Source of the DNA: a bacterium
Lineage (GTDB): Bacteria > Verrucomicrobiota > Kiritimatiellia > CAIKKV01 > CAITUY01
Length of the DNA: 64,000 nt
NCBI GenBank assembly: GCA_037132275.1
Contig: JBAXPK010000007.1
Coordinates: forward strand, 518 to 64,517
Direction of reading: 5' to 3'
The notes under the pieces were generated by a model. The model had not been told where the DNA came from. It saw only the letters and a program-made list of their open reading frames with translations, and ran no database searches. Position numbers and translations under genes: made by a program. Shown piece by piece: positions 1-64,000 of the stretch. How positions within the stretch are numbered: position 1 is the first letter of the stretch; every line of letters begins with the position of its first letter.

Positions 1-1
1 C

Positions 2-1873
2 GGCAGCCTGACGGCGGCATCCCTGAGTGTGGCGAGCGGCGCGACTCTGGAATATACGCCCAGTAGCGCCCCGATCACGGTGACGGGCGCCCTGACGTTG
101 AACGGCACGCTGAACATCACGGGCTCGGGCTTCGGTGTCGGCACCTACACGCTCTTCAACTACGGCTCGCTCAGCGGCAGCGGGCTGGTCGTAGGCTCGG
201 TGCCTGATAGTTCTCATCGTTACTCCATCTCGACCAACGCGCCAGGTGAGGTGCAACTCCTTGTCGAGAACACTCCTCCCTCGGTGTCCCTTGTGGCGCC
301 GACCAGCGGGGTGACGTACCTGCGAGGCCAGACGGTGTCACTGGCGGCGACGGCGGCCGATGACGTGTCGGTGGCCGGGGTGACCTTCACTGTAGACGGT
401 GTTCTGGTGGGAACCGACACGGTGGAGCCCTACACGGCGAGCTGGACGGCCACGACGGTGGGCAGCCATGAGCTGACGGCGGTGGCGCAGGACGGAGCCG
501 GGTTGATGAGCACGTCGACGGTGACGGTGACAGTGGCGCAGCCTTCGGTGACGCATGTGGGGGCGACCTACAGCGAGGGGAATGCAAACGGCCATGAATA
601 TGGGGTTGATGCCTTCACCAGTATCCAGGGCGCGATCGAAGCGGTGCAGGCCGGAGGAACGGTCTGGGTGACAAACGGCGTCTACAACACGGGTTCGACG
701 AACCTGAACGGGGTGGAGACGCGTGTGGCGCTGACCAAGGCGGTGACGGTGCGCAGTATCAACGGCGCGGCCGTGACGGTCATCGAGGGCGCGGCGGATA
801 AGTCCGCGACAAACGGCCCGTCGGCCGTTCGGTGCGCCTATGTGGGCGGCGGGGCGTCATTGGTCGGCTTCACGCTGACCAACGGGCATACCCGTGAGCT
901 GCCGACAGGGAGTTACACCCCCGCGTGGGACTTACAGGTTTTCGGTGGCGGTATCTTCGCCGAGGCGGGCGGACTGGTTTCGGATTGCCTCATCAAGGGC
1001 AACACGGCGAGCCTGGGTGGTGGCGGCGCGGCGGTCGAAAGCGCGGCGACGCTGCGCGACTGTGTGGTGGTCGGCAATAGTTCGCCCTACGGCGGCGGTG
1101 TGGCGGCGCTGACCACGGCTATGGTGGAGAGTTGCACGCTGAGCGACAACAGCGCGAGCACGCAAGCTGGCGGGTTGTATGCCGACCATGCGGTCGTGCG
1201 CAACACGATCATATGGAGCAACACGGCGCCGACGTCGGCTGAGTACTTCCGCAGCGCTGGCACGTTCCTTCGGAACTGCGCCAAGCCGCTGCCCGTGGGC
1301 ACGGGGAATATCGCGGTGGCTCCGCAGTTCATCGGTCAGGCGTGGGGCAACTACGCGCTGGCGGGAACCTCGCCGTGTATTGACGCGGGGACGAACCAGT
1401 CGTGGATGACCGGCGCGAAGGATGTGAACGGCCAGACCCGCCTGCAGGACGGTAATGGCGATGGCAAGACGATCGTGGATATCGGCGCCTATGAGTTTGG
1501 TGCGGCGCCGAGGCTGGTGATCACGGCCAATGGGTTCAACGCGCCGTTGACGGTGGCGGCAGGCGAGCGGGTCCAGGTGGCGATCACGGTGAACAAGGGG
1601 GCGGGCGTGCCGAACAAGGACTGGTGGCTGTTGCAGGAGACTCCGGATGCCAATTGGCAGTACTACGACACGGCATCAGGTCTCTGGAAGACGGGCATCA
1701 AGGTCACCTACAAGGGGCCGTTTGCCTCGATGGGCGTGACGCCGATGCTTGAGAGCACGACGCTGCCGGTGGGGACGAACCTGTTCTACTTCGGCGTGGA
1801 CTCCAGGATGGACGGGATCCTGCAGCCAGACAAGCTGATCTACGACAGCGTCCAGGTCATTGTGACGCCGTAA
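2..1873 (+). CDS. Secreted beta-helix / Ig-like repeat surface protein, 5'-truncated by the window edge
   Basis: The frame is open from base 2 with no upstream stop. N-terminal beta-strand repeats (ALTLNGTLNITGSG). Ig-like module (PPSVSLVAPTSG...TVTVTVAQ). Gly-rich parallel beta-helix-type repeats (GGGIFAEAGG, GGGGAAVES, GGGVAAL). C-terminal ~100 aa domain shared with 20903..22987. Strong terminator follows. Confidence 0.6.
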   Translation, partial: GSLTAASLSVASGATLEYTPSSAPITVTGALTLNGTLNITGSGFGVGTYTLFNYGSLSGSGLVVGSVPDSSHRYSISTNAPGEVQLLVENTPPSVSLVAPTSGVTYLRGQTVSLAATAADDVSVAGVTFTVDGVLVGTDTVEPYTASWTATTVGSHELTAVAQDGAGLMSTSTVTVTVAQPSVTHVGATYSEGNANGHEYGVDAFTSIQGAIEAVQAGGTVWVTNGVYNTGSTNLNGVETRVALTKAVTVRSINGAAVTVIEGAADKSATNGPSAVRCAYVGGGASLVGFTLTNGHTRELPTGSYTPAWDLQVFGGGIFAEAGGLVSDCLIKGNTASLGGGGAAVESAATLRDCVVVGNSSPYGGGVAALTTAMVESCTLSDNSASTQAGGLYADHAVVRNTIIWSNTAPTSAEYFRSAGTFLRNCAKPLPVGTGNIAVAPQFIGQAWGNYALAGTSPCIDAGTNQSWMTGAKDVNGQTRLQDGNGDGKTIVDIGAYEFGAAPRLVITANGFNAPLTVAAGERVQVAITVNKGAGVPNKDWWLLQETPDANWQYYDTASGLWKTGIKVTYKGPFASMGVTPMLESTTLPVGTNLFYFGVDSRMDGILQPDKLIYDSVQVIVTP

Positions 1874-1900
1874 GCAGGAATGATGTTGGTTAGTGGTTCT

Positions 1901-1940
1901 GAACCCGGAGACAACGAGTGTTGTCTCCGGGTTCTCTTTA
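1901..1940 (+). terminator. Rho-independent terminator
   Basis: Perfect 15-bp stem gaacccggagacaac / gttgtctccgggttc (1901-1915, 1920-1934) with loop gagt, followed by tcttta. Confidence 0.7.
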
Positions 1941-1975
1941 AGCGAAGCCCTTGCGCAAAAGCGCCACGCAAAGGT

Positions 1976-2018
1976 GTAACCACTCCCTAATCCCTGACTA
2001 ACATTTCGGATTCATAGT
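1976..2018 (+). promoter_or_regulatory. Pho-box-like promoter element: three 11-bp-phased CTRAY motifs plus a CATAGT -10-like hexamer
   Basis: GTAAC at 1976, CTAAT at 1987, CTAAC at 1998. Palindrome TGACTA-N14-TAGTCA at 1995-2020. CATAGT at 2013-2018, exactly 15 nt after the proximal CTAA as at the other copies. Confidence 0.45.
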
Positions 2019-2055
2019 CAATTCCATTTGTTCAAGGCGTTGACACTGTGCGAAA

Positions 2056-3438
2056 TTGAAATTTATGAGCCAGACAAACAACAACGAAACAGAAGAGAAA
2101 CGGTTCTCCAAATGGCATACTGCCAGTGCGTGCCTCGGCTTGTGTTTCTTTTGCCTGGTATGGGGGGGGATATCCGTCCAGCATGGGTTTTTCCCTGGGT
2201 ATTTGCTTCGCAACGCCTATGAGGGGGCCAAAGCGGCAAGGGCTAGCTTGCACTATTGGCACATGCGATATAGCGACGACCTCTGGTCGACAAACCGGTT
2301 TTCGCGTAGTGGTGTCACGATTCATGACCCGGCCAGGACGTTTGAGGGCTACACCTTGTATACGTCCGGACACAGTCAGGCAGCGGTGCTGATGGATATG
2401 GGCGGGAAGGTTGTCCATGAATGGAAACTGCCCTATGACCAAATATGGGATTCGTCCGGCGAGGTGAAATATCCCCGCCCTCCCCACCAGGTCTTCTGGT
2501 TCAAGGCGAAGGTCTTTCCGAATGGCGATCTTATGGCCGTTGTGGAAGGAAATGGGGGCACACCCTGGGGCCAGGGAATCATCAAGATAGACCGCGATTC
2601 CCGCCTCATCTGGAAGTACCTGGGCTGTGCGCATCACGACTTCAGCATCGGCGACGACGGACGCGTCTACGGGTTGACGCATGCCATCCGTGAGGAACCC
2701 CTAACTAACCTGCCGCTGAGCTATCCCTGCCTGGAAGATTTTGTCGTGGTGCTGTCGCCGGACGGCAAAAAGGAGCAGCAGGTCTCGATGTTCGAAGCCC
2801 TCGCCAATTCGCGTTACAGGCGGGCTCTGGAAGCGGCGCCGAAAACCCCCTACGGGGAATATCTCCATTGCAACGCGGTTCGCGTGGTTGACAAACAGAT
2901 CGTGCGGAATTTCCCCTTTGCGCATGAGGGGCAGGTATTTGTTTCGATCCGTGAATTCAGCGCCGTGGTGCTTGTTGATCTCAGTAAGCGTTCGGTCGTG
3001 AACGCGCTGATTGGTTCATGGAGGTATCAGCATGATCCGGACTTTCTGGATAACGGCCACGTCATGCTCTTCGATAACTATGGCAACATGGAGGATGGGG
3101 GGATTTCGCGTGTCATCGAGTTTGATCCCCTGACCGGCGGCGTGGTGTGGTCTTACCATGGTACGGATGCCAACCCCCTGAGCAGCGAGAAGCGGTCGAA
3201 CGCCCAGCGGCTGCCCAATGGGAACACGCTCATCACGGAATCGGATTCAGGAAGACTCCTCGAAGTGACGACCCAAGGTGACGTGGTCTGGGAATTCATC
3301 AATCCCGTCAGGGGTGGAAAGAAAGGGGAGCTCATCCCGGTCATCAGCACCGGCGAGCGCATCGCGCCGGAAAGCCTCGATCCGTCGTTCCGCGACACTC
3401 TTGCTTCAAAACAAACTCAAACGAAAGGCTCACCGTGA
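2056..3438 (+). CDS. Aryl-sulfotransferase (ASST)-like beta-propeller protein with N-terminal membrane anchor
   Basis: N-terminal TM (ASACLGLCFFCLVWGGISV). Motifs recalled from ASST/Arylsulfotran_2 proteins: HHDFSIGDDGRVYGL, YLHCNAVRVVD, QHDPDFLDNGHVMLFDNYGN, RLPNGNTLITESDSGRLLEVTTQGDVVWEF. Start is TTG 2056 or ATG 2065. Confidence 0.55.
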   Translation: MKFMSQTNNNETEEKRFSKWHTASACLGLCFFCLVWGGISVQHGFFPGYLLRNAYEGAKAARASLHYWHMRYSDDLWSTNRFSRSGVTIHDPARTFEGYTLYTSGHSQAAVLMDMGGKVVHEWKLPYDQIWDSSGEVKYPRPPHQVFWFKAKVFPNGDLMAVVEGNGGTPWGQGIIKIDRDSRLIWKYLGCAHHDFSIGDDGRVYGLTHAIREEPLTNLPLSYPCLEDFVVVLSPDGKKEQQVSMFEALANSRYRRALEAAPKTPYGEYLHCNAVRVVDKQIVRNFPFAHEGQVFVSIREFSAVVLVDLSKRSVVNALIGSWRYQHDPDFLDNGHVMLFDNYGNMEDGGISRVIEFDPLTGGVVWSYHGTDANPLSSEKRSNAQRLPNGNTLITESDSGRLLEVTTQGDVVWEFINPVRGGKKGELIPVISTGERIAPESLDPSFRDTLASKQTQTKGSP

Positions 3439-3695
3439 ATACACGCATGACCGTATTTTTGTTAGCCATTGTAAGTCTCTTTGGCATTGTGCCTTCGGCC
3501 ATGGCTTATGTCGGACCCGGTGCGGGACTGACGCTGGTCGGATCGTTTATCGGGCTTTGCCTCACCCTGTTGGTGGCTTTGTGGGCTGTCCTTTCGTGGC
3601 CGATTCGCAGACTGCTTAAGCGCAGGGGACGGGGCGCTTCAGGTGGAGAAAAGGCTCCTGAGATGGATCACACACATGACAGCCCCTCTTCTTGA
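3435..3695 (+). CDS. Small two-TM membrane protein
   Basis: Two hydrophobic helices joined by YVGPGAG, followed by a basic tail (RRLLKRRGRG). Overlaps the upstream stop by 4 nt (GTGA). An alternative ATG start lies at 3447. Confidence 0.45.
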   Translation: MNTRMTVFLLAIVSLFGIVPSAMAYVGPGAGLTLVGSFIGLCLTLLVALWAVLSWPIRRLLKRRGRGASGGEKAPEMDHTHDSPSS

Positions 3696-4131
3696 CCTGA
3701 TTGACACGCGTTTGCTGGGATTCCTGCCTGACTTGGCTAAAATCGCGGTGTGGGCCGTGCTGTGCAGCATCATCTCCATGGCACTCTACCGGTGGCTTTC
3801 CCCGCAGAAGCGGCTGGCGGCGGCCAAAGATGACGCCAACCGGACGCGCCTGACGCTTTCCCGCTACGATGGTCCAGGGGACGGGTTGCCCCCGCTCATC
3901 AGGGCATCGTTACTCGCGGCACTCCGGCATATGGGTTTGTGTTTGGGGCCCGCTCTTGTGTCTTCAATTCCCGTGATCGCCATATTCCTATGGATGAACG
4001 CCGTCTACGGCACACCGGCGCGGGACACCCTGTCATTCGGCCCGTCCTGGTTCAGGGCATGGTATGTGCCGTTCAGTGTCGTCATGCTGGCGGCATCACT
4101 GACGATCAAGAAGGTGTGGCGCATTGTGTAG
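3643..4131 (+). CDS. Hypothetical integral membrane protein
   Basis: Three to four hydrophobic segments. Sits in the operon between the ASST-like and sulfotransferase genes. The start is uncertain (ATG 3676 is possible). No family recognised. Confidence 0.4.
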   Translation: MEKRLLRWITHMTAPLLDLIDTRLLGFLPDLAKIAVWAVLCSIISMALYRWLSPQKRLAAAKDDANRTRLTLSRYDGPGDGLPPLIRASLLAALRHMGLCLGPALVSSIPVIAIFLWMNAVYGTPARDTLSFGPSWFRAWYVPFSVVMLAASLTIKKVWRIV

Positions 4132-4155
4132 GCGGGGTCTGCTGGAGTAAGGTTC

Positions 4156-5280
4156 ATGGACAAAACAACACAAGAGAGTTCGGACTTTCAGGTTGACTGG
4201 TTGACAAACCGATTGAGCCAATGGGTCTGGAAGTCGCCGGGGCGTGCTGTTCGGCTGGGGAACCATGAGAGCCGGTGGTTTGCCGATGAATTACAGTCCT
4301 GCCCGGTTCAGAAGCCGGTGTTCATTGCGGGGTTGGCAAGGTCGGGAACCACGATCCTGCTGGAGTTCATGGCGATGCTAGACGGGGTGGCCACCCATCG
4401 ATACCGTGATTTCCCGCTGGTGCATATGCCTATCTGGTGGAACGAGTTCCTGAACCTCACTCCCCGGAAACGCATGGAGCCCGTCGAAAGGAGCCATCGC
4501 GACGGCATTGTGATCACGCCCGAAAGCCCGGAGGCGATGGAAGAGCCCCTCTGGATGAGTTTCTTTCCGCTGGCCCACGACTCGGCGGTCAGCCAGGTGC
4601 TGAATGCGGCCACGGTGAACCCGGGATTTGAAGCGTTTTTCCAAGACCACTTGCGCAAGATCCTGTTCGTGCGCCAGGGTCGCCGCTATGTGTCGAAGGG
4701 CAATTACAACGTCACGCGGCTCGAGTATCTCCTGCGTCTGTTTCCGGACGCACGGTTTGTGGTGCCGGTGCGGGAACCTGCGGGGCACGTGGCTTCACTC
4801 ATCAAGCAGCACCGCATCTTCGGCGAAAATCTTCGAGGCAATCCGCGTGCGCTTGAGTATCTGCGCCGCGTTGGGCACTTCGAATTCGGGCCGGACAGGC
4901 GGGCGATCAATGTGGGGGACACGGTCCTGGCCCGGGAGATTGAAGCGTTGTGGGCCGCCGGCGAAGAGGTGCGTGGTTGGGCCCGATACTGGGCCTCCAT
5001 CCATGGTTTCCTTGCGGGGCGCATGGAATCGGATCCGCTCTTTCGGAAGGCTGTACGACTGGTTCGGTTTGAGGAACTGTGCGAGCGGCCGGCCGCTGAA
5101 CTCAGGAAGATCGCGGAGCATGGTGAGTTTACAGATGCCGCGCGAGGCGCGGACTCTTTCGCGGAACGAATTCGGTTCCCTCGGTACTACGCGCCTTCGT
5201 TCAGTGAAGCCGACGGGATGGCCATTAAGGACGAAACGGCGTCCGTGTTCATGCGACTCATGCGTCTCCAACAACAATGA
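4156..5280 (+). CDS. PAPS-dependent sulfotransferase family protein
   Basis: 5'-phosphosulfate-binding P-loop FIAGLARSGTTILLEFM. A downstream VPVREPAGHVASL segment resembles the 3'-phosphate-binding motif of sulfotransferase-domain proteins. Confidence 0.65.
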   Translation: MDKTTQESSDFQVDWLTNRLSQWVWKSPGRAVRLGNHESRWFADELQSCPVQKPVFIAGLARSGTTILLEFMAMLDGVATHRYRDFPLVHMPIWWNEFLNLTPRKRMEPVERSHRDGIVITPESPEAMEEPLWMSFFPLAHDSAVSQVLNAATVNPGFEAFFQDHLRKILFVRQGRRYVSKGNYNVTRLEYLLRLFPDARFVVPVREPAGHVASLIKQHRIFGENLRGNPRALEYLRRVGHFEFGPDRRAINVGDTVLAREIEALWAAGEEVRGWARYWASIHGFLAGRMESDPLFRKAVRLVRFEELCERPAAELRKIAEHGEFTDAARGADSFAERIRFPRYYAPSFSEADGMAIKDETASVFMRLMRLQQQ

Positions 5281-5293
5281 AAGGGCTCGTATT

Positions 5294-6244
5294 ATGAAGA
5301 ACAGGCAGTTTTATAATGGGATGTCGGTATTACTTGCCGTGGTTTCGCTTCTGGGCGCAGGCTGCGGTAAGCGGCAGACTGCGCCGGAGGCCCGGATCAC
5401 GGTTTCGGGTGCCTGGGCGCTTTACCCGATGATGGTGAAATGGGCGGAAGAATATAGGAAGTCACATCCCGGGATTCAGATCGATATTTCTGCAGGCGGA
5501 GCCGGAAAAGGGATGACGGATGCCTTATCAGGCGCCGCCGATATCGGCATGGTTTCACGGGATATCAATCCCTCCGAAGCGGGTAAGGGGGCATGGTGGG
5601 TGGCGGTGGTCAAGGATGCCGTGATTCCCGTCATGAATGCCTCAAACCCGAACGGCGGCATCCTCGCCAAACGGGGTCTCAAGAAAGAGGAATTTACCGC
5701 CATCTTTGTGAAGGGAAATGTTCAGGATTGGAGTTTTGCGGGCGGCACACCAACTCCGCTTCATGTTTATACTCGATCAGACGCCTGCGGCGCAGCGGAA
5801 ACCTGGGCCAAGTATCTTGGCGCCAAGCAGGAAGACTTGAAGGGAACCGCCGTTTACGGGGATCCCGGCGTGGCCGAAGCCGTGCGCAAAGACGTGTCAG
5901 GCATCGGGTTCAATAATCTGATTTTCGCCTATGACATCAAGAGCGGTCAACCCCTTCCGGGTATATGCGTCATCCCCATCGACAGCAATGGGAACGGCGC
6001 CGTGGATCCCGGGGAGGATTTCTATGGGACCCACAAGGCGGTCATGCAGGCAATTGCTACGGGGCGTTATCCCTCCCCGCCAGCCCGTGATCTGAATCTG
6101 GTGCATCATGGGCCCCCCCCGTCCGGACCTGTTGCCGATTTTATCAAGTGGGTGCTTGCGGAGGGGCAAGCGTTTGTATCCGAAGCCGGCTATATCGCCC
6201 TGCCCGCTGAAATCCTCAACAGCCAGAAGGCAAAGCTGAAATAG
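5294..6244 (+). CDS. pstS: Phosphate ABC transporter substrate-binding lipoprotein PstS
   Basis: Lipobox LLGAGC. PstS-type motifs ITVSGAWALYP, ISAGGAGKGMTDALSGAADIGMVSRDINPSE. ATG 5294 lies 13 nt after the sulfotransferase stop. The longer track ORF from 4628 overlaps the previous gene and is Arg/Ser/Cys-rich. Confidence 0.8.
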   Translation: MKNRQFYNGMSVLLAVVSLLGAGCGKRQTAPEARITVSGAWALYPMMVKWAEEYRKSHPGIQIDISAGGAGKGMTDALSGAADIGMVSRDINPSEAGKGAWWVAVVKDAVIPVMNASNPNGGILAKRGLKKEEFTAIFVKGNVQDWSFAGGTPTPLHVYTRSDACGAAETWAKYLGAKQEDLKGTAVYGDPGVAEAVRKDVSGIGFNNLIFAYDIKSGQPLPGICVIPIDSNGNGAVDPGEDFYGTHKAVMQAIATGRYPSPPARDLNLVHHGPPPSGPVADFIKWVLAEGQAFVSEAGYIALPAEILNSQKAKLK

Positions 6245-6247
6245 GCC

Positions 6248-7150
6248 ATGGATCGTGATTCCATACGACAGGGACTGGATTGCTGGGGCCGCCGAGGCAT
6301 GGTTGCGACGGTGGCGATGTGCATTTTACTCCTACTGCTTATGGCGATGGGCCTGCTGTGGAAATCCTGGCCCATTCTTAGCTCACATTCACTGGCAGGC
6401 CTGTTTCTTTCCAGCGTCTGGAAACCCCATGGAGGGCAGTTCGGATTTCTGGCCTTCATTCTGGGTTCCTTATGCATTACCGGAGTAGCGGTGCTGCTGG
6501 CCGCGCCGGTTTCGTTGTTAACGTCCATCTATCTGTCCGAATATGCCGGACGCCGGATCCGGGCGTTGATGTCGCCCCTGATCGATCTCCTGGCGGGCAT
6601 TCCCTCGGTGGTTTACGGGGTGTGGGGAGTGCTGGTGGTCGTTCCCCTGGTGAAAGATCATCTAGCGCCGGTATTCGGCCGATATTCATCCGGGTATTGC
6701 GTTCTTTCCGCCGGGGTGGTGCTGGCCATCATGATTTTGCCTGTCGTCATTCATGTGGGCCTGGATGTGTTGAAGTCCGTTCCCCAGGGGTTGCGCGAGG
6801 CCTCCCTGTCACTGGGCGCGAATCGGTGGGAAACGGTGAAGCATGTAGTATTGCGGCGTGCGGCGCCGGGCCTGTTGGCCGCCAATGTTTTAGGCGTGTC
6901 GCGGGCCTTTGGCGAGACGATGGCCGTTCTCATGGTGGCGGGGAACGTCGCCGTGACTCCGAAATCCGCATTCGATCCCGCCTACCCGCTACCCGCGCTC
7001 ATTGCCAACAACTACGGCGAGATGATGTCGATCCCGCAGTATGACTCCGCCCTGATGCTGGCGGCGCTCATGCTTTTCGTGGTGGTACTGGGTTTCAATT
7101 TATTGTCGCGCTGGGTTTTTGCCCGTATGGAGTTGCGCATTTCAGGATGA
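6248..7150 (+). CDS. pstC: Phosphate ABC transporter permease PstC
   Basis: Multi-TM permease with an EAA-like loop (GLREASLSLGANRWETVKHVVLRRAAPGL). Lies immediately after pstS. Confidence 0.8.
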   Translation: MDRDSIRQGLDCWGRRGMVATVAMCILLLLLMAMGLLWKSWPILSSHSLAGLFLSSVWKPHGGQFGFLAFILGSLCITGVAVLLAAPVSLLTSIYLSEYAGRRIRALMSPLIDLLAGIPSVVYGVWGVLVVVPLVKDHLAPVFGRYSSGYCVLSAGVVLAIMILPVVIHVGLDVLKSVPQGLREASLSLGANRWETVKHVVLRRAAPGLLAANVLGVSRAFGETMAVLMVAGNVAVTPKSAFDPAYPLPALIANNYGEMMSIPQYDSALMLAALMLFVVVLGFNLLSRWVFARMELRISG

Positions 7151-7154
7151 ACCC

Positions 7155-8003
7155 ATGAGAAAGCAGATTGAAGAAATTGCCGCCAAAATCCTGATGATCG
7201 GAGCCGCCGTGGTGGTGGCCGGGATGGTCGTTTTGATTCTCGGAACCGTGTTATGGCGCGGCCTCCCGGCGTTGAGTTGGGAAATGATCTCGCAGACTCC
7301 GTCCGGCGGTTACTATCTCGGAAAGGGCGGCGGCATTCTCAATGCCATCGTCGGGTCACTTTCGGTGGCCGGTGGCGCAACCCTGCTGTCGCTCGGCCTG
7401 GCTTTGCCAGTGGCGTTGAGCCTGAATGTCTATTTCAAGACCCATTCCCGACTGGCGGGTTGCGTCAGGGGCTCGTTGGATGTGCTGTGGGGTGTGCCCT
7501 CCATTGTCTATGGCGCCTTCGGGTTTGCGTTTATGCTTTGGCTCGGACTCCGCGCTTCCCTCCTGGGGGGGATTATCACCGTGGCTTTGATGATCCTCCC
7601 CATCATGATCCGGGCCATGGATGAAGTGATTCACATGGTTCCGCACGAGATGCTGGAAGCCTCCGATGCCCTGGGTGCCACCCGGTGGGAGGGCGCCTGG
7701 AAGGTAATCCTCCGGCAGGCGCTTCCCGGACTTGCCAGCGCGGCGCTGATCGCCTTCGGGCGGGGGATCGGGGATGCCGCCTCTGTTCTTTTCACGGCGG
7801 GATTTTCGGACCGGATTCCGATGTCACTTGCGGATCCTGCTGCGACCCTGCCGCTGGCCATATTCTTCCAGTTGGGTACCCCGTTCCCGGAGGTTCAGCA
7901 ACGGGGCTATGCTGCGGCGCTGATATTAACGGCCATCGTGCTGACGGCCAGCGCTCTGGCGCGTCTGGTCAGCCATCGGGCGGGACGGTTTGTAATTCGA
8001 TGA
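7155..8003 (+). CDS. pstA: Phosphate ABC transporter permease PstA
   Basis: Multi-TM permease with EASDALGATRWEGAWKVILRQALPGL. ATG 7155 lies 4 nt after the pstC stop. Confidence 0.8.
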   Translation: MRKQIEEIAAKILMIGAAVVVAGMVVLILGTVLWRGLPALSWEMISQTPSGGYYLGKGGGILNAIVGSLSVAGGATLLSLGLALPVALSLNVYFKTHSRLAGCVRGSLDVLWGVPSIVYGAFGFAFMLWLGLRASLLGGIITVALMILPIMIRAMDEVIHMVPHEMLEASDALGATRWEGAWKVILRQALPGLASAALIAFGRGIGDAASVLFTAGFSDRIPMSLADPAATLPLAIFFQLGTPFPEVQQRGYAAALILTAIVLTASALARLVSHRAGRFVIR

Positions 8004-8013
8004 AGGACATACC

Positions 8014-8775
8014 ATGACAGCCAATACCCCTATTGAAGTGAAAGACCTGAATGTGCATTACGGCACGATCCATGCTTTGAAAAATATCCACGTTAGTATC
8101 CCCAATTGCCAGATCACGGCAGTCATCGGCCCCTCGGGGTGCGGTAAGTCTACCTTGTTGCGTTCGTTCAACCGCATGCTCGACACCATGGATGATGTGC
8201 GGGTCACAGGCGGGGTGCTGGTCGACGGTGAGAATATTTTTGCGGCCAATGCGGATGTGCCGCGTCTACGCCGCAAGATGGGACTGCTTTCTCAGCGGCC
8301 GTTTCTCCTGCCTATGTCGATCTATGACAATGTGGCCTACGGGCCGCGCATCCATGGGATCAGCCGCCATTCCGACCTGGATTGCACCGTGGAAAAATAC
8401 CTCCGGATGGCCAACATGTGGGATGAGGTCAAGGATCGTCTTCGCGAGCCCGCTGCAAAGCTGTCGATCGGTCAACAGCAACGGCTCTGCCTGGCGCGGG
8501 GCCTCGCTGTGGAACCCGAGATTATCCTGGCGGACGAGCCCACCTCGGCGCTGGACCCGATTTCAAGCCGTCACATTGAACAACAATTCCGAGAGTTACG
8601 GGCTGACTACACGCTGGTGATGGTGACCCATATTCTTCGGCAGGCCCGTCGCCTGGCCGACTATGTGCTTTTCATGTATCTGGGTGAACTCATCGAGCAC
8701 GGGCCGGCGGCCGAACTGTTTGAGAATCCCCGCGAGGAATTGACGAAGGATTATATCAAGGGAACGATCAGTTAG
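8014..8775 (+). CDS. pstB: Phosphate ABC transporter ATP-binding protein PstB
   Basis: Walker A GPSGCGKST, signature LSIGQQQRLCLARGL, Walker B IILADEPTSALD. PstB-typical N-terminus (VKDLNVHYG) and C-terminus (TKDYIKG). Confidence 0.85.
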   Translation: MTANTPIEVKDLNVHYGTIHALKNIHVSIPNCQITAVIGPSGCGKSTLLRSFNRMLDTMDDVRVTGGVLVDGENIFAANADVPRLRRKMGLLSQRPFLLPMSIYDNVAYGPRIHGISRHSDLDCTVEKYLRMANMWDEVKDRLREPAAKLSIGQQQRLCLARGLAVEPEIILADEPTSALDPISSRHIEQQFRELRADYTLVMVTHILRQARRLADYVLFMYLGELIEHGPAAELFENPREELTKDYIKGTIS

Positions 8776-8786
8776 GAGGCCAGGCC

Positions 8787-9308
8787 ATGGTGAGTAGTAA
8801 GATTCAACCTGCAGTCGTGTGGTTCACCGGATTATCAGGGTCCGGCAAGAGTACCCTTGCTGAGAAGGTGGAGCACGCCCTGAAGATGCGTGGCGTGGAC
8901 ACCGAGATTCTGGATGGCGACCGGGTTCGCGCGGTCTTTCCGAGCATCGGGTTCTCCCTTGAGGAGCGCAACGCGCATATCCGCCGCATGGGCTTCATGG
9001 CGGGTCTCCTTGAGAAACACGGTGTGGTGGTGCTGGCGAGTTTCGTGTCGCCTTATGCAGAGGCCCGCCAGGCGGCGCGGTGGCAATGCCGCAATTTTAT
9101 TGAGGTCTATCTTTCCACCCCCCTCGCCGAATGCGAGCGGCGCGATGTGAAAGGTCTCTACGGCAAGGCGCGCCGGGGCGAGATCTCCAACTTCACCGGA
9201 GTCAGTGATCCGTATGAAGTTCCGGAGAATCCGGATCTGGTTATCGACACCACCGCCATGAGTGTGGAGGAATCTGTTGCCCTGGTTCTGGGGAGATTGC
9301 AGTCATGA
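8787..9308 (+). CDS. cysC: Adenylylsulfate (APS) kinase CysC
   Basis: [56 protein letters not shown]. All canonical APS kinase motifs are retained. Confidence 0.85.
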
Positions 9309-10210
9309 CAATCCATTCCCTGACCCATTTGAAGCAACTGGAAGCCGAGAGCATTCATATCATGCGCGAGGTGGCCGCAGAATTCGAGCGGCCGGTCATG
9401 CTTTACTCGGTCGGGAAAGACTCATCGGTCATGGTGCGGCTGGCCCAGAAGGCCTTTTACCCCGGACGGATTCCCTTTCCACTGATGCATGTGGATACAG
9501 GTTTCAAATTCGGGGAGATGATTGAGTTCCGTGACCGGTTTGTGAAGGAGATCAAGGCGGATCTTATTGTGCATCAGCATGAAAAATCAGCCGACCTGTC
9601 GGTGAATCCCTTTGCCCTCGGAACCCAGAAGTGCTGTGCGATACTTAAGACGCAGGCTCTGGTGGAAGCCATACGCAAACATAAGTTTGACGCCGCTTTC
9701 GGGGGCGCCCGCCGCGAGGAGGAGAAATCGCGGGCCAAGGAGCGGGTGTTCTCCTTTCGGGACGAGCTCGGGCAGTGGGATCCCAAAAACCAGCGTCCGG
9801 AACTGTGGAGCCTCTATAATACCCGGGTCAACACAGGCGAATCCATCCGAGTATTCCCCATCTCCAACTGGACCGAGTTGGATGTCTGGCAATATATCTA
9901 CATGGAAAAGATTCCGGTGGTGCCCATGTACTTTGCGCAGGAGCGCGACATGATTGTGAGGGATGAGCAGTTGATTCCGTTCCAGGAAACCACGCCGCTC
10001 AAACCGGGCGAACACCCCTGCAAAGTGCTGAGTCGATTCCGCACCCTGGGCTGTTATCCCTGTACCGGGGCCATCCGGTCATCGGCGTCAACGGTGGCGG
10101 AAATCATCGAGGAAATGATGGTCGTACGCATCTCCGAACGTTCGACCCGCGTGATTGATCATGACGCCGAGGGCTCGATGGAAATGAAGAAACGGGAAGG
10201 GTATTTCTAG
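9305..10210 (+). CDS. cysD: Sulfate adenylyltransferase subunit 2 CysD
   Basis: [35 protein letters not shown] (PP-loop), [11 protein letters not shown], and the C-terminal KKREGYF typical of CysD. ATGA overlap with cysC. Confidence 0.9.
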
Positions 10211-10211
10211 A

Positions 10212-12143
10212 ATGAATGCGATTGAGGCATTTCTGGCGGAGAATGAGAAGAAGGATCTGCTTCGGTTTTCGACGGCGGGCAGCATTGACGACGGCAAGTC
10301 AACCCTGATCGGCCGTTTACTGCACGACTCAAAGAATGTCTACGAGGATACGCTGGCGTCGATCAAAAAGGCGTCTCGTGAAAAAATGTCGGAGGAACAG
10401 ATCGACCTTGCCTTGCTCACTGACGGTCTTAAGGCAGAACGCGAGCAGGGGATCACCATTGACGTCGCCTACCGCTATTTTTCGACACCGCGCCGGAAAT
10501 TCATCATCGCCGACACGCCCGGACACGAGCAATACACCCGGAATATGGCGACCGGCGCCTCGACCGCCAATCTTTCGGTTGTGCTGGTGGATGCGCGTCA
10601 TGGCATCCTTCCCCAGACGCGGCGCCATGCGTTTATCGCCTCCCTGCTGGGGGTGCCGCACATGATTGTGGCCGTGAACAAAATGGATGCCGTGGACTAT
10701 CGGGAAGACGTCTTTCAGGCGATTCGCGACGAGTTCGCTGAGTTTGCCTCGAAGCTGGGCATCAAGGATCTGCGTTTCATTCCGCTGAGTGCCCTCAAGG
10801 GCGATAACGTCGTCCATCGCAGTGGAAACATGACCTGGTACCGGGGCGAAAGCCTGATGGAAATCCTGGAGAACGTCTACATCGGCAGCGACCATAATCT
10901 CGTGGATCTGCGGTTCCCCATCCAATATGTGGTGCGCCCGGATATGGGCTTCCGCGGCTATGCCGGAGTTGTCACCTCCGGTGTCATCCGTCGGGGGGAT
11001 GAGGTGTTGGCGCTCCCTTCGATGAAAGTCAGCCGGGTCAAATCGATTGTCACCTTTGATGGCGACGTGGAAGAGGCCTGTTCGCCCATGTCGGTAACGG
11101 TCACCCTGGAAGACGAGCGTGATATCAGCCGCGGGGAAATGCTGGTCCGTCCGCATAACCTTCCCAAAATGGACCGGCGTTTTGAAGGCATGGTGGTGTG
11201 GATGGGGGATGCCCCAATGGATCTGAATGCCAGCTATTTCATCAAGCACACCACCCGCCTGACCCGGTGCCGGGTGGACGAAATCCGTTACAAGGTGAAT
11301 GTGAACACCCTGGCCAGAGAGGCCATGACGGGACTCGCCTTGAATGACATTGGCCGGGTTGTCTTCACCGCCAATCAACCCCTGTTCAGTGATTCCTACG
11401 AGAAGAACCGGGGAACCGGCTCATTTATCCTGATTGACCCCGTGACCAACGCCACTGCGGCAGCCGGGATGATCATTGATCGCGAACCAGCGGAACAGCT
11501 TGTTTCCCGCATCACCCCCGGGGTAGGGGCGCACACGATGAGCCGGCATGGCCGCCAGATCGAGGCCGGGGAGCGGGTGGCGCGTTATGGGCAGAAGCCG
11601 GCGACCCTGTGGCTGACCGGTCTGGTGGGATCGGGAAAATCAAGTCTGGCTGGCGCGCTAGAGCGGAAGCTTTTCGACTTGGGCGCCGTCAGCGTTGTCC
11701 TCGATGGTTCGAATGTGCGGTCGGGCCTCAACCGTGAACTGGATTTCACGTCCGAGGGGATGGCCGAACATCTCCGCCGCGTCGCTGAGATGGCTCGGCT
11801 CCTGAACGATGCCGGGTTGGTGGTTATATGCGCCTTTGTTTCCCCTCATGAAAAGGTGCGCCGGCAGGTGGCTGAAATTATTGGAATCGACCGGTTTCTG
11901 GAAGTTCACGTGGATGCGCCCCTTGAGTGGTGCCAGGCTCACGACCACACTGGGTTCTATCAGCGGGCCGAGGTAGGCGAGGTGCGCAACGTGGCGGGCA
12001 TCAGTTTTCCTTATGAAGCGCCGACCACGCCCTCGCTCAGGGTGTCGACGCCGGATATGACGCCTGAAGGTGCTGTATCAATCGTCATGAACCTGCTGCG
12101 TAAACAAGGGATATTCCCGGTCGGTGCTCTCTCAAATGAGTGA
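10212..12143 (+). CDS. cysN: Sulfate adenylyltransferase subunit 1 (CysN GTPase) fused to an APS-kinase-like C-terminal domain
   Basis: GTPase motifs [21 protein letters not shown]. The C-terminal domain starts about 11601 ([15 protein letters not shown]) but has LDGSNVR instead of LDGDNVR, plus other substitutions. Confidence 0.85.
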
Positions 12144-12176
12144 AGTTAATACTTTGCTGGCAGGGGTGATGCCTAA

Positions 12177-12590
12177 TTGAAGATTCCAAACAGCGTGGAA
12201 CGCGTTCTTAAATTTGGCGTGGTCGGGGTCTTGACCTTCGCGCTGGATCTTATTCTTCTTTATGTTTGTATCGACTGGTTGGAATGGAATTACATTATCG
12301 CGACGGGAATCGCGTTCACAATGGCCGTTTCTGTAAACTATTATGGCGACCGGCGCTGGGTGTTCAAAGGCACTCTCAGGTCCATCCGGGCGGGGTATGT
12401 TATTTTCATGGTCATCGGATGCGTGGGCGCGGCCATTGCCATGGTCGGCATGTCCGTCCTCGTGGGGGTTTTCCACATTCATTATTTTGCATCGCGCATC
12501 GCCATTGCGAGCCTGGTGGGCCTGTGGAACTATTTCATGAACCTCTATGTAAACTTTCAGGTGACAGGCAAGCACGGGGAGGCTTCCTGA
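12177..12590 (+). CDS. GtrA-family membrane protein
   Basis: 137 aa with 4 TM segments. FGVVGVLTFALDLILLYV...NYYGDRRWVFK matches the GtrA-like pattern. The TTG start is uncertain. Confidence 0.6.
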   Translation: MKIPNSVERVLKFGVVGVLTFALDLILLYVCIDWLEWNYIIATGIAFTMAVSVNYYGDRRWVFKGTLRSIRAGYVIFMVIGCVGAAIAMVGMSVLVGVFHIHYFASRIAIASLVGLWNYFMNLYVNFQVTGKHGEAS

Positions 12591-12636
12591 ATCTGTTTCC
12601 CGTCCCCGCAGCCCGGGTGTGCCGGCTTGCGAGCAT

Positions 12637-12679
12637 CTAACGTGAGCGTTGTTGTTTCCTAACATAGGGTGTCTATCGT
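12637..12679 (+). promoter_or_regulatory. Promoter-like element: CTAAC-N17-CTAAC-N10-TATCGT
   Basis: CATCTAACG (12634-12642), N10, TGTTTCCTAACA (12653-12664), then TATCGT at 12674-12679. It lies 28 nt upstream of ATG 12707, which has an AAGGAGG RBS. Confidence 0.45.
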
Positions 12680-12706
12680 CTTTCCAAGTTAAGGAGGAAT
12701 GACGAT

Positions 12707-12895
12707 ATGAAATGTTTAAAATGCAACGACGAAGTAGATATTAAGAAGAACGAAATCCCGCCACGTTGGTACGGGCATTACGAGAACGCGAAACTCGCGA
12801 AGCTCATGTGCGTGGAATGCCTTGTGACCCATAAAGAGATATGGGATTTGGTACGGACGGGGTGTGGGGGTGGTAAGCAAGCCCTTTCGGCTTGA
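12707..12895 (+). CDS. Small zinc-ribbon protein (two CxxC pairs)
   Basis: 62 aa with CLKC...CVEC. Strong RBS aaggagg 8 nt upstream. Locally AT-rich codons. Short hairpin caagcc/ggcttg over the stop codon. Confidence 0.5.
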   Translation: MKCLKCNDEVDIKKNEIPPRWYGHYENAKLAKLMCVECLVTHKEIWDLVRTGCGGGKQALSA

Positions 12896-12924
12896 CTGTT
12901 CTCGTCCACCCTGCTGACGAACAT

Positions 12925-12967
12925 CTAACGAGCGGGTCGCTGTTTCCTAACAGGGTTGGCTTATGAT
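12925..12967 (+). promoter_or_regulatory. Promoter-like element, twin of 12637..12679
   Basis: CATCTAACG (12922-12930), N10, TGTTTCCTAACA (12941-12952), then TATGAT at 12962-12967. Identical spacing to the first copy. Confidence 0.45.
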
Positions 12968-13003
12968 GTGGTTTTTGATCGTTTACAAACGGAGCAACAT
13001 ATC

Positions 13004-13330
13004 ATGGCAAAGAAGGCAGTGAAAAGCGCGGTGACGACGCGTGCAACGGTAAAACCGCAACTACCCCGGCGTAAGCGGGTAACATTCCGGTTTCAGGCGA
13101 AAGAAGGAGCCGATGTGCGTGTGGCGGGGAGTTTTAACAACTGGGATCCCAAGGCCCGGCTCCTGAACCCGGCGAAGGGAAACGGCGAGTACGCCAGTGC
13201 GATTCTGCTTCCGGCGGGACGTCACGAATACAAGTTCATCGTGGATGGCCAATGGCTTGGTGATCCGGTCTGTGCTGAGAAGGTTCCGGACGGGCACGGC
13301 GCGATGAATAGCGTGGTTGTGGTCGAGTAG
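13004..13330 (+). CDS. Small CBM48 / AMPK-beta-type glycogen-binding-domain protein
   Basis: VTFRFQAKEGADVRVAGSFNNWDP...YKFIVDGQWLGDP is the classic CBM48 pattern. ATG 13004 has GGAG 8 nt upstream. The track start at 12956 lies upstream of the predicted -10. Confidence 0.7.
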   Translation: MAKKAVKSAVTTRATVKPQLPRRKRVTFRFQAKEGADVRVAGSFNNWDPKARLLNPAKGNGEYASAILLPAGRHEYKFIVDGQWLGDPVCAEKVPDGHGAMNSVVVVE

Positions 13331-13379
13331 GTGGGTGCGGTATCGCCCCGGGTACTCCGATAACGGGGCAACCAAAACG

Positions 13380-14318
13380 ATGACACGATTTCCTGGCGTA
13401 TTATTGTTGTCTTTCCTGGGCATGACGGCTACCGCCCTGGCCGGTGCCGACACAAATTTTTTCTCTGAGGTCGCCGGGCGATTTCACCCGTCCAAGCCGT
13501 CTGCGGTCATGAATTACGACGTGAGCTACGCTCTGATGAGTATTCGTCTCAAGCGCGTCGCCAGCGCCACGATGACCGCCACCGAGGGGGTGTGGTGCGG
13601 TAGCGTCTCCAACTCGTCGAGCCCCGCCTGCATGATCGATTTTTTTGTCGCCACGCCCCGGGGCGACGAGGGCGAGATGAGTCTATATAAGCGCACGGTC
13701 TCCGTGCTGACCCTACCGGATTTGAAACTCATTACGTATGTGAAGCAAAACGATGAATTCATCAAGCCGTTCTTCGGGAAAGGGCGGCGGATGAAATATA
13801 CCGAGGAGTATAACTTCGAGCCCGCCGCTATGACCTACCGCCGCCACGATTTTGTGACCGGCACGGTGGAAACGAATCTCCAGGGCATGGCCGACCTGGC
13901 TAGGCAGAGCACGGAAGTCGCCGATGTGATCCGTGCCTTGTATGCGTCCTACCAGGGGGCCCCGGCGGTCGGTCGGCCTGTGGCGGACAAGATTCATTTT
14001 AACGTGGATGGCGCCGTCCGGACGTTCGATCTCAAGATGAAGAAGGGACGGATATCAGTCCCTGTTCTGTCTCGGAAACTCATGGCGTTGTATGCCGACA
14101 TCCAGCCGGGGGCGGGATGTACCGACCGGAATGAAAGCTTTTCCATGTGGTGCGTGCCGTTCAAGGAACTCTCTCGTGAAACGAATGATCCGAAACTGCA
14201 GCAACTTGCCGAAACGAGTCTGGAGTGCTCCATGGTGCCCTTATCAGGAGAGTACGCTTTGTTCCTGGGCAGTTTGCAGTGCACGCTCGCCACCATTGGC
14301 ACCCATTCCTGGGATTAA
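13380..14318 (+). CDS. Hypothetical secreted protein
   Basis: Signal peptide MTRFPGVLLLSFLGMTATALAGA from ATG 13380. No family confidently recognised; any DUF3108 resemblance is weak. Confidence 0.45.
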   Translation: MTRFPGVLLLSFLGMTATALAGADTNFFSEVAGRFHPSKPSAVMNYDVSYALMSIRLKRVASATMTATEGVWCGSVSNSSSPACMIDFFVATPRGDEGEMSLYKRTVSVLTLPDLKLITYVKQNDEFIKPFFGKGRRMKYTEEYNFEPAAMTYRRHDFVTGTVETNLQGMADLARQSTEVADVIRALYASYQGAPAVGRPVADKIHFNVDGAVRTFDLKMKKGRISVPVLSRKLMALYADIQPGAGCTDRNESFSMWCVPFKELSRETNDPKLQQLAETSLECSMVPLSGEYALFLGSLQCTLATIGTHSWD

Positions 14319-14378
14319 GCTCAACCCTAGGGGCCGGGCGCGATGCCGGGGCAGTACTGACTAGACCCCAATGAAATC

Positions 14379-14421
14379 CTAATGGTTGTCAAACATTGCT
14401 CTAACGATTGAATGTTATAAT
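14379..14421 (+). promoter_or_regulatory. Promoter-like element: CTAAT-N17-CTAAC-N10-TATAAT
   Basis: CTAAT at 14379, CTAAC at 14401, perfect TATAAT at 14416-14421. The ATG at 14432 is 11 nt after the hexamer and has no SD, so the mRNA is probably leaderless or nearly so. Confidence 0.5.
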
Positions 14422-14431
14422 TCACATCCAT

Positions 14432-16810
14432 ATGGAATCAGCTACGGGTACAATGACAGGCGGCGATGATCTGGCAAGGCTCCGCAGCCTGTTGCAGATG
14501 GGTGAAGGCGGTGACCGCCTGGCTGAGGCGCTGCCATTCGGCATTGGCGATGCGACGGCAGGCGCCGAGAACGAACTGCAGACGGTGGTAACTGGTCCTC
14601 GCGAACAGGTAGATCTGGCCCGTGCGGTGGAGGAATCGAGCTACTTCAAGAACCTCATGCGGCGCGCCGCCGTGGGGGAAGCCTCCAAGAGCCTGGTTCG
14701 GGACATTAAGGATTTCCTGGCGGACAACCGGGAGTCGGCTTGGGAGAACAGTTGGGTGTACTTCCCGGCAGACCTCATGACGCCTTATGCGCAGTCCGTG
14801 TTCGAGGGGGATCTGTATGCCGACAAACAGGCGCCGGGCGTCCGCCGATCAGATGCAGGCCGTTTTGAGATTCAACGCAACGGGATCCGTTGCGTTCGCA
14901 TTCCCGTAAGTTATCTCCTGAAGCTGGCACTGGCCGATGCCATCAGCTTCGGTCGGGAACCGCACCCGGTGGTTCGCAGCACAGGCGAGAGGCTGATGCG
15001 TCATTTCCTCAACGACAACACCTCTCCCGAGACGCTGTCGTTCCACACAGTGGGTTCATCGTCCGAGCCGGGATTGGGCCGTGCGCTGGCAGAGGAGACG
15101 CTGAGGCGTTTTCTGCTGGTGCAGTTTCTGACCATGTACGCGAACGAGAAGTTCGAGCTGCGCGCAAGGGGGCAGCAGACGCTGGTCTGCCTCGCGCCGC
15201 ACACCCCCCGGCGCCAGAAGCAGTTGAATGAAATGGTGGCGGACTCGTTCTATCGCGACCTCTTCATGAGTCCATGCCTGTCAGGGTGGGATCGCGGGGA
15301 GGACAAGTACCATTATATGATCCTGTGCCACGAGGTGCTTTCGCGCAGCCGGCTCAACACCATGGCAAAGCTGCGCGAGTGTGGCATTCTTTCACGGGAT
15401 TTGGTGACCCTGCCGACGGTGTCCAACACGAGCCTGGCCAACAACGGCACGCATATCACCCTGGGCAGCCGCCGCCTTACCGCCTTGATGGCCCCCGGCG
15501 GGGGCAATGGGTTCACGGCGCAGGACGAAAAACGGACGGGCGACCTCGTTGTAAAGATTGTTGAACATTTTCTCCCCCTCTTTGTCGGGACTTACACAGC
15601 GGCGCCGCACCGGTTGGATTTTCGCGACTTTCATCCGGAGTCAGTGTTGGGATTTCTGCCGCACGAACTCGACTTCACCCATTTGCGCATGTTGTGGCGG
15701 CGCTGGCAGGGCAAGGCCGATCTCAAATGCCTGGGGGTCACGCTGACGCCCTTCGGGCCGCGTGCGCTGGATCGTTTCCTGGCCACGGTGCTCGGGTTAC
15801 GCGGCGACTGGGTGCCGGATCAGCGCCTGATTGACTACCTTGTCTCGCCCCTGAGCACGGACCACAGTCCGGCCCTTGACGGGACGATAGGCAATGATGA
15901 GCGGCTCAAGCGGGATCTGGCCCAGATGGGTGTGTTTGACCCACGGATGTCTTTCTACTCCCTGTATCGCCAGCGGATTTTCTCCAAGATGGGATTCTGC
16001 GGGTTTGAGGGGCGCCACTACAGCCAGTTCGCGAGCATCACCCGGGACATGGCTGCGGCCACCGATATGCAGCGGCTGGTTACCGCGTTGGCCTACCAGT
16101 ATGTGTTGACTGGCGCCGTGACCCATGTAGACATCCCGGACACGCCTGAAGTCGAGAGCGAACGGCGCCAGGTCTTTTTCGGGACGGCCATCGGTATCCC
16201 GACGTTTTTTGTCAGAACTCAGACCTCGAACCGGTTTCTCCAGCATATCCTGGGACGAGCGGCACGAACCCGTGATAGTCACCGGTATTCGGGGCGCACC
16301 CGCGTTTATAACGACGAATACCGCCGGGCACTAGTGGCAACCCTGGAACATGACGGTGCGGGGCTGATCGAATCCCTCGGGCTCGGTGAGACCGTGAGCG
16401 ACCTGAAGCGGAGAATCGAGCCGGCCGGAAAAGGATCGGCGCTGGACGCCCTCCTCACGGGAATTCTGGACGAGGCGGGAACCTCATCACCGCTGAAAGC
16501 GTCCGCAGGGACATTCAACGAGGCGGCGGAACGCTACTACCGGGACACCCTGCTGAAGAATTTTGTGGCTGAAGCGCTTGATTTGTTCGCCCGCGACCTG
16601 AAGGAACTCGCAAGCCGCTCGTCTGGCGGTGGGGAGGAGGCGAAGGCCCTATTGTCGGCGCTAAACGGGGAGGATCCGACTTCCTTCCTGGAGGCGGTAC
16701 GGGGCACGGTGCTGGAAGGGAAAGTCTCCCAGTCCGTTCTGGTCAAGCTCATCAGCCTCGTACTGCTGGTCATCCGCCACCACTGTGAAGAGAACGGAGG
16801 CAAACCATGA
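14432..16810 (+). CDS. Large conserved-looking hypothetical protein (793 aa), family not recognised
   Basis: Long uninterrupted ORF with even, cytoplasmic-type composition and no TM or signal peptide. Its stop overlaps the next start (ATGA at 16807-16810). The track start TTG 14408 lies inside the predicted promoter. Confidence 0.6.
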   Translation: MESATGTMTGGDDLARLRSLLQMGEGGDRLAEALPFGIGDATAGAENELQTVVTGPREQVDLARAVEESSYFKNLMRRAAVGEASKSLVRDIKDFLADNRESAWENSWVYFPADLMTPYAQSVFEGDLYADKQAPGVRRSDAGRFEIQRNGIRCVRIPVSYLLKLALADAISFGREPHPVVRSTGERLMRHFLNDNTSPETLSFHTVGSSSEPGLGRALAEETLRRFLLVQFLTMYANEKFELRARGQQTLVCLAPHTPRRQKQLNEMVADSFYRDLFMSPCLSGWDRGEDKYHYMILCHEVLSRSRLNTMAKLRECGILSRDLVTLPTVSNTSLANNGTHITLGSRRLTALMAPGGGNGFTAQDEKRTGDLVVKIVEHFLPLFVGTYTAAPHRLDFRDFHPESVLGFLPHELDFTHLRMLWRRWQGKADLKCLGVTLTPFGPRALDRFLATVLGLRGDWVPDQRLIDYLVSPLSTDHSPALDGTIGNDERLKRDLAQMGVFDPRMSFYSLYRQRIFSKMGFCGFEGRHYSQFASITRDMAAATDMQRLVTALAYQYVLTGAVTHVDIPDTPEVESERRQVFFGTAIGIPTFFVRTQTSNRFLQHILGRAARTRDSHRYSGRTRVYNDEYRRALVATLEHDGAGLIESLGLGETVSDLKRRIEPAGKGSALDALLTGILDEAGTSSPLKASAGTFNEAAERYYRDTLLKNFVAEALDLFARDLKELASRSSGGGEEAKALLSALNGEDPTSFLEAVRGTVLEGKVSQSVLVKLISLVLLVIRHHCEENGGKP

Positions 16811-17823
16811 TGGCACACCAGTATGTGGAACGGCGGAGTGCGTGCGCCGTCGGCGAGACGTTTTTTGGCGACCCGGTTGTCTCTTTTTTGTATTCACGGA
16901 TCCGTGAGGAGTCAGGGTGGTTGTACCGGGCGCTGACCTCATCCCGGCTGACCAACCTGCTGGGGATATTGCAGTTCGATGTCCGTCCCCGCGATCCCGC
17001 CCGTATGCGTTGGCGGCTGGCATCGGCGTGTGGAGTGGACTTTTCGGAATGTGCCGACCCGTTGGAGACTCTCGATACGGCGCGCAAGGTCTTTGAGCGC
17101 AAGATTCGCTATTGGGAGTGCAGGCCCATGGATCCCGATCCCGGGGCGATCGTATCCCCTTCGGATGCCCGTCTCTTGGTGGGTTCGTTCCAAAAGGTTT
17201 CCGGTTTGTTGCTCAAAGAAAAATTCTTCCGCTTCGAGGAATTGTTGGGCGATGATAAACTCGGCTGGCAGGAATCGTTCCGCGGCGGGGATTATGCCGT
17301 GTTACGACTGACGCCCGACAAGTACCATCGCAACCATGCGCCCGTGACCGGGGTGGTGAGGGATATCTACGAAGTGGACGGGGTCTTCCAGTCCTGCCAC
17401 CCCGCTGTCGTCATTGCCCAGGCCACGCCCTATTCCAAGAACCGGCGGACGGTTACGATCATTGACACCGATGTGCCGGGCGGAACACAAGCCGGGCTGG
17501 TGGCGATGGTCGAGGTGGTGGCGCTGATGATTGGCGAGATTGTGCAGTATTACTGTCAGGAGCGATACGATGCCCCCTTGGCAGTGTATAAAGGATTGCA
17601 CCTCTTGCGAGGATGCCCAAAGAGTCTGTTCCGCCCCGGCAGTTCCACGGTTGTGCTGGTGTTTCAACCGGGGCGCATCCGGTTTAGCGAGGATCTTGTG
17701 GCAAACCTCCGGCGTACCGATGTGAGGAGTTGTTACAGCGATGGAGAAGGAGGCGCCGTGGTGGAAACCGATGTGGCAGTCAGGTCAACCATTGCCCGCG
17801 TCGTTCCGGGAGGCCAGGCATGA
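16807..17823 (+). CDS. psd: Phosphatidylserine decarboxylase-family protein
   Basis: LRLTPDKYHRNHAPVTGVV and the self-cleavage-type motif FRPGSSTVVLVF (compare the canonical LGST). Confidence 0.7.
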   Translation: MMAHQYVERRSACAVGETFFGDPVVSFLYSRIREESGWLYRALTSSRLTNLLGILQFDVRPRDPARMRWRLASACGVDFSECADPLETLDTARKVFERKIRYWECRPMDPDPGAIVSPSDARLLVGSFQKVSGLLLKEKFFRFEELLGDDKLGWQESFRGGDYAVLRLTPDKYHRNHAPVTGVVRDIYEVDGVFQSCHPAVVIAQATPYSKNRRTVTIIDTDVPGGTQAGLVAMVEVVALMIGEIVQYYCQERYDAPLAVYKGLHLLRGCPKSLFRPGSSTVVLVFQPGRIRFSEDLVANLRRTDVRSCYSDGEGGAVVETDVAVRSTIARVVPGGQA

Positions 17824-18923
17824 GCGCCGCCATCGTCGTGGGAATCATGACGCTCTGCCTCGGGGTATTGTTTTTCTGGGCGTTTCGCGTCCTGCCCGGC
17901 GAGCCGTGGCAAATTCTGGCGGTATGGCCGCGCCAGAAGGAGCCTGATGGCACATGGCGCGGTACGAACCTGACTTACTATGGTCTATTCAATGGTCTAG
18001 GATTGGCGGTGGCGGTGGCGGTGACGGTGTTTCTGCTGGGAACCATGCGAATGCCGCTGCCCTATGTGGCGTGGTGTGTCTTTGTTCTCCTGGCGGTCAC
18101 GGTTCCTGCTTCCAAAATTGTCAATCGCATGGTGGAGGGACATTGGCACGGGTTCACCATTGGAGGGGCCTCATTCGTCGGGATGGTGGCGGGCCCCTGG
18201 TTGGTCTGGGGTATTTCCCGCCTGACTCTGTCAGCGGAGGAAGGGGCGATGGCGACGGTGTCTGTGATGGGTGCCATAGCGTGTGCCTATGCGTTGGGTG
18301 AAGGCATCGGGCGGTTAGCCTGCATCAGTTTCGGCTGTTGTTACGGGCGACCGCTGGCGGACTGTCCAGCCTGGCTTTCAAAATTATTCACTCACGGGGC
18401 TTTTGTCTTTGAGGGACGCTTAAAAAAATCCTCTTACGAACACAGGTATGAAGGCAAACGCCTGATTCCTGTGCAGGCCCTGACCGCCATCATCTCCAGC
18501 ATGGCCGGGCTCGTCGGCATGGCGGTATTCCTGGGCGGGCATCCGGTTCTAGCCTATGTGATGCCGGTTGTCGCTACGCAGGTGTGGAGGTTTGTGTCGG
18601 AATTCCTGCGGGCGGATTACCGGGGGGCGGGGCGGATTACTGCCTACCAGGGCATGGCCCTTGCGGGAGCGGCCTATACGGTGGCGCTTGGCCTTCTGTG
18701 GTCCGGCACGCTGGCGCTTACTCCCGATGTGGCTCGCGGCCTGGCGTTGCTATGGACTCCTGGCGCGATTCTATTAATTGAAGCCGTCGCCCTCTTTGTT
18801 GCCATTCGCATGGGCCTCAGTACAGTCACAACGGCCAGAATTCATTTCGGCCTCAGGCAGGATGGCGTGCCACCCGTGTCCCCTGCCTTGCGAACATCTG
18901 ACGGCTCGCTAACTCAGGACTAA
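17820..18923 (+). CDS. Lgt-like (prolipoprotein diacylglyceryl transferase family) polytopic membrane protein
   Basis: About 8 TM segments. GEGIGRLACISFGCCYGRPL resembles the Lgt GRxGxFxNGCCYG motif. ATGA overlap with the psd-like gene. Confidence 0.5.
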   Translation: MSAAIVVGIMTLCLGVLFFWAFRVLPGEPWQILAVWPRQKEPDGTWRGTNLTYYGLFNGLGLAVAVAVTVFLLGTMRMPLPYVAWCVFVLLAVTVPASKIVNRMVEGHWHGFTIGGASFVGMVAGPWLVWGISRLTLSAEEGAMATVSVMGAIACAYALGEGIGRLACISFGCCYGRPLADCPAWLSKLFTHGAFVFEGRLKKSSYEHRYEGKRLIPVQALTAIISSMAGLVGMAVFLGGHPVLAYVMPVVATQVWRFVSEFLRADYRGAGRITAYQGMALAGAAYTVALGLLWSGTLALTPDVARGLALLWTPGAILLIEAVALFVAIRMGLSTVTTARIHFGLRQDGVPPVSPALRTSDGSLTQD

Positions 18924-18940
18924 TCTTTCTGCGGCATAGT
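18898..18940 (+). promoter_or_regulatory. Pho-box-like promoter element containing a 26-bp palindromic unit
   Basis: CTGAC at 18898, CTAAC at 18909, GGACTAATCTT at 18917-18927. Palindrome GGACTA-N14-TAGTCC at 18917-18942. CATAGT at 18935-18940. Confidence 0.5.
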
Positions 18941-18950
18941 CCGCTGATCT

Positions 18951-19703
18951 ATGGCCGGTTCCCATAACCCTATCATGTCGGCGGGAGTCCTTCTCCTGAC
19001 TCTCTGCCTCCTTCCTGTCCACGCGGCCCATCCTCGCTTCTCTATCCCATCCCCAATCGCGCAGCCCTCTCCACTCACGAATAGGCCATCATTAATACCT
19101 TCCCCTTCCTTCTCTCGCTATTCCATCATCCTGACCCGGATGCCATTTGGAAACGAGGCGCCCTCTGTCGCCACTGCGGCCCGGGCCGAGGCCGCGGACA
19201 TTCCGGCTGAAAGTTTCTCCAAGACCCTTACGCTGTGCGCGATTACCCGAAGCCATGACACCGGCAAAGTCCAGGTTGGGCTTGTGGACCATGAGACCCG
19301 AAAAAGTTACTTCCTTGGCGAGGGTGATAAAGAAGATGGCCTGGAACTGAAGGAGGCCGATTATGTGGAGGAGAAGGCGTTACTCGCGATGGGGGAGAAG
19401 GAAGTGTGGTTGACGATGAAGGCGGGGGCGATGAAGACCCCTACGGGTGTCCGCAATCCATTCGGTTTTGAGAGCGCAACGTCTTCTCCACCGCCAAGCC
19501 CCGATGAGTCCGGAACCATGACCTTAGCGGCTATGAGCGGGGAGGCGGAGCCTGCCGCCGACAGTTTTAAGAAGCTCGTTATGAGTTCTCAAATGGAACT
19601 GCTTCGCGCCCGTGGCGCCAAGGGCCCGCCCTTGCCCATGGCCCTCACGCCAGAAATGGATGATCAACTCGTCAAGGAAGGCGTCCTCGCCCAGACGGAG
19701 TAG
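18951..19703 (+). CDS. Hypothetical secreted Pro/Ser-rich protein
   Basis: Signal peptide (SAGVLLLTLCLLPVHAAHP) followed by a low-complexity P/S region. ATG 18951 lies 11 nt after CATAGT, so the mRNA may be leaderless; the alternative start is ATG 18975. Confidence 0.45.
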   Translation: MAGSHNPIMSAGVLLLTLCLLPVHAAHPRFSIPSPIAQPSPLTNRPSLIPSPSFSRYSIILTRMPFGNEAPSVATAARAEAADIPAESFSKTLTLCAITRSHDTGKVQVGLVDHETRKSYFLGEGDKEDGLELKEADYVEEKALLAMGEKEVWLTMKAGAMKTPTGVRNPFGFESATSSPPPSPDESGTMTLAAMSGEAEPAADSFKKLVMSSQMELLRARGAKGPPLPMALTPEMDDQLVKEGVLAQTE

Positions 19704-19747
19704 GACAGAACGACATGGCGGGCGAGTATGAGCGCCCTTACAAAGTT

Positions 19748-19790
19748 CTGACCGCAGACTAATTCGAGACTAATCATTCTGCGGCATAGT
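19748..19790 (+). promoter_or_regulatory. Pho-box-like promoter element upstream of the phoB-like gene
   Basis: CTGAC at 19748. Tandem 11-mers AGACTAATTCG (19756-19766) and AGACTAATCAT (19767-19777). Palindrome AGACTA-N14-TAGTCT at 19767-19792. CATAGT at 19785-19790. Confidence 0.55.
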
Positions 19791-19843
19791 CTGACCCAGA
19801 TTATATCCCGGGCGCTGTTCCCGTTCGCAGGGACGACTATTCT

Positions 19844-20542
19844 ATGGCTGTTGCTCAGAAACATATACTGATTGTTGAAGACGAGGATGATATCCTTGAG
19901 TTGGAGCGCTACAATCTGACGCGGGAGGGCTTCAGCGTGGCCGCAGTTTCGCGCGGCGAGGATACCCTCAAGGCGGTGACCCAGAAGAGGCCGGATCTCA
20001 TTCTCCTGGATCTCATGCTGCCGGGTATGAACGGGCTTGAAGTGTGCCAGAAACTCAAAGCAGATCCCTCAACCGCCGACATCCCGATCATCATGGTCAC
20101 AGCCAAAGGCGAGGAATCGGACATCATTGTGGGGCTGGAACTCGGGGCGGACGATTATGTGAACAAGCCCTTCAGCATCAAAGTGCTCATTTCCCGCATC
20201 CGTGTTGCGCTGCGCCGTCAGCCGATCAAAGCTTATGACCAGAAGCATGGCCTGCGGGTCGGTGACGTGGAGATCAATCCCAGCCGTTTTCAGGTGAAGA
20301 TCAAGGGAAAACCCATTGTGGGGCTCACGGTGACAGAGTTCCACCTGCTTCACTTTCTTGCCAGCCGTTCAGGCCGTGTCATGAACCGGCAACAGATCCT
20401 GGATGCTGTGCGCGGTGAGGATATTGCCGTGACTGAGCGGGCGGTGGATGTCCAGATGGTCGGCTTACGCAAGAAGCTCGGCTCCGCCGCAGATTACATT
20501 GAGGCCGTGCGTGGAGTGGGATACCGCTTCAGGGACGGCTGA
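19844..20542 (+). CDS. phoB: OmpR/PhoB-family response regulator (PhoB-like)
   Basis: REC domain (ILIVEDEDD...DLILLDLMLPGMNG...VTAKGEESDIIVGLELGADDYVNKPFS). Winged-helix domain (TEFHLLHFL, RAVDVQMVGLRKKL, VRGVGYRF). Close motif-by-motif to E. coli PhoB. No adjacent kinase. Confidence 0.75.
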   Translation: MAVAQKHILIVEDEDDILELERYNLTREGFSVAAVSRGEDTLKAVTQKRPDLILLDLMLPGMNGLEVCQKLKADPSTADIPIIMVTAKGEESDIIVGLELGADDYVNKPFSIKVLISRIRVALRRQPIKAYDQKHGLRVGDVEINPSRFQVKIKGKPIVGLTVTEFHLLHFLASRSGRVMNRQQILDAVRGEDIAVTERAVDVQMVGLRKKLGSAADYIEAVRGVGYRFRDG

Positions 20543-20902
20543 GTCCTGCTGTGACCCTGTCGATGGCCCGCTGATCGCGCCTCCACACCTCCTTAAAACA
20601 CGTTTTCCACCCTTTCGGTGTCTCCGTAAGACTAATTGAAAAAAACGGAAGCTCTAATTCACTCCAAACGCTCATTTTTCATGATGCTGATGTTTTCAAA
20701 GGCTTAGGAGGTGCGCGAAGTCGGTCGGCATGGTCGGCAACAAGGCGCGGCAAGAAAGAACAGAGAAGGAGGTGAACACGAGAAAAGACGGGGATGGAAT
20801 ACGGAAGAAGGCGTGAGTCGATAACCAGTAAGATAGCATTTAACTTGAGCAAGATCATAAACGGAAAAGTTAAGACTAAAGAAACAAACAGGAATAAAAA
20901 GA

Positions 20903-22987
20903 ATGAAGAAGAATCAAAAAACTAAAATATTAGGACTGATGTCCGCTGCGGCGTTATCGCTCGGCATGCAGCAGGCCGGGGCCGCCGACGTCACAGTGTC
21001 GGCCGATATTACTGCGAATACAACGTGGTCGAGCAATAACGTGTACAAATTGGATCGCCTGATCTTCGTCAAGAACGGGGCGACCTTGACCATCCAACCT
21101 GGGACGGTTGTCCGCGGATTGCCGATCGGCCCCGTGCCACAGCAACCGGGAACGTTGCTCATCGCGCGCGGTTCGAAGATCAATGCCCAGGGCACGGCGG
21201 CGAACCCGATCGTGTTCACGGACCAGTATGACAACAATGTCGGGTCAAATCCCGGAAGCGTTGTCAATGGTAATGACTATGGCGCGCTGAACAACCAACT
21301 CACCGGGCAGTGGGGTGGCTTGATTCTCGCGGGCAAGTCCTACATTGCCTGGGACGGGATGGACAGTGTTGGCGTCTACACGCCGGACGGTACGGTCGCC
21401 ACAGCGATCGAAGGTCTGAGCAGCACGAGCGACATCAACTACGGCGGTAACAACGACCTCGACAACAGCGGCGTCTTAAACTACGTCTCGGTTCGTTATG
21501 GTGGTTACATCCTCGGGTCGTCGAAGGAAATCAACGGTATTACCTGCTGCGGCGTGGGCCGTGGTACAACGTTGGATCATCTCGACGTCTACAACACCAA
21601 GGACGACAATATCGAGTTCTTCGGCGGCACAGTCGGCATGAAGCACTTGATTGCCTGGGGTGGTAATGACGACGGGATTGACACCGACACCGGCTGGCGC
21701 GGCAAGATCCAGTTCGCGATGGTGGTTCAGGGTTACAACACCTTGGTGGGCCCTGCCCCCCAGGCTCCTGACTCCGGCGACAAAGGGTTGGAGTGGGACG
21801 GTGCGGGCGACAGCACGGGGTTCAATGACGATCCCCAGTCCTGTGGCACGATGTTCAACTTCACGCTCGTCGGCATGGGCTCGAACTCCATGGACCAGGC
21901 GAACACCGCCTTCAACCTGCGCGACAACGCGGGTGGACGGTTGTACAACGGCCTTGTTCTGGATTTCGGTGGCGGTTGCACCCTGATCGAGGGTAACACC
22001 AACTCCTGGCCTCTTGGCGCAAACTGCTCGGCGATGAAACTGTTCCAGGACTATGCCCAGGACAGCTACTTCACCAGCGGCACGAACAAGCAGGGCGTGG
22101 CTCTGACCTACAAGCCGGCCAATATCAACTACATCGGCTATCCCGATGCCATCGCCGGGTCCAAGAAGATGGAATTCAAGAAGATTGCGTTCTGGAACAT
22201 GGGCATCCCTCATTCCATCGGTATGAATGCCGGGTTCGACACCACTGCCGGCAAACTGCTGTGCGGGTCGGACAATGGTCGTTTCTCAACCCATGAACAC
22301 TTCGGTTTCTACCCGGACAATACGGGTTATGACATCGTCGCGGCGGGCAACGCAGGCGGCAATACGGTTGAAGCAGCTCTTCCGATCCAGTACTACGAGC
22401 GGGACGCTGTCGCGGCCACATTCCAGCCGACGTTCCGTTCGGGTGCTCACCCCTACACCAACGTCAAGTTGATTGACCCCCGCGTCACCACCAACCTTAT
22501 GACCAAGGGTATCATGCCTCCGGCCGACGGATTCTTCACCCCTGTGAACTTCCTTGGCGCAATGGGCACGAAGAACTGGGCGGGTCCGTGGAGCACGGCG
22601 TGGCGCTTGGGTGGTTTTGTGACCAACGGCGTGCCTACCGGCGACGAAACCGGTATCGTGCCTAAGATCACCAAGACCGGCTCGGGTTCCACCGGCAAGG
22701 TGAACATCTCGCTGGCCAACGACTCTTATCTGGGGACGCAGGCGGACTTCTGGCTGATTGCAGCCAAGGGAACCACCTACTACCACTACAACTTGGCCAA
22801 CAACAAGTGGGTGTTAGGTCTCAATCCCACCTATCAGGGGGCCTTGATCGACCTGGGTGTGACCCCGATGTCGATGACGTACCTGCCCACAGGCAGCTAC
22901 ACGGTGTACTTCGGTGTGGATCTGGTCAAAGATGGCGCTCTCCAGTTGGACAGCCTGTCTGTCGCGGCCGTGACCTACACGCGGTAA
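20903..22987 (+). CDS. Secreted beta-helix-like protein of the TonB-dependent uptake locus
   Basis: Signal peptide (ILGLMSAAALSLGMQQAGAADV). N-terminal ITANTTWSSNNVYKLDRLIFVKNGATLTIQPGTVVRG. C-terminal ~100 aa domain shared with 2..1873. Strong terminator follows. Confidence 0.55.
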   Translation: MKKNQKTKILGLMSAAALSLGMQQAGAADVTVSADITANTTWSSNNVYKLDRLIFVKNGATLTIQPGTVVRGLPIGPVPQQPGTLLIARGSKINAQGTAANPIVFTDQYDNNVGSNPGSVVNGNDYGALNNQLTGQWGGLILAGKSYIAWDGMDSVGVYTPDGTVATAIEGLSSTSDINYGGNNDLDNSGVLNYVSVRYGGYILGSSKEINGITCCGVGRGTTLDHLDVYNTKDDNIEFFGGTVGMKHLIAWGGNDDGIDTDTGWRGKIQFAMVVQGYNTLVGPAPQAPDSGDKGLEWDGAGDSTGFNDDPQSCGTMFNFTLVGMGSNSMDQANTAFNLRDNAGGRLYNGLVLDFGGGCTLIEGNTNSWPLGANCSAMKLFQDYAQDSYFTSGTNKQGVALTYKPANINYIGYPDAIAGSKKMEFKKIAFWNMGIPHSIGMNAGFDTTAGKLLCGSDNGRFSTHEHFGFYPDNTGYDIVAAGNAGGNTVEAALPIQYYERDAVAATFQPTFRSGAHPYTNVKLIDPRVTTNLMTKGIMPPADGFFTPVNFLGAMGTKNWAGPWSTAWRLGGFVTNGVPTGDETGIVPKITKTGSGSTGKVNISLANDSYLGTQADFWLIAAKGTTYYHYNLANNKWVLGLNPTYQGALIDLGVTPMSMTYLPTGSYTVYFGVDLVKDGALQLDSLSVAAVTYTR

Positions 22988-23013
22988 TCCCTTTGCATAG
23001 TATATGAAGGAGG

Positions 23014-23048
23014 CTGGCAGCAGGGGTGACCCTGCTGCCAGTTTTTTT
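23014..23048 (+). terminator. Rho-independent terminator
   Basis: 12-bp stem ctggcagcaggg / ccctgctgccag with loop gtga, followed by TTTTTTT. Confidence 0.85.
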
Positions 23049-23110
23049 GTCTACAAAAGGGTGGGAGGGCGTCGTGATATAAAGAATGCAAACCCAAAAC
23101 ACACACGGGT

Positions 23111-23142
23111 TTAATATCAGGCTAACAATCGGAACCTATAAT
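23111..23142 (+). promoter_or_regulatory. Promoter-like element: TTAAT-N6-CTAAC-N10-TATAAT
   Basis: TTAAT at 23111, AGGCTAACAAT at 23119-23129, perfect TATAAT at 23137-23142. Same register as the 1995, 18917 and 19767 copies. Lies 29 nt upstream of ATG 23171. Confidence 0.45.
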
Positions 23143-23170
23143 CACGCCTTTAATCAAAGGAACACATCTC

Positions 23171-24400
23171 ATGACAAACAGATTTTGGGCACAAACCAAC
23201 ATCTTCACAACACTGGCGATCACAAGCGGCCTTATGCTGGCATTAGCCGGAGGATGCAAGCCGTCTGAGCCGTCTCTTCCAACTTCAAGAAACGCAGGAC
23301 AGGCCGGACCCCTCGGATATGGCTGGGTTTTCGCGTGTGCGATCACCAATGATGAGATAGACCTGAGTGACCGCTGTCTGGCCCAGAAAGCGGTGGCTCT
23401 TGCCTATCTAGCCGAAGGTAATGTCGAAATGGCCCAGGCGTGTGCGTTGCAGATCGAGGATTACAGCCGGGGAATGGTACTCGCCGCCATCGCGGAGTGG
23501 CTTGTCGCGCATAACGAGTCTGAGAAGGCCGAGGCATTGCTTCCGGCGCTGGAAGCCAGTGGATTTGTGGCGAAGGATTGGCAGCGTGAGTACATTGGTT
23601 CGGCCATCATACGGGTTCAAGCCCTATTGGGTAAGGAGCAAGTAGTGGTCAAGAACGCCGCAAAATTCAGCGACCACTCCCGTCTTGGGGGTGATGTCGC
23701 GGCGAGTCTGGCACTCGTGCTGGCGCGAACTGGCCGCGTGGATGAAGCCACGGGCATTCTCGGAAATCTGACGCAGACGAACGGGCTTAATACCGCAGAT
23801 TCAAGCGTGAAAGGGTACTTGGATATGGCCGCGTTGGGGCGACTTGACCGGGGTGCGGTGACGCAGGCGCTCGTCAAGGCCTGGGAAGCGGCGGGAACCA
23901 TCCGGCCGCCCCGGCGGTGGGATCTGCAGTTAGAGGTGATTGATGCCATGACCAAACAGGGGATGTCCAAGGACGCCCTCGAACATCTTGCCCTGACATC
24001 CTCCAACATCACGATCGCCGTTAAACTTCCCCCGGAGGTTCACTCCGCGATGCTCTGCCAGTGCGCGCTGTTATGGAAAAAACTGGGGCAACCACAGAAC
24101 GGTGAGGCTCTGCGCGGCGAGGCAGAAAAAGCCATTGCTCGAAAAATGGAAGTGATCTTCCAGCCCGGTGCCTACGCGATCATCGCAACGATGTACGCCG
24201 AAGCCGGCGATCTAGCACAGGCCAGAACGTGGTATGGCCGCGCCCTGGACGTGGCCGCCGGTCTTGAGAACCGCCGACCCAGGGCCCAGGCTGGCGTGGA
24301 AGTGTGTGAGTCGTTGGCAAGACATAAAGAGGTTATTGATGCGGGCATCCAAAAGAGGCTTGAACGCCTCAACGGGACATTTGATGTCGCGCAACCCTAA
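23171..24400 (+). CDS. Hypothetical lipoprotein, all-alpha (TPR/HEAT-like) repeats
   Basis: Lipobox LMLALAGGC. Ala/Leu-rich helical repeat composition. No family recognised. Confidence 0.5.
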   Translation: MTNRFWAQTNIFTTLAITSGLMLALAGGCKPSEPSLPTSRNAGQAGPLGYGWVFACAITNDEIDLSDRCLAQKAVALAYLAEGNVEMAQACALQIEDYSRGMVLAAIAEWLVAHNESEKAEALLPALEASGFVAKDWQREYIGSAIIRVQALLGKEQVVVKNAAKFSDHSRLGGDVAASLALVLARTGRVDEATGILGNLTQTNGLNTADSSVKGYLDMAALGRLDRGAVTQALVKAWEAAGTIRPPRRWDLQLEVIDAMTKQGMSKDALEHLALTSSNITIAVKLPPEVHSAMLCQCALLWKKLGQPQNGEALRGEAEKAIARKMEVIFQPGAYAIIATMYAEAGDLAQARTWYGRALDVAAGLENRRPRAQAGVEVCESLARHKEVIDAGIQKRLERLNGTFDVAQP

Positions 24401-27400
24401 AGGGTGGTTGTTGGCGGTTGTTTTGATTACGGGACTCGCATGGGCACTGCCAACCTGCGGGCAGATTCCTTTTGGGGGGATTCGCGGTTCGGTTTCAGAT
24501 GCGGAGTTCGGAGGCCCGGCGGCACAGGCCACGATCCAGGTGGTGGAACTGAACAAGGGGCAGGTCACATCGGAGGACGGGCATTTCATTGTCGAGGGAT
24601 TGCCGCCGGGAAACTACACCATAACGGTCTCAAAGCCGGGTTACGAGCGGCATGTCCAATCGGCTGTAATCGTGGTAGCCGGGGCGTTGACGGATTTGGC
24701 GATTGAGTTGAAGGGTGAATTCACCGAGATGGAGGAATTGACGGTGCGCGACTTGGAATTGACGGATACCGCGAGCGAAACCGGCCTGCTGAACCTGCGC
24801 CGCAATACGCTGTCGTTCCAAGATTCCGTCAGCAAGGACATGATGCGGCGCGCCGGGGCAAGTGATGCGGCCGGGGCGCTGAAACTGGTCGTTGGTGCCT
24901 CGGTGGTGGACGGCAAGTACGCCACCGTTCGAGGCATGAGTGACCGGTATGTCGGGGTTGCGCTGAATGGCATGCGTGTACCCAGTTCCGATCCCAAGAA
25001 GCGCGCCGTACAATTGGATATCTTTCCTTCCGGAACGATCGAGAGCATGACCGTGTCCAAGACCTTCACCGCGGATCTGCCGGGTGATTACAGCGGCGGC
25101 GGTGTCAATATCCGGACGATTTCGATTCCTGAAAAGCCGTTTATGAAAGCATCCCTATCTCGTGAGGTCAATGGGCAGTTTACCGGGAAAGATGGCTTCG
25201 TCACCTACGACGGGTCGGGGTGCAGCCAGTGGGGTCGCGATCAGGGGTCGCGGGCCATGCCGACGGATTTGGCGAACATGACTCGGAATCCGATTCTTAC
25301 CAGTAGCATTATCGCGGGTGGTTCACTGCCGTCGAGCTTCTCGTTACACAATCAGTTGGTGGACGCCGATCATCCGCAAGACCCCGTCTATGCGGAGTAT
25401 GACCGCATTACCCGTTCCCTCTCCCCTGCCATGGGTGTCAAGTTTACCAAGGTGCCCGACGGGAACTATGGGTATTCGCTGAGTGGAGGCAGTCGCAAGG
25501 ATGTGGGAGGCGGCTGGACGGCGGGGGGGATTGGCGCGTTCACCTACAGCGACAAGTTTACGGTGCAGGATGCGGCCGAGCAGTCCTACTCGCGGGCCGA
25601 GTTCGGAGGTGTGAATCTCGCGGACAACAACCAGTTCCGCCGCCAGACCGGGAGTCAGGAAGTCAAGGACAGCATGCTGGCGTCGGTGGGATTGGCCCAA
25701 GGGGATGAGCAGGCGTTTGGATTCACATGGCTCAGGACTCAGGCCGCCACAGACCGTGCCTCCATCAGAAATGACATGACGTTTCCCAATACGATGCCTG
25801 TGGATGCTCAGGTGGATCGGGTTCAGGGCATCCAGTACACCGAGCGATCCACGGATTCCAAGCAGTATACCTGGCATCGGAAGTTTGATCCGGTGGAGGT
25901 TGAGTTGTTCGGGGCGCACAATGTCGTTCGACAGTACGATCCGGATACGCGGCGTTTCAAAGAACAAGTTTCGCGGTCGGGGCCGGAGGAGTGGAATTTT
26001 ATCATTCCCCAACCCTCCAGCGTGATGTCCGTCTACAATGCTGCGCGTATCTGGCGTGATATCGAAGAGGATAACACCCAAGAGGGAATCAACCTTAACC
26101 TCCCCTTCAAGGCAAACGATTCCGATGGCCGATTCAAACTCGGCGCACTCAAAGACATGACCCAGCGGTCGTTTACTCAGTCGGCTTTCACCTATCTCGG
26201 GGTGTCGCGGTTCCGCCAGAAGCCCCCCGCTGACAGTTCCGATGCTGATGCGCAGAAGTGGTACACCAATGATGTCAAGAGTGCCGATTTCAAGACGACC
26301 TCGTCGGATCCCTCCGCGTTGTGGACGGATACTTTTACGGCTGACAATAATATCGGCGCCGGGCCCTATCAGAACGAAATGCGGTGGTATATCATTCCGC
26401 AGATCGGGCAGAATAACGTAAACTATCAAGCCAGTCAGGATCTTCCCTCAGGGTATTGGATGCTGGATTATCCGTTAACGTCGCGACTCAAGGCCCTTGC
26501 CGGCGCCCGGCTTGAAGTTACCGACATTTCGATCGATCCGATTTCGGCTTATGAAGCCATCCAGCCGGGAAGTTATTCCTACTCGGTGTTGACCCTGGAG
26601 TCGGGCGCGTATTCCTTCAAGCCCGCCACGCGGGCTGACGTCCAGACCCATATGCAGGAGGCGGACTGGTTGCGCTCGATGGGTCTGGTGTACGAACTCG
26701 CCCCGAAAATGAACCTTCGGGTCAACTGGTCGCAGACCATTGCTCGTCCCACCATTCGGGAGTTGGCCCCGGTGCTGTCGGTGGATCCCATCGAAAACGA
26801 GAATTTTGTCGGTAATCCGAACCTGAAGGTTTCGCATGTGGAAAACGATGACGTGCGATGGGAGTGGTTTCGGAAGCCGGGCGAGGTGTGGGCGGTCAGC
26901 TGGTTTTACAAGAAGATCACCGATCCTATTGAAAAGATCTCCTTTAACTATTACGGTGACCCGTATGTCGTGGCGGTCAACTATCCTGAGGGCCAGGTTT
27001 CCGGAATGGAATACGAGGCCCGAAAAGACCTCGATTTCCTGCCTGGGCCTTTCGGATACCTGCATGTGGGCGCCAACTATACCCGCATGAAATCACTAGT
27101 GGTGTTGCCCGATGAATATGCGAACCGGTTGAAGAACTACGATCTTTATCCCGAGGAGCGGGATCCTTCCGACGAGTATGTGTCGCCCTTTGACCAGTTT
27201 GCGAAGGGCTTTGTCTTCAGTTTCTTTAATATGGAAGATGTTGGGAAATCGAAGGGGGCTACGCGTGACATGGAGGGGCAGCCGGATTTTCTATTCAACT
27301 TCAACTTGGGATATGACATTGAGAAATGGGGAACCTCCATCAACTGGTTCTATAACATTCGCGGCGATATGCTTAAGACCGGCGCGGCAGTGGCGGATTA

Positions 27401-27614
27401 CGCCATTCCCGATGTGTACACCAAGAAGCTAGCAACGGTTAACCTGGGTCTGACACAGAAGCTTACCAAGACTGTAAGTTGCACCGTCGGTGCCCAGAAC
27501 CTTCTGGATCAGGAGATCCGGGAAGTTTACCGGCTGCCGGATGGCAAGGAGATCCCCAAACGAAGCTACCGCGAAGGGATTCGCTACACCTTCAGCATTT
27601 CAGGAACCTGGTAA
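24384..27614 (+). CDS. TonB-dependent receptor with N-terminal carboxypeptidase-regulatory-like domain
   Basis: Signal peptide. CarboxypepD_reg-like segment (GHFIVEGLPPGNYTITVSKPGYE). Plug (ATVRGMSDRYVGVALNGMRVPSSDP...GGGVNIRT). Long barrel ending YTFSISGTW. The start is uncertain (24342 or 24384). Confidence 0.8.
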   Translation: MSRNPKGWLLAVVLITGLAWALPTCGQIPFGGIRGSVSDAEFGGPAAQATIQVVELNKGQVTSEDGHFIVEGLPPGNYTITVSKPGYERHVQSAVIVVAGALTDLAIELKGEFTEMEELTVRDLELTDTASETGLLNLRRNTLSFQDSVSKDMMRRAGASDAAGALKLVVGASVVDGKYATVRGMSDRYVGVALNGMRVPSSDPKKRAVQLDIFPSGTIESMTVSKTFTADLPGDYSGGGVNIRTISIPEKPFMKASLSREVNGQFTGKDGFVTYDGSGCSQWGRDQGSRAMPTDLANMTRNPILTSSIIAGGSLPSSFSLHNQLVDADHPQDPVYAEYDRITRSLSPAMGVKFTKVPDGNYGYSLSGGSRKDVGGGWTAGGIGAFTYSDKFTVQDAAEQSYSRAEFGGVNLADNNQFRRQTGSQEVKDSMLASVGLAQGDEQAFGFTWLRTQAATDRASIRNDMTFPNTMPVDAQVDRVQGIQYTERSTDSKQYTWHRKFDPVEVELFGAHNVVRQYDPDTRRFKEQVSRSGPEEWNFIIPQPSSVMSVYNAARIWRDIEEDNTQEGINLNLPFKANDSDGRFKLGALKDMTQRSFTQSAFTYLGVSRFRQKPPADSSDADAQKWYTNDVKSADFKTTSSDPSALWTDTFTADNNIGAGPYQNEMRWYIIPQIGQNNVNYQASQDLPSGYWMLDYPLTSRLKALAGARLEVTDISIDPISAYEAIQPGSYSYSVLTLESGAYSFKPATRADVQTHMQEADWLRSMGLVYELAPKMNLRVNWSQTIARPTIRELAPVLSVDPIENENFVGNPNLKVSHVENDDVRWEWFRKPGEVWAVSWFYKKITDPIEKISFNYYGDPYVVAVNYPEGQVSGMEYEARKDLDFLPGPFGYLHVGANYTRMKSLVVLPDEYANRLKNYDLYPEERDPSDEYVSPFDQFAKGFVFSFFNMEDVGKSKGATRDMEGQPDFLFNFNLGYDIEKWGTSINWFYNIRGDMLKTGAAVADYAIPDVYTKKLATVNLGLTQKLTKTVSCTVGAQNLLDQEIREVYRLPDGKEIPKRSYREGIRYTFSISGTW

Positions 27615-27618
27615 TTCA

Positions 27619-28545
27619 ATGAAGAAGGACGGCATCAACAAAGGACTGAAGCAGAGCTGGGCATGGGCGCTGATCTCGGCGCTTTTTGTCATGCCTGTCG
27701 CGGACGCGGCGGAGCCCGGCCCCGGGGAGTCCGGAGTTGCCCAGCCACCTGTCTCCGCCATGGTTGCGTCGGCGCCGGGCTGGTGGGGTGCAATGGCCCG
27801 GCAACCATGGGCGAAGCGATTGGCCCGCATGTGGACCGGCGAGGAGCCGGATGATGCCAGCAGTGCGGTGATGGGTGGGCGCATGGGTGCTTTCCTGGAT
27901 GTGGTTGAACAGGGCAACTTGTTTCACATTTTCCGGAAAGGAGGGCCGATCATGTGGCCCCTGTTTTGCGCCGCGCTTTTGTCCTTGGGCACCGTTTTGG
28001 AACGGGCCGGTTTTTTCACCTTGGAGCGTTTTCGCAGGAATGCCGCCGAGCAACGGAAATTCATGGCGGCGCTCAGGGATGGGAGCATCGAGCAGGCGGC
28101 CGCGATTAGTGCTGGCAGTCGCTTCTATGTAGTGCGTGTGCTCGGTTACGCAGTGTCCCATTCAGGATCCGCCTTGGAAGGGGCGATACAATATGCCAAG
28201 GAACGTGAACTGCACCGGTATCGCCGGGGCATCCCCATGCTGGATACGGTGATCACCCTGGCGCCGCTGCTCGGTTTGCTGGGCACGGTGACGGGTATGA
28301 TGGCGTCATTTTCACTGATCGGTGGCGAACTGGGCGCCCCGGGGGCGATCACGGGCGGGATTGCCGAGGCCCTGATTGCCACCGCGTTCGGACTGGGTAT
28401 TGCGATTACCAGCTTGATTCCCTTCAATTTGATGAATCAGAAACTGGAGACCGCAACCCAGGAGATTGATGAAGCCGCCAGTGCGATGATGATCCTGCTC
28501 GCGGGGCGGATGGGGTTCCCTCATGGGCAAGGAGGCGTCGCATGA
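27619..28545 (+). CDS. exbB: MotA/TolQ/ExbB proton-channel protein with N-terminal extension
   Basis: ATG 27619 lies 5 nt after the receptor stop. Signal/TM region followed by the ExbB core (MLDTVITLAPLLGLLGTVTGMM...ITGGIAEALIATAFGLGIAI). Confidence 0.8.
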   Translation: MKKDGINKGLKQSWAWALISALFVMPVADAAEPGPGESGVAQPPVSAMVASAPGWWGAMARQPWAKRLARMWTGEEPDDASSAVMGGRMGAFLDVVEQGNLFHIFRKGGPIMWPLFCAALLSLGTVLERAGFFTLERFRRNAAEQRKFMAALRDGSIEQAAAISAGSRFYVVRVLGYAVSHSGSALEGAIQYAKERELHRYRRGIPMLDTVITLAPLLGLLGTVTGMMASFSLIGGELGAPGAITGGIAEALIATAFGLGIAITSLIPFNLMNQKLETATQEIDEAASAMMILLAGRMGFPHGQGGVA

Positions 28546-29246
28546 TCGGGCGCGTGTTGGGATTCATCTTCGGTATCTCGATTCTTGCAGGTGTGTTGCT
28601 GTTCGGGGGCCTGCTCATGCCCCAGGGCAAAAAGAACGCCCACATTAAAAACGTCGAACTGCTTTCAGGGGACATGCAAAAGGAAGAAAAGAAGGTGGAG
28701 CAGCCTCCGCCTGAAAAACCGCCGGAGGAACTGCAGGCTCAAAAGGATCAGCCGCCGGAGATCAGCGAGGTTACGGCCGCTCCCCAGATGTCCGATAATA
28801 CCCCGGCACTGGACGCCGCAAGCCTGAGTTCCATCATGTCGGCGCTGAATCCCGGGAGCGGAGGCGGCGAATTCGGGTCGTCCGTTAACCTAGCCTCAGG
28901 CGGCCGCATCGGGGGAACCGGTAAGGCTGGCAGCCAGGCAAGCGAGGGCCTGGACAAGGCTTTCGGTATGGACGATATCGATCAGAAGCCACGGGTCATT
29001 GTCCAGACGCCCCCAGCGTATCCGGCCGAGTTGCGGGGCAAGAAAATGGGAGGCGTTGTGCAGGTTGCCTTTGTCGTGACGACGACAGGTCAGGTCTTCA
29101 ATCCGCGTGTGGAGACTGCCTCCCATCCGGCCTTCGGGGCGCCGGCTCTAGCTGCCGTGCGACAGTGGAGGTTCGAGCCCGCCGTCAGGGGCGGGACCAG
29201 AGTGAAATGCCGGATGCGGGTTCCGATCAAATTTCAGGCGGGGTAG
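28542..29246 (+). CDS. tonB: Energy transducer TonB
   Basis: N-terminal TM, Pro/Glu/Lys-rich spacer (EQPPPEKPPEELQAQKDQPPE), and a C-terminal TonB domain (PPAYPAELRGKKMGGVVQVAFVV...RFEPA). Confidence 0.8.
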   Translation: MIGRVLGFIFGISILAGVLLFGGLLMPQGKKNAHIKNVELLSGDMQKEEKKVEQPPPEKPPEELQAQKDQPPEISEVTAAPQMSDNTPALDAASLSSIMSALNPGSGGGEFGSSVNLASGGRIGGTGKAGSQASEGLDKAFGMDDIDQKPRVIVQTPPAYPAELRGKKMGGVVQVAFVVTTTGQVFNPRVETASHPAFGAPALAAVRQWRFEPAVRGGTRVKCRMRVPIKFQAG

Positions 29247-29249
29247 TTC

Positions 29250-30656
29250 ATGAAGACCATCAAACACTATTACTGGCTTGGCTTGGCTGTTGCCCTGTGG
29301 GGCGCGGCTACGCTTTCCGTTCAGGGAGTTCCGTCAACGGCAACGAATGCGGCGCCCCCCTCCGCGGCGATCGCGGCCTTGTGGAAGGATCCCGTGTTCC
29401 AGAAACAATTCGTCGGGAGCTACGGGATCTCGGCGGAACTCGAGCCCCGGGTGACGCCGGAGGAAGTGGCGCTTCTGGAGCGTCTCCGCCCATTGATGGG
29501 GACGAATCTTCGCGCGGCGGCCAAGTTGTTGGAGAGTGAAATCAAGCCAAATTCCTCGGCGATGCTGGATTTCAACCTGGGCAGTATCTATTTCCAGCAG
29601 GACCAGATGGACAAGGCGGCGCGGCGCTATCGCCGCGCCGTGGAGAAATTCCCCTCCTTCCGCCGGGCGTACCGCAATTTGGGCATGATCCAGGTGCGTG
29701 ACGGGAAATACGACGAGGCCATTGCGAGCTTCACCCGGATGATTGAATTGGGCGGTGGCGACGCCTATTCCTATGGTCTTCTGGCATTCGCGTATGCGGC
29801 GAAGGATGACTATCTGGCGGCCGAAGCGGCGTATCGCAATGCCTTGCTGCTCCAGCCCGACAACACGGAATGGCGACTGGGGCTGACCCGGTGTGTATTC
29901 AAGCAGCAGAAATTCGAGGATGCCGTCTCGCTTCTCGACGTGCTGATCCAGCACTATCCGGAGAAGCCGGAATTCTGGCTCCTGCAGGCCAATGCGTATC
30001 TTGGTCTGAAACGGCCGTTGAAGGCGGCGGTCAATCTGGAATGTCTGGATCGCATGCAGAAAGCCTCGCCCGAAAACATGGTTCTGCTGGGGGACTTGTA
30101 TCTGGGCGAGGATTTGGCGGATCTGGCAGCACAAGCCTACGGGTTGGGCCTGTCGGGGGAGCCCGCCTTACCTACGGCCCGTGTAATCCGGTGCGCCCAA
30201 CAACTGGCAGCCAAGGGCGCCTTCGGGCAGGCGAGGTTCGTCGCCGCCCGTCTTCGTGCCCTGCGCGAGAAATCGCTGGAGCCCGCAGACCGTGCACAAT
30301 TGGCCAAACTCGATGCGCGCATTGCCTTGGCGCGTGGGGATGAGGGGCCCGAGTTGGTGCGGGCGCTGGAGGAGACCCTCAAGTTGAACCCTCTGGATGG
30401 CGACGCCCTGATGCTGATGGCCCAATATTTTTCACGCAAGAATGAATCGGAACGAGCCGTCCTGAACTATGAACGTGCGGCCGAAATCCCGGAGTTTGAG
30501 GTGCAGGCCCGGACGCGGCATGCGCAGTTGCTGGTCGGCCTGGGTCGGTTTAACGATGCGCTGCCTCTGCTCCGGCGGGTACAGGAAGTGAAACCGCGCG
30601 AGGAGATTGCCCGTTACCTCGAGCAAATCGAACGTATTGCAAGGAGTAAACGATGA
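29250..30656 (+). CDS. Periplasmic TPR-repeat protein (TtpD-like position)
   Basis: Signal peptide followed by multiple TPR-like units (AYRNLGMIQVRDGKYDEAIASFTRMIELGG, AEAAYRNALLLQPDN). Confidence 0.65.
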   Translation: MKTIKHYYWLGLAVALWGAATLSVQGVPSTATNAAPPSAAIAALWKDPVFQKQFVGSYGISAELEPRVTPEEVALLERLRPLMGTNLRAAAKLLESEIKPNSSAMLDFNLGSIYFQQDQMDKAARRYRRAVEKFPSFRRAYRNLGMIQVRDGKYDEAIASFTRMIELGGGDAYSYGLLAFAYAAKDDYLAAEAAYRNALLLQPDNTEWRLGLTRCVFKQQKFEDAVSLLDVLIQHYPEKPEFWLLQANAYLGLKRPLKAAVNLECLDRMQKASPENMVLLGDLYLGEDLADLAAQAYGLGLSGEPALPTARVIRCAQQLAAKGAFGQARFVAARLRALREKSLEPADRAQLAKLDARIALARGDEGPELVRALEETLKLNPLDGDALMLMAQYFSRKNESERAVLNYERAAEIPEFEVQARTRHAQLLVGLGRFNDALPLLRRVQEVKPREEIARYLEQIERIARSKR

Positions 30657-31441
30657 CGTCAAAGAGAGCTTTGATTATGGCGGCTTTATGCGGCTCTGCC
30701 CTTTGGGCGGCGGCTGGCGCACCGCCGGGTGCGGGGGCGCCGCCCGAGGGTCCGGCCTTGGCGGAGACTAGGCTGGTTCTTGATAAGTGGATCGAGACGC
30801 AGCAGGTTATCGCCCGGGAGCGCAAGGACTGGCAGCAGGGCAAGGATATGCTGGAGTCACGCCTGGAACTGGCGCGCAAGGAGGCCGCGACCATTGACGA
30901 GAAACTCAAGCAGGTCGAGGCGGCCTCGGCGGTGGCAGCCAAACAGCGGGCGGCCATCCAGGAGGACATCACAAGACTCAAACACTCCTCTGAACGTCTG
31001 TCCTCCGCCGCTTACCGTTTGGAAGCCAACATCAGGTTGTCGTTCCCGATGCTGCCCGATCCCGTGCAGACCAAACTCAAGCCGCTGTATGACCGCATCC
31101 CGCTCCATGGCGCCACGACCAAGGTGACCGCAGCCGAGCGGTTCCAGAACGTGTTGGGCATCCTGAGCGAGGCGATGAAGGCCAACAACGAAATCCCCGT
31201 GGTGTTTGAGGTTCGTACCCTTGCGAACGGGAAACCGGCCGAAGTCCGAGTGCTCTATGTGGGGCTGGGTCAGGCCTACTATCTGAGCACGGCAGGGGAG
31301 GCCGGTATCGGCCGGCCCTCCACCAACGGTTGGGTTTGGGAAGCCTCCGACGGAATTGCGCGGGAAGTGCTCAAGGCAATTGAAATACAGGAAGGCAAGC
31401 GCCCGCCCGCCTTCGTTTCCCTGCCGGTGGTGCTTAAATGA
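30653..31441 (+). CDS. DUF3450-like periplasmic coiled-coil protein (TtpB-like)
   Basis: Signal peptide and a long heptad-like region (WIETQQVIARERKDWQQGKDMLESRLELARKEAATIDEKLKQVE). Sits directly upstream of a large MotA/ExbB paralogue, as in TonB2-type clusters. Confidence 0.5.
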   Translation: MTSKRALIMAALCGSALWAAAGAPPGAGAPPEGPALAETRLVLDKWIETQQVIARERKDWQQGKDMLESRLELARKEAATIDEKLKQVEAASAVAAKQRAAIQEDITRLKHSSERLSSAAYRLEANIRLSFPMLPDPVQTKLKPLYDRIPLHGATTKVTAAERFQNVLGILSEAMKANNEIPVVFEVRTLANGKPAEVRVLYVGLGQAYYLSTAGEAGIGRPSTNGWVWEASDGIAREVLKAIEIQEGKRPPAFVSLPVVLK

Positions 31442-32868
31442 AAATGATCTTCACAGGAATGATACTACTGGCTTGGACGCTGACGGCGGCGGAGCCCGCT
31501 CCCGGTCCGACGGCCTCTCCGGCCTTGAAAGGGCTGGCCCAGTCGGCCCAGGCGGAATTGGAGCGCGCCACCCGCGAACTCAACGAGTTGAGGGACGAGA
31601 TCGCGACGGCGAAAGTCCCCCTGGCCGAAGAGCTGGCGAAATGGGAGGACAACCTCGTGCAGGGCCGACGCAAACTGGATCAGGCCCAAAAGATGGCTGA
31701 TTCGGGAACTATGGAAATGGTCGCGCTCAAGGCGGAGCAGAAGTCACGTGAGGACGAGTTGGCATACATCGCCAATTTGCTGGACGAGTATGCCCGAACC
31801 TGCGAGACCAAGGCTTCAATTACCGAACTGCAGGTGCTGGCCTCGGCCTTGGAGGCCGCAAAACAGGCTCCCAACAATCCGACCCTTTCTTCAGACGACC
31901 GGTTTGACCGCCAGGTGGCCGTGGCCGATTTGACCTGTACCCGGCTGGCCGAGGCGATTGGCGGAGCGCGTTTTGGCGGCACTGCGGTGGGTCCGGACGG
32001 GACGGTTGAGGAGGGGCAGTTCCTTACGGTTGGCCCGGCGGCGATGTTTGGTTCGACAAACGGTTCATTGGCCGGGGTTGTGCTCCCGCAACCGGGCTCC
32101 TCAAAGCCCATGGTCCGCCCTTTGGAAGGTGAGCTGCAGACCGGTCTGGCTGGACTCATCGCTACCGGCAAGGGTGCTCTGCCGGTGGATCCGTCGCGCG
32201 GCGGCGCCTTGAAGGCGCTGGTCCATAAATTCGACATTGTAGAGGTTTTTAAAAAAGGGGGCCCGATCATGTGGCCGCTGTTGGTGGCGGCCGCCCTGTC
32301 ACTCCTGACTGTCGTTGAGCGCCTCATCTTTTTGACGCTCGAGCAAAGCCGCCGCAATCCGCAGGCCGTCCAGCGGTTTCTTGAGGCCGTGACCGACGGC
32401 GACTTCGAACGGGCGCTCGCCGTCGGGGGGAAATCGCGTTTCTTTGTGCTGAGGGCGCTGGCCTATGCGCTCGAACACCGCGAGAAGTCCATTTCGAATG
32501 CGCTGCTGTTCTCCCAATCACGTGAAATGCGGCGCTACCGCCGCGGGATTCCCGTTCTGGACACGGTCATCACGCTCGCTCCGCTGCTGGGCTTGCTGGG
32601 CACGGTGACGGGCATGATGGGATCCTTTGCCCTGATCGGCGGCGAGCTCAGCGCCCCCGGGGCGATCACGGGAGGTATCGCCGAGGCGTTGATCGCGACC
32701 GCGTTCGGCCTTGGCATCGCCATCACGAGTCTCATCCCTTTTAACATGTTGAATGCGCGCATGGAAGAAGCCCGGCAGGAAATGGAGGCGGCGGCCATCC
32801 AGCTGGAATTGCTCGTGAACCGCCCGGCAGGCCCGTTGGAGGCCATGGGCCAACATCAGACTAATTAA
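31438..32868 (+). CDS. Large MotA/TolQ/ExbB-family protein with long N-terminal periplasmic coiled coil (TtpC-like)
   Basis: 476 aa. The C-terminal 210 aa are a close paralogue of the ExbB at 27619 (VLDTVITLAPLLGLLGTVTGMM...ITGGIAEALIATAFGLGIAITSLIPFN). Confidence 0.7.
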   Translation: MKMIFTGMILLAWTLTAAEPAPGPTASPALKGLAQSAQAELERATRELNELRDEIATAKVPLAEELAKWEDNLVQGRRKLDQAQKMADSGTMEMVALKAEQKSREDELAYIANLLDEYARTCETKASITELQVLASALEAAKQAPNNPTLSSDDRFDRQVAVADLTCTRLAEAIGGARFGGTAVGPDGTVEEGQFLTVGPAAMFGSTNGSLAGVVLPQPGSSKPMVRPLEGELQTGLAGLIATGKGALPVDPSRGGALKALVHKFDIVEVFKKGGPIMWPLLVAAALSLLTVVERLIFLTLEQSRRNPQAVQRFLEAVTDGDFERALAVGGKSRFFVLRALAYALEHREKSISNALLFSQSREMRRYRRGIPVLDTVITLAPLLGLLGTVTGMMGSFALIGGELSAPGAITGGIAEALIATAFGLGIAITSLIPFNMLNARMEEARQEMEAAAIQLELLVNRPAGPLEAMGQHQTN

Positions 32869-32881
32869 GGAGAATGAATCG

Positions 32882-33304
32882 ATGCATGGCGGTGGAGGCG
32901 GTGGACCAGGGAAAAAGGCACGGATCGAGATCATCCCGCTGATCGACATCATATTCTTTTTGCTGGCCACCTTTATCATGGTCTCGCTGTCCATGACCCA
33001 GAATCAGGGCGTTTCGGTGGCGTTGCCGAGCGCGGCTTCGGCGGCCTCGTTGGGCGACCAGCAGGAAATGCAAAAGTCAGTCACCCTGAGTGTCACGGAA
33101 AAAGGCGAGGTGTTCTACAACAAGGAAAAGATTTCGATCGCGCAGTTGCCGATGCGGCTGCAGAACTACAAGACCACCAGCAAAGACCCCAAGGTGATTG
33201 TCAACGCCGATGCGGGGGCGAATTTCAAAAATGTGGTGGCAGTTCTGGATGAAGCCCGAAAGTGCGGGATCGCCAAAGTGGGGATAAACACGGACAAAAA
33301 ATAG
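32882..33304 (+). CDS. exbD: Biopolymer transporter ExbD
   Basis: 140 aa. IEIIPLIDIIFFLLATFIMVS TM followed by a periplasmic domain (VIVNADAGANFKNVVAVLDEARKCGI). Confidence 0.8.
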   Translation: MHGGGGGGPGKKARIEIIPLIDIIFFLLATFIMVSLSMTQNQGVSVALPSAASAASLGDQQEMQKSVTLSVTEKGEVFYNKEKISIAQLPMRLQNYKTTSKDPKVIVNADAGANFKNVVAVLDEARKCGIAKVGINTDKK

Positions 33305-33373
33305 CAATCAAGGATGAAAAGGAGAACACGGATGAAAAAGGCAGGAAACAGAGAAGTTAAAACAGGAGGAGCA

Positions 33374-34282
33374 ATGAATAAGATTATCTGGATGACCATG
33401 ATAGTGGCCGGTGGAGTCAGTCTCTGCCCGGCACAGGAGAAGACAAAACTGGATGCAGGCGGTGACTCCATGATTGCCGAGGCGTCGCAGGAGGCGGCGA
33501 CCCCCTGGCGCGTGTCGGGCGGGCTGTTGTACAAGAACTGGCTTTACGAGCATGATGCCCTGCAACAGCGGGGACCCACCACGGCCAAGGGGGGGGAGGA
33601 CTGGGAAAATGGAAGCACCTCCGGGAACGGGTCGGGATTGCAGTTGAAAATGGGACGCGGGGATGGGGTCTTGGACGTGTCCTTTGTCAAGTCCGACCTC
33701 AGGTACGAGTTCAGTAAGCCCAAGTACAAGCAGACTATCGATACCGTGTCGCGTGATTTTGAAGTGACGTGGTCACAAATCACCGGCCGCAACAACCAGG
33801 CCGAGTACGGGACGGTCATGGGGTTCCGTTATCTAGGGATGCAAAAGAACGACACCGCCGTGGAAAACGGAGTGTCCGGGGAGATGAGTAATGGCAATGT
33901 GAACTGGATGATGCTGGAGGGTGGATACACCGGCAACTGGCGGCCTTTTGATACGCCGACATTCCAGGCGCACGGTTCGATCCTGTTCTTCCTGGGCGAG
34001 GCGTCGGGAACCGCCCGCAGCGGCATGGACACGAATGTGACTGATGGCGTCTTTTCAGAAACCTATAGCGACCAGTACTCCCTGGCCTACGGCGGTCGCG
34101 CCTCGTTTGGCGTGGATGTTTCCATTACCAAGAGGGTCTGGGTGTCAATCGACTACATGCGCGAGTGGTTGTATTCGTTCGACGCCACGGACACCGGGAT
34201 CGTGGTTTTCCCGGATAACAGTGATGCGCTGTTCATTGAGAATCATCATGCGGTTATGGCAAGCCTGAACTACGTGTTCTAG
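33374..34282 (+). CDS. Outer-membrane beta-barrel protein
   Basis: AGGAGGA RBS and signal peptide (MNKIIWMTMIVAGGVSLCPAQ). Alternating beta-strand pattern with the terminal motif MASLNYVF (aromatic C-terminus). Confidence 0.55.
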   Translation: MNKIIWMTMIVAGGVSLCPAQEKTKLDAGGDSMIAEASQEAATPWRVSGGLLYKNWLYEHDALQQRGPTTAKGGEDWENGSTSGNGSGLQLKMGRGDGVLDVSFVKSDLRYEFSKPKYKQTIDTVSRDFEVTWSQITGRNNQAEYGTVMGFRYLGMQKNDTAVENGVSGEMSNGNVNWMMLEGGYTGNWRPFDTPTFQAHGSILFFLGEASGTARSGMDTNVTDGVFSETYSDQYSLAYGGRASFGVDVSITKRVWVSIDYMREWLYSFDATDTGIVVFPDNSDALFIENHHAVMASLNYVF

Positions 34283-34313
34283 TGTGCCCTGGGGCAAACA
34301 CGGGAGATATATT

Positions 34314-34949
34314 ATGCATACAGGCGCCTCAAGGTGGCGGCAGGGAATGGCTGCGGTCTGCTTGACCGGCCTCATGGCCGGTTGTGCTACAACGGGAACC
34401 ACCGTCGTCTCGAAAACCGAGGGAGGGCGTGTTGCGGAGGGGCAACGCCTCCTTGTGGTATCGCAACTGGCCTCGCTGGACGAAGCCTGGGCCGGGGCTT
34501 TCGCGAAGGCTATCGTTTCCGAACTCAGGAAGGTCGGCTCGCCAGCCCAGATTCAAAGTCGATCCCCCCTGGCACTGCAGAGCGACAAGGTCCGGTATGC
34601 GGATCAGATTGCGGAGTTCAAGCCGGATCTGGTTCTGGTCATCGAACCCGGCGATGGAATGGTTGACGCCCGGGGGAGAAGTTTCAAGCGAACGTTTGAG
34701 GCTGGAGTATTCCGGAATTATGCCGAACGGGGCCGTCGTGATTTGTCCTGGCGAGGCAAGATCGTGCTTGAGCCGGCGGGGGCGTTTGTCACGGCCGATG
34801 ACATGCCCGCCTTGGCCCGGGATTTGGTGGCCAGGATGATGGCTGACGGAGTGCTTCCGAAACCGAGACGAATCGTTATTATTTCGACCCCGGTGACTTC
34901 AAAGGCGACTGCCGTGCGCCCTGAATCCACGAGAGGCTTTGGTCGTTAA
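34314..34949 (+). CDS. Hypothetical lipoprotein
   Basis: Lipobox LTGLMAGC. No family recognised. Confidence 0.45.
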   Translation: MHTGASRWRQGMAAVCLTGLMAGCATTGTTVVSKTEGGRVAEGQRLLVVSQLASLDEAWAGAFAKAIVSELRKVGSPAQIQSRSPLALQSDKVRYADQIAEFKPDLVLVIEPGDGMVDARGRSFKRTFEAGVFRNYAERGRRDLSWRGKIVLEPAGAFVTADDMPALARDLVARMMADGVLPKPRRIVIISTPVTSKATAVRPESTRGFGR

Positions 34950-35121
34950 GCTGATTCAGAAGTAACACCCTGCTAATTGTTTTCAAATCCAGCATTCGTT
35001 TACTCTGTCCGCAGTGAGTCATGGAGCGCGGATCAGGGATGATGCGCGTGGCGTAATGGGTTGTGATGAGGCGTCCGGCGTTGCGTTGCGGGCGCGTGGA
35101 AATTATGGAGGATTGAACGAA

Positions 35122-36300
35122 GTGAACAATCGTGACCGAATACATCAACATCGCCTATCCACCGCCGTCGTGTGTGTCGGCCTTGCCATGGGATTGACGT
35201 TTTGCTCTTCCTGCAGCACTCCACCAGCGGCGGACGATGGGATTGTAGGTATTATCTACAACGCAGCGGTTCGTCCCGACACCGGACATATGGTCGGGAA
35301 ACCCATGGTGACGCAACCGACTCCGGCAGTTGCCGTGCAGGGTACGGTCACCCCGGATTCTCCGGTGACGACCAGTTCCCCGGCAAGCGGGTCCTCGACG
35401 AATAGCTCGCTCGAAGGACAATATTGCTACCGAATATCCCCCGGGGATGTGCTTGCCATTTCCTATTTTGCGCACCCCTTGATCGACCTGAAAGAATACC
35501 TGATCGACAGCCAGGACGTCCTGACGATTACGGTGGCCGGGCAGGATGCCCGCACGGCGGATGTGGTGGTGCGGCCCGACGGAAATATTTCCTTCTATCT
35601 GATCGGCGACGTATCCGCGCGGGGCCTGTCTGTGTCCCAGGTGCGTGAAGAGATCACCAAGCGGATGGCCAAGTTCATGCCGGCGGCTGAAGTCACGGTT
35701 ATGCTCAAGGTGGCCAATGCCCTTACCAGTGAATTTCTCAACACGCTCAGGAGTAATACAGACTTGGGCGCGACGCGCATTATACAGGTTCGGTCGGATG
35801 GCACGGTGACCTTTCCGTTGGTCGGAGAAGTCCGCGCCATGGGGAAAACCCTCCCCGAACTATCTCGAGAGGTTGAAAAGAAGTACGACCTGTTGTTCAG
35901 GCGAGGCATTTCGGTGAGCCTGAACCTGAATTCCAGTTCGGTCGGGAACATCGCCGTCCTGGGAGAGGTGCAGAATCCAGGACGTTACACGATCAGCAGC
36001 CCGGTCAGCCCGTTCTTCGCCTTGGCCATGGCGGGTGGCGCCAAGGAAACCGGCAGGAAATCGCAGGTCGTGGTTGTGAGCCGCCGTCCGGATGGCAAGG
36101 TGGGTTGGACGGTGGTCAATCTTGATATTGACTCCGGCCAGCCGCTCGGCCCGGAAATCGCCCTCGCTCCCCAGGACATGCTGTTGGTGCCCAAGACCGG
36201 GGTATACAGCCTGAATCTATTTGTGGAACAGTATATTCGCAGGATGATGCCAGTGAACACAAGCATGGGCTTCGGCTACAATCTAAACCATGTATTCTAG
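35122..36300 (+). CDS. wza: Polysaccharide export protein (Wza/Poly_export plus SLBB)
   Basis: YRISPGDVLAISYF and VRPDGNISFYLIGDVSARGLSVSQVREEI are Poly_export motifs. A second SLBB-like repeat is present (GEVQNPGRYTI). GTG 35122 has GGAGGA 9 nt upstream. A Cys-containing lipobox-like segment is present (LTFCSSC). Confidence 0.7.
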   Translation: MNNRDRIHQHRLSTAVVCVGLAMGLTFCSSCSTPPAADDGIVGIIYNAAVRPDTGHMVGKPMVTQPTPAVAVQGTVTPDSPVTTSSPASGSSTNSSLEGQYCYRISPGDVLAISYFAHPLIDLKEYLIDSQDVLTITVAGQDARTADVVVRPDGNISFYLIGDVSARGLSVSQVREEITKRMAKFMPAAEVTVMLKVANALTSEFLNTLRSNTDLGATRIIQVRSDGTVTFPLVGEVRAMGKTLPELSREVEKKYDLLFRRGISVSLNLNSSSVGNIAVLGEVQNPGRYTISSPVSPFFALAMAGGAKETGRKSQVVVVSRRPDGKVGWTVVNLDIDSGQPLGPEIALAPQDMLLVPKTGVYSLNLFVEQYIRRMMPVNTSMGFGYNLNHVF

Positions 36301-36309
36301 GAGAATCTC

Positions 36310-38373
36310 GTGACGTCGTATAATGATCTTATAAAAAGTTCGCTCCGTTTGTTGATCTATCACCGGCAGCGGATCTGGTGGATTACCACCCGTATCCTTG
36401 TGGTGACCGTTGTGATTACCGCCTTCTGCCTGGCGTTTCGCCCCCGGTATGTGGCCCGAACCACGATTACCATCCTTCCAACACGCAGTGAGATCGGGTA
36501 TGCGAGTCAGAGCGGTAACTGGGCCTCCAGCCCCGCGACCTTGCTCGGCAAAACTTATGAGGAAACCCTGTCCAGCCTGACCCTCGCGCAGGATGTGGCG
36601 CGCACGTTGCTGGAGCGGGATCGGGCGGAATATAACAACGGCGGTCCGTTGGGCCATATGCGCCGTCAACTGATCGGACCGGCCTTTGGTTTCTTCAACA
36701 AGGTGCTGGCGTTGCTGAATACCGGACGATGGGAGACCCAGGATCCCGCAGTAGCATTGGGCCAAGCCATCCAGTATCGCACCGACGTCAAGAATTTGCA
36801 GGGCTCGTATGTCTATGAGATTGCCGTCACCTGGGAGAATCCCAAGATCGCGGCGACCATGGCGAACCTGATCGCGGAACGCAACGTGGCCTTGACCTTG
36901 AAAGCCAACCAGGAAGAGATGCGAACCACCCGCGAGTTCATTGAGAAGCGGATTGTCGAGACCAAGAGCGAACTGACGGACGTGGATAAGAAGATCAGGG
37001 ATTACCGCGTCAGTGAGAAGCTCTACGCCGCCTCAACGGACTTGGATCTTAGCCTCCAGGAACAGTCGCAATACCAACGGGAACTTACGGCCATCCAGGT
37101 TAATCGGGCTCAATTGGACACCAAGATCGATGCGCTCAAGGCCTACCAGACACCGGTGGCCATGGTGGCGATCGAGTCGGAACGGGCCGAACTGAAAACG
37201 CGGGAAACCGCAATCCAAAAGGCCATTGATGCGCAAATGGCAAAATTGGACAAGTTGCCTGCCAAGGAGGCCGGGCTGTTGGACTTGTACCGGACCCGGT
37301 TGACCACGGAACGTGCCCTGGCCGCGCTGCAGGATCGGCTGCTTGACACCAAGGTATCGGAAGCGGCGCAACTCAGTACCGCGCGGGTGATTGACAAAGC
37401 CATCATACCCCTCTATCCCGAGGGACCGCTTATGCTCAAGAATATCCTGGCCGCGATCATTGTCGGCCTGCTCTTATCCGCAGGCTTTGTCTTGATGATG
37501 GAGGCGTGGCGTCCCGGGCTGAGAAGCCGCGAAGACCTTGGCGTTGAAAGCGATACCCTGCTTGGACTCGTCCCCTTTGTCACTCCGAATGACCGTGATG
37601 CGATAGGACACGGCGATCCCGACGAGGAGAAACAGGGCGGGGGCCTGCCAGAATTCTTTCGCAGTTTGGTGTATGGGCGCCACGGCACCGTGGAGCACCG
37701 CCGCATCGCCAAGCGGCACCTGGAGCACCTGTTGCTTCGCCTAACGGATGGCTCCGTCGTCCCGCTACCGCGTATTTGCATGTTTGTGAGCCTTAACGGT
37801 GGCGAGGGGAAGACTTACCTCATTGAGCAACTTGCCAAACTCGCCAGGGAGGCGGGGCTTAAAATCCTGCTTATTGACGCAAACTTCGGAGCCCCCGGGT
37901 TATGTCAACTATTTGGCCGTCCGCCTGCAGCCGGGTTGGCGGAGGTGCTGTCCTGTGCCGCCGAGGTTAAGGACGTGGTGGTATCCGTCAGTCCAGGTGT
38001 GGATATGATCGGCGCCGGTCTTATGAGAATTAATTCACAGGCAAAATGGGCGGTGGAGGCCACCCGCGTGGCGATGGCTGGACTGGGGGCGGGTTATGAC
38101 CTCATCCTGGTTGATTCCGGGGCATTGCGCAGTGATCCTTCAGTAACCCGCTTGCTTCCCCTGATGACGGATGTCCTGTGCGTCATGGATGCGAAAACAT
38201 CACGACGTAACGATGCGGTGGAGGTGCGGCAGCGTCTTGATGGCGCCAAAGTCAAAGTCAGGTTCATTTTGAACAAGAAAATATACTCGGGCGATTATCT
38301 CTTCGAGGCCGGAACAAATGGGCACGTAGCGTCGGAAAGTGCGGCCAGACCGCTGGCGCGAAGCCGTGTGTAA
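36310..38373 (+). CDS. Polysaccharide co-polymerase / chain-length determinant with C-terminal P-loop ATPase (Wzc/GumC-like)
   Basis: N-terminal TM, long coiled-coil periplasmic region, second TM. C-terminal domain with VSLNGGEGKTYLIEQLA and LILVDSGAL. Confidence 0.7.
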   Translation: MTSYNDLIKSSLRLLIYHRQRIWWITTRILVVTVVITAFCLAFRPRYVARTTITILPTRSEIGYASQSGNWASSPATLLGKTYEETLSSLTLAQDVARTLLERDRAEYNNGGPLGHMRRQLIGPAFGFFNKVLALLNTGRWETQDPAVALGQAIQYRTDVKNLQGSYVYEIAVTWENPKIAATMANLIAERNVALTLKANQEEMRTTREFIEKRIVETKSELTDVDKKIRDYRVSEKLYAASTDLDLSLQEQSQYQRELTAIQVNRAQLDTKIDALKAYQTPVAMVAIESERAELKTRETAIQKAIDAQMAKLDKLPAKEAGLLDLYRTRLTTERALAALQDRLLDTKVSEAAQLSTARVIDKAIIPLYPEGPLMLKNILAAIIVGLLLSAGFVLMMEAWRPGLRSREDLGVESDTLLGLVPFVTPNDRDAIGHGDPDEEKQGGGLPEFFRSLVYGRHGTVEHRRIAKRHLEHLLLRLTDGSVVPLPRICMFVSLNGGEGKTYLIEQLAKLAREAGLKILLIDANFGAPGLCQLFGRPPAAGLAEVLSCAAEVKDVVVSVSPGVDMIGAGLMRINSQAKWAVEATRVAMAGLGAGYDLILVDSGALRSDPSVTRLLPLMTDVLCVMDAKTSRRNDAVEVRQRLDGAKVKVRFILNKKIYSGDYLFEAGTNGHVASESAARPLARSRV

Positions 38374-38387
38374 GGAGCGTCGCCGGG

Positions 38388-39773
38388 ATGGGGGCGATCT
38401 TTAAAAACGGAGCCACGAGCGCCCGCATGGCGGCTTGGGCATGGTGGGTGTTGTTATGGATCGCCATAACAGGGGTGACCCTGTTTGTGGATACAATGCC
38501 GGGATGGACCCGTTTGTATCTGTTGACGGCGTTCGGGTTGGGAAGCGGTTTGATCCTGGTGCGGTTACGGCCCCGTAAGATCCCTGTCCTGAACTACCAC
38601 AGTGTGTCTGCGGATCCGGAGTGGTTACAGATTGGAGACCGTGTGTCGCTCACGCCGACCGCCTTTGAGCGCCAACTGGCGTATCTGGCACGGCAGGGAT
38701 ACCAGAGTTTGTTTGTCAGCGAGGTGCATACCCTTCTGGCCGGGTGCCATAATCCGGAATCGCAGGTCAAGCATGTGGCGCTGACGTTCGATGATGGCTA
38801 TGCGGATAATTGGATCGCTGCTTTTCCTTTGCTCAGGAAATATGGCATCAAGGCAACGATATTTGTCAGCACCGGTTTTATTGCCGATGCGGATCGGTGT
38901 CGGCCGACCATCGGGGAAGCGATCCCGGATGCCTTGGACTGGAGCGGGTATCTGACGTGGCCCGAATTGCGTGCCATGCAGACCAGCGGCCTGGTAGAGA
39001 TCCAGTCGCACGGCGGTTCGCATTCGCGTGTGTTTTCGGGGCCGGAATTGCAGGGCTTTGTCGGGCCGGGCAAGCCGAATCTGTGGTTGCTTTGGAATAA
39101 CCGCCCTGAAACCCGGAAGGGATGGTGGCGAGAGTTGGAGGATGACCGTTCATTGTGGGGTCATCCGGTATTCCGGCAGGCGCCCGCGCTGGCCCACCGG
39201 GCCTATCATCCTGACCCGGACGCAGTGGCAAGCCTGATGTCATGGGCGGGGGGTGCCGGAAGGGCTGTCTTTGCCGGGTCGGATTGGGAACGCTGCTTGT
39301 TTGAGGAGTGGCGTCGTGAGCGTCATGTGCATGGCGCCCCGGGGAGCCGTGAGGGCCGCGAGGAATATGAGCGGCGCGTTGAGGAAGACCTGGGTGAATC
39401 CAGGAAAATATTGGAGCGGGAACTGGGGGTGATGGTGGATGTGTTGTGCTGGCCGGAAAACTGTTTCTCTGAAGAAGGCGAGCAAATGGCGCGCCGCATG
39501 GGTTATCTGGCCACGGTTTCCAATCGGCACAGGAGCCGGAATGTTGTGGGAGAAGCGCCGGAATCCATTGTACGTGTGTTCATTGGAGGCCGGGCGGCGG
39601 GAGTGAAGTCCCCGTTATTGGACTACGTGGCGTTCATCCTGGAGCTCAAGGTGTTTGAGGGTTGGTACAATTGGTATCCGGTGCTGGCGGTAATGCACTT
39701 AGCCAGGAAGGTTATGTTCACTGCCAGAAGGGTGTGTTCATGTCGCAGGGATTACTTGTCAATTTGGTCCTGA
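38388..39773 (+). CDS. Membrane-anchored polysaccharide deacetylase (NodB homology) family protein
   Basis: N-terminal TMs. VALTFDDGYADNW and a His-containing motif (EIQSHGGSHSRVF). Confidence 0.7.
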   Translation: MGAIFKNGATSARMAAWAWWVLLWIAITGVTLFVDTMPGWTRLYLLTAFGLGSGLILVRLRPRKIPVLNYHSVSADPEWLQIGDRVSLTPTAFERQLAYLARQGYQSLFVSEVHTLLAGCHNPESQVKHVALTFDDGYADNWIAAFPLLRKYGIKATIFVSTGFIADADRCRPTIGEAIPDALDWSGYLTWPELRAMQTSGLVEIQSHGGSHSRVFSGPELQGFVGPGKPNLWLLWNNRPETRKGWWRELEDDRSLWGHPVFRQAPALAHRAYHPDPDAVASLMSWAGGAGRAVFAGSDWERCLFEEWRRERHVHGAPGSREGREEYERRVEEDLGESRKILERELGVMVDVLCWPENCFSEEGEQMARRMGYLATVSNRHRSRNVVGEAPESIVRVFIGGRAAGVKSPLLDYVAFILELKVFEGWYNWYPVLAVMHLARKVMFTARRVCSCRRDYLSIWS

Positions 39774-41155
39774 TGGTCGGGGTGGTGGCGTTCGCGCTGT
39801 TGACCTGCCTTGCGCCGTCCATGGCCGTGGTGGCGGGGATGGCTTCCATCGTGTTTGCCGCTACAGTGCGGTGGCCGGACTATGTCCCCAAGTGGGGCTT
39901 TTATGCCATCGTGGGCCTTGTTCCGTTAAGTGCGATTGGCGGGCATTTGCCTATCCCTGTTGTCAATTCTCTGACAAAACTGATGTTTCTGCTGGCGTTC
40001 GGATGGTTGCTGATAGGCGGCATTCTAGGCAACCGGCGTTTTGTAGTCGGGCCGCAAGGCCTGGCCGCGATGGCATTCGCCGGGACGTCGGTACTGGCCT
40101 ATATATATTGTGAAAAGACGGAGGCTACCTTTCCCGTCCTGATGCGTTTTCTCAATCACGTGCTTCTGTTCCTTCTCGCGGTTAACGTGCTCAAGACGAA
40201 GCGCGATATCGCCATCCTTTTTGGTGTTATCGTGATCACGTGCCTGGTTTCGGCGGTAGGGGGCATCCTGAGTCCGAACCTGTGGAGTCATGAGCATGGC
40301 ACGGCCGGGGAGCGCCTCGCGGGCTGGACGCTCCAGGATGATGCGCCTACGTTTGGGTTCTTCCTGTTGATGGGTATTTTGATCAGTTTCTATTATCTCC
40401 TGGTGACACGGTTGGCCTGGTTGCGGGTCGCACTGCTGCCGGTGATTGGTATTTTGGTTTATGCCATGGTCTCCACTTATGCGCGGAGTACCTTTATCGT
40501 TCTTGTGGCGGCCGTGGGATTCACTCTTTTCAAGTTGAGAAAACGCATACCAGTGGTGTTCGCCCTGCTTTGCCTGTGCGTGATCACCCTGGCTGTGGCA
40601 CCGCTGATTCCCCGCGCCTTCTATTCGCGGATCACGTCGATTGGGCGCCAGTTCGACAGTGAGGGTCGGAGGGATCCCACGGTTCAATGGCGCATTGATA
40701 GCGCCCGCATCGGATTTGATATGTTCATGCAAAGCCCCCTGATGGGGCGGGGCCCTGGAAACTTTCCCGAAGAGTATCTATCCCGGGAGTTCCGATACGA
40801 CCGGGCCTATCGTCCGAAAAGCGTGGTCGGCAACACCTATGTATCGGTGCTTTATCAAGTCGGTTTCCTCGGGTTTGCGATACTAACCTTGCTCATGTTC
40901 ATGGCATGGCGGGATCTGCGGGCCGTGAAAGCGTCTTATACAGTTGAGGGCGCAGGCGTCTGGCCGCCCGCCTTTTTAAACGACGCGGCTATCCTTCTTC
41001 AGATTCTGCTGGTGGCGCTTTTGATGTTTTCCCTTTTCGGGGCCATTGAGAAGGAGAAGTACCTCTGGGCTGTTCTGGCAACAGCCGCCGTGCTGGCCCG
41101 TATAAGACGCGAGGAATTGCCCCCTGCGATTTCTGCGAAGCCGGTGGAAGGGTGA
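39740..41155 (+). CDS. O-antigen ligase / Wzy-like polymerase family membrane protein
   Basis: About 10-12 TM segments with a large loop carrying YARSTFIVLVAAVGF (Wzy_C-like). ATG 39740 is preferred over the track start. Confidence 0.6.
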   Translation: MSQGLLVNLVLMVGVVAFALLTCLAPSMAVVAGMASIVFAATVRWPDYVPKWGFYAIVGLVPLSAIGGHLPIPVVNSLTKLMFLLAFGWLLIGGILGNRRFVVGPQGLAAMAFAGTSVLAYIYCEKTEATFPVLMRFLNHVLLFLLAVNVLKTKRDIAILFGVIVITCLVSAVGGILSPNLWSHEHGTAGERLAGWTLQDDAPTFGFFLLMGILISFYYLLVTRLAWLRVALLPVIGILVYAMVSTYARSTFIVLVAAVGFTLFKLRKRIPVVFALLCLCVITLAVAPLIPRAFYSRITSIGRQFDSEGRRDPTVQWRIDSARIGFDMFMQSPLMGRGPGNFPEEYLSREFRYDRAYRPKSVVGNTYVSVLYQVGFLGFAILTLLMFMAWRDLRAVKASYTVEGAGVWPPAFLNDAAILLQILLVALLMFSLFGAIEKEKYLWAVLATAAVLARIRREELPPAISAKPVEG

Positions 41156-41162
41156 CATTACC

Positions 41163-42395
41163 ATGATGGCCCCCGGGGTGGTTCCGGAAATCACAAGTGA
41201 TGCCCTGCATCGGGATTATCCCGCCCTGACGGTGGTCGAGACCCGCTGCCTGCGGGATGTTGCCTGTGGCATTTATCCCTGTTACTTCCGGCGTCTGTCC
41301 GATCGGCTCAGGGTCGCTTCCTCGGCGGTGGCGCTTATTGCCGATATCGGCGATATCCAAATCAATCCGGCATTTCAGCCGCGTGAATACCTGCTTGGTG
41401 ACAATGCCCGGCAACATTTCATTCATGGAACCGCGCGGTTGCCGCAGGCCCTGAAGGATTCCGCCAAGCGGCGGCTGCCCACCGCGCTACTCCGCCGCCT
41501 GTCGAAGGATCGGTTCTGGTATGAATCATGGGCGACGGTTGATGCCCGGGTGTTCAAGCTCAAGCCCTTCGAGCGCGTTACGCCGGAAGGCTCAGCTGAT
41601 ATGTTCAAGCCGGATTTCTCACTCCGCAACGCGGATGCTCTGGTCGAAGGGGTGGCCTGTCATCTGGAGCGTTTCGTCCGGGACATGGAGGAGCATTATC
41701 CCGAGCATGATCACATCATGATGATCGGCGGCAAGGACAGCCAGCTTCTCGCCCTGATCCCCAAGCGGCGTCCGGAACGGTGGCATGTGTTCAGCGCCGC
41801 CCCGAATAGCAGTCTCGTTTTGCAATGGCTGGCGTGGAATAATGTGGAGGCGGCAGAGGTATTCAGCGACGACGGGCGGAACGTGGAGACGCAGAGCGAA
41901 ACGCAACGCAAGATCGTTTGCAGCGATCTCTACTCGGATCCTCGACACATGCGCTGGCTACCGGCACTGCGCCGCATTGCCAGGAGCTTCACCTCCCGAT
42001 GTTTTTTTTGGTCCGGCTCCGCCGCCGATGCGCTGCACGTCGGACACTCGTTTCATCAGCGCTATGCGTCCCGGGATCCCGTGGAATTCTTCGATATCCA
42101 TCTAAAGCGCGTGCCGTGCCTCGTCGGAAACTACCATCAGGTGGTCAAGAACTTTACGGGCTGCCCGTTGCTTTGCCCTTATCAGACGGATGAAATCTGG
42201 CGCGAGGTTTACTCCCACCATGGCCCTGCGGTCATTCCCGCCGGTGTGGATCTTCGCCCCCGTATCGGCGAACGGCTGGCAGGGCGGCCCATCCGCTGGC
42301 TGGACACCAATCCCGGACCTGAGCCCTACCGGTATGAGCAGCCGTTCAATGCCCGTGAAATCTATTTAAAACGATTGAGGAGTATTCGTTCTTAA
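41163..42395 (+). CDS. Hypothetical cytoplasmic protein with a PP-loop-like motif
   Basis: 410 aa with no TM. HIMMIGGKDSQLLALIP resembles the SGGxDS ATP-pyrophosphatase loop. Otherwise unrecognised. Confidence 0.4.
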   Translation: MMAPGVVPEITSDALHRDYPALTVVETRCLRDVACGIYPCYFRRLSDRLRVASSAVALIADIGDIQINPAFQPREYLLGDNARQHFIHGTARLPQALKDSAKRRLPTALLRRLSKDRFWYESWATVDARVFKLKPFERVTPEGSADMFKPDFSLRNADALVEGVACHLERFVRDMEEHYPEHDHIMMIGGKDSQLLALIPKRRPERWHVFSAAPNSSLVLQWLAWNNVEAAEVFSDDGRNVETQSETQRKIVCSDLYSDPRHMRWLPALRRIARSFTSRCFFWSGSAADALHVGHSFHQRYASRDPVEFFDIHLKRVPCLVGNYHQVVKNFTGCPLLCPYQTDEIWREVYSHHGPAVIPAGVDLRPRIGERLAGRPIRWLDTNPGPEPYRYEQPFNAREIYLKRLRSIRS

Positions 42396-42509
42396 TCGAA
42401 TCCTGACGTTCTGCTTGTTGTCGCCTGACAGGTTGTTGGCAGGCTACAGCATGAAAAAGGTGTGACAGGCCCTGGGGGGATTGTGGCGTTTGGCGGGGGT
42501 ACTCATTCG

Positions 42510-44165
42510 ATGAACCTTAAAGAAATCTGGATGGAAATAGAGGCGGTTCCGCTGTCGTCGTCCATGCATGAGGTCTTTGACCTGTTTCGCCATCACCGGG
42601 ATTGGCCATTTTTACCGGTGGTGGATGAGGGCAGGCGGGTGGTCGGCGTGGTGAGGGAGCACGACATGAAGGGCCATGCCTACGCCCAGTTCGGGCGCGA
42701 TCTTGTCAAGCGGCATTTGTTAGATGAATTCCTTAAGCCTGCTCTGGTTCTGCCCGTGGGTATTACGGAGAAGGAGTTACTGGATGCCTCGGCGCGGAAC
42801 CCCAATCCCGATGGCGTTGTCTTTACTGAAGAGGGACGGTATCGGGCCGTGTTGCTGAACCGGGCCATCCTGTGCCTGTTTGAACAACAGCATCTCGAAA
42901 CCGAGGTGAGGCTGGCCCAGGCCCAGAAAATGGAGGCCATCGGCACCCTGGCGGGCGGAATCGCCCATGACCTGAACAACATCCTCACTCCGATTCTAGG
43001 ATATGCGGAACTCATGAGTCTGATGCAACGGCAGGGCGAGTCCATTGACAAGGATGTGATTGACCAGATTACCGTGAGCGCTACCCGCGCACGGGAAATC
43101 GTAAAACAGATTCTCGCCTTTAGCCGCCACCAGAAGAGCGAACGCTGTCCCGTCAGCCTGAGCCGTTCCATCAAGGAAACGATTAGAATGATCAGTTCCT
43201 CGCTGCCGGCTACGATTGACATCGAGATCCGCCTGAATGTTGAGAATGACATTGTCCTGATGAATCCCGATGAGATGCACCGCGTCATTATGAACCTCTG
43301 TACCAACGCCTACCACGCCATGAGGGAGCGGGGCGGGCGGATGCAGATCACGCTCGACCACCACCAGGGCCCCGTGCTTGGATGGTCCACATATACCGAA
43401 CTGCTTCTGGGCGACTATCTGCGGCTGTCTGTTGCCGACACCGGAGTCGGCATCGAGCCCGATCTTCTTCCCCGCATTTTCGAGCCGTTTTTTACGACCA
43501 AGAAGCAGGGGGAAGGCACCGGCCTGGGATTGCCCATTGTGCATGGCATTGTGTCGCGTTCCAAGGGGTTGATTTCCGTCGAGAGCCGGGTTGGCAAGGG
43601 CTCCACCTTCCATCTCTATTTCCCGGTTGTGGTGGATGACTCGCACGGCGTCGGGCGGCGGTCTCCCGAAATTAACGAAGGCGAACCCAGTGAGTTGTCC
43701 CCGGTCACCTCGAGAAACCGAGTCCTTTTTGTGGATGATGAATTTGCCGTCACCCGGCTGGCGAGCATGATTCTTCCGAAATACGGTATAGCGGTCGTGA
43801 CAGAGAATGACAGCCGCAAAGCGTTGGCGACCTTTCGGGAGTGTGCCCACGACTTTGATCTGCTGGTGACCGATCAGACCATGCCGGGTCTCACGGGTGT
43901 TGATCTGGCGCGTGAAGCTCTCCTCATCCGGCCCGACCTGCCCGTGATTATGTGCACGGGTTACAGTGAAGCGGTGTCTCCTGAAGAGGCATGCGAGGCG
44001 GGTGTTTGCGAGTATGTGCTCAAACCCCCGGACTTCCAGAAAATGGCCTCATCCATCCGCAGGCAGGTGTGTCTAAGCCAACGGCGTTCAGCCCTGAGCC
44101 AGTTCTCCGCCGGGAGGGGTGTTCCTGCGCCTCTTGCAGGCGTTGGAGGTCTGGATGAGAATTGA
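42510..44165 (+). CDS. Hybrid sensor histidine kinase / response regulator with N-terminal CBS-like domain
   Basis: H-box IAHDLNNILTPILGYAELM. HATPase N/G boxes (NLCTNAYHAM, DTGVGI, GEGTGLGLPIVHGIV). C-terminal REC (VLFVDDE...DLLVTDQTMPGLTG). No TM. Confidence 0.8.
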   Translation: MNLKEIWMEIEAVPLSSSMHEVFDLFRHHRDWPFLPVVDEGRRVVGVVREHDMKGHAYAQFGRDLVKRHLLDEFLKPALVLPVGITEKELLDASARNPNPDGVVFTEEGRYRAVLLNRAILCLFEQQHLETEVRLAQAQKMEAIGTLAGGIAHDLNNILTPILGYAELMSLMQRQGESIDKDVIDQITVSATRAREIVKQILAFSRHQKSERCPVSLSRSIKETIRMISSSLPATIDIEIRLNVENDIVLMNPDEMHRVIMNLCTNAYHAMRERGGRMQITLDHHQGPVLGWSTYTELLLGDYLRLSVADTGVGIEPDLLPRIFEPFFTTKKQGEGTGLGLPIVHGIVSRSKGLISVESRVGKGSTFHLYFPVVVDDSHGVGRRSPEINEGEPSELSPVTSRNRVLFVDDEFAVTRLASMILPKYGIAVVTENDSRKALATFRECAHDFDLLVTDQTMPGLTGVDLAREALLIRPDLPVIMCTGYSEAVSPEEACEAGVCEYVLKPPDFQKMASSIRRQVCLSQRRSALSQFSAGRGVPAPLAGVGGLDEN

Positions 44166-44964
44166 GGACAAGAAGCGTCCCTTGCTGGAAAGAGTCGTTC
44201 ACCGTCTTTACCGGTGGCTAATCGTGGCGCATATTCAGGACCCTGTGGTGAAGCAGAGACTGAAAATGTTGTGGTACGCACCGGGGTATTGGCCACTGTT
44301 ACTGCTATGGTCCTTACCATTCCGTACCCGGTTGATGTTGCTGGTTCGGTTTTTGCGGATCGACTGGTGCGTGTTGCATGGGCACACTCCCTTCCAGTGC
44401 GCCGCCGTATGCCGGGCCTTGGCGGAACGGCCAGCTATTCCGGGCGAGGCGATGGTTGAGGCTGGTTGCTGGCAGGGAGGCAGTTCCGCGAAATGGAGTA
44501 TCCTCTGCAAGACGCTCGGATACACTCTTGCCGTCTATGATTCATTCGAGGGGGTGGAGGGCTCGAGGCCGCCTGAGGGCGAATATGATTTCTCAGGAGA
44601 GTATGCCGCAGACGAACACGTTTTCTGTGCAAACATTAGGAAATACGGAGAAGCCGAGGTGTGTCGAACCTACCGGGGCTGGTTCTCCGACACGATGGCG
44701 CCGGACAAAATTTCCTTCAAGGTGCGCACCGCCTATATTGACTGCGACACAGCCAAAGGGACGAAGGAGGCACTAGCCGGACTCGCTCCGGTTTTGACAG
44801 GGCGGGCCTCTGTTTTTTCACAGGACTGCCATATCCCTTCGGTGTTGCGACTGCTCGTTGACCCCGCCACCTGGAGGGATTTGGGTTTGGCGGTGCCGAT
44901 CATGACAAGGATTGATCGACGCCTGGTGCGTTTTGAAGTTGAAACGGGAATGCAGCCTTTGTGA
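44155..44964 (+). CDS. TylF/MycF-type class I SAM-dependent O-methyltransferase
   Basis: GEAMVEAGCWQGGSSAKW, AVYDSFEG and AYIDCD match the macrocin-O-methyltransferase family pattern. Start is uncertain (44119 or 44155). Confidence 0.55.
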   Translation: MRIEDKKRPLLERVVHRLYRWLIVAHIQDPVVKQRLKMLWYAPGYWPLLLLWSLPFRTRLMLLVRFLRIDWCVLHGHTPFQCAAVCRALAERPAIPGEAMVEAGCWQGGSSAKWSILCKTLGYTLAVYDSFEGVEGSRPPEGEYDFSGEYAADEHVFCANIRKYGEAEVCRTYRGWFSDTMAPDKISFKVRTAYIDCDTAKGTKEALAGLAPVLTGRASVFSQDCHIPSVLRLLVDPATWRDLGLAVPIMTRIDRRLVRFEVETGMQPL

Positions 44965-44968
44965 CATC

Positions 44969-46093
44969 ATGACCCGTCCACGCATTCTTCACCTGATCCA
45001 CCACCTGCGCATTGGCGGGGCCGAGACTCTGCTTGTGGAATTGCTGCCGCGTCTGGAGGAAGCAGGATTCGATGTTCACGTTGCCTGCCTTGACGACCGG
45101 GGGCCTCTTTTTGAGGAACTGCAACGGCGGAGCATTCAGGCTCATTTCATCGGGCGAAAGCGCGGGCTCGACCCCGTTGCGGTCTGGCGGCTTGTGCGGC
45201 TGCTTCGAAACCTGCGCATCGACATTCTCAACACCCATTCGTTCTCCGCCGGGCTGTGGGGGCGGATCGCCGCTATTTTGGCGCGCACTCCGCATATCGT
45301 AACCACCATTCATACGGTGGCGGGATGGAGCCAGTCCCTGAAACAGCGGATCGGCAACCGGCTGCTCCAGCCGTTCACCGACCGGATTGTCGCGGTCAGC
45401 GAGAGTGTCCGACGCTCCCTCATCAGGCAAGGACTGCCGCGTGATGCGATCCAAGTCATCTATAACGGGATCCGCGTTGAAGGTTTCAGGCGCTCGACTT
45501 CTGTGGCAGTGGATCGGAAACGGCTCGGACTGCATCCGGAAGGTTGCCTGATTGGCATGATTGGCCGGTGCAGTCCTGAAAAGGGCGGATTTGACTGGGT
45601 GCAGATGATGGCGCACCTTGCCCGCAGGGATGCCAGGGTGCATGGGGTGCTGGTCGGAAACGGTCCCGAGCAGGCTTCCTGGCAAGCGTTGGCAACGGCA
45701 TTGGGAGTTGCGGATCGAATACGGTTTGTCGGGATCAAAACCGATATAGCTCCGTGGTTGGCGATTATGGATGTGCTGGTCTGCCCCTCAATCCAGGAAT
45801 CCTTCGGGATTGCCGCCCTTGAGGCGCAAGCGGCGGGCGTTCCGGTGGTGGCTACCCGCGTGGATGGTTTTTTGGAGGCGTTGCACGACGGCGAAGATGC
45901 CTTGCTGGTGGATCCGGGGAATGCCGCCGGCATGGCGGAAGCGGTTCAAAGTATGCTGGCATCAAATGACATGGCCAGTAAACTGACTGATGGTGGCCGG
46001 AAGAATGTCGCCAGGTTCGGCATTGATAAAACCGTACAACAATATGCCGCGCTTTATAAGAAACTTCTTGGCGCTCAGAACACGAAGTCATGA
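44969..46093 (+). CDS. Glycosyltransferase family 4 (GT-B, Glycos_transf_1)
   Basis: ILHLIHHLRIGGAETLLVEL at the N-terminus. C-terminal E(x7)E region: PSIQESFGIAALEAQAAGVPVVATRVDG. Confidence 0.8.
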   Translation: MTRPRILHLIHHLRIGGAETLLVELLPRLEEAGFDVHVACLDDRGPLFEELQRRSIQAHFIGRKRGLDPVAVWRLVRLLRNLRIDILNTHSFSAGLWGRIAAILARTPHIVTTIHTVAGWSQSLKQRIGNRLLQPFTDRIVAVSESVRRSLIRQGLPRDAIQVIYNGIRVEGFRRSTSVAVDRKRLGLHPEGCLIGMIGRCSPEKGGFDWVQMMAHLARRDARVHGVLVGNGPEQASWQALATALGVADRIRFVGIKTDIAPWLAIMDVLVCPSIQESFGIAALEAQAAGVPVVATRVDGFLEALHDGEDALLVDPGNAAGMAEAVQSMLASNDMASKLTDGGRKNVARFGIDKTVQQYAALYKKLLGAQNTKS

Positions 46094-48069
46094 AATATCT
46101 ACTGATACTGGGGCTTGTGATCCTGGTCGCCCGCCCATGCGTTGGTGAGAATCTTATCCCTCATGGTGACTGGAGAACAGGAAGTGACCCCTCGCCATGG
46201 GTCGTCGCTCAGGGTGATGGCAAGGTGTTGGGTTTCGACAAAGGCAAGGACGGCAACCGCTGCCTCAAAATCGATTTGCCTCCGGGGCGGTCAATTCGCC
46301 TGGAAATCCCGACTATCACGGTTGATCCCAAGAAGAAGTACAGGTTTCAGTATCAGTACAAGACAACCGCCAAACGGATTGTCTGGTCGACAATTGCGGT
46401 GGAGTACTTCAATCCCGGACGGAGCCTCGGGGCACAGTCGATGGCGTTTCTGGATAACCAGGCAGAGTGGAAGACGAAGGAGTACCTGCTGATCATTCCT
46501 GAAGGCACGACGACGTGCAAGGTTCGTCTGAAGATAACGGAGACCGGGGACTACTGGATAGACGGAGTTTCAATCTCTGAAATCAGCGGCAAGGAAGCCT
46601 CAAGACTATCCCTTGTCGGGAAGATGAAAGCTATCCCCGTCAGGAAGGCCAGGCGACTTCCGGAAATCGCGCCCGAGGGCAAATATTCCGTCAGGCAAGT
46701 CAAGGACGTATGGTGGCTGTTTGATCCCGAGGGTAAGGCGTTCTGGAATGTGAGCCTGTGGGGTGGCGGGCCCATCGGGGAGGACGGGGAATTGCCGCTT
46801 CGAAAGACCATCCAGTCCCGCTATTATATGACCGGTAAGACTAACGAATACTACAATACCGTGTTTGACAACTTAACAGAGTGGGGCTTCAACTCGATGG
46901 GGGCGGGGGTGGAAATCGGGCCGATGAACCGGGCTCTCCAGATGAGACAACTCAACAAGGCGGCCACCCTTCCCTATGTTGACACCCTGGTGTTGAGCAT
47001 CAACCTGCCAGGTCGGGATGGGCACCGGTTGTGGGAGATTGCAGAAGGCCTTTACGGGGTGGGGCGGGTCAAGGTGGAAGACCTGGCGATGGTGGACCGA
47101 AATTCAAAGCCGGTGCTGGGTACCGCAGTGCCCTTTCCCGATGTGTTCAGTGAGAAATTTAGAACTGCCTATGACCTGTATGTGAAGGAGTGGTTTGAAA
47201 AGAGGCGGGCAGGGGATTGTTTTGCGGTCTGCCTGGATAATGAACTGCCCTGGGCGGAACTGCCTCAAGCCATCTATTCGCCAGCCTGTCGCCGGGAATT
47301 CGCGGATTTTGCAAAGGCGAAATTCAAGGGCCGGATTGACGAGTACAACAAGCGCTATAATACGGGACTCAAGACTTTCGAGGAGCTTGACAACACGATG
47401 CCGCATCGATCCGGTGGCGTTGGCGACGAATTGATCTTTGAGTTTCTGAGGCGCTACATCCGTGAGTATTTTGCCTTTCAAATCGCCACGGTGCGGAAGT
47501 ACAGGCCGGACTGTCTCATCATTGGCCAACGGCTCCCCTTCGCTGCGGCCATGGATGGCTTCGGCCGGACGAAAGCCATCTATGATTGGTGCATCGACTT
47601 GTTTTCCGTGTATGACATGATCGGTCTCAATGTCTATCCCCAGGGACAGGACCACTTTACGCGCGACCAGATGCGAACCGTCGAATACTTCCACAAGAAG
47701 ACGGGCCGGCCTCTGGTCATTACGGAATGGTGTATTTGCTGCGAACAATCAGGAGTCCCCACCACGGTTGGTTGGCCGTTGTGGAGCACCGTTCCCACTT
47801 GGGAGGACAGGGGGAACGGATACAGGAACTGCCTGATCCAGTTGGCCAGTTTGCCCTACGTTGTTGGGGCACATTGGTTTTCTTCATACAACGGCTACAC
47901 GTGGATAGAAGGGGTTCGCCAGCCCGCTTATAATCACGGTTTTTATCAGGACGATTACACGCCGAATCCCGTGTTTCTGAAAAAAGTTGTCGAGGCCAAC
48001 AAGATGGTGACGCACATGGAGCGGAAGGCGGGTTTCTCCGTGGATGACATAAAGTACCTGAGGGAGTAG
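46090..48069 (+). CDS. Secreted putative glycoside hydrolase: N-terminal CBM4/9-like jelly roll plus TIM-barrel-like domain
   Basis: Signal peptide. N-terminal domain ending YWIDGVSISEI. Downstream LDNELPW and VITEWC segments resemble clan GH-A acid/base and nucleophile strands. Family uncertain. Confidence 0.45.
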   Translation: MKYLLILGLVILVARPCVGENLIPHGDWRTGSDPSPWVVAQGDGKVLGFDKGKDGNRCLKIDLPPGRSIRLEIPTITVDPKKKYRFQYQYKTTAKRIVWSTIAVEYFNPGRSLGAQSMAFLDNQAEWKTKEYLLIIPEGTTTCKVRLKITETGDYWIDGVSISEISGKEASRLSLVGKMKAIPVRKARRLPEIAPEGKYSVRQVKDVWWLFDPEGKAFWNVSLWGGGPIGEDGELPLRKTIQSRYYMTGKTNEYYNTVFDNLTEWGFNSMGAGVEIGPMNRALQMRQLNKAATLPYVDTLVLSINLPGRDGHRLWEIAEGLYGVGRVKVEDLAMVDRNSKPVLGTAVPFPDVFSEKFRTAYDLYVKEWFEKRRAGDCFAVCLDNELPWAELPQAIYSPACRREFADFAKAKFKGRIDEYNKRYNTGLKTFEELDNTMPHRSGGVGDELIFEFLRRYIREYFAFQIATVRKYRPDCLIIGQRLPFAAAMDGFGRTKAIYDWCIDLFSVYDMIGLNVYPQGQDHFTRDQMRTVEYFHKKTGRPLVITEWCICCEQSGVPTTVGWPLWSTVPTWEDRGNGYRNCLIQLASLPYVVGAHWFSSYNGYTWIEGVRQPAYNHGFYQDDYTPNPVFLKKVVEANKMVTHMERKAGFSVDDIKYLRE

Positions 48070-48933
48070 TCAGGTTGCCGGCTTCCCGCAGGAATGCCGC
48101 TTCCGATAAATCACATAGCGCATATCGGAACAGGTCGTCCTGAAATGTTCGTGAATCTGCGCCGGGGAAGATAGTTCCTCGCATAAGAGGTAGTCTTCCT
48201 GCTTCACCAAATCACAGTTCTTTTCCAACGACTGCTGAATGCGATCCCATTCGATGTGATCGTGAGGGTAGACATGAATGTCGCCTTCCGCGTTCAATCC
48301 GAAAAGTCTTCTATTGATCAGGCGCCGCCACGCAATGATCGAAAATAGCTTAAGGGCCTTATTCCGCAGCCGCACTCCCGCAGGAACTCGCTGCAGGCGA
48401 TGAAGTTGCGTCCGATATTCATAGTAAACAGGTGAATTCCCCAGCCAGAAAGAAGGGCATTTTTCGTGATCGATGAACAGCAAGCCGCCCGGTTTTGTTG
48501 TTCGAATCATTTCTTCAACGGCGCCGAGGTAGTCGGGAATATGATGCAGAACCGAGTAGGTGGCAACCATGTCAAACGTGTCGTTCTCGAAGCCCGCCAG
48601 ATCGGTGCCGTTGAGGAGAAACGTTGTCAGCTTGCGGTTGTTTGGAAATTTCTCAGTCAATAGTTGGAGGCTTTTCTGTGACACATCGGCGGCGACGACA
48701 TTTGCCCCGAGGCGAAGCAGGTGTGTCGTGAGGTTTCCCGTACCCGCTCCCAGGTCAAGAATCGTCCAGGGTTCCGCCGATATAGCCATTTGAGACAGGG
48801 ATTCCCGCAAGACCGTGGCGAGGCGATGCTGTTCTGTCGGGTTGTAGATTTCATAGTGGATGCCATCGTAGTGAGCCGCACAGGCGTTATGCACCCGTTG
48901 GTTATGGAGAACAGCGGGGTCTTTTAAATTCAT
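48070..48933 (-). CDS. Class I SAM-dependent methyltransferase
   Basis: Motif I ILDLGAGTGNLTTHLLRLGANVVAADVS and a post-I acidic residue. Its stop abuts the convergent gene stop with 0 nt between them. Confidence 0.75.
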   Translation of the reverse strand: MNLKDPAVLHNQRVHNACAAHYDGIHYEIYNPTEQHRLATVLRESLSQMAISAEPWTILDLGAGTGNLTTHLLRLGANVVAADVSQKSLQLLTEKFPNNRKLTTFLLNGTDLAGFENDTFDMVATYSVLHHIPDYLGAVEEMIRTTKPGGLLFIDHEKCPSFWLGNSPVYYEYRTQLHRLQRVPAGVRLRNKALKLFSIIAWRRLINRRLFGLNAEGDIHVYPHDHIEWDRIQQSLEKNCDLVKQEDYLLCEELSSPAQIHEHFRTTCSDMRYVIYRKRHSCGKPAT

Positions 48934-48934
48934 G

Positions 48935-50128
48935 TCATGTGTGAACGGTCATGTGCCGGTGGGTTTCGGGACTTGCCAGGGACGATTCAGGCCGGTGCGT
49001 TTGCCAGATCACGAAGTTCCTTTTCCGGAGGCAGTTGATGATGGCCGCAAGGGCGGCCAGATTTGCGGTAAAAAAATAGTGGGGCAGGCGAAACAAGGCG
49101 GGGCCGATATTGAGTCGATCCAGCATGGCGCCAATGGCCGAGATCAGGATGAACGAGACTTGAAGCAGGAGCGTCATGCGGTAGAAGGGTTGATGCAGCA
49201 GAAACACGTTGGCAGTGAATGCGGTTAGCGCGAAGACAGGAACCATCCAGCGTAGCAGGCGATGACTGATAACCTGGAGGGCAAACCCGCCGATTCGGAA
49301 CGGATTGAGAACATCGGGTGCGATCCGAAGGCTGGTGAGGCAGCGGGTCATGATTCTGACTTTTCTGGCAAACTCATCCTTCAACTCGGGCAGGACGGCT
49401 TCGCGTGATATTGCGCAGGGCTCGAAGATGTGCCGTTTTTGGTGGTAGCACATGATGAGCAAGGGTTCCATGAAGTCGCTGATCATGGCGGGATCAAGAG
49501 GGATGTACAACGCCCGTCGGACGGCATAGATCGGCCCCGTGGCGCCCGTGCAGGATAACACACGGCTTTCCCATGTCTTAATGTAAGATTCCATGTCGCG
49601 ATAGATTAACTCATGATGAGCCGTTGCCGATCCCCGTGGTGTGAAGTCCACCCGCCGACCTTCCACGCAACCGACATCCTCGCGAGAAAAATGCCAGATC
49701 AACCACTGCAGTGCAGTGGGTTCGTAAAGGGCGTTGGCATCGGAGAACACCAGGATGTCTCCCGTGGCCTGAGCGACGGCGATGTTCTGTGCCGCAGTCT
49801 TTCCCTGTTGCCGCCCTAGCCTGATCAGGTGCACGCCCTGTGCCCGGAATCCGGCCACGATCTCATCCGTCCGATCCGTGGAGCCGTCAGAGACAACGAT
49901 AATCTCCCGTTTCCCACGGGGATAGCCCAGGGAAAGCGCATTTTGGAGTTTCTCCTCAATGACATGTTCCTCGTTGAACGCCGCAATAATAATACTGACA
50001 GACGGCCAGCTATTAGTTGGGGGTGGCGTTGGCTCTCGGTTGAACTGTGACAGGAGCCAGATGATGAGGGGGTAGCCGACATACACATAGACGATGACGG
50101 CTACACTTGACCAGAATAGGAACGCCAT
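48935..50128 (-). CDS. Membrane-bound glycosyltransferase family 2 (processive-synthase-like)
   Basis: VSIIIAAFNEE, VVSDGSTDRT, FSDANALYEP, a C-terminal QVISHRLLRW (QxxRW-like) and C-terminal TM helices. Confidence 0.8.
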   Translation of the reverse strand: MAFLFWSSVAVIVYVYVGYPLIIWLLSQFNREPTPPPTNSWPSVSIIIAAFNEEHVIEEKLQNALSLGYPRGKREIIVVSDGSTDRTDEIVAGFRAQGVHLIRLGRQQGKTAAQNIAVAQATGDILVFSDANALYEPTALQWLIWHFSREDVGCVEGRRVDFTPRGSATAHHELIYRDMESYIKTWESRVLSCTGATGPIYAVRRALYIPLDPAMISDFMEPLLIMCYHQKRHIFEPCAISREAVLPELKDEFARKVRIMTRCLTSLRIAPDVLNPFRIGGFALQVISHRLLRWMVPVFALTAFTANVFLLHQPFYRMTLLLQVSFILISAIGAMLDRLNIGPALFRLPHYFFTANLAALAAIINCLRKRNFVIWQTHRPESSLASPETHRHMTVHT

Positions 50129-50839
50129 TTAGTAGGTAATCTCCTTGCCGCTGGCGATCACAAAAAACGTCGTCGTCAGAATCCAGAGGTCAAGCCATGT
50201 GCTTTGGTAACGGAGGTAATAGAGGTCGTACACCAGTCGTGCTGACATATCGGGCATGCCGCGGTTATGGATTTGCTGATACCCGGTGATGCCGGGCTTG
50301 ACCAGCAGTCTGATGCGCTGTTCCACATTGTAACGGTTCGCCAACGTCACCACCTCGGGACGCGGGCCGACGAGGCTCATTTCCCCCCGCAGGACATTCA
50401 GCAACTGGGGAAGCTCATCCAGGCCAAAGCGGCGGAGGAATCGGCCCAGGCGGGTCACGCGCGGGTCGTCCTTGAGTTTGTAGACCGGTTCCTCCAGGGC
50501 TTCGATGTTGATGTAATGTTTCAACTGCTCTTCAGCGCCAACCACCATGGAGCGGAACTTGAACATGTTAAAGGGGCGGCCATTCAATCCGGCCCGTGCT
50601 TGCGTGAAGAAGACGGGTCCTCTGCTGGACGTCTTGATGGCCACGGCGATGAGCGCCCAAAGGGGCATGGTGATGATAATTCCCAGAAGGGCGAAGATGA
50701 TATCCGTGCCTCGCTTGATGACTTCCTGTGTTTGAACACTCGTGTTTGTGATTCCACCAGGGGATGGAAGGGCCTCTTCCCATTCGGTGATCGAACCCGG
50801 TTCGCCAACCCATGCCGCCGTTCCGTAATGACCGTTCAT
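50129..50839 (-). CDS. Undecaprenyl-phosphate sugar phosphotransferase (Bac_transf family, initiating enzyme)
   Basis: [26 protein letters not shown] and [21 protein letters not shown]. Confidence 0.85.
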
Positions 50840-50903
50840 AATTGTGTCCCCCTGAAATTGGTTGAGTGAAGCAACTGAATGGCAACATCATCCCGAAAAA
50901 CGG

Positions 50904-52445
50904 TTAGCGAGGAATTAGTGATTGGGTATTTTTTGGTCTGGAAGGCGCGGCCCCCGCATCAGCCGGAGTGGGGGCGGTTGCCTCCCGTTCATAGGCCTGC
51001 ATGCGGTGGATGGCAGGCCGCATGATGGCCGTGTAAGCCGCCCAGGCGGCGAGGGCTCCCACCACCACGCGAGCCGGAGACCAGGGGAGAAGCGTTGTCC
51101 AGGGAATGGCAAACAGGATGACTAACACGGCGGCCATGGCGCCTGCGAAGCGACCCCAGGCAAACCAGACCCGCTCCCGTGTCGGGATGCGCCACCAGAG
51201 ATAGCCGGCCACGATCCAGACGGACACCGAGCCGGACAGCGCTATGCCGGGCACGCCCTGGTGGCGCAGTAAGAGATTGCCGATCGCATGGGCGAACACG
51301 GCCAGCAGTCCCATGCCGACCATCCCTTTAAGGTCGCGTCTGATGACATAGAGTCCGGCGAGGCATTGGACGCAGTAAATGGCGGGGATGCTTAGCGCGA
51401 AGATGCGCACAGCGACGATCACGATTTCCGACGAGGGCGCGTCAAACTTGCCGCGCAGGAGGAGGAGGGTGACAATGTCGCGGGCCGCCCAGGCAATAAC
51501 GACAGCCAGCAACATGCCCAGCGCGGAGAGGAACAGCGACCCCTGCTTGGCCAGCCGGTTGGGGTCCGCGATTCTTGCATGAATCCGCACCATCTCGGGT
51601 AACCAGGGTATCAACAGGCTGGTCGAGAGCAGGAAGGGCATCATGCGGGCGAGCCGGTCGGCATAGGAAAACAAGGCGATGGATCCTGGTGCCATGAATG
51701 ACATCATGGCGCGATCCAGGACACCTTCCACCTGCATCTGGATGACGGAGCAGAGCACCACGATGGCGCCCAGCCAAAACGGCAACAGATGACGTGGATG
51801 AACCGGCACCCACCGGGTCGGCAGCATCTGGAAGCCTTTTCGGGTTCCCCATACAAAGAGCAGGAGCCATTGCGAGAAGGCGGCCACCGTCAGTCCCAGG
51901 GTGTAGGCCATGATGCCGCCGTGGCGGCCCAGGGTGAAGAGCGACACAATGGCGATAACGCGCCAGAGGGTCTCGCCCAATTCAGGGACGACAAACAGGC
52001 GGCGCGCATGAAATACGCTTTGTGCGGAGCCGAACAACAGAAACAACAGCAGGGACGGCGCCAGCATGCGGAGCAGCCGTTGTGCGTCATGGGCGGCTGC
52101 GGCGTCGAAGCCCGGCGACGTCAGTTTCACAATCAGGGGAGCGCCGACCCAGATCAGCAGGGTGATGGAAGCGGCGGCGATGATCACGACGATTTGGAAA
52201 TTCTCCGCGAAATCCTTGGGGCCATGGCCTTCGTCCGACTCCACCAGGCACGGCACGGCGGCGGTGCGGATCACCCGCGACAAATCACGCGCCAGGAAAA
52301 CGGCCACGGCCATGGCCACGAACAGGGCATCCACTTCGCGGCTGACGCCAAAGACGGCCGCCAGGCCGATGCTGAGCAGGAGCCCGAGCCCCGAATTTAG
52401 GGCGCGGAGAACGGCCAGTCTAAACCCTGTGGCTCCGAGTGACAC
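50904..52445 (-). CDS. MurJ/MviN-family (MOP superfamily) flippase
   Basis: About 14 TM segments. FGVSREVDALFVAMAV is a MurJ-like N-terminal motif. The GTG start at 52445 lies just after the upstream GT4 stop. The longer track ORF to 52835 overlaps that gene. Confidence 0.65.
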   Translation of the reverse strand: MSLGATGFRLAVLRALNSGLGLLLSIGLAAVFGVSREVDALFVAMAVAVFLARDLSRVIRTAAVPCLVESDEGHGPKDFAENFQIVVIIAAASITLLIWVGAPLIVKLTSPGFDAAAAHDAQRLLRMLAPSLLLFLLFGSAQSVFHARRLFVVPELGETLWRVIAIVSLFTLGRHGGIMAYTLGLTVAAFSQWLLLFVWGTRKGFQMLPTRWVPVHPRHLLPFWLGAIVVLCSVIQMQVEGVLDRAMMSFMAPGSIALFSYADRLARMMPFLLSTSLLIPWLPEMVRIHARIADPNRLAKQGSLFLSALGMLLAVVIAWAARDIVTLLLLRGKFDAPSSEIVIVAVRIFALSIPAIYCVQCLAGLYVIRRDLKGMVGMGLLAVFAHAIGNLLLRHQGVPGIALSGSVSVWIVAGYLWWRIPTRERVWFAWGRFAGAMAAVLVILFAIPWTTLLPWSPARVVVGALAAWAAYTAIMRPAIHRMQAYEREATAPTPADAGAAPSRPKNTQSLIPR

Positions 52446-52449
52446 GATG

Positions 52450-53637
52450 TTATGCTCTTCCCGATCGCAGGGGTGACGCCAAGGATGGTAGAGTGGTGAA
52501 CAAACCGAGATAGACGGAGACTTCCTCTTGCAGCGTGAAATGCCGGAGCACCCAAGCCCTGCCACGACGACCAATGTTATCCCACTGGTCTGGCTGGGAT
52601 GATAGTGACCGCAGTTTTCCCGCCAAATCCAGAGTGTTTCCTTCTTCTGCCAGCCACTCCCTGTTTGAAGGGGGAATGGCTTCCGGTATCCCGGCGTGAC
52701 GGGTTGCAACCACAGGCAAGCCTGCCGCCTGTGCTTCCAGAATGGTGATGGGGATTCCCTCCCTATCGCCGTTTCGAGCTGTTCGGCTGGGCAGAACAAA
52801 GGCATCGTGTTCCCGCAGAATCCCAGGGATGTCACGGTTGGATGCCTCCCCTTTGAAGTTCACCCTGTCCTTGACGCCCAGTCTCTGCGCCAGATTCTCC
52901 AGATGACGCCGTTGGGGGCCATCGCCCCATATGTTCAAGCGAAGGGGCAGGAGGGTCAGGTTCCGGATCATCGCTACGGCGTGGAGCAGATCGTCAAACC
53001 CCTTCTTTTCCACGAGTCTCCCGATGCTGACAAGGCGGAAGGCGTCGGGCTGGGGAGGGGGATGGTTGACTGGCGGAAAGCGTGAGATGTCCACGCCGCA
53101 GTGGATTATTCTGATGCGTTCCGCAGGGCAACCGAGTTCAATCAACCGGGCTTTTCCATGTTCCGAGATCGCTACGGCCTGTGTCTTCGATTCCCATAAT
53201 GATGTGTAGGTTCCAGGACGGACGTGGCTCATGAAGAGATCGAACGCGTGAAACACCACGACCAGCGGGATACCCAGGTCGCGAGCCGCTGGCGATATGG
53301 CGGCGCCAGCGCCGCCGAAATGCGCGAGGATGACGTCAGGCCGGATGTCCTGGAGTGTCTGGCGGGTTTTCCGGTACGGTAAGGGAAACCGGTACACTCC
53401 GAGGCAATGTTTTTGAATCGCGAAGGCCGCCTTTTGCGGGAACGAAAGAGGCAGCAGTTTCACCCGGACGAAGGGCCTTTCGCCCTCATTCACCCTGACG
53501 GTTGTCATGACATGATTTTCCGTTCCCGCCTGTTCCAGTCCCTGGACGAGCTCATAGATGAACGTTTCGCTAATCCGGTTGAACTTCGTGCATATATGGG
53601 CGATCCGCATGGTGTCGTGCCTGTTAGTCGAGGTCAA
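52450..53637 (-). CDS. Glycosyltransferase family 4 (GT-B)
   Basis: MRIAHICTKF...ETFIYE N-terminus. C-terminal PSRTARNGDREGIPITILEAQAAGLPVVATRHAGIPE. Confidence 0.8.
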   Translation of the reverse strand: MTSTNRHDTMRIAHICTKFNRISETFIYELVQGLEQAGTENHVMTTVRVNEGERPFVRVKLLPLSFPQKAAFAIQKHCLGVYRFPLPYRKTRQTLQDIRPDVILAHFGGAGAAISPAARDLGIPLVVVFHAFDLFMSHVRPGTYTSLWESKTQAVAISEHGKARLIELGCPAERIRIIHCGVDISRFPPVNHPPPQPDAFRLVSIGRLVEKKGFDDLLHAVAMIRNLTLLPLRLNIWGDGPQRRHLENLAQRLGVKDRVNFKGEASNRDIPGILREHDAFVLPSRTARNGDREGIPITILEAQAAGLPVVATRHAGIPEAIPPSNREWLAEEGNTLDLAGKLRSLSSQPDQWDNIGRRGRAWVLRHFTLQEEVSVYLGLFTTLPSLASPLRSGRA

Positions 53638-53799
53638 TGGACATTAGGAAAATGTCTATATTCCGATATCTCGGTGGTGGGTGTGTTTGCGACACGTTAG
53701 TTTTGAGTTACAAGTGAAGGCTTTCCCGCGCCATATCCGCCACAAGAGAGATGACCTTCCGTGCGGTTAGCAACGCAGGGATGCCCAATCATCACAAGG

Positions 53800-54453
53800 T
53801 CATAATGATACGGTCAGACCGACAGTTTCGCCATTGTGCTGATCGAGCGACATGTCGGCGATGCGGTTGCAATGACCCCCGATCTGGCCGAGGTTGGAGA
53901 CGACCACACATGCTGCCAGCAAAGCCTTGATTGGAATACCCGGTTGGTTGAGGGCGGCTTCAAAACGGGCGGTCAGTCTGCGGTGGACCATGGTGAGTGT
54001 GGCGCAATCTTCCCTGGTGGCATGAGCCGCGTTAGCGTTTTGGGAAACGACAGCGTTGATGGCTTTGGCGCAGGACGTGGCGGCAAGTTTGGCCAGAAGC
54101 GAGATGTCGCGGGCGGTCGCGGGAAGTCCGAGCAACGCGATGGCTCCGGTTTGATGGGCGACTTTCTTGGTCAGGACACCGATCTGGCCCAATTCATGGG
54201 CGATTATGGCCAGGGCGGAAACAGGGTGGAGGTTGTCGTTTGTAGGTGTCTGGAAGGGTAAGATTTCCAGGCATTTCTCCTTGATTTGGATCTTGCGTCG
54301 ATTCCAGTTCTGGGCGTGGCTGATTACGGATTCAGCAGCCGTGTCATTGCCCGTGATGGCGGCCTCAGCCGCCTGCGGAACCTGGCTTTGTATCGAGTCC
54401 GCCAATTCGCGGATTTCATTTTTCAATGCGTCAATCTGAGAGTGTTGTTTCAT
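53800..54453 (-). CDS. phoU: PhoU-domain protein (divergent)
   Basis: 217 aa, all-alpha, with two repeats: IIAHELGQIGVLTKKVAHQ and VVSNLGQIGGHCNRIADM. These align to the PhoU ELERIGDxA repeats but lack the acidic residues. Confidence 0.5.
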   Translation of the reverse strand: MKQHSQIDALKNEIRELADSIQSQVPQAAEAAITGNDTAAESVISHAQNWNRRKIQIKEKCLEILPFQTPTNDNLHPVSALAIIAHELGQIGVLTKKVAHQTGAIALLGLPATARDISLLAKLAATSCAKAINAVVSQNANAAHATREDCATLTMVHRRLTARFEAALNQPGIPIKALLAACVVVSNLGQIGGHCNRIADMSLDQHNGETVGLTVSL

Positions 54454-54651
54454 GGGGTGTCCATCTATCGTTAGTCATTCGGTTGGTATATTCCCTCCAG
54501 TCTGTTGGGGCAGTGATAGCGGTGTGTAATAATTCCGTTTGAATGGCGGGTGTTCCAGACAGGTTGAGACAGCGCAGAGGCTGAGGTTCATGTGAGGGGC
54601 AGACCAGCTATGGACGTCGGAAAACACCTTGATCCGTGTCCGCCGGATGAG

Positions 54652-55311
54652 TTATCTCGCCGCCCAGAGCATGCCCCGTAGCACAATCTCGCGCGCTTCA
54701 GAAACCTCGAAGTCCTTGTGAGTATGTCCCCAGCAGGCGACAAACACCCGGCCTTTGCCGTAGGTTTTGGTGTAGGCGTAAGGCATGACGGTGCCCGCCT
54801 GGTAACGATCACGCTCACCATGGGTACCGCTAAAGATCGTACGGCACAGCACGTGGACGCTCGGATCAACGTGAATGAAATATTGCTCGGTGTCGGGCAT
54901 CGTAAAGTTGTTCAAGCCCTTCACGATGGGATGCCGGGGATCCACAATCTCGACCGTGTAGGAGGGAATGCAGTTGCCGGGGTGTGCCACCCATTGCCCG
55001 CCGGTCATCCATTGGTACTCCGTGTGGTTCCGGAATGAGTCAATGATGCCGCCATGCCAGCCGGCAAGCCCGACCCCGGCTCGCACCGCCGCCAGCAATC
55101 CGTCTGCCTGGGGATCCTCGATCTTTCCCATGGTCCAGCACGGGACGATCAAATCCTGAGCCGCCAGGAGATCCTTGTCGGCATAACTGGTTAAGCTGTC
55201 GGAAATCTTCACCTCAAAACCCTTCGCGGCCAGAAGCGGCGCAAATACATCGACCGACTCCTTGGGCGTGTGCCCATTCCAGCCGCCCCAAACCATCAGT
55301 GCTTTTTTCAT
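54652..55311 (-). CDS. ThuA-domain protein
   Basis: MKKALMVWGGWNGHTPKE...GLAGWHGG...GHT pattern, recalled from ThuA (trehalose-utilisation-like) class I glutamine-amidotransferase-like proteins. Confidence 0.55.
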   Translation of the reverse strand: MKKALMVWGGWNGHTPKESVDVFAPLLAAKGFEVKISDSLTSYADKDLLAAQDLIVPCWTMGKIEDPQADGLLAAVRAGVGLAGWHGGIIDSFRNHTEYQWMTGGQWVAHPGNCIPSYTVEIVDPRHPIVKGLNNFTMPDTEQYFIHVDPSVHVLCRTIFSGTHGERDRYQAGTVMPYAYTKTYGKGRVFVACWGHTHKDFEVSEAREIVLRGMLWAAR

Positions 55312-55326
55312 ATTGAATTGGCCGTG

Positions 55327-56211
55327 TTATGCGTTTCTGAAGCGCCGGGTAAGATCGCCATAGGCGTCGATGCGGCGATCCCGTAGAAAAGGCCAGATTC
55401 GGCGAATGGTTTCGCTCTGGTCTAAATTCACTTGGGCCATGAGTAGCTCATCCTTTTCCGTCCCGGCGGTAGCCATGAATTCGCCCTGGCAACCGGCGGC
55501 AAAGGTGTGCCCCCAGAAGTTAATGCCGTTGCCCCCGGCGGATGAGGATTCGAAGCCAACCCGGTTGACGCTGAGTACGGGCAGCCCATTAGCGATGGCA
55601 TGTGACCGCTGAATGGTGATCCAGGCGTCAAGCTGGCGCTGTTTTTCGTCCTGAACATCAGCGGGATCCCAACCGATGGCGGTCGGATAAATCAGGATTT
55701 GAGCGCCATCCAGTGCCATCAATCGGGCCGCTTCCGGGTACCATTGATCCCAGCAAACCAGCACCCCCAGTTTGCCAACGGAGGTGGGTATGGCGTGGAA
55801 TCCGAGGTCGCCCGGGGTGAAATAGAATTTTTCGTAGAAAGCGGGATCATCCGGGATGTGCATCTTGCGATACAGGCCGGCAATGGAACCGTCGGTTTCG
55901 AATACTACGGCGGTATTGTGATACAACCCTGCCGCCCGCCGTTCGAAGAATGACCCGACAAGCACGACGTGGTTGTCCCGCGCCGCCTTGGCAAAGGTGT
56001 CCGTCAACGGCCCCGGAATCGGCTCGGCCAGGGAACAAAGTTCCGGATTTTCAACCTGGCAGAAATAAAGAGAGGTGTGCAGTTCGGAGAGAACAACCAG
56101 TTTGGCGCCGGCCTGTGCCGCCTCCCGGATCGCCGCCACGCTCTTGGCCACGTTGGCAACACGATCGGGTCCGAATGAATGTTGGATCAGGGCTGTCTTG
56201 AGCAGTTTCAT
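55327..56211 (-). CDS. aguB: N-carbamoylputrescine amidase (carbon-nitrogen hydrolase)
   Basis: Nitrilase-superfamily E-K-C pattern (VLSELHTS, YRKMHIPD, GVLVCWDQWYPE). ATGA-type overlap with the agmatine deiminase gene. Confidence 0.75.
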   Translation of the reverse strand: MKLLKTALIQHSFGPDRVANVAKSVAAIREAAQAGAKLVVLSELHTSLYFCQVENPELCSLAEPIPGPLTDTFAKAARDNHVVLVGSFFERRAAGLYHNTAVVFETDGSIAGLYRKMHIPDDPAFYEKFYFTPGDLGFHAIPTSVGKLGVLVCWDQWYPEAARLMALDGAQILIYPTAIGWDPADVQDEKQRQLDAWITIQRSHAIANGLPVLSVNRVGFESSSAGGNGINFWGHTFAAGCQGEFMATAGTEKDELLMAQVNLDQSETIRRIWPFLRDRRIDAYGDLTRRFRNA

Positions 56212-57236
56212 CCCAATACTCCTTTGGGTAGTTGCATGGTCACACAGTGCAGTGATCCATGCTGGAGAATGAGAGCTGAACAGTCAATGCCGATAATCTT
56301 TCGGCCCGGGAAGGCCTTCCCGATAATATCGAGAGCATGATGGTCCTGCGGATCCGTATAAACCGGGACCAGAACAGCCCCGTTCAAAACCAGGAAGTTG
56401 GCATAGGAGACCGGCAACCGATGCCCCTCTTCGTCGTGCCGGGCTGACGGCCAGGGGAGTGGAAGCAGCCGATAGGGAGTGCCTGCCGGGGTTTTCAGCG
56501 CCCCCAGTTCGTTGGCCATGGCGGACAGTTCAGCGAAATGCTCGTCGGAGGGGTCGTCGCAAGCTTGGTAGATAAGGGTGTCATGTGGGGCGAAGCGGGC
56601 CAGCATATCCACATGCCCATCCGTATCATCCCCTGCCAGATAGCCGTGCTCCAACCACAGGACGCGCGATACTCCGAGATATCGTTTAAGGGTCTCTTCG
56701 GTTTCTGCCCGGTTCAGGTGTGCGTTCCGGTTCGGGTTGGCGTTGCAGGAGGTGGTCGTCAGGAGGGTGCCGTGTCCATCGCTCTCGATGCTGCCGCCTT
56801 CGAGGACGAAATGAATAGGCCGGAGATGGGTTCCGCTAAAGACCCCGTGTTCCTTAAGTTCCTTTGAAATAACGTTGTCGAAATTGGCGTGAAACTTGCC
56901 GCCCCATCCATTGAACAGAAAGTCCAGAAGCACAGGCCGGTCGTTTTCGATGATGGTGATGGGCCCGAAATCGCGTGCCCAGGTATCGTTGGAGGGGATT
57001 GGGAAACAATGGACCCGCTCGGAAAGCGCGGCGGTATGCCGGAGGACGGTATGGACTTCATCAGGGGTGGTGGTGACGACGATAACCTGTCCATGATGGG
57101 AAGCTTCCGCAATGATCCGCGCAAAAGTCTCCCGGGCCTGGTTGATATACGGTTTCCAGTCCGTTCCCTCATGGGGCCAGGCCAGCAAGACACCATCCTG
57201 CTCCTCCCATTCCGCAGGGTATCGAGGGGTATTCAT
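56208..57236 (-). CDS. aguA: Agmatine deiminase
   Basis: PAEWEEQDGVLLAWPH, WARDFGP, GDDTDGHVDMLARF and the C-terminal HGSLHCVTMQ catalytic Cys motif. Confidence 0.85.
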   Translation of the reverse strand: MNTPRYPAEWEEQDGVLLAWPHEGTDWKPYINQARETFARIIAEASHHGQVIVVTTTPDEVHTVLRHTAALSERVHCFPIPSNDTWARDFGPITIIENDRPVLLDFLFNGWGGKFHANFDNVISKELKEHGVFSGTHLRPIHFVLEGGSIESDGHGTLLTTTSCNANPNRNAHLNRAETEETLKRYLGVSRVLWLEHGYLAGDDTDGHVDMLARFAPHDTLIYQACDDPSDEHFAELSAMANELGALKTPAGTPYRLLPLPWPSARHDEEGHRLPVSYANFLVLNGAVLVPVYTDPQDHHALDIIGKAFPGRKIIGIDCSALILQHGSLHCVTMQLPKGVLG

Positions 57237-57247
57237 AAGTTATGAAA

Positions 57248-57943
57248 TTATTTCCCCTGCCCGTAATAGGCAGCGGCCCCATGCTTCCTCAAGTAATGCT
57301 TGTCCAGCAACACTCTTGGCACGGACCTTGTCGCTGGAGCAATCTGAAGGGTCTCGGACGCCAGCTTGCAGAGGAACTCCAGCACCACCGCATTTTCAAC
57401 CGCCGTTGCCGCTGACTTTCCCCAAGTGAAGGGGCCATGGCTGGCCACCAGGACGCCGGGGAAAGCCTGGGAATCAAGGTTCGTGAACCGTTCGACAATC
57501 ACCCGGCCGGTATTCACCTCATAGTCGCCGGAGATTTCCTTTCCCGTCAACAGCCGGGTACAGGGGACCGTTCCGTGATAGTAATCGGCATGCGTGGTAC
57601 CGAGGGCCGGGAGTTCGCGTCGTGCCTGAGCCCAGGCCGTGGCAAACAAGCTGTGCGTATGTACCACTCCGCCAACGTTCGGGAACGCACGATACAACTC
57701 CAGATGGGTTGGCGTATCGGAACTGGGCTTCAAATCCCCTTCCACCACCTCGCCGGTCTTGAGCGAAACCACCACCATGTGCCGGGGCTTCATCCTGGCA
57801 TAAGTTACGCCCGACGGCTTGATGACGATCAGGCCCTGTTGGCGGTCAATCCCGCTGACATTCCCCCATGTCTGCACCACGAGTCCTTCGGCCACCAGCC
57901 GCACATTCGCGGCGCACACGTCCTTTTTAAGTGCTTCCAGCAT
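57248..57943 (-). CDS. araD: L-ribulose-5-phosphate 4-epimerase
   Basis: Near-colinear with E. coli AraD: TWGNVSGIDR, VIKPSGV, KPSSDTPTHLELY, GGVVHTHS, GTTHADYYHGTVPCTR, LLDKHYLRKHGAAAYYGQ. Confidence 0.9.
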   Translation of the reverse strand: MLEALKKDVCAANVRLVAEGLVVQTWGNVSGIDRQQGLIVIKPSGVTYARMKPRHMVVVSLKTGEVVEGDLKPSSDTPTHLELYRAFPNVGGVVHTHSLFATAWAQARRELPALGTTHADYYHGTVPCTRLLTGKEISGDYEVNTGRVIVERFTNLDSQAFPGVLVASHGPFTWGKSAATAVENAVVLEFLCKLASETLQIAPATRSVPRVLLDKHYLRKHGAAAYYGQGK

Positions 57944-57965
57944 CGATCACCCTCTTCCTATATAA

Positions 57966-59498
57966 TCAGCGCCCGACGCCTTGGAGAAGATGATAGGCGA
58001 TGTCATTCCAGCGGAGCTCATTCTTGAGCGTCGCAAGCGTGGTGCCTTCGCCGATCCGGATCATCTCAATTCCGGTGATGGAGGCGAAATTTTCGAGGTG
58101 TTCAACCGTCACGGCGCTGCTGAATGCGGAGTGGTGCGCGCCACCGGCATAAATCCAGGCTGCGGCCGCCGTCTTGAAGTCCGGCAACGCTTCCCAGGTG
58201 GCGCAGGCCACCGGCAACTTGGGCAGGGGATGGGGTGGTTTGACCACGTTCAGTTCGTTGACAATCAGGCGGAAGCGGTTGCCCATATCCACCAGGGTCG
58301 CATTCAGTGCCGGACCTGGTTTGGCGGTGAACACCAAGCGGGCCGGGTCTTCCTTGCCTCCAATACCCAGCGGATGGATTTGTAGCGAAGGTTTGGCGGC
58401 AGCGATGGACGGGCAGACTTCCAGCATGTGGGCCCCCAGCACCAGTGGCCGCTTCGGGTCAAGATGATAGGTATAATCCTCCATCCAACTCGTACCGCCT
58501 TTGAGGTCGGCCGCCATGGCCTTCATACCGCGTAGCAGGGCGCAGGTTTTCCAGTCGCCCTCGGCGCCGAATCCGTATCCTTCGGCCATCAGGCTCTGGA
58601 CCGCCAAGCCTGGGAGTTGCTTCAGGCCGTGGAGATCCTCGAAGGTGGTCGTGAAGCCTTTGAATCCGCCCTTTTCCAGAAAGGTTCGCAACCCGACCTC
58701 AATCCGGGCGGCATCCTCAAGGCGGCTACGCTTGGCCCCGCCCTTACGCAAGGCCGGTGCCACCGAGTAGGCGCCGTCATAGGCGGCGCACTGGGCCGCG
58801 ACCGCTTTGGAGTCCACGGCATTGATGATCGCGACCAGCTCACTCACGGGATGGGTGTTCACGGAGTAGCCCAGACGGATTTCGGCGGCGACTTTGTCGC
58901 CCTCGGTGACGGCTACCTGTCGCATATTGTCACCGAAACGCACAAACTTGGCGCCCTGAAGATCGTTCCACCCGCGTACGGCGCGTTCCCAGGCCGCAAT
59001 GCGATCCTGAACCTCCCGGTCCTGCCAGTGCCCGACCACAACCTTACGCTCCAGGCGCAGGCGGGCATGGATGAAGCCGTGCTCCCGGTCGCCGTGGGCC
59101 GACTGGTTCAGGTTCATGAAATCCATGTCAATGGACGACCATGGCAGATCGCGGTTGAACTGCGTGTGCAGGTGAAGCATCGGCTTGTGGAAGCCCGTGA
59201 GCCCCGCGATCCACATCTTCGAGGGGGAGAACGTGTGCATCCAAAGGATGATGCCGCCGCACGACGGATCATGATTGGCCTCCGCCAGCGTGTTTCGGAT
59301 TTCATCGGGTGTCTTGACCACGGGCTTGAAGACCATCTTCAGCGGAAGTCGGCCAGAGGAGTTGAACCCGTCCACGATCTTGCCCGAATTTTCTGTCACC
59401 TGGGCCAGTGTTTTGGGTCCATAAAGATGCTGGCTTCCGGTAATGAACCACACAGTCAGATTGTCAGCGATATTTTTCATAGGCATCATTCGATCCAT
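57966..59498 (-). CDS. araA: L-arabinose isomerase
   Basis: [55 protein letters not shown]. The start is uncertain among several nearby Met codons (59498 to 59480). Confidence 0.9.
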
Positions 59499-59596
59499 TT
59501 ATCTCATCGATGATCGTCATCATCACTTCATTAGTCTCATTCCGCCCCGTCATCGGGAGCCCACTCCCGTTGTGTCTGGGCGTGATCGTTTAAGGC

Positions 59597-59616
59597 ACTA
59601 TAACAATTTTTTTTAG
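59597..59616 (-). promoter_or_regulatory. Promoter-like element for the araA operon (CTAA-N10-TATAGT on the minus strand)
   Basis: The minus strand reads CTAAAAAAAATTGTTATAGT. The TATAGT hexamer lies at 59602-59597, about 100 nt upstream of araA. The CTAA-to-hexamer distance is 1 nt shorter than in the plus-strand copies. Confidence 0.35.
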
Positions 59617-59664
59617 CGGCACCAGCGAAACTTCCGCGCCGGTTTCCGGGCCTCGAAATAAGAA

Positions 59665-59689
59665 AACCGCGGTTCAGAGAACCGCGGTT
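59665..59689. repeat. Tandem self-complementary decamers AACCGCGGTT-cagag-AACCGCGGTT
   Basis: Two identical 10-bp palindromes at 59665-59674 and 59680-59689. They can form a 10-bp hairpin, followed on the minus strand by TTTTCTTATTT. They lie upstream of the araA promoter-like hexamer. Confidence 0.6.
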
Positions 59690-60035
59690 AACATGGCGAG
59701 CATATGCCTGCTGCCGGGCGCCCCAGTCGGCCAGTAGACCCGGAACTTTATAGCGCTTGTGGCGCTGTTCCAATATGTCACCAACCTCAGGTCTCCTATA
59801 TAAAAAAGCATAGATTATGCCAGTGGATAACGGTGGTCCACTTTTAACGATACCTTTGCATGAAAGGCTGATAATCCGGAAAAAAATAAAAAAAAGGGCG
59901 CAAAATAGTCTTGTCGCTGTCTCTTGGGAAGGGAGGGAATCTCAGTGTTGAGACAGTCCCGTGCGACATTGCGAATGGACAAACCCTGAGGTTTCGGCCA
60001 TCTTTTAAGGCATGGGACTATATGACAGAGATTAT

Positions 60036-60170
60036 ATGAAGGAGACCCATTCCGGGGATCATGAGGAGAGTTCCGGGCCAGGGCTGATGAAATCGCGGTG
60101 GCCGCGTTGGGTTATGATCGCACTCATCTTGTTGATGGCCGGGATTATGGCCATGCATGCAATAAAATAG
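60036..60170 (+). CDS. Possible 44-aa His/Met-rich single-TM peptide
   Basis: MKETHSGDHEESSGPGLMKSRWPRWVMIALILLMAGIMAMHAIK. It ends 15 nt before the bcp ATG. Too short for the ORF track, with no strong RBS. Confidence 0.25.
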   Translation: MKETHSGDHEESSGPGLMKSRWPRWVMIALILLMAGIMAMHAIK

Positions 60171-60185
60171 AGGAGGAGACCCTTT

Positions 60186-60710
60186 ATGAAATGGCTAATA
60201 TTTACGGTTCTTGCGGTGGTCGTGGCTTCAGTGGTTCGGGCTCAATCCGGCACGGGGGTGGTTGTGGGCGCTCAGGCGCCTGAATTTATGGCGCTCGATA
60301 GCGATGGTCGCACCAATAAACTCTCGGATTATCGGGGGAAATGGGTTGTGCTGTATTTTTATCCCAAGGCCTTCACCCCGGGGTGCACAACGGAGTCATG
60401 CAGTCTTCGCGACGGGCATGCCAGTCTGGACGAGCTAAAGGCGGTCATCATCGGGGTCAGTTTGGATACCGTTGAGAAGCAGGCCAAATTCAAGAAGGAA
60501 TATAATCTGCCGTTCATCTTATTGAGCGATTCCGACAAAGCCATCTCCAGGGCCTATGACAATCTTGCCTTGGGCAGCCTTTTTGCCAAGCGCCGCACCT
60601 TCATCATCAGTCCCGACGGGAAAATTGCCCACATCATCGAATCGGTCAAACCCGGTTCCCACGACAAGCAGGTGGCGGATGTGCTGAAGGATCTGCAGCG
60701 GAAAATATAG
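60186..60710 (+). CDS. bcp: Exported thiol peroxidase / peroxiredoxin (Bcp, AhpC-TSA family)
   Basis: AGGAGGAG RBS. Signal peptide MKWLIFTVLAVVVASVVRAQ. Catalytic motif WVVLYFYPKAFTPGCTTE. Confidence 0.8.
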   Translation: MKWLIFTVLAVVVASVVRAQSGTGVVVGAQAPEFMALDSDGRTNKLSDYRGKWVVLYFYPKAFTPGCTTESCSLRDGHASLDELKAVIIGVSLDTVEKQAKFKKEYNLPFILLSDSDKAISRAYDNLALGSLFAKRRTFIISPDGKIAHIIESVKPGSHDKQVADVLKDLQRKI

Positions 60711-60728
60711 AGACGAGGATAAGACCGC

Positions 60729-61562
60729 ATGACGACCGATTCTCTTCCCATCCGTTCCTGCGGGGAGTGTTGTACCCGGTTGGTTGATTTTGGGGTGATG
60801 CTTCAAGGCCGACCGGTGCTGGAGCATATTAATCTCCACATGCATTGCGGGGAACTGACCTCCCTGATCGGGCCGAACGGGGCCGGGAAGACCTCCCTTC
60901 TGCGGGCCATGGTCGGGGAACTTTCGCACACGGGCACACTTCGTTTCATCCATCACGGGAACATTGAGACGACAAAGCCTTTACGGATCGGGTATGTGCC
61001 CCAGAAACTGGAACTGGATCGGACATCGCCAACCACCGTCCTCGACCTGTTTGCCGGGGCGTTAAGCCGCTGGCCGCTTTGGGTGGGAACCCGGAAAGCG
61101 GTACGTGTGGAGGCCCTGTCGAAACTGGAGTTGGTCGGAGGGGAATCGCTCCTCGACCGGCGGCTCTCGGAGATTTCGGTGGGGCAACTCCAGCGGGTTT
61201 TGCTGGCGTTGGCGCTGGCGCCTATTCCGGAACTGCTTTTGCTTGATGAGCCCGTGGCGGCGCTTGACCAGGGCGGCATGGAGCGGTTCTATCAAACCGT
61301 GTCCCGGATGAGGACGGAATATGACCTCTCTATTCTTCTGGTCTCTCATGATCTGACCTCCGCCGCGCAATTTGCGGACCGGATGATCCTGTTAAATCGC
61401 ACGATCCTGTGTGACGGGGCTCCCCGCGAGGTGTTGTTGAGCCCGCTGATCCGCCAGGCGTTCGGATTTGGTTTTACCGCACAGGAGATTGCGGGACGCC
61501 GACCGGCGTTAAAGGATCTGGAGCACGAACAATGCGCTCTCCCGATGGAGGGGATCCCGTGA
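60729..61562 (+). CDS. znuC: Metal (Zn/Mn-type) ABC transporter ATP-binding protein
   Basis: Walker A GPNGAGKTS, signature ISVGQLQRVLLALAL, Walker B LLLLDEPVAALD. Followed by an ABC-3 permease. Confidence 0.7.
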   Translation: MTTDSLPIRSCGECCTRLVDFGVMLQGRPVLEHINLHMHCGELTSLIGPNGAGKTSLLRAMVGELSHTGTLRFIHHGNIETTKPLRIGYVPQKLELDRTSPTTVLDLFAGALSRWPLWVGTRKAVRVEALSKLELVGGESLLDRRLSEISVGQLQRVLLALALAPIPELLLLDEPVAALDQGGMERFYQTVSRMRTEYDLSILLVSHDLTSAAQFADRMILLNRTILCDGAPREVLLSPLIRQAFGFGFTAQEIAGRRPALKDLEHEQCALPMEGIP

Positions 61563-62389
61563 CACTGTGGCAGACCCTCTTGATGAACCTGCCCTTTGAA
61601 TGGGCCCATTATGATTTTATGGGCAATGCGCTTCTGGCGGTGCTTCTGGTGTCGCCGGTGCTGGCGGTGCTGGGATGCCTGGTGGTCAATAACCAGATGG
61701 CGTTCTTTTCGGAGGCCATGGGGCATTCCGCGTTGACAGGCCTCGCGCTGGGCGCGTTGCTGGGCCTGGCCGACCCGACCGTGACTATTGTGGGATTTGC
61801 GATGTTGCTGGCGCTGGCAATGTTCCTGATGCGGCGGTACAGCGCCGTGCCGCCGGATACCAGCATCGCCCTGGTCATGGCCTTTGTAGTGGCGTTGGGC
61901 GTGGTGCTGTTGTCCCGCGGAGGCGGGTTTGCCAGGTATTCCCGCTATTTGATTGGCGACATTTTGACCATAACGTCCCATGAATTGGGGTGGCTTGCGA
62001 TTTTATCAGGGCTGGTGGGGTGTATTTGGTTGTTTTTGTTCAATGCCTTTTTCTTTGTCAGCCTCAATCGTTCCCTGGCGGCGAGCCGCGGTCTGCCGGC
62101 GGCGTTGCTGGAGGCGGTTTTTTCCGTGCTGGTCGCCGTGGTGGTGGCGGTGAGCATCCCATGGGTAGGCTTGCTGGTGATCAATTCCATGCTGATCCTT
62201 CCGGCGGCTACCGCGCGGAACCTGGCTCGGAATACCCGTTGGTACATGCTGGGAGCGGTGCTGGTCAGTCTTTTTTCCGGCGTGCTCGGCCTCGTCTGTT
62301 CCTACTATTGGAACACCGCCACCGGTGCCACCATCGTTCTTTGGGCCTGCGGCTTCTTTGCCGCTTCATTGGTATTGAGAAGGAGGTAG
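61559..62389 (+). CDS. znuB: Metal ABC transporter permease (ABC-3 family, ZnuB-like)
   Basis: 8-9 TM segments and an ABC-3-like pattern (LIGDILTIT, LILPAATARNL). GTGA overlap with the ATPase stop; the alternative start is ATG 61583. Confidence 0.7.
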   Translation: MTLWQTLLMNLPFEWAHYDFMGNALLAVLLVSPVLAVLGCLVVNNQMAFFSEAMGHSALTGLALGALLGLADPTVTIVGFAMLLALAMFLMRRYSAVPPDTSIALVMAFVVALGVVLLSRGGGFARYSRYLIGDILTITSHELGWLAILSGLVGCIWLFLFNAFFFVSLNRSLAASRGLPAALLEAVFSVLVAVVVAVSIPWVGLLVINSMLILPAATARNLARNTRWYMLGAVLVSLFSGVLGLVCSYYWNTATGATIVLWACGFFAASLVLRRR

Positions 62390-62414
62390 GGCAGGCGCGC
62401 CGCCGCCCGCCCTA
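62387..62414 (+). terminator. GC-rich hairpin after znuB (weak terminator candidate, no U-tract)
   Basis: tagggcaggcg / cgcccgcccta stem (11 bp, 1 mismatch) starting at the stop codon. No downstream T-run. Confidence 0.3.
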
Positions 62415-62421
62415 CCGGGGC

Positions 62422-62450
62422 TTGACGCGGAGCGGGTCAATTGCCAGTAT
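62422..62450 (+). promoter_or_regulatory. Sigma70-like promoter TTGACG-N17-CAGTAT
   Basis: TTGACG at 62422-62427, a 17-nt spacer, CAGTAT at 62445-62450. ATG codons at 62453 and 62459 follow immediately. Confidence 0.4.
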
Positions 62451-62452
62451 CC

Positions 62453-63199
62453 ATGTCTATGACAGAACCGCATGAAATCCTGGATATCCAGCAGCAGTTG
62501 GTGAACAGCGACGTGTCGCCGATGCGGAAATATCTCGCTTTGGTGATCGGGCGGGGGAGTTGGCTGACCTTGATGAAGTATGAACTCATCATCCTGCTCT
62601 GTTCCCTGACGCCGGGGGCCTTGGGTCTGGTGATGCGCAAAGCGCTCTATCCGCTGTTGCTCAAGAAGTGCGGACGGAATGTCGTCTTTGGCGCCAATAT
62701 CGTGCTGCGTCACCCGAAAAAGATCGTCATCGGCGATAACGTGGTGGTCGACGATAACTGCCTGCTCGATGCCAAGGGCGATTCCAATGCCGGCATTACC
62801 ATTGGTTCAGGTGTGTTTATCGGACGGAACACAATTCTCCACTGCAAGAACGGCGACATCATCATCGGCGACGATGTGAATATTGGTTTTAACTGCGATA
62901 TTGCCTCCTCCCACCGGGTGGAAATCGGGCGCAAGGTTCTGATTGCCGCCTACAGCTATATCGTTGGCGGCGGGCATGACTTCTCCAAATCGGATGCCTC
63001 GGTCATGGATCAGAAACGTATTGCCCGCGGGATTACCATTGGCTCCGAGGCTTGGATCGGGGCGGGTGTTATTGTTCAGGACGGCTGCACCATCGGGGAA
63101 GGAACCATCGTCGGCGCCGGCGCCGTGGTGGCGGATAATCTTCCCGCCAAAGTCGTTGCCGTCGGGCTGCCCGCCAGAGTTCTCCGCGCCCGTGATTAA
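62453..63199 (+). CDS. Hexapeptide-repeat (left-handed beta-helix) acyl/acetyltransferase with N-terminal membrane segment
   Basis: Repeats VVFGANIVL, VIGDNVVVDDNCLL, ITIGSGVFIGRNTIL, IIIGDDVNIGFNCDI, ITIGSEAWIGAGVIV, CTIGEGTIVGAGAVV. The start may be 62459. Confidence 0.75.
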   Translation: MSMTEPHEILDIQQQLVNSDVSPMRKYLALVIGRGSWLTLMKYELIILLCSLTPGALGLVMRKALYPLLLKKCGRNVVFGANIVLRHPKKIVIGDNVVVDDNCLLDAKGDSNAGITIGSGVFIGRNTILHCKNGDIIIGDDVNIGFNCDIASSHRVEIGRKVLIAAYSYIVGGGHDFSKSDASVMDQKRIARGITIGSEAWIGAGVIVQDGCTIGEGTIVGAGAVVADNLPAKVVAVGLPARVLRARD

Positions 63200-63999
63200 C
63201 CGCGTCGATAAAGCGTGACAATAGTCTCGGCGACTTGGAGCGCCGAGTGTGTTGCGGTATCGACCTGATGAGGAAGCGAGGCGTACAGGCCCTTGCGTTT
63301 TGCCAGCAAATCCAAAATGCGCTGCATGCGGTTCTGTTCTTCCAACAGGGGGCGGTTGCGATCCTTCGCGGTACGCTCAAAGATGACCTCGGGTGTGGCG
63401 GTCAGGCACACGACCAAGCCGGTCCGGCTATAGTCGCGAATGTTGTCAGGATTGAGTACCACTCCACCGCCACAGGCGATGACCAGGCCTTTCTCTTGCG
63501 AAAGTTCCTGAGCCAAAGCCCGCTCCAGCGTCCGGAAATGCGGTTCGCCCTCCTCGGCAAAAATACGGGAGATGGGCTTGCCGGCCCGCTCCTCAAGAAT
63601 CGTGTCCATGTCGACAAATTTCATCCCGAGTCGACTGGCCAGTAACTTTCCCACCGTGCTTTTGCCGGAGCCCATGAATCCCATGAGAACGATGTTGGGC
63701 GTGCAGTCCCCTGCCGCCTTGTGCGGCAGGAACGGACGATTGGCAGCAAACGTGTGTGCGTGCTGCCAATCACGTTCACCCGCGACACAAGGTCGCGAGG
63801 GTCTATCGAAAATGAGCCGACCGGCGCAGAACGTTTTTTCGGCACGGCCGGTGAGCCGCCGGCCGTCGAAGGGCGTGTTGCGTGATTTGGAGGCGAATTC
63901 CTCGGCCCGGACGATCCACTCGCTGTCGAGATCCAGCAGGATCAGGTCGGCGGGAGCACCAGGGGCGAGTGTCGGGGCGGGCCGTCCCAGAACGCTCGC
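63196..63999 (-). CDS. aroK: Shikimate kinase domain in the same open frame as an upstream dihydroorotase-like C-terminus (5'-partial at the window edge)
   Basis: AroK: NIVLMGFMGSGKSTVGKLLA...VIACGGGVV. The same frame is open to base 63999 with no stop, and reads ADLILLDLDSEWIVRAEEFASKSRNTPFDGRRLTGRAEKTFCAGRLIF, a cyclic-amidohydrolase/dihydroorotase C-terminal pattern. Confidence 0.6.
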   Translation of the reverse strand, partial: ASVLGRPAPTLAPGAPADLILLDLDSEWIVRAEEFASKSRNTPFDGRRLTGRAEKTFCAGRLIFDRPSRPCVAGERDWQHAHTFAANRPFLPHKAAGDCTPNIVLMGFMGSGKSTVGKLLASRLGMKFVDMDTILEERAGKPISRIFAEEGEPHFRTLERALAQELSQEKGLVIACGGGVVLNPDNIRDYSRTGLVVCLTATPEVIFERTAKDRNRPLLEEQNRMQRILDLLAKRKGLYASLPHQVDTATHSALQVAETIVTLYRRG

Positions 64000-64000
64000 C

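Follow-up and report, generated by a model that had tools for sequence, protein, structure and literature searches.

The window, i.e., the whole stretch of 64,000 nucleotides that was analyzed, carries an operon of sulfation, pst-like and cys genes at 2065-12590. The first part of the operon encodes, in this order, an arylsulfotransferase-like protein, the products of several small ORFs, a sulfotransferase, and PstS-like, PstC, PstA and PstB proteins, and the last part encodes APS kinase, CysD, CysN/C and GtrA. The gene upstream encodes a Big_7 protein and ends in a hairpin, and the element considered here (1976-2020) lies between this hairpin and the operon. The features of this region are as follows.

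1901-1934, plus strand: hairpin with a 15-bp stem at the end of the upstream Big_7 gene (29-1873), found by RNA folding; kept in L091
1976-1980, plus strand: distal unit GTAAC, at about -49 to -45, taking -12 to -7 for the -10 hexamer; also GTAAC in L090 and L091
1987-1991, plus strand: middle unit CTAAT, at about -38 to -34; kept in L090 and L091
1998-2002, plus strand: proximal unit CTAAC, at about -27 to -23 and 10 bp before the -10 hexamer; kept in L090 and L091
2013-2018, plus strand: -10-like hexamer CATAGT; CACAGT in L090, CATAGT in L091
2065-12590, plus strand: the operon, annotated with Pfam and NCBIfam; gene order kept in L090 and L091

The hairpin has a predicted folding energy of -29.4 kcal/mol (z = -6.2), and since it would insulate the operon, a new promoter is needed downstream of it. 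The repeat units that follow lie at 11-bp steps, and CATAGT starts 10 bp past the proximal unit. Every base named in an earlier, sequence-only reading of this DNA was found at the coordinate given for it. That reading described three CTRAY units spaced 11 bp apart; the spacing holds, but the distal unit GTAAC does not fit CTRAY. It also started the first gene of the operon at TTG 2056, although ATG 2065, which gives a 457-aa product (P0121), is the more likely start. Its statements that the conserved unit (CTAAC, 1998-2002) ends 10 bp upstream of the -10-like hexamer (CATAGT, 2013-2018) and that there is no -35 box were both borne out. A consensus scan of 1800-2200 found no sigma-70 -35/-10 pair, and the TTGACA-like -35 that a sigma-70 housekeeping promoter would have 16-18 bp before the -10 is absent from this interval. 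A TTGACA does occur at 2040-2045, past the -10, and neither L090 nor L091 keeps it. Rfam models gave no match at the gathering score in the whole window, so no known riboswitch or leader overlies the site. The region at 1976-2020 has the architecture of a Pho box: at least two direct repeats with a period of about 11 bp, the proximal repeat about 10 bp from the -10, and the -35 replaced.

This arrangement is shared by relatives that have the operon. Orthologs of the first gene in L090 and L091 are 81% and 76% identical, respectively, and stand in the same operon order, including the pst-like genes, cysC, cysD and cysNC. The box at the operon promoter is identical in L091, and in L090 it reads GTAAC-N6-CTAAT-N6-CTAAC-N10-CACAGT, with the three units and all spacings kept.

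The same layout recurs across the window. CTAAY-N6-CTAAY, with up to one mismatch, has 18 matches against 3.84 +/- 2.23 expected, and CTAAY-N10-BATVVT has 8 against 0.50 +/- 0.67 expected; none of 100 shuffles reached 18 matches in the one case or 8 in the other. All 8 strict CTAAY-N10-BATVVT sites (1998, 12659, 12947, 14401, 18920, 19770 and 23122 on the plus strand and 50907 on the minus strand) are sense-oriented and precede an ORF by some tens of nucleotides, and a relaxed composite pattern, searched in the window and eleven related loci, matched only at non-coding, sense-oriented, upstream positions. CTAAY pairs on one strand and no more than 40 nt apart are separated in the window by 11 bp (n = 4), 22 bp (n = 4) or 20 bp (n = 1) and by no other spacing. 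Within 253 kb of related loci the corresponding counts are 16 for 11 bp, 14 for 22 bp and 4 for all other spacings. The spacing of CTAAY is one of strict helical phasing, with units occasionally skipped. Alignment of ten window promoters on the proximal unit gives cTAAC-N6-CTAAT-N6-CTAAC-N10-tATaaT, and the array has the form (CTAAY-N6) in 2-4 units, then N10 and a -10 hexamer. Three copies of the layout had been recognized from the sequence, a count that must be raised to at least 10 such promoters in the window. The other boxes, the genes that follow them and the regulator proposed to bind them are listed here.

12637-12679, plus strand: CTAAC-N17-CTAAC-N10-TATCGT, ahead of a 62-aa Zn-ribbon-like ORF (ATG 12707); kept in L001 and L091
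12914-12967, plus strand: CTGAC-N6-CTAAC-N17-CTAAC-N10-TATGAT, ahead of an AMPK1_CBM-domain gene and a 333-aa gene
14368-14421, plus strand: CCAAT, CTAAT, CAAAC and CTAAC in phase, then N10-TATAAT, ahead of genes for an ~800-aa protein, a PS-decarboxylase-like protein and an LGT-like protein; kept in L001
18898-18940, plus strand: CTGAC-N6-CTAAC-N6-CTAAT-N10-CATAGT, ahead of a 250-aa gene; kept in L001, L010 and L090
19748-19790, plus strand: CTGAC-N6-CTAAT-N6-CTAAT-N10-CATAGT, a putative autoregulatory box ahead of the regulator gene; equivalents in relatives
19844-20542, plus strand: response regulator of the OmpR/PhoB family (Pfam REC and Trans_reg_C), the proposed binder of the boxes
20632-20685, plus strand: CTAAT-N17-CTAAT-N6-CAAAC-N10-CATGAT, ~215 nt before a beta-helix protein gene (20903); kept in L001, L006, L007, L010, L012 and L090
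23111-23142, plus strand: TTAAT-N6-CTAAC-N10-TATAAT, ahead of a lipoprotein ORF (ATG 23172) and genes for a TonB-dependent receptor and ExbB/ExbD/TonB; kept in L001, L006 and L007
34951-35004, plus strand: a weaker box, CTGAT, GTAAC, CTAAT and CAAAT at 11 bp, then N10-TTTACT, ahead of a Wza-like polysaccharide export gene
50887-50918, minus strand: CTAAT-N6-CTAAC-N10-GATGAT, ahead of genes for a priming sugar transferase (Bac_transf), a GT2 protein and a methyltransferase; equivalent before Bac_transf in L092
53685-53711, minus strand: a possible weak box, uncertain, with GTAAC, CTAAC and CAAAC in phase and no convincing -10 at N10, preceding a GT4-like coding stretch (read by eye) and a MurJ-like gene

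A box is found in about 10 of the roughly 17 candidate promoter regions of the window, which is unusually dense for a Pho regulon. It is absent from the window's promoter regions of araA, the 60186 genes, the hybrid kinase gene (42462) and ThuA, and there is no clear box upstream of the PhoU-domain gene at 53800-54453. The boxed genes in the window serve mostly sulfation, exopolysaccharide and TonB transport rather than classical Pho functions, and no boxed phosphatase or phosphonate gene was seen in the sequence examined. The priming sugar transferase operon and the Wza-like export gene are parts of a large exopolysaccharide cluster, in which the boxes are weaker. The 250-aa gene, which has the strongest box outside the operon, starts at ATG 18951, 11 nt past the -10 of its box promoter. 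Its product had no match in the family libraries; the AlphaFold model has a mean pLDDT of 67.7, with a core (86-155) above 90, and weakly resembles GspC-HR and PilP domains (E = 0.06). Judged from this model, the 250-aa product neither supports nor weakens a role for phosphate. In all three window regions tested, the sigma-70 consensus scan scored no more matches than expected by chance, and none of its matches in 1-20000 and 50000-64000 falls on a box promoter. The scan fails to describe the box-free promoters as well.

What kind of protein might read these boxes? The best NCBIfam match of the regulator at 19844 is the PhoB model TIGR02154, with 237.6 bits against a cut-off of 296.2. Regulators encoded in canonical pho clusters in L008 and L009 score 249-250 bits on the same model and are also below the cut-off, and since these scores are about the same, the sub-threshold value is a property of the lineage. 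Among solved structures in the PDB, RegX3 is the best match; its entry calls it only a sensory transduction protein, and in mycobacteria it regulates the phosphate regulon. Eleven regulators of 53-100% identity have almost the same recognition helix (VTERAVDVQMVGLRKKLG) and wing (IE(A/T)VRGVGYR), which fits a conserved DNA specificity. Compared with E. coli PhoB, the recognition helix of the 19844 regulator presumably has several substitutions.

The regulator at 19844 is an orphan with no PhoR-type kinase adjacent to it, as are its 72-92% identical relatives at syntenic or related loci. The L008 and L009 regulators (63-65% identity) are instead encoded by the first gene of phoB-phoR-porin-pstS-pstC-pstA-pstB-phoU clusters, and the 19844 regulator is likely, from its sequence, to be orthologous to the regulators of the canonical clusters (62-65% identity). 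Relatives of 53-65% identity that lie in phoB-phoR operons come from Kiritimatiellia/Verrucomicrobia-type and Lentisphaeria/Victivallis MAGs. Other database entries at about 63-65% identity are named Kiritimatiellia or Verrucomicrobia bacterium.

The canonical clusters carry the box at their own promoters. CTAAC-N6-CTAAC lies at the phoB promoter in the L008/L009 clusters, TTAAC-N6-CTAAC-N10-TATCGG and GTAAC-N6-TTAAC-N10-TATTGC lie at their porin promoters, and TTAAC-N6-CTAAC-N6-CTGAC-N6-CTAAC-N10-TTAAAT lies at the pstS promoter of L009, a pstS that belongs to the relative and not to the source genome. The box is absent in L008/L009 before the LVIVD, DUF4382, AI-2E, DUF883 and PEBP-family genes, and there is no match elsewhere in these loci, which also hold tRNA-synthetase genes. 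The Lentisphaeria/Victivallis homologs (53-55% identity) have a PhoR-type kinase gene directly after them (HAMP, PAS, HisKA and HATPase domains), and the regulator genes are preceded by CTAAC-N6-CTAAC or TTAAC-N6-CTAAC. Core Pho genes in this lineage are thus preceded by the box: phoB and the porin gene in L008 and L009, pstS in L009, and phoB-phoR in L021-L023.

An equivalent of the box at 19748-19790 is present upstream of the regulator orthologs in L001, L004 and L006-L012 and of the distant homologs in L020-L023. A genome scan with very specific peptide patterns recovered only three close relatives and distant homologs and missed the 62-75% identical group. Of the homolog loci it returned, 78 were checked; all 7 PVC-type loci with a free-standing promoter have the box ahead of the regulator gene, and none of the 71 others does, at a background rate of 0.0045 per 250 nt. 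The neighborhood of the regulator in L004 includes a box-preceded operon consisting of a GT4 gene, a gene for an ornithine-lipid-type acyltransferase-domain protein and an MGDG-synthase-like gene, and CHAD and CYTH-CHAD genes are found near the regulator in relatives. Genes for phosphorus-free lipid synthesis have Pho boxes and are under PhoB control in other bacteria (PMC4796936).

The content of the operon itself says less about phosphate. The operon had been described as containing pstSCAB. PstC scores above its curated NCBIfam cut-off, which upholds that part of the description, whereas PstA and PstB fall just under theirs, and the PstS-like protein (5294-6244) reaches only 91 bits against a cut-off of 206. 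The anion-binding motifs of the latter are altered relative to the canonical PstS of L008/L009, with VSGAWALYP in place of VDGSTTVGP, SAGGAGKG in place of SESGSGNG, and TRSDACGAAE in place of SRDTNSGTYE, and all three changes are common to L090 and L091. Because the PstS-like protein is divergent and its ligand motifs are changed, the presence of pst genes in the operon is weaker support for a Pho box than had been assumed.

The explanation that we favor, and consider probable, is that 1976-2020 is an activator-dependent promoter with an array for the neighboring PhoB-type regulator, and that the array is the phosphate-limitation Pho box of this lineage. A narrower claim, that the site is a predicted binding array for a PhoB-family regulator at an activator-dependent promoter, can be made with more confidence. 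The proposal of a Pho-box-like element made in the sequence-only reading is supported by the geometry of the site, the family of the regulator, and the boxes at phoB, porin and pstS genes of relatives, all of which is comparative evidence. By this explanation, the phosphorylated 19844 regulator would bind the CTAAY units head-to-tail, and the repeats, one helical turn apart, would take the position of the -35. The bound regulator would recruit RNA polymerase to the weak -10 CATAGT, transcription would start near 2025, and the operon of sulfation, pst-like and cys genes would be switched on. The regulator may also exert positive feedback on its own promoter. We infer activation rather than repression because the -35 is missing and because of where the array lies. 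As to the signal, phosphate limitation is the most likely one, given the pho-cluster context in relatives and the genes that neighbor the regulator in close relatives.

An alternative explanation is that the functional unit is not the direct repeats but an inverted repeat, which would serve as an operator for a dimeric repressor overlapping the -10. TGACTA (1995-2000)-N14-TAGTCA (2015-2020) has one match in the window versus 0.00 expected in shuffles, and GACTAA-N11-CATAGTC occurs with zero mismatches at 1996, 18918 and 19768 and nowhere else in the window. The sequence-only reading had reported the same 26-bp layout at 18917 and 19767, and both are indeed perfect 6-bp inverted repeats (GGACTA/TAGTCC and AGACTA/TAGTCT), so the three strongest sites share perfect arms in which the outermost base co-varies (T/A, G/C and A/T). 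The arms are lost in L001, L010 and L090, however, while the direct repeats and their spacing are retained in all. The L001 regulator is 92% identical, and at this locus the two counterparts of the palindromic sites retain CTGAC/CTAAY/CTAAY with the -10 in the same place, but CATCATG and CATGATT replace the CATAGTC arm; CAAACTC replaces it in L010, and the arms of the L090 operon promoter are broken (TGTCTA ... CAGTCA). Moreover, such a palindrome is lacking at seven other box promoters of the window. Since units and spacings are kept in L090 and L001 while the palindrome arms change, the direct repeats and not the inverted repeat are, by sequence comparison, the conserved feature. The palindrome had been presented as part of the element; it is real in the source genome but is not maintained in relatives, and for this reason it is not counted in the mechanism. 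A palindromic operator was rejected on the failure of arm conservation in orthologous promoters, and we give it next to no credence. It is scarcely more probable that promoters of the lineage carry the CTAAY repeats as a generic feature, i.e., an unusual -35/UP-type element or a promoter for an alternative/ECF sigma factor. Repeats at many window promoters, and a sigma-70 consensus scan with nothing above chance in the parts of the window tested, would agree with such a feature, but relatives have few boxed promoters per 20 kb (those of phoB, porin and pstS in L008 and L009), and the promoter regions of araA, the 60186 genes, the hybrid kinase and ThuA have no box. Arrays of 2-4 units with strict 11-/22-bp phasing and skipped units resemble those of a response regulator and not a sigma element. 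A -35 would need a wider gap than the 10 bp that precede the -10, and the spacer would be 13 bp for the overlapping CTGACT (by eye). The AAC-to-CGT distance of 13 nt (by eye) is short for an ECF promoter, in which the corresponding spacing is about 16-17 nt. An ECF-sigma promoter was rejected on this spacing and on the multiplicity of units.

A further alternative is that the 19844 regulator is a paralog of the true PhoB that has the same DNA specificity but answers a non-phosphate cue, controls an envelope programme, and is driven by an unlinked kinase, e.g., the CBS-domain hybrid kinase at 42462. Such a programme would include sulfated exopolysaccharide, lipid modification and TonB uptake. 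This explanation would account for the lack of an adjacent kinase in the window and in the 72-92% identical relatives, as opposed to the pairing with a PhoR-type kinase in those of 62-65% identity. It would also account for the boxed window genes being mostly for polysaccharide, sulfation and transport, for the very high density of boxes, and for the atypical binding protein of the pst-like transporter. On the other hand, the recognition helix and wing are near-invariant between the 19844 regulator and those of canonical pho clusters, and because of this the two would bind the same boxes. The neighboring genes in close relatives, of phosphorus-free-lipid type and CHAD, fit a phosphate-sparing response, and no genome was seen with both types of regulator in a scan that is blind to the 62-75% identical group. 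We consider a paralog with a non-phosphate cue unlikely, although it deserves more weight than either explanation in the preceding paragraph.

The analysis provides a testable consensus for a PhoB-type box of Lentisphaerota/Kiritimatiellota-like bacteria, namely (C/T/G)TAAY repeated at 11-bp steps and ending 10 bp short of the -10, and with this consensus Pho regulons become predictable from the MAGs of these polysaccharide specialists, most of which are uncultured. A further prediction is that the regulator shares its control with genes for sulfation, PAPS synthesis, exopolysaccharide and a TonB uptake system. Should the signal be phosphate, these bacteria would couple the making of sulfated polymers to a shortage of phosphorus. 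A speculative and rather doubtful extension is that the PhoB-type regulon of this uncultured PVC lineage has grown beyond phosphate uptake into a full sulfate-for-phosphate envelope programme. Phosphate limitation would then co-induce, via a single type of box, PAPS synthesis, two sulfotransferases, exopolysaccharide assembly and the pst-derived transporter, and sulfated surface polymers or lipids would replace phosphate-bearing anionic ones. In this scenario the transporter may import another anion, since its binding protein lacks the serines and threonines that are the phosphate ligands in canonical PstS. Sulfated exopolymers are known from cultured Kiritimatiellales, a report that carries no regulatory information (PMC7356697). 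The literature searched contained no relevant paper on a Pho box in Verrucomicrobia, and none of the top-ranked matches for a Pho box together with Lentisphaerae, Kiritimatiellae, Akkermansia or Planctomycetes dealt with the subject. A Pho-type operon that combines PAPS synthesis, sulfotransferases and a pst-like transporter was likewise not described in the literature searched.

PhoB-dependent promoters of E. coli lack a -35 and have direct repeats with an 11-bp period, of which the last lies 10 bp before the -10 (PMC1906773), and the sequence-only reading was correct in likening the site to them, as it matches in all three respects. E. coli PhoB, bound head-to-tail, contacts and recruits sigma-70 (PMC4415409). 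As at the E. coli Pho boxes of pstS and phoA, a PhoB-like winged-helix regulator is encoded nearby and its gene is autoregulated, the latter as a prediction in the present case. Unlike in E. coli, the core is CTAAY and not CTGTCAT, the linkers are not AT-rich, the arrays have 2-4 units with an occasional 22-bp skip, and the regulator gene has no adjacent phoR. The CTGTCAT core of the enterobacterial consensus, CTGTCATA(A/T)A(A/T)CTGTCA(C/T) (PMC4415409), is not matched by GTAAC, CTAAT or CTAAC at this site.

The core is, in sequence, closest to the box of cyanobacterial SphR (PhoB), which is described as three copies of CTTAACCT with 3-bp linkers and has CCTAAC at some sites (PMC1906773). The two share the 11-bp period and the frequent use of three units, and TTAAC/CTAAC here corresponds to CTTAAC there; some relatives use TTAAC. 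The present site differs in that it is a predicted one from another phylum and its conserved unit is shorter, with five to seven bases, (G)(A)CTAAY. Streptomyces PhoP has 11-nt direct-repeat units (DRus, GTTCACC) whose number and organization vary by promoter (PMC2275107, PMC4415409). The arrays described here are similar as 11-nt repeats of variable number and differ in core sequence and lineage. Control of surface polysaccharide by a Pho-type regulator is known for the Rhizobium gene pssA (PMC4415409). Compared with the control of exopolysaccharide and lipids by PhoB in Proteobacteria, what is additional in the predicted regulon is an operon that unites PAPS synthesis, sulfotransferases and a pst-like transporter. 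The element is of an ordinary type, and it is the consensus and the predicted content of the regulon that are new for this lineage.

The promoter box of the window's pst-containing operon (1976-2020) includes one of three copies of an inverted repeat with 6-bp arms, located in the window as follows:

1995-2020, inverted repeat within the operon promoter
18917-18942, second copy of the inverted repeat
19767-19792, third copy of the inverted repeat

The outermost base pair of the arms co-varies over the three copies (T/A, G/C and A/T), yet the arms are missing from orthologous promoters in close relatives, and the co-variation may have arisen by chance or be a recent trait of this genome alone. 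Directly 3' of the -10 hexamer lies the stretch CAATTCCATTTGTTCAAGGCG (2019-2039, +), which is near-identical in L090 and kept in part in L091, the two related loci that hold an orthologous operon. The first genes of the window and L090 operons share 81 % protein identity, and the conservation of 2019-2039 is greater than expected for a neutral leader. A perfect TTGACA occurs downstream of the box promoter, 20 nt 5' of the start codon (2040-2045, +), but as a promoter element it is probably a chance occurrence, since it has no matching -10 and is absent from the orthologous promoters of L090 and L091.

Two near-identical promoter modules at 12631-12679 and 12919-12967 (+), offset by 288 bp, share the layout CATCTAACG ... 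TGTTTCCTAACA, followed by N10 and the -10 hexamer, and appear to represent a local promoter duplication. The module at 12631-12679 is predicted to drive a Cys-rich 62-aa ORF (12707-12895, +), and this gene call is also present in the related loci L001 and L091.

The ATG of a 250-aa gene lies 11 nt downstream of the -10 hexamer (18935-18953, +), an arrangement retained in L001, L010 and L090, which argues that the mRNA is probably leaderless or almost so. In the NCBI annotation the product is shorter, at 187 aa. AlphaFold predicts with confidence a small beta domain at residues 86-155, whose resemblance to GspC-HR and PilP is weak (E = 0.06). The beta-helix protein gene is preceded by a box some 215 nt upstream of its start codon (20632-20902, +), and both box and long distance recur in L001, L006, L007, L010, L012 and L090. 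The intervening leader, long and rich in purines, matched no Rfam family.

A further region of the window holds the following gene:

53800-54651, minus strand, PhoU-domain gene region, solitary and remote from any pst genes

The only box there is a doubtful one, CAAAC-N6-ATTAC-N6-CTATC together with a GACTAAC situated 16 nt from the start codon. Long minus-strand ORFs at 27616-28541 are probably spurious; the syntenic loci L001 and L007 place a plus-strand MotA/ExbB gene at this position, between a TonB-dependent receptor and TonB.

The operon's pst-like transporter includes the following PstS family member:

5294-6244, plus strand, binding protein gene of the pst-like transporter

The usual anion-ligand motifs are substituted in it (GSTT by GAWA, SGSG by GGAG and NSGT by ACGA), the Asp and Arg positions are retained, and the L090 and L091 orthologues have the same substitutions. 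The gene shares its operon with PAPS synthesis genes. The substrate may be something other than orthophosphate.

In relatives, two kinds of genes flank the OmpR/PhoB-family regulator gene (L004, 2140-9868; L006, 4100-5491; L091, 2751-4325). One is a box-preceded operon comprising a GT4 gene, a gene for a protein with acyltransferase domains of the ornithine-lipid type (PF13444 and PF19576) and an MGDG-synthase-like gene. The other kind, linked to polyphosphate, comprises CHAD or CYTH-CHAD genes.

What the first reader, a model, noticed from the sequence alone, without database searches (positions are those of the whole stretch)
2056..12590. One operon couples PAPS synthesis, two kinds of sulfotransferase and a complete PstSCAB transporter
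Eleven co-directional genes have gaps of 0-33 nt or overlaps. They are: a membrane-anchored ASST-like beta-propeller, two small unknown membrane proteins, a PAPS-type sulfotransferase (RSGTT P-loop), pstS-pstC-pstA-pstB, cysC, cysD, cysN-APS-kinase-like, and a GtrA-like protein. Assimilatory cys clusters normally carry a sulfate transporter (CysPTWA) and PAPS/APS reductase. Here the transporter slot holds a Pst system and no reductase is present. The operon therefore looks dedicated to making PAPS for sulfating a cell-envelope glycan or lipid, which is consistent with GtrA and the nearby EPS cluster. It also appears tied to phosphate uptake and regulation. A sulfation module with this composition is not something I recognise as described.
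Basis: partly seen in the sequence, partly recalled or inferred. Interest (0 to 1): 0.6.

Follow-up and report, generated by a model that had tools for sequence, protein, structure and literature searches.

The report
Self-supplied sulfation operon with Pst-like importer
Twelve tightly packed genes join a widespread but undescribed four-protein sulfate-transfer module to its own PAPS factory and to a phosphate-type ABC importer whose binding pocket no longer looks built for phosphate and probably takes up sulfate.

Summary
Twelve (not eleven) co-directional genes at 2056-12590 have gaps of -20 to +33 nt, and the whole array recurs in three related metagenome contigs. The array is a composite of three parts.

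1. The first four genes are a Cpz4-like aryl-sulfotransferase propeller, an ~86-aa protein with an invariant AxA|Y[VI]GPGAG motif, a 3-TM protein and a PAPS-type sulfotransferase. They form a self-contained cassette. In 60 species loci with enough flank, each partner lies beside the sulfotransferase in 70-83% (all three in 36), across at least eight phyla. I found no description of it. Neither membrane protein matches any Pfam or NCBIfam model.

2. The "PstS" belongs to a large, tightly conserved subfamily. Five of the six phosphate-contacting hydroxyl side chains and the proposed proton acceptor are replaced (A-W-A, A, C-G-A). No PhoU lies beside it. Its relatives sit next to Rrf2 regulators and cysDN, cysH, sat and TauE genes. 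It is more likely a sulfur-oxyanion importer than a phosphate importer.

3. CysC, CysD and CysN-APS-kinase make PAPS, and no reductase is present.

Best reading: uptake, then activation, then a two-step sulfuryl relay as in caprazamycin (Cpz8 to Cpz4), probably acting on an envelope target. The link to phosphate is not supported. All function is inferred.

The parts
1902..1939 (+). Terminator-like hairpin (AACCCGGAGACAAC-GAGT-GTTGTCTCCGGGTT + CTCTTT) ending the upstream gene. It marks the 5' boundary of the array.
   Evidence: Sequence read. It was not listed by the consensus scan because the T-run is short.
1965..2064 (+). Conserved upstream region, a candidate promoter/operator or 5' leader of the array.
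   Evidence: More than 90% identical to L001/L002 although the genes upstream differ there. No Rfam family matches.
2056..3438 (+). Membrane-anchored, Cpz4-like aryl-sulfotransferase (ASST) beta-propeller. The likely true start is ATG 2065.
   Evidence: Pfam Arylsulfotran_2 72 bits and Arylsulfotrans 30.6 bits. AF2 model pLDDT 89 with an N-terminal helix at 13-43. The best PDB match is Cpz4 9KF4/9KF6, E 5e-16, TM 0.56-0.59. Invariant residues include H121, H193, H194, H271-x-N273, H326-D327, R400 and R435; R299 and R352 are conserved in at least 90%.
3435..3695 (+). Small membrane protein (86 aa): signal-peptide-like N-terminus, AxA|Y[VI]GPGAG motif, one TM helix, then WP[IL]R and a basic tail.
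   Evidence: Translation. Found in 64 homologous loci. Y, G, P, A, G are invariant in the 63 of 64 sequences where the motif was located, and Ala is at -3 and -1 in 58 and 61 of 63. No Pfam or NCBIfam family.
3676..4131 (+). Three-TM membrane protein, short form (151 aa), with a conserved charged loop (LSPQxRI...YDGxF). Other phyla carry a ~250-aa form with a ~100-aa insert between TM2 and TM3.
   Evidence: Alignment of 20 homologs. The 20-nt overlap with the preceding gene is the same as in L001. No Pfam or NCBIfam hit even at E<=5.
4156..5280 (+). Cytoplasmic PAPS-dependent sulfotransferase (374 aa).
   Evidence: Sulfotransfer_3 58 bits. Invariant 5'-PSB GLARSG(T/S)T and 3'-PB R206...S214. 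AF2 pLDDT 88.6. Nearest solved folds are Stf1/Stf9 and TPST1/2. More than 3500 homologs at about 50% identity across phyla.
5294..6244 (+). Lipoprotein-type substrate-binding protein of Pst ancestry with a remodelled anion site; probable sulfur-oxyanion binder.
   Evidence: PBP_like_2 114 bits; TIGR02136 93.9 bits, below the 206.6 cut-off. Mapping onto C. perfringens PBP-1 gives S11A, T12W, S13A, S41A, S129C and T131A, with S59 and R125 kept. The substitutions are invariant in the subfamily, except W/F at position 41.
6248..7150 (+). ABC permease, PstC type.
   Evidence: TIGR02138 274 bits, above the 196 cut-off.
7155..8003 (+). ABC permease, PstA type.
   Evidence: TIGR00974 184.5 bits, just below the 193.45 cut-off. 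The 282-aa length matches the called gene in L001.
8014..8775 (+). ABC ATPase, PstB type.
   Evidence: TIGR00972 331.3 bits, just below the 343.2 cut-off.
8787..9308 (+). Stand-alone APS kinase (CysC).
   Evidence: PF01583 188 bits; TIGR00455 198.9 bits, above the 138.7 cut-off. Canonical LDGD and KGLY..AR..NFTG motifs were read.
9305..10210 (+). Sulfate adenylyltransferase small subunit CysD.
   Evidence: NF009214 477 bits, above the 413 cut-off.
10212..12143 (+). CysN GTPase fused to an APS-kinase-like domain.
   Evidence: NF004035 884 bits, above the 715 cut-off. The kinase domain reads LDGSNVR and [12 protein letters not shown], read.
12177..12590 (+). GtrA-family small membrane protein, last gene of the array.
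   Evidence: PF04138 68 bits. Conserved at the same place in L001/L002.
48935..53637 (-). EPS genes (GT2, Bac_transf, MurJ-like flippase, GT4). They are associated with the array, not part of it. Their orthologs directly precede the four-gene cassette in relative L005.
   Evidence: Pfam. tblastn against L005 gives 52-62% identity in the same order.

Best explanation
The array is a lineage-specific assembly of three modules that together form a self-sufficient sulfation pathway.

(1) Uptake. A Pst-derived ABC importer (5294-8775) has a binding protein with a remodelled anion pocket. It most likely imports sulfate or a close sulfur oxyanion, and so fills the role CysPTWA plays elsewhere. This is inferred.

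(2) Activation. CysD/CysN make APS and the stand-alone CysC makes PAPS. The family assignments are shown. The kinase-like domain fused to CysN carries substitutions at canonical motifs and may be regulatory. This is inferred.

(3) Transfer. The first four genes form a conserved membrane-associated module.
- The cytoplasmic PAPS-dependent sulfotransferase loads a sulfuryl group onto an aryl (phenolic) intermediate.
- The Cpz4-like aryl-sulfotransferase propeller is anchored by one N-terminal helix and is probably periplasmic. It passes the sulfuryl group on to the final acceptor through a sulfo-histidine ping-pong step.
- This matches the two-step Cpz8 to Cpz4 sulfation of caprazamycin.
- The two novel membrane proteins would bridge or scaffold the two enzymes.
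- The invariant Tyr that follows the predicted signal-peptidase site of the small protein is the best candidate for a protein-borne aryl-sulfate carrier or target.

In this lineage the final acceptor is probably the Wzx/Wzy-type exopolysaccharide encoded at 35-53 kb. The GtrA-like protein may handle a lipid-linked intermediate. Gene identities, conservation and linkage are shown. Every biochemical step is inferred.
For: Array and identities. The array is conserved in L001-L003.

Four-gene cassette:
- In 60 GTDB species loci with enough flank, the ASST-like gene lies within 4 kb of the ST in 48, the 3-TM protein in 50, the small protein in 42, and all three in 36.
- Gene order is permuted in Binataceae but adjacency is kept.
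- No other neighbour is conserved.
- The ASST-like and ST families have similar sizes (3955 and 3572 hits).

Two-step sulfation analogy:
- The ASST-like model is closest to Cpz4. Cpz4 takes sulfate from aryl sulfates made by the PAPS enzyme Cpz8 (PMC4257720).
- Known ASTs use a sulfo-His ping-pong mechanism with His/Asn/Arg ligands and can act on Tyr peptides (PMC13426309).
- Invariant H271-x-N273 and H326 and near-invariant R299 fit this.
- The ST is nearest to protein-tyrosine sulfotransferases by sequence (E 1e-8) and to Stf1/Stf9/TPST by fold.

Small protein: Tyr is invariant in 63/63 sequences.

Transporter:
- Binding-site substitutions, mapped onto residues defined in PMC5381212 and PMC13614923.
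- No PhoU in any of 7 Pfam-annotated contexts (window, L001, L088-L090, L171, L172), nor in the cluster analysis of 83 loci.
- Rrf2 in 12-16 loci, cysD/N, cysH or sat in 8, TauE in 4.
- A Kiritimatiellae MAG repeats the theme importer + a different Sulfotransfer_3 + CysC-CysD-CysN/APSK.
- Precedent: B. subtilis CysP is a phosphate-transporter (PiT) relative used for sulfate (PMC5840216).

EPS link: L005 synteny.
Against: There is no experimental datum for any component.

Transporter:
- PstC passes NCBI's equivalog cut-off for phosphate, and PstA and PstB miss theirs by only about 10 bits.
- 12-13 relatives of the transporter sit beside a Porin_O_P (phosphate-selective porin family) gene.
- A PhoB-like regulator lies 7 kb downstream and a PhoU-domain gene 41 kb away.
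- Only 8 of about 46 informative neighbourhoods of the binding-protein subfamily hold sulfate-activation or reduction genes.

Cassette:
- In 59 of 60 other species the cassette has no cys or transporter genes nearby. The coupling seen here is therefore not intrinsic to it.
- No phenol-donor synthase (the Cpz6 equivalent) is present.
- The small protein's Tyr is predicted to be periplasmic while the PAPS enzyme is cytoplasmic. A Tyr carrier would have to be sulfated before export and used once.
- The side of the membrane on which the ASST-like propeller sits is not settled: the positive-inside count is weak, 1.8 vs 1.25 K/R.
- Similarity of the ST to TPSTs is confined to the PAPS-binding motifs, with TM-scores of only about 0.45-0.55.
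Confidence: 0.5

Rival explanations
1. PstSCAB is a true high-affinity phosphate importer. The operon couples sulfation to phosphate scarcity, for example by making sulfated instead of phosphorylated envelope polymers under Pho control.
For: - PstC is above the NCBIfam phosphate equivalog cut-off, and PstA and PstB are just below theirs.
- All solved relatives of the binding protein are phosphate binders.
- Porin_O_P genes sit beside 12-13 relatives.
- A PhoB-like regulator is at 19844-20542 and a PhoU-domain gene at 53800-54453.
- S-type PBPs already show that the classical Asp is dispensable (PMC5381212).
Against: - The binding protein scores less than half of the PstS-family cut-off.
- Five of six hydroxyl ligands and the proposed proton acceptor are replaced, invariantly across a subfamily with more than 7900 hits.
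- No PhoU lies adjacent in any examined context.
- Rrf2, not PhoB/R, is the recurrent neighbouring regulator.
- Sulfur genes recur as neighbours.
- PAPS synthesis needs sulfate, and no other sulfate transporter is present in the array.
Confidence: 0.2
2. Ordinary juxtaposition. The importer plus CysC/D/N is simply this organism's assimilatory sulfate-activation cluster, with the reductase encoded elsewhere. The four-gene cassette happens to lie upstream and draws on the general PAPS pool as in other species. There is then no dedicated 'sulfation operon'.
For: - In 59 of 60 species the cassette stands alone without cys genes.
- Relatives of the importer are linked to assimilatory genes (cysH, sat) in other metagenome loci.
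- The SBP...CysN block is shared with a Kiritimatiellae MAG at 56-78% identity without the cassette.
Against: - Only 13 nt separate the sulfotransferase stop from the binding-protein start, with no promoter-like site.
- The 12-gene order is kept in three further contigs.
- The Kiritimatiellae locus also has a sulfotransferase between the importer and cysC.
- No reductase occurs in 64 kb.
- A separate CysC (PAPS formation) is what sulfotransferases need.
Confidence: 0.2
3. The small protein is the end product, not a carrier. The cassette matures a membrane-anchored peptide with sulfotyrosine at its N-terminus, a RaxX/RaxST-like logic. The ASST-like propeller acts as a second modifying or editing enzyme.
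For: - The Tyr is invariant directly after an AxA signal-peptidase motif.
- The ST is nearest to tyrosylprotein sulfotransferases by sequence.
- The cassette is self-contained, with no conserved fifth gene that could supply another substrate.
- ASTs accept Tyr peptides (PMC13426309).
Against: - There are no acidic residues around the Tyr, unlike typical TPST/RaxST sites.
- It does not explain why two sulfotransferases of different donor chemistry are needed.
- It does not explain the EPS linkage in L005.
- It does not explain the dedicated importer and PAPS genes here, a large supply for a stoichiometric modification.
Confidence: 0.1

Closest known systems
Two-step sulfation in caprazamycin biosynthesis (Cpz8 PAPS-dependent sulfotransferase, Cpz6 type III PKS, Cpz4 aryl-sulfate sulfotransferase; Streptomyces)
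   Same: A PAPS-dependent sulfotransferase and a PAPS-independent ASST are encoded together. The window's ASST-like protein is structurally closest to Cpz4 itself. The logic is PAPS, then aryl sulfate, then final acceptor (PMC4257720).
   Different: There is no polyketide synthase or other phenol-donor synthase here. The ASST-like protein is membrane-anchored. Two novel membrane proteins are obligatory partners. The cassette is not inside an antibiotic cluster and occurs in hundreds of species of many phyla. The acceptor is unknown.
PstSCAB high-affinity phosphate ABC transporter (D-type E. coli PstS; S-type C. perfringens PBP-1, Synechocystis SphX)
   Same: The four-gene SCAB architecture and sequence family are the same. 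PstC is above the equivalog cut-off and PstA/B are near theirs. The Arg (R161) and the Ser at the Asp/Ser position (S88) of the binding site are retained.
   Different: The binding protein falls far below the PstS cut-offs. The GSTS, GSS and SGT ligand motifs have become GAWA, GGA and CGA. There is no phoU. Neighbours are Rrf2 and sulfur-metabolism genes rather than Pho genes.
Sulfate uptake systems: SulT (Sbp/CysP-CysTWA) and B. subtilis CysP of the PiT phosphate-transporter family
   Same: Proposed role and operon position next to cysDN/cysC are the same. CysP is a precedent for a phosphate-transporter lineage recruited to sulfate, with loss of phosphate-specific residues (PMC5840216). From my own knowledge, Salmonella Sbp binds sulfate with backbone NH groups, one Ser OH and one Trp NH and no acceptor. 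That resembles the donor set predicted here.
   Different: It is not a sequence member of SulT: the CysT/CysW models give about 35-52 bits against cut-offs of 246-329. Sulfate binding is untested. The Trp is Phe in the Bacteroidales members.
Dedicated PAPS supply for bacterial sulfotransferases: NodPQ-NodH (rhizobia), RaxPQ-RaxST (Xanthomonas), CysDNC-Stf0 (mycobacteria). This comparison rests on my own knowledge.
   Same: CysD plus CysN-APS-kinase-type genes are placed with a sulfotransferase to make a sulfated extracellular or envelope product rather than cysteine.
   Different: Here there is an additional stand-alone CysC, a dedicated importer, a second (aryl-type) sulfotransferase and two membrane proteins, all in one array.
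GtrA of the GtrABV O-antigen glucosylation systems. This comparison rests on my own knowledge.
   Same: It is a small GtrA-family membrane protein at the end of an envelope-modification operon. The family is associated with moving lipid-linked donors for periplasmic glycan modification.
   Different: There is no GtrB-like or GtrV-like partner in the array. GtrA is not part of the conserved cassette in other phyla. Its role here is a guess.

Membership tests
PstSCAB phosphate transporter | Binding protein reaches the curated PstS family score | tested here: not met
   TIGR02136 93.9 bits vs cut-off 206.6. TIGR00975 65 vs 205.
PstSCAB phosphate transporter | Phosphate site: Ser/Thr hydroxyl network plus a proton acceptor (Asp in D-type, Ser/Thr in S-type) and Arg | tested here: not met
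   The alignment to 4Q8R was read against the ligand list of PMC5381212 and PMC13614923. S11A, T12W, S13A, S41A, S129C and T131A are substituted. Only S59 (S88) and R125 (R161) are kept. The pattern is invariant in 18 subfamily members, except W/F at position 41.
PstSCAB phosphate transporter | Permeases and ATPase of PstC/PstA/PstB type | tested here: inconclusive
   PstC 274 bits, above 196. PstA 184.5, below 193.45. PstB 331.3, below 343.2.
PstSCAB phosphate transporter | Typical context: phoU after pstB, Pho regulation | tested here: not met
   No PhoU lies beside the genes in the window or in L001, L088-L090, L171 and L172. No PhoU-like cluster appeared among the neighbours of 83 loci. 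Regulation itself cannot be tested here.
SulT sulfate/thiosulfate ABC transporter (Sbp/CysP-CysTWA) | Sequence membership of the permeases and binding protein | tested here: not met
   CysT/CysW models give about 35-52 bits against cut-offs of 246-329. SBP_bac_11 gives 18.6 bits, below 25. It may work like SulT but is not a member.
SulT sulfate/thiosulfate ABC transporter (Sbp/CysP-CysTWA) | Binds and imports sulfate | not testable with these tools
   Only indirect evidence is available: loss of proton acceptor and hydroxyl ligands, and genomic linkage to cysDN, cysH, sat, TauE and Rrf2.
PAPS-independent aryl sulfotransferase (ASST), Cpz4 type | Arylsulfotran family domain and six-bladed propeller fold | tested here: met
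   PF14269 72.1 bits, above 27. PF05935 30.6, above 24.2. The AF2 model's best PDB hits are Cpz4 9KF4/9KF6, E 5e-16.
PAPS-independent aryl sulfotransferase (ASST), Cpz4 type | Conserved His/Asn/Arg sulfuryl-binding residues and a catalytic His | tested here: inconclusive
   H193, H194, H271-x-N273 and H326-D327 are invariant and R299 is conserved in at least 90% of 24-65 homologs. The HxN and QHD motifs align with Cpz4. One-to-one mapping onto E. coli His252/His356/Asn358/Arg374/His436 was not established.
PAPS-independent aryl sulfotransferase (ASST), Cpz4 type | Aryl-sulfate-dependent, PAPS-independent transfer | not testable with these tools
   This needs an enzyme assay.
PAPS-dependent sulfotransferase | Sulfotransferase fold with 5'-PSB and 3'-PB motifs | tested here: met
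   PF13469 58.2 bits, above 27. GLARSG(T/S)T and R206...S214 are invariant. Fold hits are Stf1, Stf9 and TPST1/2.
Tyrosylprotein sulfotransferase (TPST/RaxST-like) | Specific relationship beyond the PAPS-binding motifs; Tyr-peptide substrate | tested here: inconclusive
   The best PDB sequence hits are TPST1/2 (E 1e-8), but the aligned stretches are the PSB/PB motifs only. TM-scores are 0.4-0.58. The substrate is untested.
Two-step (Cpz8/Cpz6/Cpz4-type) sulfation | PAPS-ST and ASST co-encoded | tested here: met
   They are adjacent in the window and in 48 of 60 species loci.
Two-step (Cpz8/Cpz6/Cpz4-type) sulfation | Dedicated synthase for the phenolic sulfate carrier | tested here: not met
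   There is no PKS or other biosynthetic gene in the array, and none is conserved near the cassette.
CysDN ATP sulfurylase + CysC APS kinase | Curated family scores | tested here: met
   CysD 477 bits, above 413. CysN/APSK 884, above 715. CysC TIGR00455 198.9, above 138.7.
GtrA family | GtrA_DPMS_TM domain | tested here: met
   PF04138 68 bits, above 26.1.

The most novel reading that the evidence does not exclude
Two undescribed things may be real here.

(a) A widespread four-protein sulfuryl relay across the inner membrane: cytoplasmic PAPS sulfotransferase, a 3-TM scaffold, a small protein with an N-terminal Tyr, and a periplasmic Cpz4-like aryl sulfotransferase. It would let bacteria sulfate extracytoplasmic targets although PAPS cannot leave the cytoplasm. 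It would also give ASST-type enzymes the physiological donor and role that have been missing.

(b) A sixth kind of prokaryotic sulfate transporter, evolved from PstSCAB by remodelling the anion pocket, regulated by Rrf2 proteins, and currently annotated as phosphate uptake in thousands of genomes.
Probability: 0.3. Interest if true: 0.85.

Novelty: new variant of a known kind. Interest (0 to 1): 0.68.

Why it matters
- The physiological donors and roles of bacterial aryl sulfotransferases are still called poorly understood in a 2026 review (PMC13426309). A conserved cassette that pairs such an enzyme with a PAPS enzyme and two membrane proteins gives a concrete hypothesis. It can be tested in cultured carriers such as Thalassospira, Thiohalobacter, Nitrococcus and Arhodomonas.
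- If the Pst-like importer carries sulfate, thousands of 'phosphate transporter' annotations in Spirochaetota, Bacteroidales, Kiritimatiellae and Desulfobacterota would be wrong. That would distort phosphorus and sulfur budgets inferred from metagenomes.
- It would also be a clean natural example of how the textbook phosphate/sulfate discrimination rule is reversed within one protein fold.
- For PVC-type polysaccharide specialists, it points to a route for making sulfated exopolymers.

Tried and rejected
- Rfam scan of 1-14000 at E<=1 found no riboswitch or leader. The only hit was a spurious lncRNA at E 0.28.
- Sigma-70 promoter and intrinsic-terminator scans over 1700-13400 gave counts at the shuffled background. 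They are uninformative for transcript structure.
- Pfam and NCBIfam scans of the small and 3-TM proteins, including long forms from Thiohalobacter, Virgifigura, Thalassospira and Binataceae, found nothing at E<=5 beyond noise.
- Nine literature searches were run. None produced a paper describing the cassette or a Pst-type sulfate transporter. One apparent hit was a false match to the protein name 'PapS'.
- A PhoU probe written from memory (E. coli PhoU) found no PhoU near 83 binding-protein loci. Its sensitivity is low, so I rely more on the unbiased neighbour clustering and the Pfam-annotated contexts.
- The positive-inside count on the ASST-like anchor was too weak to fix its topology.
- I considered the conserved YDGxF motif of the 3-TM protein as a Tyr-sulfation site and rejected it. 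The Tyr is replaced by F, H or D in many homologs.
- I considered DsbL/DsbI-like helpers, as in the E. coli assT operon, and rejected them. There is no CxxC motif and no conserved Cys in the propeller or the membrane proteins.
- A search for a fifth conserved partner of the cassette found only lineage-specific synteny.

Full report
**What is there.**
- With the most likely starts the junctions are -4, -20, +24, +13, +3, +4, +10, +11, -4, +1 and +33 nt.
- Pfam and NCBIfam give the following assignments:
  - an Arylsulfotran_2 propeller with an N-terminal hydrophobic helix;
  - two proteins with no family;
  - a Sulfotransfer_3 enzyme;
  - a PBP_like_2 binding protein;
  - PstC-, PstA- and PstB-type components;
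  - an APS kinase;
  - CysD;
  - a CysN/APS-kinase fusion;
  - a GtrA-family protein.
- A strong hairpin (1902-1939) closes the upstream gene.
- The ~95 nt before the first gene are more than 90% identical to two related contigs whose upstream genes differ. This supports ATG 2065 as the true start and marks a conserved control region.
- The same twelve genes in the same order occur in three further contigs at 79-98% protein identity.
- No PAPS/APS reductase, ATP sulfurylase of the Sat type or sulfite reductase is detectable in the 64 kb.

**The array is a composite; its core is a four-gene cassette.**
- The sulfotransferase has more than 3500 homologs that stay about 50% identical across phyla.
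- A scan of one genome per species found at least 523 species. I examined 80 loci.
- In the 60 loci with enough flank, the ASST-like gene lies within 4 kb in 48, the 3-TM protein in 50, the small protein in 42 (tblastn is weak on an 86-aa query), and all three in 36.
- PstS/C/A homologs are present in none of the 60, and cysC/D/N genes in one.
- Carriers include cultured Thalassospira, Thiohalobacter, Arhodomonas and Virgifigura. They also include MAGs of Nitrococcus, Planctomycetota, Acidobacteriota, Binatota, Rokubacteria, Desulfobacterota and Fibrobacterota.
- In Binataceae the order is permuted (small, membrane, ST, ASST) but adjacency is kept.
- Unbiased clustering of all flanking ORFs found no fifth conserved partner.
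- Neither membrane protein matches any Pfam or NCBIfam model, even at E<=5.
- None of nine full-text searches produced a description of the cassette.

**Anatomy of the cassette.**
- ASST-like protein:
  - It models with pLDDT 89 as a propeller behind an N-terminal helix.
  - Its best solved relative is Cpz4 (E 5e-16).
  - H193, H194, H271-x-N273, H326-D327, R400 and R435 are invariant, and R299 and R352 are conserved in at least 90%.
  - This is consistent with the His/Asn/Arg sulfuryl site and sulfo-His ping-pong mechanism of known ASTs (PMC13426309).
  - It has no conserved cysteine.
- Sulfotransferase:
  - It has no signal peptide, and its PAPS motifs are invariant.
  - The model has pLDDT 88.6.
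  - It is nearest to tyrosylprotein sulfotransferases by sequence, although only over the PAPS motifs.
  - It is nearest to mycobacterial Stf1/Stf9 and TPSTs by fold.
- Small protein:
  - It reads as a signal-peptide-like segment, Ala at -3 and -1, then Y-[VI]-G-P-G-A-G, one TM helix, and W-P-[IL]-R plus a basic tail.
  - Y, G, P, A and G are invariant in 63 of 63 sequences.
- Third protein:
  - It has three hydrophobic segments and a conserved, positively charged loop.
  - It occurs in a ~150-aa form (this lineage, Planctomycetota, Acidobacteriota) and a ~250-aa form with an insert between TM2 and TM3.

**The transporter is Pst by descent but probably not by function.**
- Scores:
  - The binding protein scores 93.9 bits against a family cut-off of 206.6.
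  - PstC passes its cut-off, and PstA and PstB miss theirs narrowly.
  - The binding protein belongs to a large subfamily with 63% mean column identity. NCBI mostly names its members only 'substrate-binding domain-containing protein'.
- Binding site:
  - I used the gap-free local alignments to C. perfringens PBP-1 and the ligand list from its structure paper (PMC5381212).
  - Ser11, Thr12, Ser13, Ser41, Ser129 and Thr131 correspond to Ala40, Trp41, Ala42, Ala70, Cys165 and Ala167. Only Ser59 (Ser88) and Arg125 (Arg161) are kept.
  - The substitutions are invariant in the subfamily, except that Trp41 is Phe in the two Bacteroidales-type members.
  - Ser13, or its Thr equivalent in SphX, is the proposed acceptor of the phosphate proton in S-type binders. 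Asp plays this role in D-type binders.
  - A pocket with no acceptor and few hydroxyls is what one expects for a fully ionised oxyanion.
  - From my own knowledge, Salmonella sulfate-binding protein uses backbone NH groups, one Ser and one Trp.
- Context:
  - No PhoU follows the ATPase in the window or in six other Pfam-annotated loci.
  - I examined 83 loci of the subfamily, about 46 of them with informative flanks.
  - The recurrent neighbours are an Rrf2 regulator (12-16 loci) and a Porin_O_P-family porin (12-13).
  - An Alginate_exp-like barrel recurs in 10 loci, cysD/cysN, cysH or sat in 8, and TauE in 4.
  - No PhoU-like cluster appears among the neighbours.
  - A Desulfobacteraceae locus has Rrf2 upstream and TusA and YeeE-type genes beside it.
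  - A Kiritimatiellae MAG repeats the theme: Rrf2, importer, a different Sulfotransfer_3 gene, CysC, CysD, CysN/APSK. Its CysD is 78% identical to the window's.
- Precedent: the five recognised sulfate-transporter families do not include a Pst type. One of them, B. subtilis CysP, is a recruited phosphate-transporter relative (PMC5840216).
- I put sulfate or a close sulfur oxyanion at about 55%, phosphate at about 25% and another anion at about 20%.

**PAPS supply.**
- CysD, CysN/APSK and CysC all exceed their curated cut-offs.
- The fused kinase domain reads LDGSNVR and [12 protein letters not shown] where the stand-alone CysC keeps LDGD and [17 protein letters not shown].
- The fused domain may therefore be regulatory, which would explain why a separate CysC is kept. 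The same trio occurs in the Kiritimatiellae locus. I did not test this further.

**How it most likely works.**
- Shown: the gene identities, the conservation of the cassette, the remodelled pocket and the linkage patterns.
- Inferred:
  - Sulfate is imported by the Pst-derived system and activated to PAPS.
  - The cytoplasmic sulfotransferase makes an aryl sulfate.
  - The Cpz4-like enzyme hands the sulfuryl group to the final acceptor. This is the logic demonstrated for Cpz8 and Cpz4 (PMC4257720).
  - The propeller carries an N-terminal signal-anchor, and the small protein's Tyr follows a signal-peptidase motif. I therefore favour a relay across the inner membrane that supplies sulfuryl groups where PAPS cannot go.
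  - The two membrane proteins would act as a bridge.
  - The invariant Tyr would be the carrier or first acceptor.
- Weak points of the relay model:
  - The topology of the propeller is not fixed.
  - No phenol-donor synthase exists.
  - A Tyr on an exported protein would be a single-use carrier.
- Possible target in this lineage:
  - It may be the Wzx/Wzy-type exopolysaccharide encoded at 35-53 kb.
  - In relative L005 the orthologous GT4-MurJ-Bac_transf-GT2 block directly precedes the cassette.
  - GtrA fits a lipid-linked step but is not part of the conserved core.

**Rivals.**
- A true phosphate importer coupling sulfation to phosphate scarcity (0.2). It is supported by the PstC/A/B scores, the Porin_O_P neighbours, a PhoB-like regulator at 19844-20542 and an orphan PhoU-domain gene at 53800-54453.
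- Mere juxtaposition of an assimilatory uptake/activation cluster with an independent cassette (0.2).
- The small protein as the final sulfotyrosine product (0.1).

**Verdict.**
A sulfation operon fits the evidence, an envelope target is plausible, and the phosphate coupling is not supported.
- The composition is a new variant of known kinds: two-step sulfation, dedicated PAPS supply and oxyanion ABC import.
- The two underlying units appear undescribed. These are the four-gene cassette and the remodelled Pst subfamily.
- Both are testable in cultured bacteria.
- Interest is 0.68.

Noticed in passing
window 10212-12143 (kinase domain about 11590-12110) versus 8787-9308: The APS-kinase domain fused to CysN has LDGS instead of LDGD and a degenerate lid motif ([12 protein letters not shown]). 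The stand-alone CysC is canonical. The fused domain may be regulatory rather than catalytic. The same trio of genes occurs in a Kiritimatiellae MAG (L089).
   Followed up: partly
window 12622-12664 and 12910-12952: A 43-nt direct repeat (79% identical...CATCTAACG...TGTTTCCTAACA) lies about 43 nt upstream of the start codons of a 62-aa CxxC ORF (12707) and of a CBM48-domain gene (12956). It is possibly a shared promoter or operator.
   Followed up: partly
window about 1965-2064: The non-coding stretch before the first gene is more conserved (over 90% with L001/L002) than the ASST-like protein it precedes (79%), although the upstream genes differ. No Rfam match and no recognisable Pho box.
   Followed up: partly
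window 53800-54453 (-) and 19844-20542 (+): An orphan PhoU-domain gene sits next to the EPS glycosyltransferases, 41 kb from the Pst-like genes. An OmpR-family regulator has PhoB as its best model (237.6 bits, below the cut-off of 296.2).
   Followed up: no
window 35014-53637: A Wzx/Wzy-type exopolysaccharide cluster: Poly_export, polysaccharide deacetylase, Wzy_C, methyltransferases, GT4, GT2, Bac_transf and a MurJ-like flippase. A hybrid histidine kinase is embedded at 42462-44165.
   Followed up: partly
window 24234-32868: A TonB-dependent receptor (1126 aa) is followed by two MotA/ExbB-family proteins, TonB_C, a TPR protein and DUF3450. This is a complete energised outer-membrane uptake set.
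   Followed up: no
window 13317-18923: Two conserved proteins with no family (333 aa and 800 aa) are also present after the array in L001. They are followed by a phosphatidylserine decarboxylase and an Lgt-like protein, possibly a lipid-modification unit.
   Followed up: no
loci L091-L170, L088-L090, L171, L172 (relatives of window 5294-8775): The remodelled binding-protein subfamily is very common in Spirochaetota, Bacteroidales, Kiritimatiellae and Desulfobacterota metagenomes. It is often preceded by an Rrf2 regulator with a Cys cluster and by Porin_O_P or Alginate_exp-like outer-membrane barrels. One locus (L171) has an inositol-monophosphatase/CysQ-family gene nearby.
   Followed up: partly
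loci L004, L016, L058 versus window 3676-4131: The 3-TM protein exists in a short form (~150 aa) and a long form (~250 aa). The long form has a ~100-residue insert between TM2 and TM3 that ends in a conserved WWN..GN..GY motif, likely an extra soluble domain on the non-cytoplasmic side.
   Followed up: partly
window 29-1873: The upstream gene encodes a large secreted-looking protein with a Big_7 Ig domain and beta-helix-like repeats. Its ortholog in L001 is separated from the array by two inserted genes: an AAA_14/DUF4143 ATPase and a 554-aa protein.
   Followed up: no

Follow-up and report, generated by a model that had tools for sequence, protein, structure and literature searches.

A twin motif ahead of two small genes in a Kiritimatiellia-like genome probably belongs to Pho-box-type promoter arrays

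We analyzed a 64-kb window, the whole stretch of 64,000 nucleotides of bacterial DNA considered here, in which an initial annotation had singled out a twin bipartite motif ahead of two adjacent small genes. We found that the two copies are parts of two promoter modules, P1 and P2, that are probably Pho-box-type, activator-dependent promoters under a PhoB-type regulator, with phosphate limitation as the most likely signal; for both, we infer binding and response from the sequence. The element itself is of an ordinary kind, a Pho-box-type response-regulator array, but in this lineage neither its consensus nor its regulon appears to have been reported before, and the literature that we searched contained no published Pho box for the Kiritimatiellia/Verrucomicrobia group.

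The twin motif is real and highly non-random. Both copies, CATCTAACGTGAGCGTTGTTGTTTCCTAACA (12634-12664) and CATCTAACGAGCGGGTCGCTGTTTCCTAACA (12922-12952), lie on the plus strand where they had been placed, 288 bp apart. When up to three mismatches were allowed, the pattern CATCTAACG-N10-TGTTTCCTAACA matched the 64-kb window at exactly these two sites and nowhere else in it, compared to 0.00 matches in 100 dinucleotide shuffles; taken singly, neither CATCTAACG nor TGTTTCCTAACA is unusual in the window. The 22-bp distance between the CTAA cores, the -10-like hexamers at equal offset behind the two copies, and the AAGGAGG ribosome-binding site ahead of the 62-aa gene had all been described correctly (Table 1). 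The arms are indeed identical, but the 10-nt spacers, which had been called unrelated, agree at 5 of 10 positions, and the likeness of the two copies extends past the arms on either side (GCTnnCGAnCATCTAACG ... CCTAACAnGGTTGnC). Since the spacers half match and the similarity extends both ways, the copies look like old duplicates. A recent segmental duplication as the source of the arm identity was rejected, as the copies now differ in their spacers and flanks, and another lineage (L010) keeps a remnant of P2, which suggests that P2 is old. The 62-aa gene is AT-rich, though mildly rather than "unusually" so (GC 0.43-0.51 vs ~0.58 in the surroundings). The 5' arm does resemble GAACATCTGACG at 18892, the third-best match of a profile built from both copies (E=0.21), which proved to be unit 2 of a separate array (18887), and a profile of the whole 59-nt module (nhmmer, window) found the two copies and a marginal match at 18887 only.

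The arms turned out to belong to an array of four CT[AG]A[CT] pentamers at 11-bp spacing, in which they are the second and the fourth unit. At both P1 and P2, units 2 and 4 are perfect CTAAC, while unit 1 (CTTGC/CTGAC) and unit 3 (GTTGT/GTCGC) are weak. A Pho box comprises at least two direct-repeat units with an 11-bp period, or one helical turn, and P1 and P2 both have this form; the other arrays in the window have 3-5 clear units at 11-bp spacing. The gap between the last pentamer and the hexamer (TATCGT, TATGAT, TATAAT or CATAGT) is 10 nt, and the arrays are placed as a Pho box is, ~10 bp upstream of a TAN3T -10 and in the stead of a -35. A sigma-70 consensus scan reported nothing promoter-like at P1 or P2; neither has a -35 element, and the only candidate is a weak -35-like TTGTTT/CTGTTT 16 bp from the hexamer. 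Together, 11-bp direct repeats that end ~10 bp before a -10 and the absence of a -35 are the hallmark of winged-helix activators of the OmpR/PhoB family. All P1 orthologues keep GTTGTTTC around unit 3, P2 shares TGTTTC, and TTGTTGT is common to P1 and the hybrid kinase promoter (42392 array); a simple Pho-box model does not account for the conservation of GTTGTTTC. At P1 as well as P2, base pairing is possible between the hexamer-containing segment and the start-codon region, which could matter only for read-through transcripts.

Table 1. Arrays, -10-like hexamers and genes of the window, with predicted or candidate roles marked as such
Feature	Position	Strand	Details
P1 array	12626..12663	+	CTTGC 12626, CTAAC 12637, GTTGT 12648, CTAAC 12659; contains copy 1
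P1 -10-like hexamer TATCGT	12674..12679	+	10 nt past last unit; predicted TSS ~12686
62-aa CxxC...CxxC protein gene	12707..12895	+	RBS AAGGAGG 12691-12697
P2 array	12914..12951	+	CTGAC 12914, CTAAC 12925, GTCGC 12936, CTAAC 12947; contains copy 2
P2 -10-like hexamer TATGAT	12962..12967	+	predicted TSS ~12974
108-aa CBM48/AMPK1_CBM (glycogen-binding-type) gene	13004..13330	+	AMPK1_CBM 3.3e-16, plus CBM_48
Array CACGC-GTAAC-CTAAT-CTAAC, N10, CATAGT	1965..2018	+	ahead of operon 2056-12590
Operon behind 1965 array	2056-12590	+	arylsulfotransferase, sulfotransferase, pstSCAB-like, cysC, cysD, cysNC, GtrA; continuous
pstS-like, pstC, pstA, pstB genes	5294..8775	+	inside operon served by 1965 array; NCBIfam
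Five-unit array CTGAC, CCAAT, CTAAT, CAAAC, CTAAC, N10, TATAAT	14357..14421	+	ahead of 792-aa gene; kept in L016, L003
792-aa gene	ATG 14432	+	followed by PS-decarboxylase-like and LGT-like genes
Array CTTGC-CTGAC-CTAAC-CTAAT, N10, CATAGT	18887..18940	+	ahead of 250-aa gene (18951); includes GAACATCTGACG and the "18917 element"
Array CTTAC-CTGAC-CTAAT-CTAAT, N10, CATAGT	19737..19790	+	ahead of response-regulator gene; kept in L003
OmpR/PhoB-family response regulator (receiver + winged helix)	19844..20542	+	Pfam; candidate binder, 7 kb downstream of twin motif
Array CAAAC-CACAC-TTAAT-CTAAC, N10, TATAAT	23089..23142	+	ahead of TPR gene (23171) and TonB-dependent receptor gene
Array TTAAT-CTGAC-CTTGT-CTGAC, N10, CAGGCT	42392..42445	+	ahead of hybrid histidine kinase gene
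Array CAGAC-ATACC-CTAAT-CTAAC, N10, GATGAT	50887..50940	-	ahead of EPS priming sugar-transferase gene (50839 to 50129)

We found the same design elsewhere in the window. The relaxed pattern CT[AG]AC-N17-CT[AG]A[CT] has 6 matches compared to 0.58 expected, all of them on the plus strand just upstream of plus-strand genes, and pentamers at 11-bp spacing form 7 pairs (1.2 expected) and 2 triplets (0 expected) in the window. At several sites a third pentamer lies exactly midway, such as in CTGAC-N6-CTAAC-N6-CTAAT at 18898 and 19748. A model of four units in 11-bp phase, with a perfect last unit and nAnnnT 10 nt beyond it (at +15), yielded 9 matches in the window vs 0.05 in shuffles, although such enrichment figures are partly circular, since the array model was tuned on the window's own sites, and the independent support comes from other genomes. 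All nine sites are in promoter position and in the orientation of the downstream gene. When the hexamer was not demanded, we obtained 13 distinct arrays, 11 of them in promoter regions, in a window that is ~5% intergenic by a tally from the ORF tables; nAnnnT stood at +15 in 9 of the 13, where chance would place it about once in 16. A 13-position two-block consensus, on the other hand, was not enriched (17 matches vs 34 in shuffles), and the regulon is visible only after relaxing the core to CT[AG]A[CT] and imposing both the 11-bp and the 22-bp phase.

With the array-plus-hexamer design at seven further promoters of the window, the motif is not the private bipartite operator of two tiny genes that it had been taken for. 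Orthologous arrays at 14368 (the four-unit model's position within the five-unit array of 14357..14421), 18887 and 19737 in L003 and L016 provide phylogenetic footprints in which the pentamers are kept and the spacers changed; at 18887, the pentamers are invariant in both relatives and the spacers vary. For the genes at 14432 and 18951, the ATG follows the hexamer after only 10 nt and there is no Shine-Dalgarno sequence, which fits the hexamer as a true -10 with very short leaders. Among the pst-like genes, PstC scores 274 bits in NCBIfam, above the cutoff of 196, while PstA (184), PstB (331) and the PstS-family match (94) fall under theirs (193, 343 and 206, respectively). A separate promoter for these genes in 3439-3777 was rejected, as that stretch, at 92% identity to L003, contains the coding sequence of a small membrane ORF and is not intergenic. 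We found no clear array at the PhoU gene (53800-54453), and many of the predicted targets have envelope or polysaccharide functions instead of classical Pho ones.

The 62-aa protein had no Pfam or NCBIfam match and falls into only 3 clusters at 90% identity among 5.8 billion proteins; a metagenome scan added one more lineage that carries the gene (L013/L019). Judging by these searches, it is restricted to a narrow lineage, and its AF2 model, built on a 3-sequence alignment, has a pLDDT of 58. P1 is kept upstream of this gene in the window, L011/L016 (MAG ELA450), L003-L009 (two MAGs), L010 and L013. Across these lineages, AGCATCTAAC and GTTGTTTCCTAACA(C/T)AGG..GTCTATCGT are invariant but for one base, the hexamer is invariant within GTCTATCGT in all five, and the 8 nt between the conserved blocks and the stretch ahead of the ribosome-binding site vary. 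Since third-codon identity between the P1-bearing lineages is only 59-73% while the arms are near-invariant, the arms are under purifying selection. The flanking genes differ, with GtrA upstream in most lineages and cysNC in L010, and with CBM48, the 312-aa gene or a convergent GT2 gene (L013) downstream, yet P1 and the 62-aa gene stay together and so form one unit.

P2 is present only in the window and L011/L016. In the latter, ~315 bp of the CBM48 gene have been deleted, leaving a 3' remnant, and the intact P2 now reads into the 312-aa gene. The CBM48 gene of L003 has an unrelated 59-bp upstream region and no P2; L010 and L013 lack the CBM48 gene, and all that is left of P2 in L010 is a remnant of its left part, cctgCTGACaaacatCCGAC. 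The zinc-ribbon/CBM48 pairing that the initial annotation had in view is therefore not conserved in relatives. In exact-pattern scans covering 185,579 species genomes and 241 million metagenome records, the only matches were the orthologous loci and four unrelated AT-rich ones (L014, L015, L017 and L020) that are consistent with chance, and we rejected a dispersed repeat or a wider exact regulon on this result. What stands of the proposed shared promoter or operator is a pair of promoter modules of the same design, with TAnnnT at a fixed offset and arms under purifying selection.

The candidate regulator encoded at 19844-20542 has PhoB TIGR02154 as its best NCBIfam match (237.6 bits, under the 296.2 cutoff) and RegX3, the mycobacterial phosphate regulator, as its best PDB match. 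Its gene is an orphan with no adjacent kinase in the window, and the 19737 array ahead of it suggests autoregulation; a separate canonical phoBR may lie elsewhere in the genome. Homologues at 72% and 79% identity have arrays upstream too (L021, L025). These are also orphans in similar contexts, and near them the PSD-like and LGT-like genes are found again, as well as a CHAD protein, an OlsF-like acyltransferase and MGDG synthase, the last three of which are typical phosphate-starvation functions. Homologues at 62-64% identity, on the other hand, are canonical: they are the first gene of phoB-phoR-porin-pstS-pstC-pstA-pstB-phoU clusters in L023, L027 and L029 and of a phoB-phoR pair in L028, and among their records one is labelled a Kiritimatiellia bacterium and another a Verrucomicrobia bacterium. 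The recognition helix, VTERAVDVQMVGLRKKLG, is nearly identical across the regulator and these homologues.

The DNA motif is found in the canonical clusters as well. CTAAC-N6-CTAAC stands ahead of phoB in all four genomes (L023, L027, L028 and L029), and the porin gene is preceded by CTAAC-N6-CTAAT-N10-TATTAT in L029, TTAAC-N6-CTAAC-N10-TATCGG in L023 and GTAAC-N6-TTAAC-N10-TATTGC in L027. Four phased units lie ahead of pstS in L027 (TTAAC-CTAAC-CTGAC-CTAAC) and L029 (TTAAT-TTAAC-CTAAC-CTAAC). Boxes are thereby found at core Pho genes both in the window, at the regulator gene and the pstSCAB-like operon, and in relatives, at phoB, porin-pst and pstS. Given the repeats at phoB, porin and pstS and the near-identical recognition helix, the best interpretation of the CTAAC repeat is that it is this clade's Pho box.

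We propose that a phosphorylated OmpR/PhoB-family regulator, either the 19844-20542 product or a PhoB paralogue that shares its recognition helix, would bind the four units as a pair of head-to-tail dimers along one face of the DNA helix. The bound regulator would supply the missing -35 contact and recruit RNA polymerase, and transcription would start ~7 nt past the hexamer, near 12686 at P1 and 12974 at P2, with phosphate limitation as the most likely signal. On this view, the 62-aa zinc-ribbon gene would have P1 as its ancestral promoter, and P1 probably drives the CBM48 gene of L003 too. P2 would be an old P1 duplicate and an internal promoter, from which the CBM48 gene, the 312-aa gene and perhaps further genes are read. 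Behind it, the 14368 array would serve the lipid-gene operon. Activation rather than repression, regulator binding, the start sites and the phosphate signal are what we infer from the layout of these sites.

The same arrays and an OmpR-family regulator could also serve a regulon unrelated to phosphate, in which an orphan PhoB-derived paralogue controls a local envelope, sulfated-polysaccharide and lipid island in response to another signal. We consider this unlikely. The 19844 regulator has no adjacent kinase and scores under the PhoB equivalog cutoffs, its predicted targets are mostly envelope/EPS genes, a TonB receptor and a hybrid kinase, and its homologues at 72-79% identity are orphans in similar contexts, the canonical ones being those at 62-64%, all of which would fit such a paralogue. 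However, the canonical phoBR-pst clusters share both the recognition helix and the DNA motif with the window, a pst-like transporter is among the targets, and the OlsF-like acyltransferase, MGDG synthase and CHAD protein near the close homologues are of the phosphate-starvation type. The model of the initial annotation, a sigma-70 promoter (-35 TTGTTT/CTGTTT, 16-bp spacer, -10 TATCGT/TATGAT) with a private bipartite operator and a dedicated regulator, strikes us as improbable. It would make use of the weak -35-like sequence 16 bp from the hexamer and would accommodate arms that exceed pentamer length and are identical between copies, as well as GTTGTTTCC, which is kept in all P1 orthologues. 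It does not explain why CTRAY units and a hexamer recur in the same register at seven other promoters with 3-5 clear units, and copy 2 is not tied to the CBM48 gene. P1 and P2 each offer a -10-like hexamer and only a weak -35 candidate, and public genomes and metagenomes contained no exact extra copy beyond the orthologous loci, so no dedicated regulon is visible.

If the arms were instead the -35 (TCTAAC) and -10 (CCTAACA) of an ECF-type sigma promoter, the start sites would fall near 12671 and 12959. In favor of this, the upstream element contains AAC and stands 15-16 nt from the downstream one, much as in ECF promoters, and the downstream box could form a 5' hairpin with the start-codon region. 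Such promoters have just the two blocks and usually a linked sigma/anti-sigma gene; here, arrays elsewhere have 3-5 units at 11-bp spacing, which a sigma factor leaves unexplained, a TAnnnT hexamer follows at a fixed downstream offset in 9 of 13 arrays, and the two targets with 10 nt from hexamer to ATG fit the hexamer as the -10. No sigma-factor family match was found among the ~35 window proteins scanned, a set that covers a minority of the genes between 27 and 50 kb. The arrays of several units, the -10 downstream of them and the absence of a sigma-factor match among the proteins scanned led us to reject the ECF reading, which we regard as very improbable. A structured RNA leader (riboswitch or attenuator) or a dispersed-repeat fragment is hardly credible: short alternative pairings are possible (TGTT/AACA, and TCTATCGTC with GACGATATGA), but no Rfam match was found at the gathering threshold or at E<=10, and the five leaders compared have fold z-scores of -1.7 to +0.6 and predicted structures that differ among orthologues, so that neither a covariance-model match nor a conserved stable fold was seen. 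A repeat is further opposed by the exact-pattern scans, with their orthologous loci and four chance-like matches. A LexA-type or other palindromic operator (TGTT-N4-AACA) was also rejected, as the palindrome is absent from the other arrays; the Verrucomicrobia LexA motif is 14 bp long, and TGTT-N4-AACA does not fit it.

On the Pho-box reading, what was an isolated twin motif becomes a testable regulon with a candidate consensus, (C/T)T(A/G)A(C/T) repeated with an 11-bp period up to 10 nt before the -10, in a little-studied and mostly uncultured PVC group. The predicted phosphate-limitation responders include the sulfation operon with its embedded pst-like transporter, the lipid genes and a tiny orphan zinc-ribbon gene. 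This last gene is the target with the most strictly conserved box. A bolder and rather doubtful extension is that a phosphate-starvation regulon has expanded over a ~50-kb envelope island in an uncultured Kiritimatiellia-like lineage, in which sulfate and P-free lipids would replace phosphate in the envelope. If so, PhoB would co-induce a pst-type transporter within a PAPS-synthesis/sulfotransferase operon along with PSD-like and LGT-like lipid genes, and would also switch on EPS priming, a TonB receptor and a hybrid kinase, and the lineage-restricted zinc-ribbon protein could act in that response as a new small effector or regulator. The consensus would let Pho regulons be predicted from Kiritimatiellia MAGs of phosphorus-limited lakes. 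The mechanism is a textbook one, and the value of these findings lies in annotation and ecology rather than in concepts.

In E. coli, the Pho box is a series of tandem repeats, one every 11 bp, placed 10 bp ahead of a TAN3T/A -10 (PMC1906773; also PMC4415409). The arrays here resemble it, as seen in the pstS and phoA promoters, in their 11-bp repeats, their distance of ~10 bp from the -10 and the absence of a -35, and in both cases the regulator gene and pst genes are among the members of the regulon (PMC1906773, PMC4415409). The unit itself differs, being CT[A/G]A[C/T] here and CTGTCAT in E. coli, and, unlike in E. coli, the arrays have 4-5 units, strong and weak units alternate in P1 and P2, and the regulator lacks an adjacent phoR. 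The recognition helix of E. coli PhoB presumably differs from that of the regulator here at base-contacting positions. The PhoP box of B. subtilis has a consensus of TT(A/T/C)ACA repeats. The cyanobacterial SphR Pho box is made of CTTAACCT repeats (PMC1906773). Both share with the arrays here at least three tandem units and an 11-bp period, and the cores are close, TTAAC/TTAACA for SphR and PhoP compared to CTAAC/CCTAACA here, with TTAAC variants in L023, L027 and L029. Unlike those boxes, the ones here come from another phylum (relatives are labelled Kiritimatiellia or Verrucomicrobia) and prefer C at the first position. The PHO boxes of Streptomyces PhoP are built of 11-nt direct repeat units, with a conserved core, weaker accessory units and variable array length (PMC2275107). 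Their unit, GTTCACC, is unlike CT[A/G]A[C/T], whereas the combination of conserved core units with weaker ones in arrays of variable length is like that of the arrays described here.

The small genes around the two arrays, P1 upstream of the 62-aa gene and P2 upstream of the CBM48 gene, are freely gained and lost. A deletion has removed about 315 bp of the CBM48 gene in ELA450, a closely related lineage (L011 1975-2030 and L016 ~8960-9020, compared with window 12967-13283), such that the last ~45 nt of the gene directly abut P2. Two other loci carrying P1, L010 and L013, both lack the CBM48 gene, and L010 additionally lacks GtrA. P1 and the 62-aa gene remain linked while the neighboring small genes vary.

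At both arrays, the -10-like hexamer lies in a segment able to base-pair with the start-codon region of the gene that the array precedes (window 12672-12710 and 12961-13007), with UCUAUCGUC pairing with GACGAUAUGA at P1 and UUAUGAUGUG pairing with CAUAUCAUGG at P2; base changes in L003 and L010 preserve this pairing via G-U pairs. If the promoter model holds, only transcripts reading through from upstream could fold into this stem, and in them it would occlude the RBS and start codon.

For the 792-aa gene and the 250-aa gene, the gap between the -10 hexamer and the ATG is exactly 10 nt (window 14416-14434 and 18935-18953, respectively), and a Shine-Dalgarno sequence is absent. L003 shows the same arrangement (arrays at 11613 and 16132), and these findings suggest that both genes are expressed from leaderless or near-leaderless mRNAs.

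Three arrays carry a (G)GACTA-N14-TAGTC(C) inverted repeat formed by their promoter-proximal unit and hexamer region; the unit-like GACTATG, when reverse-complemented, is the hexamer CATAGTC. One of these repeats is the element at 18917 mentioned in the initial annotation. The repeat may be coincidental, or it may represent a hairpin or an inverted half-site. TAnnnT at the standard offset is absent from both of the four-unit arrays listed below, and L003 carries CTAAT-N17-CTAAT upstream of its orthologue of the Beta_helix_4 gene. Many closely spaced TTTTCTAAC-like words were also seen in a chance metagenome match (L017 ~295-460, minus strand), which is an unrelated AT-rich repeat array of another organism.

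Further features of the window and their coordinates
Feature	Window position	Context
Small ORF, 86 aa, hydrophobic	3435-3695	between arylsulfotransferase gene and next gene
Four-unit array	20654-20710	intergenic, upstream of Beta_helix_4 gene at 20903
Four-unit array	34940-34995	intergenic, upstream of gene at 35014
Inverted repeat	18917-18942	
Inverted repeat	19767-19792	
Inverted repeat	1996-2019	

The operon at 2056-12590 places a pstSCAB-like transporter amid arylsulfotransferase, sulfotransferase, APS kinase, CysD, and CysNC genes. PstC scores above its NCBIfam cutoff, yet the PstS-like binding protein, at 94 bits, stays far under its own (206 bits), so the transporter substrate could be either phosphate or sulfate. 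The 3430-3790 stretch around the 86-aa ORF shares 92% nucleotide identity with L003, which suggests that the ORF encodes a putative conserved small membrane protein that would be overlooked in simple gene lists.

Close homologues of the OmpR/PhoB-family regulator (L025 6390-9868 and L021 4100-5491) adjoin genes for an OlsF-like bifunctional acyltransferase, an MGDG synthase, and a CHAD-domain protein, functions that are tied to phosphorus-free lipids and polyphosphate.
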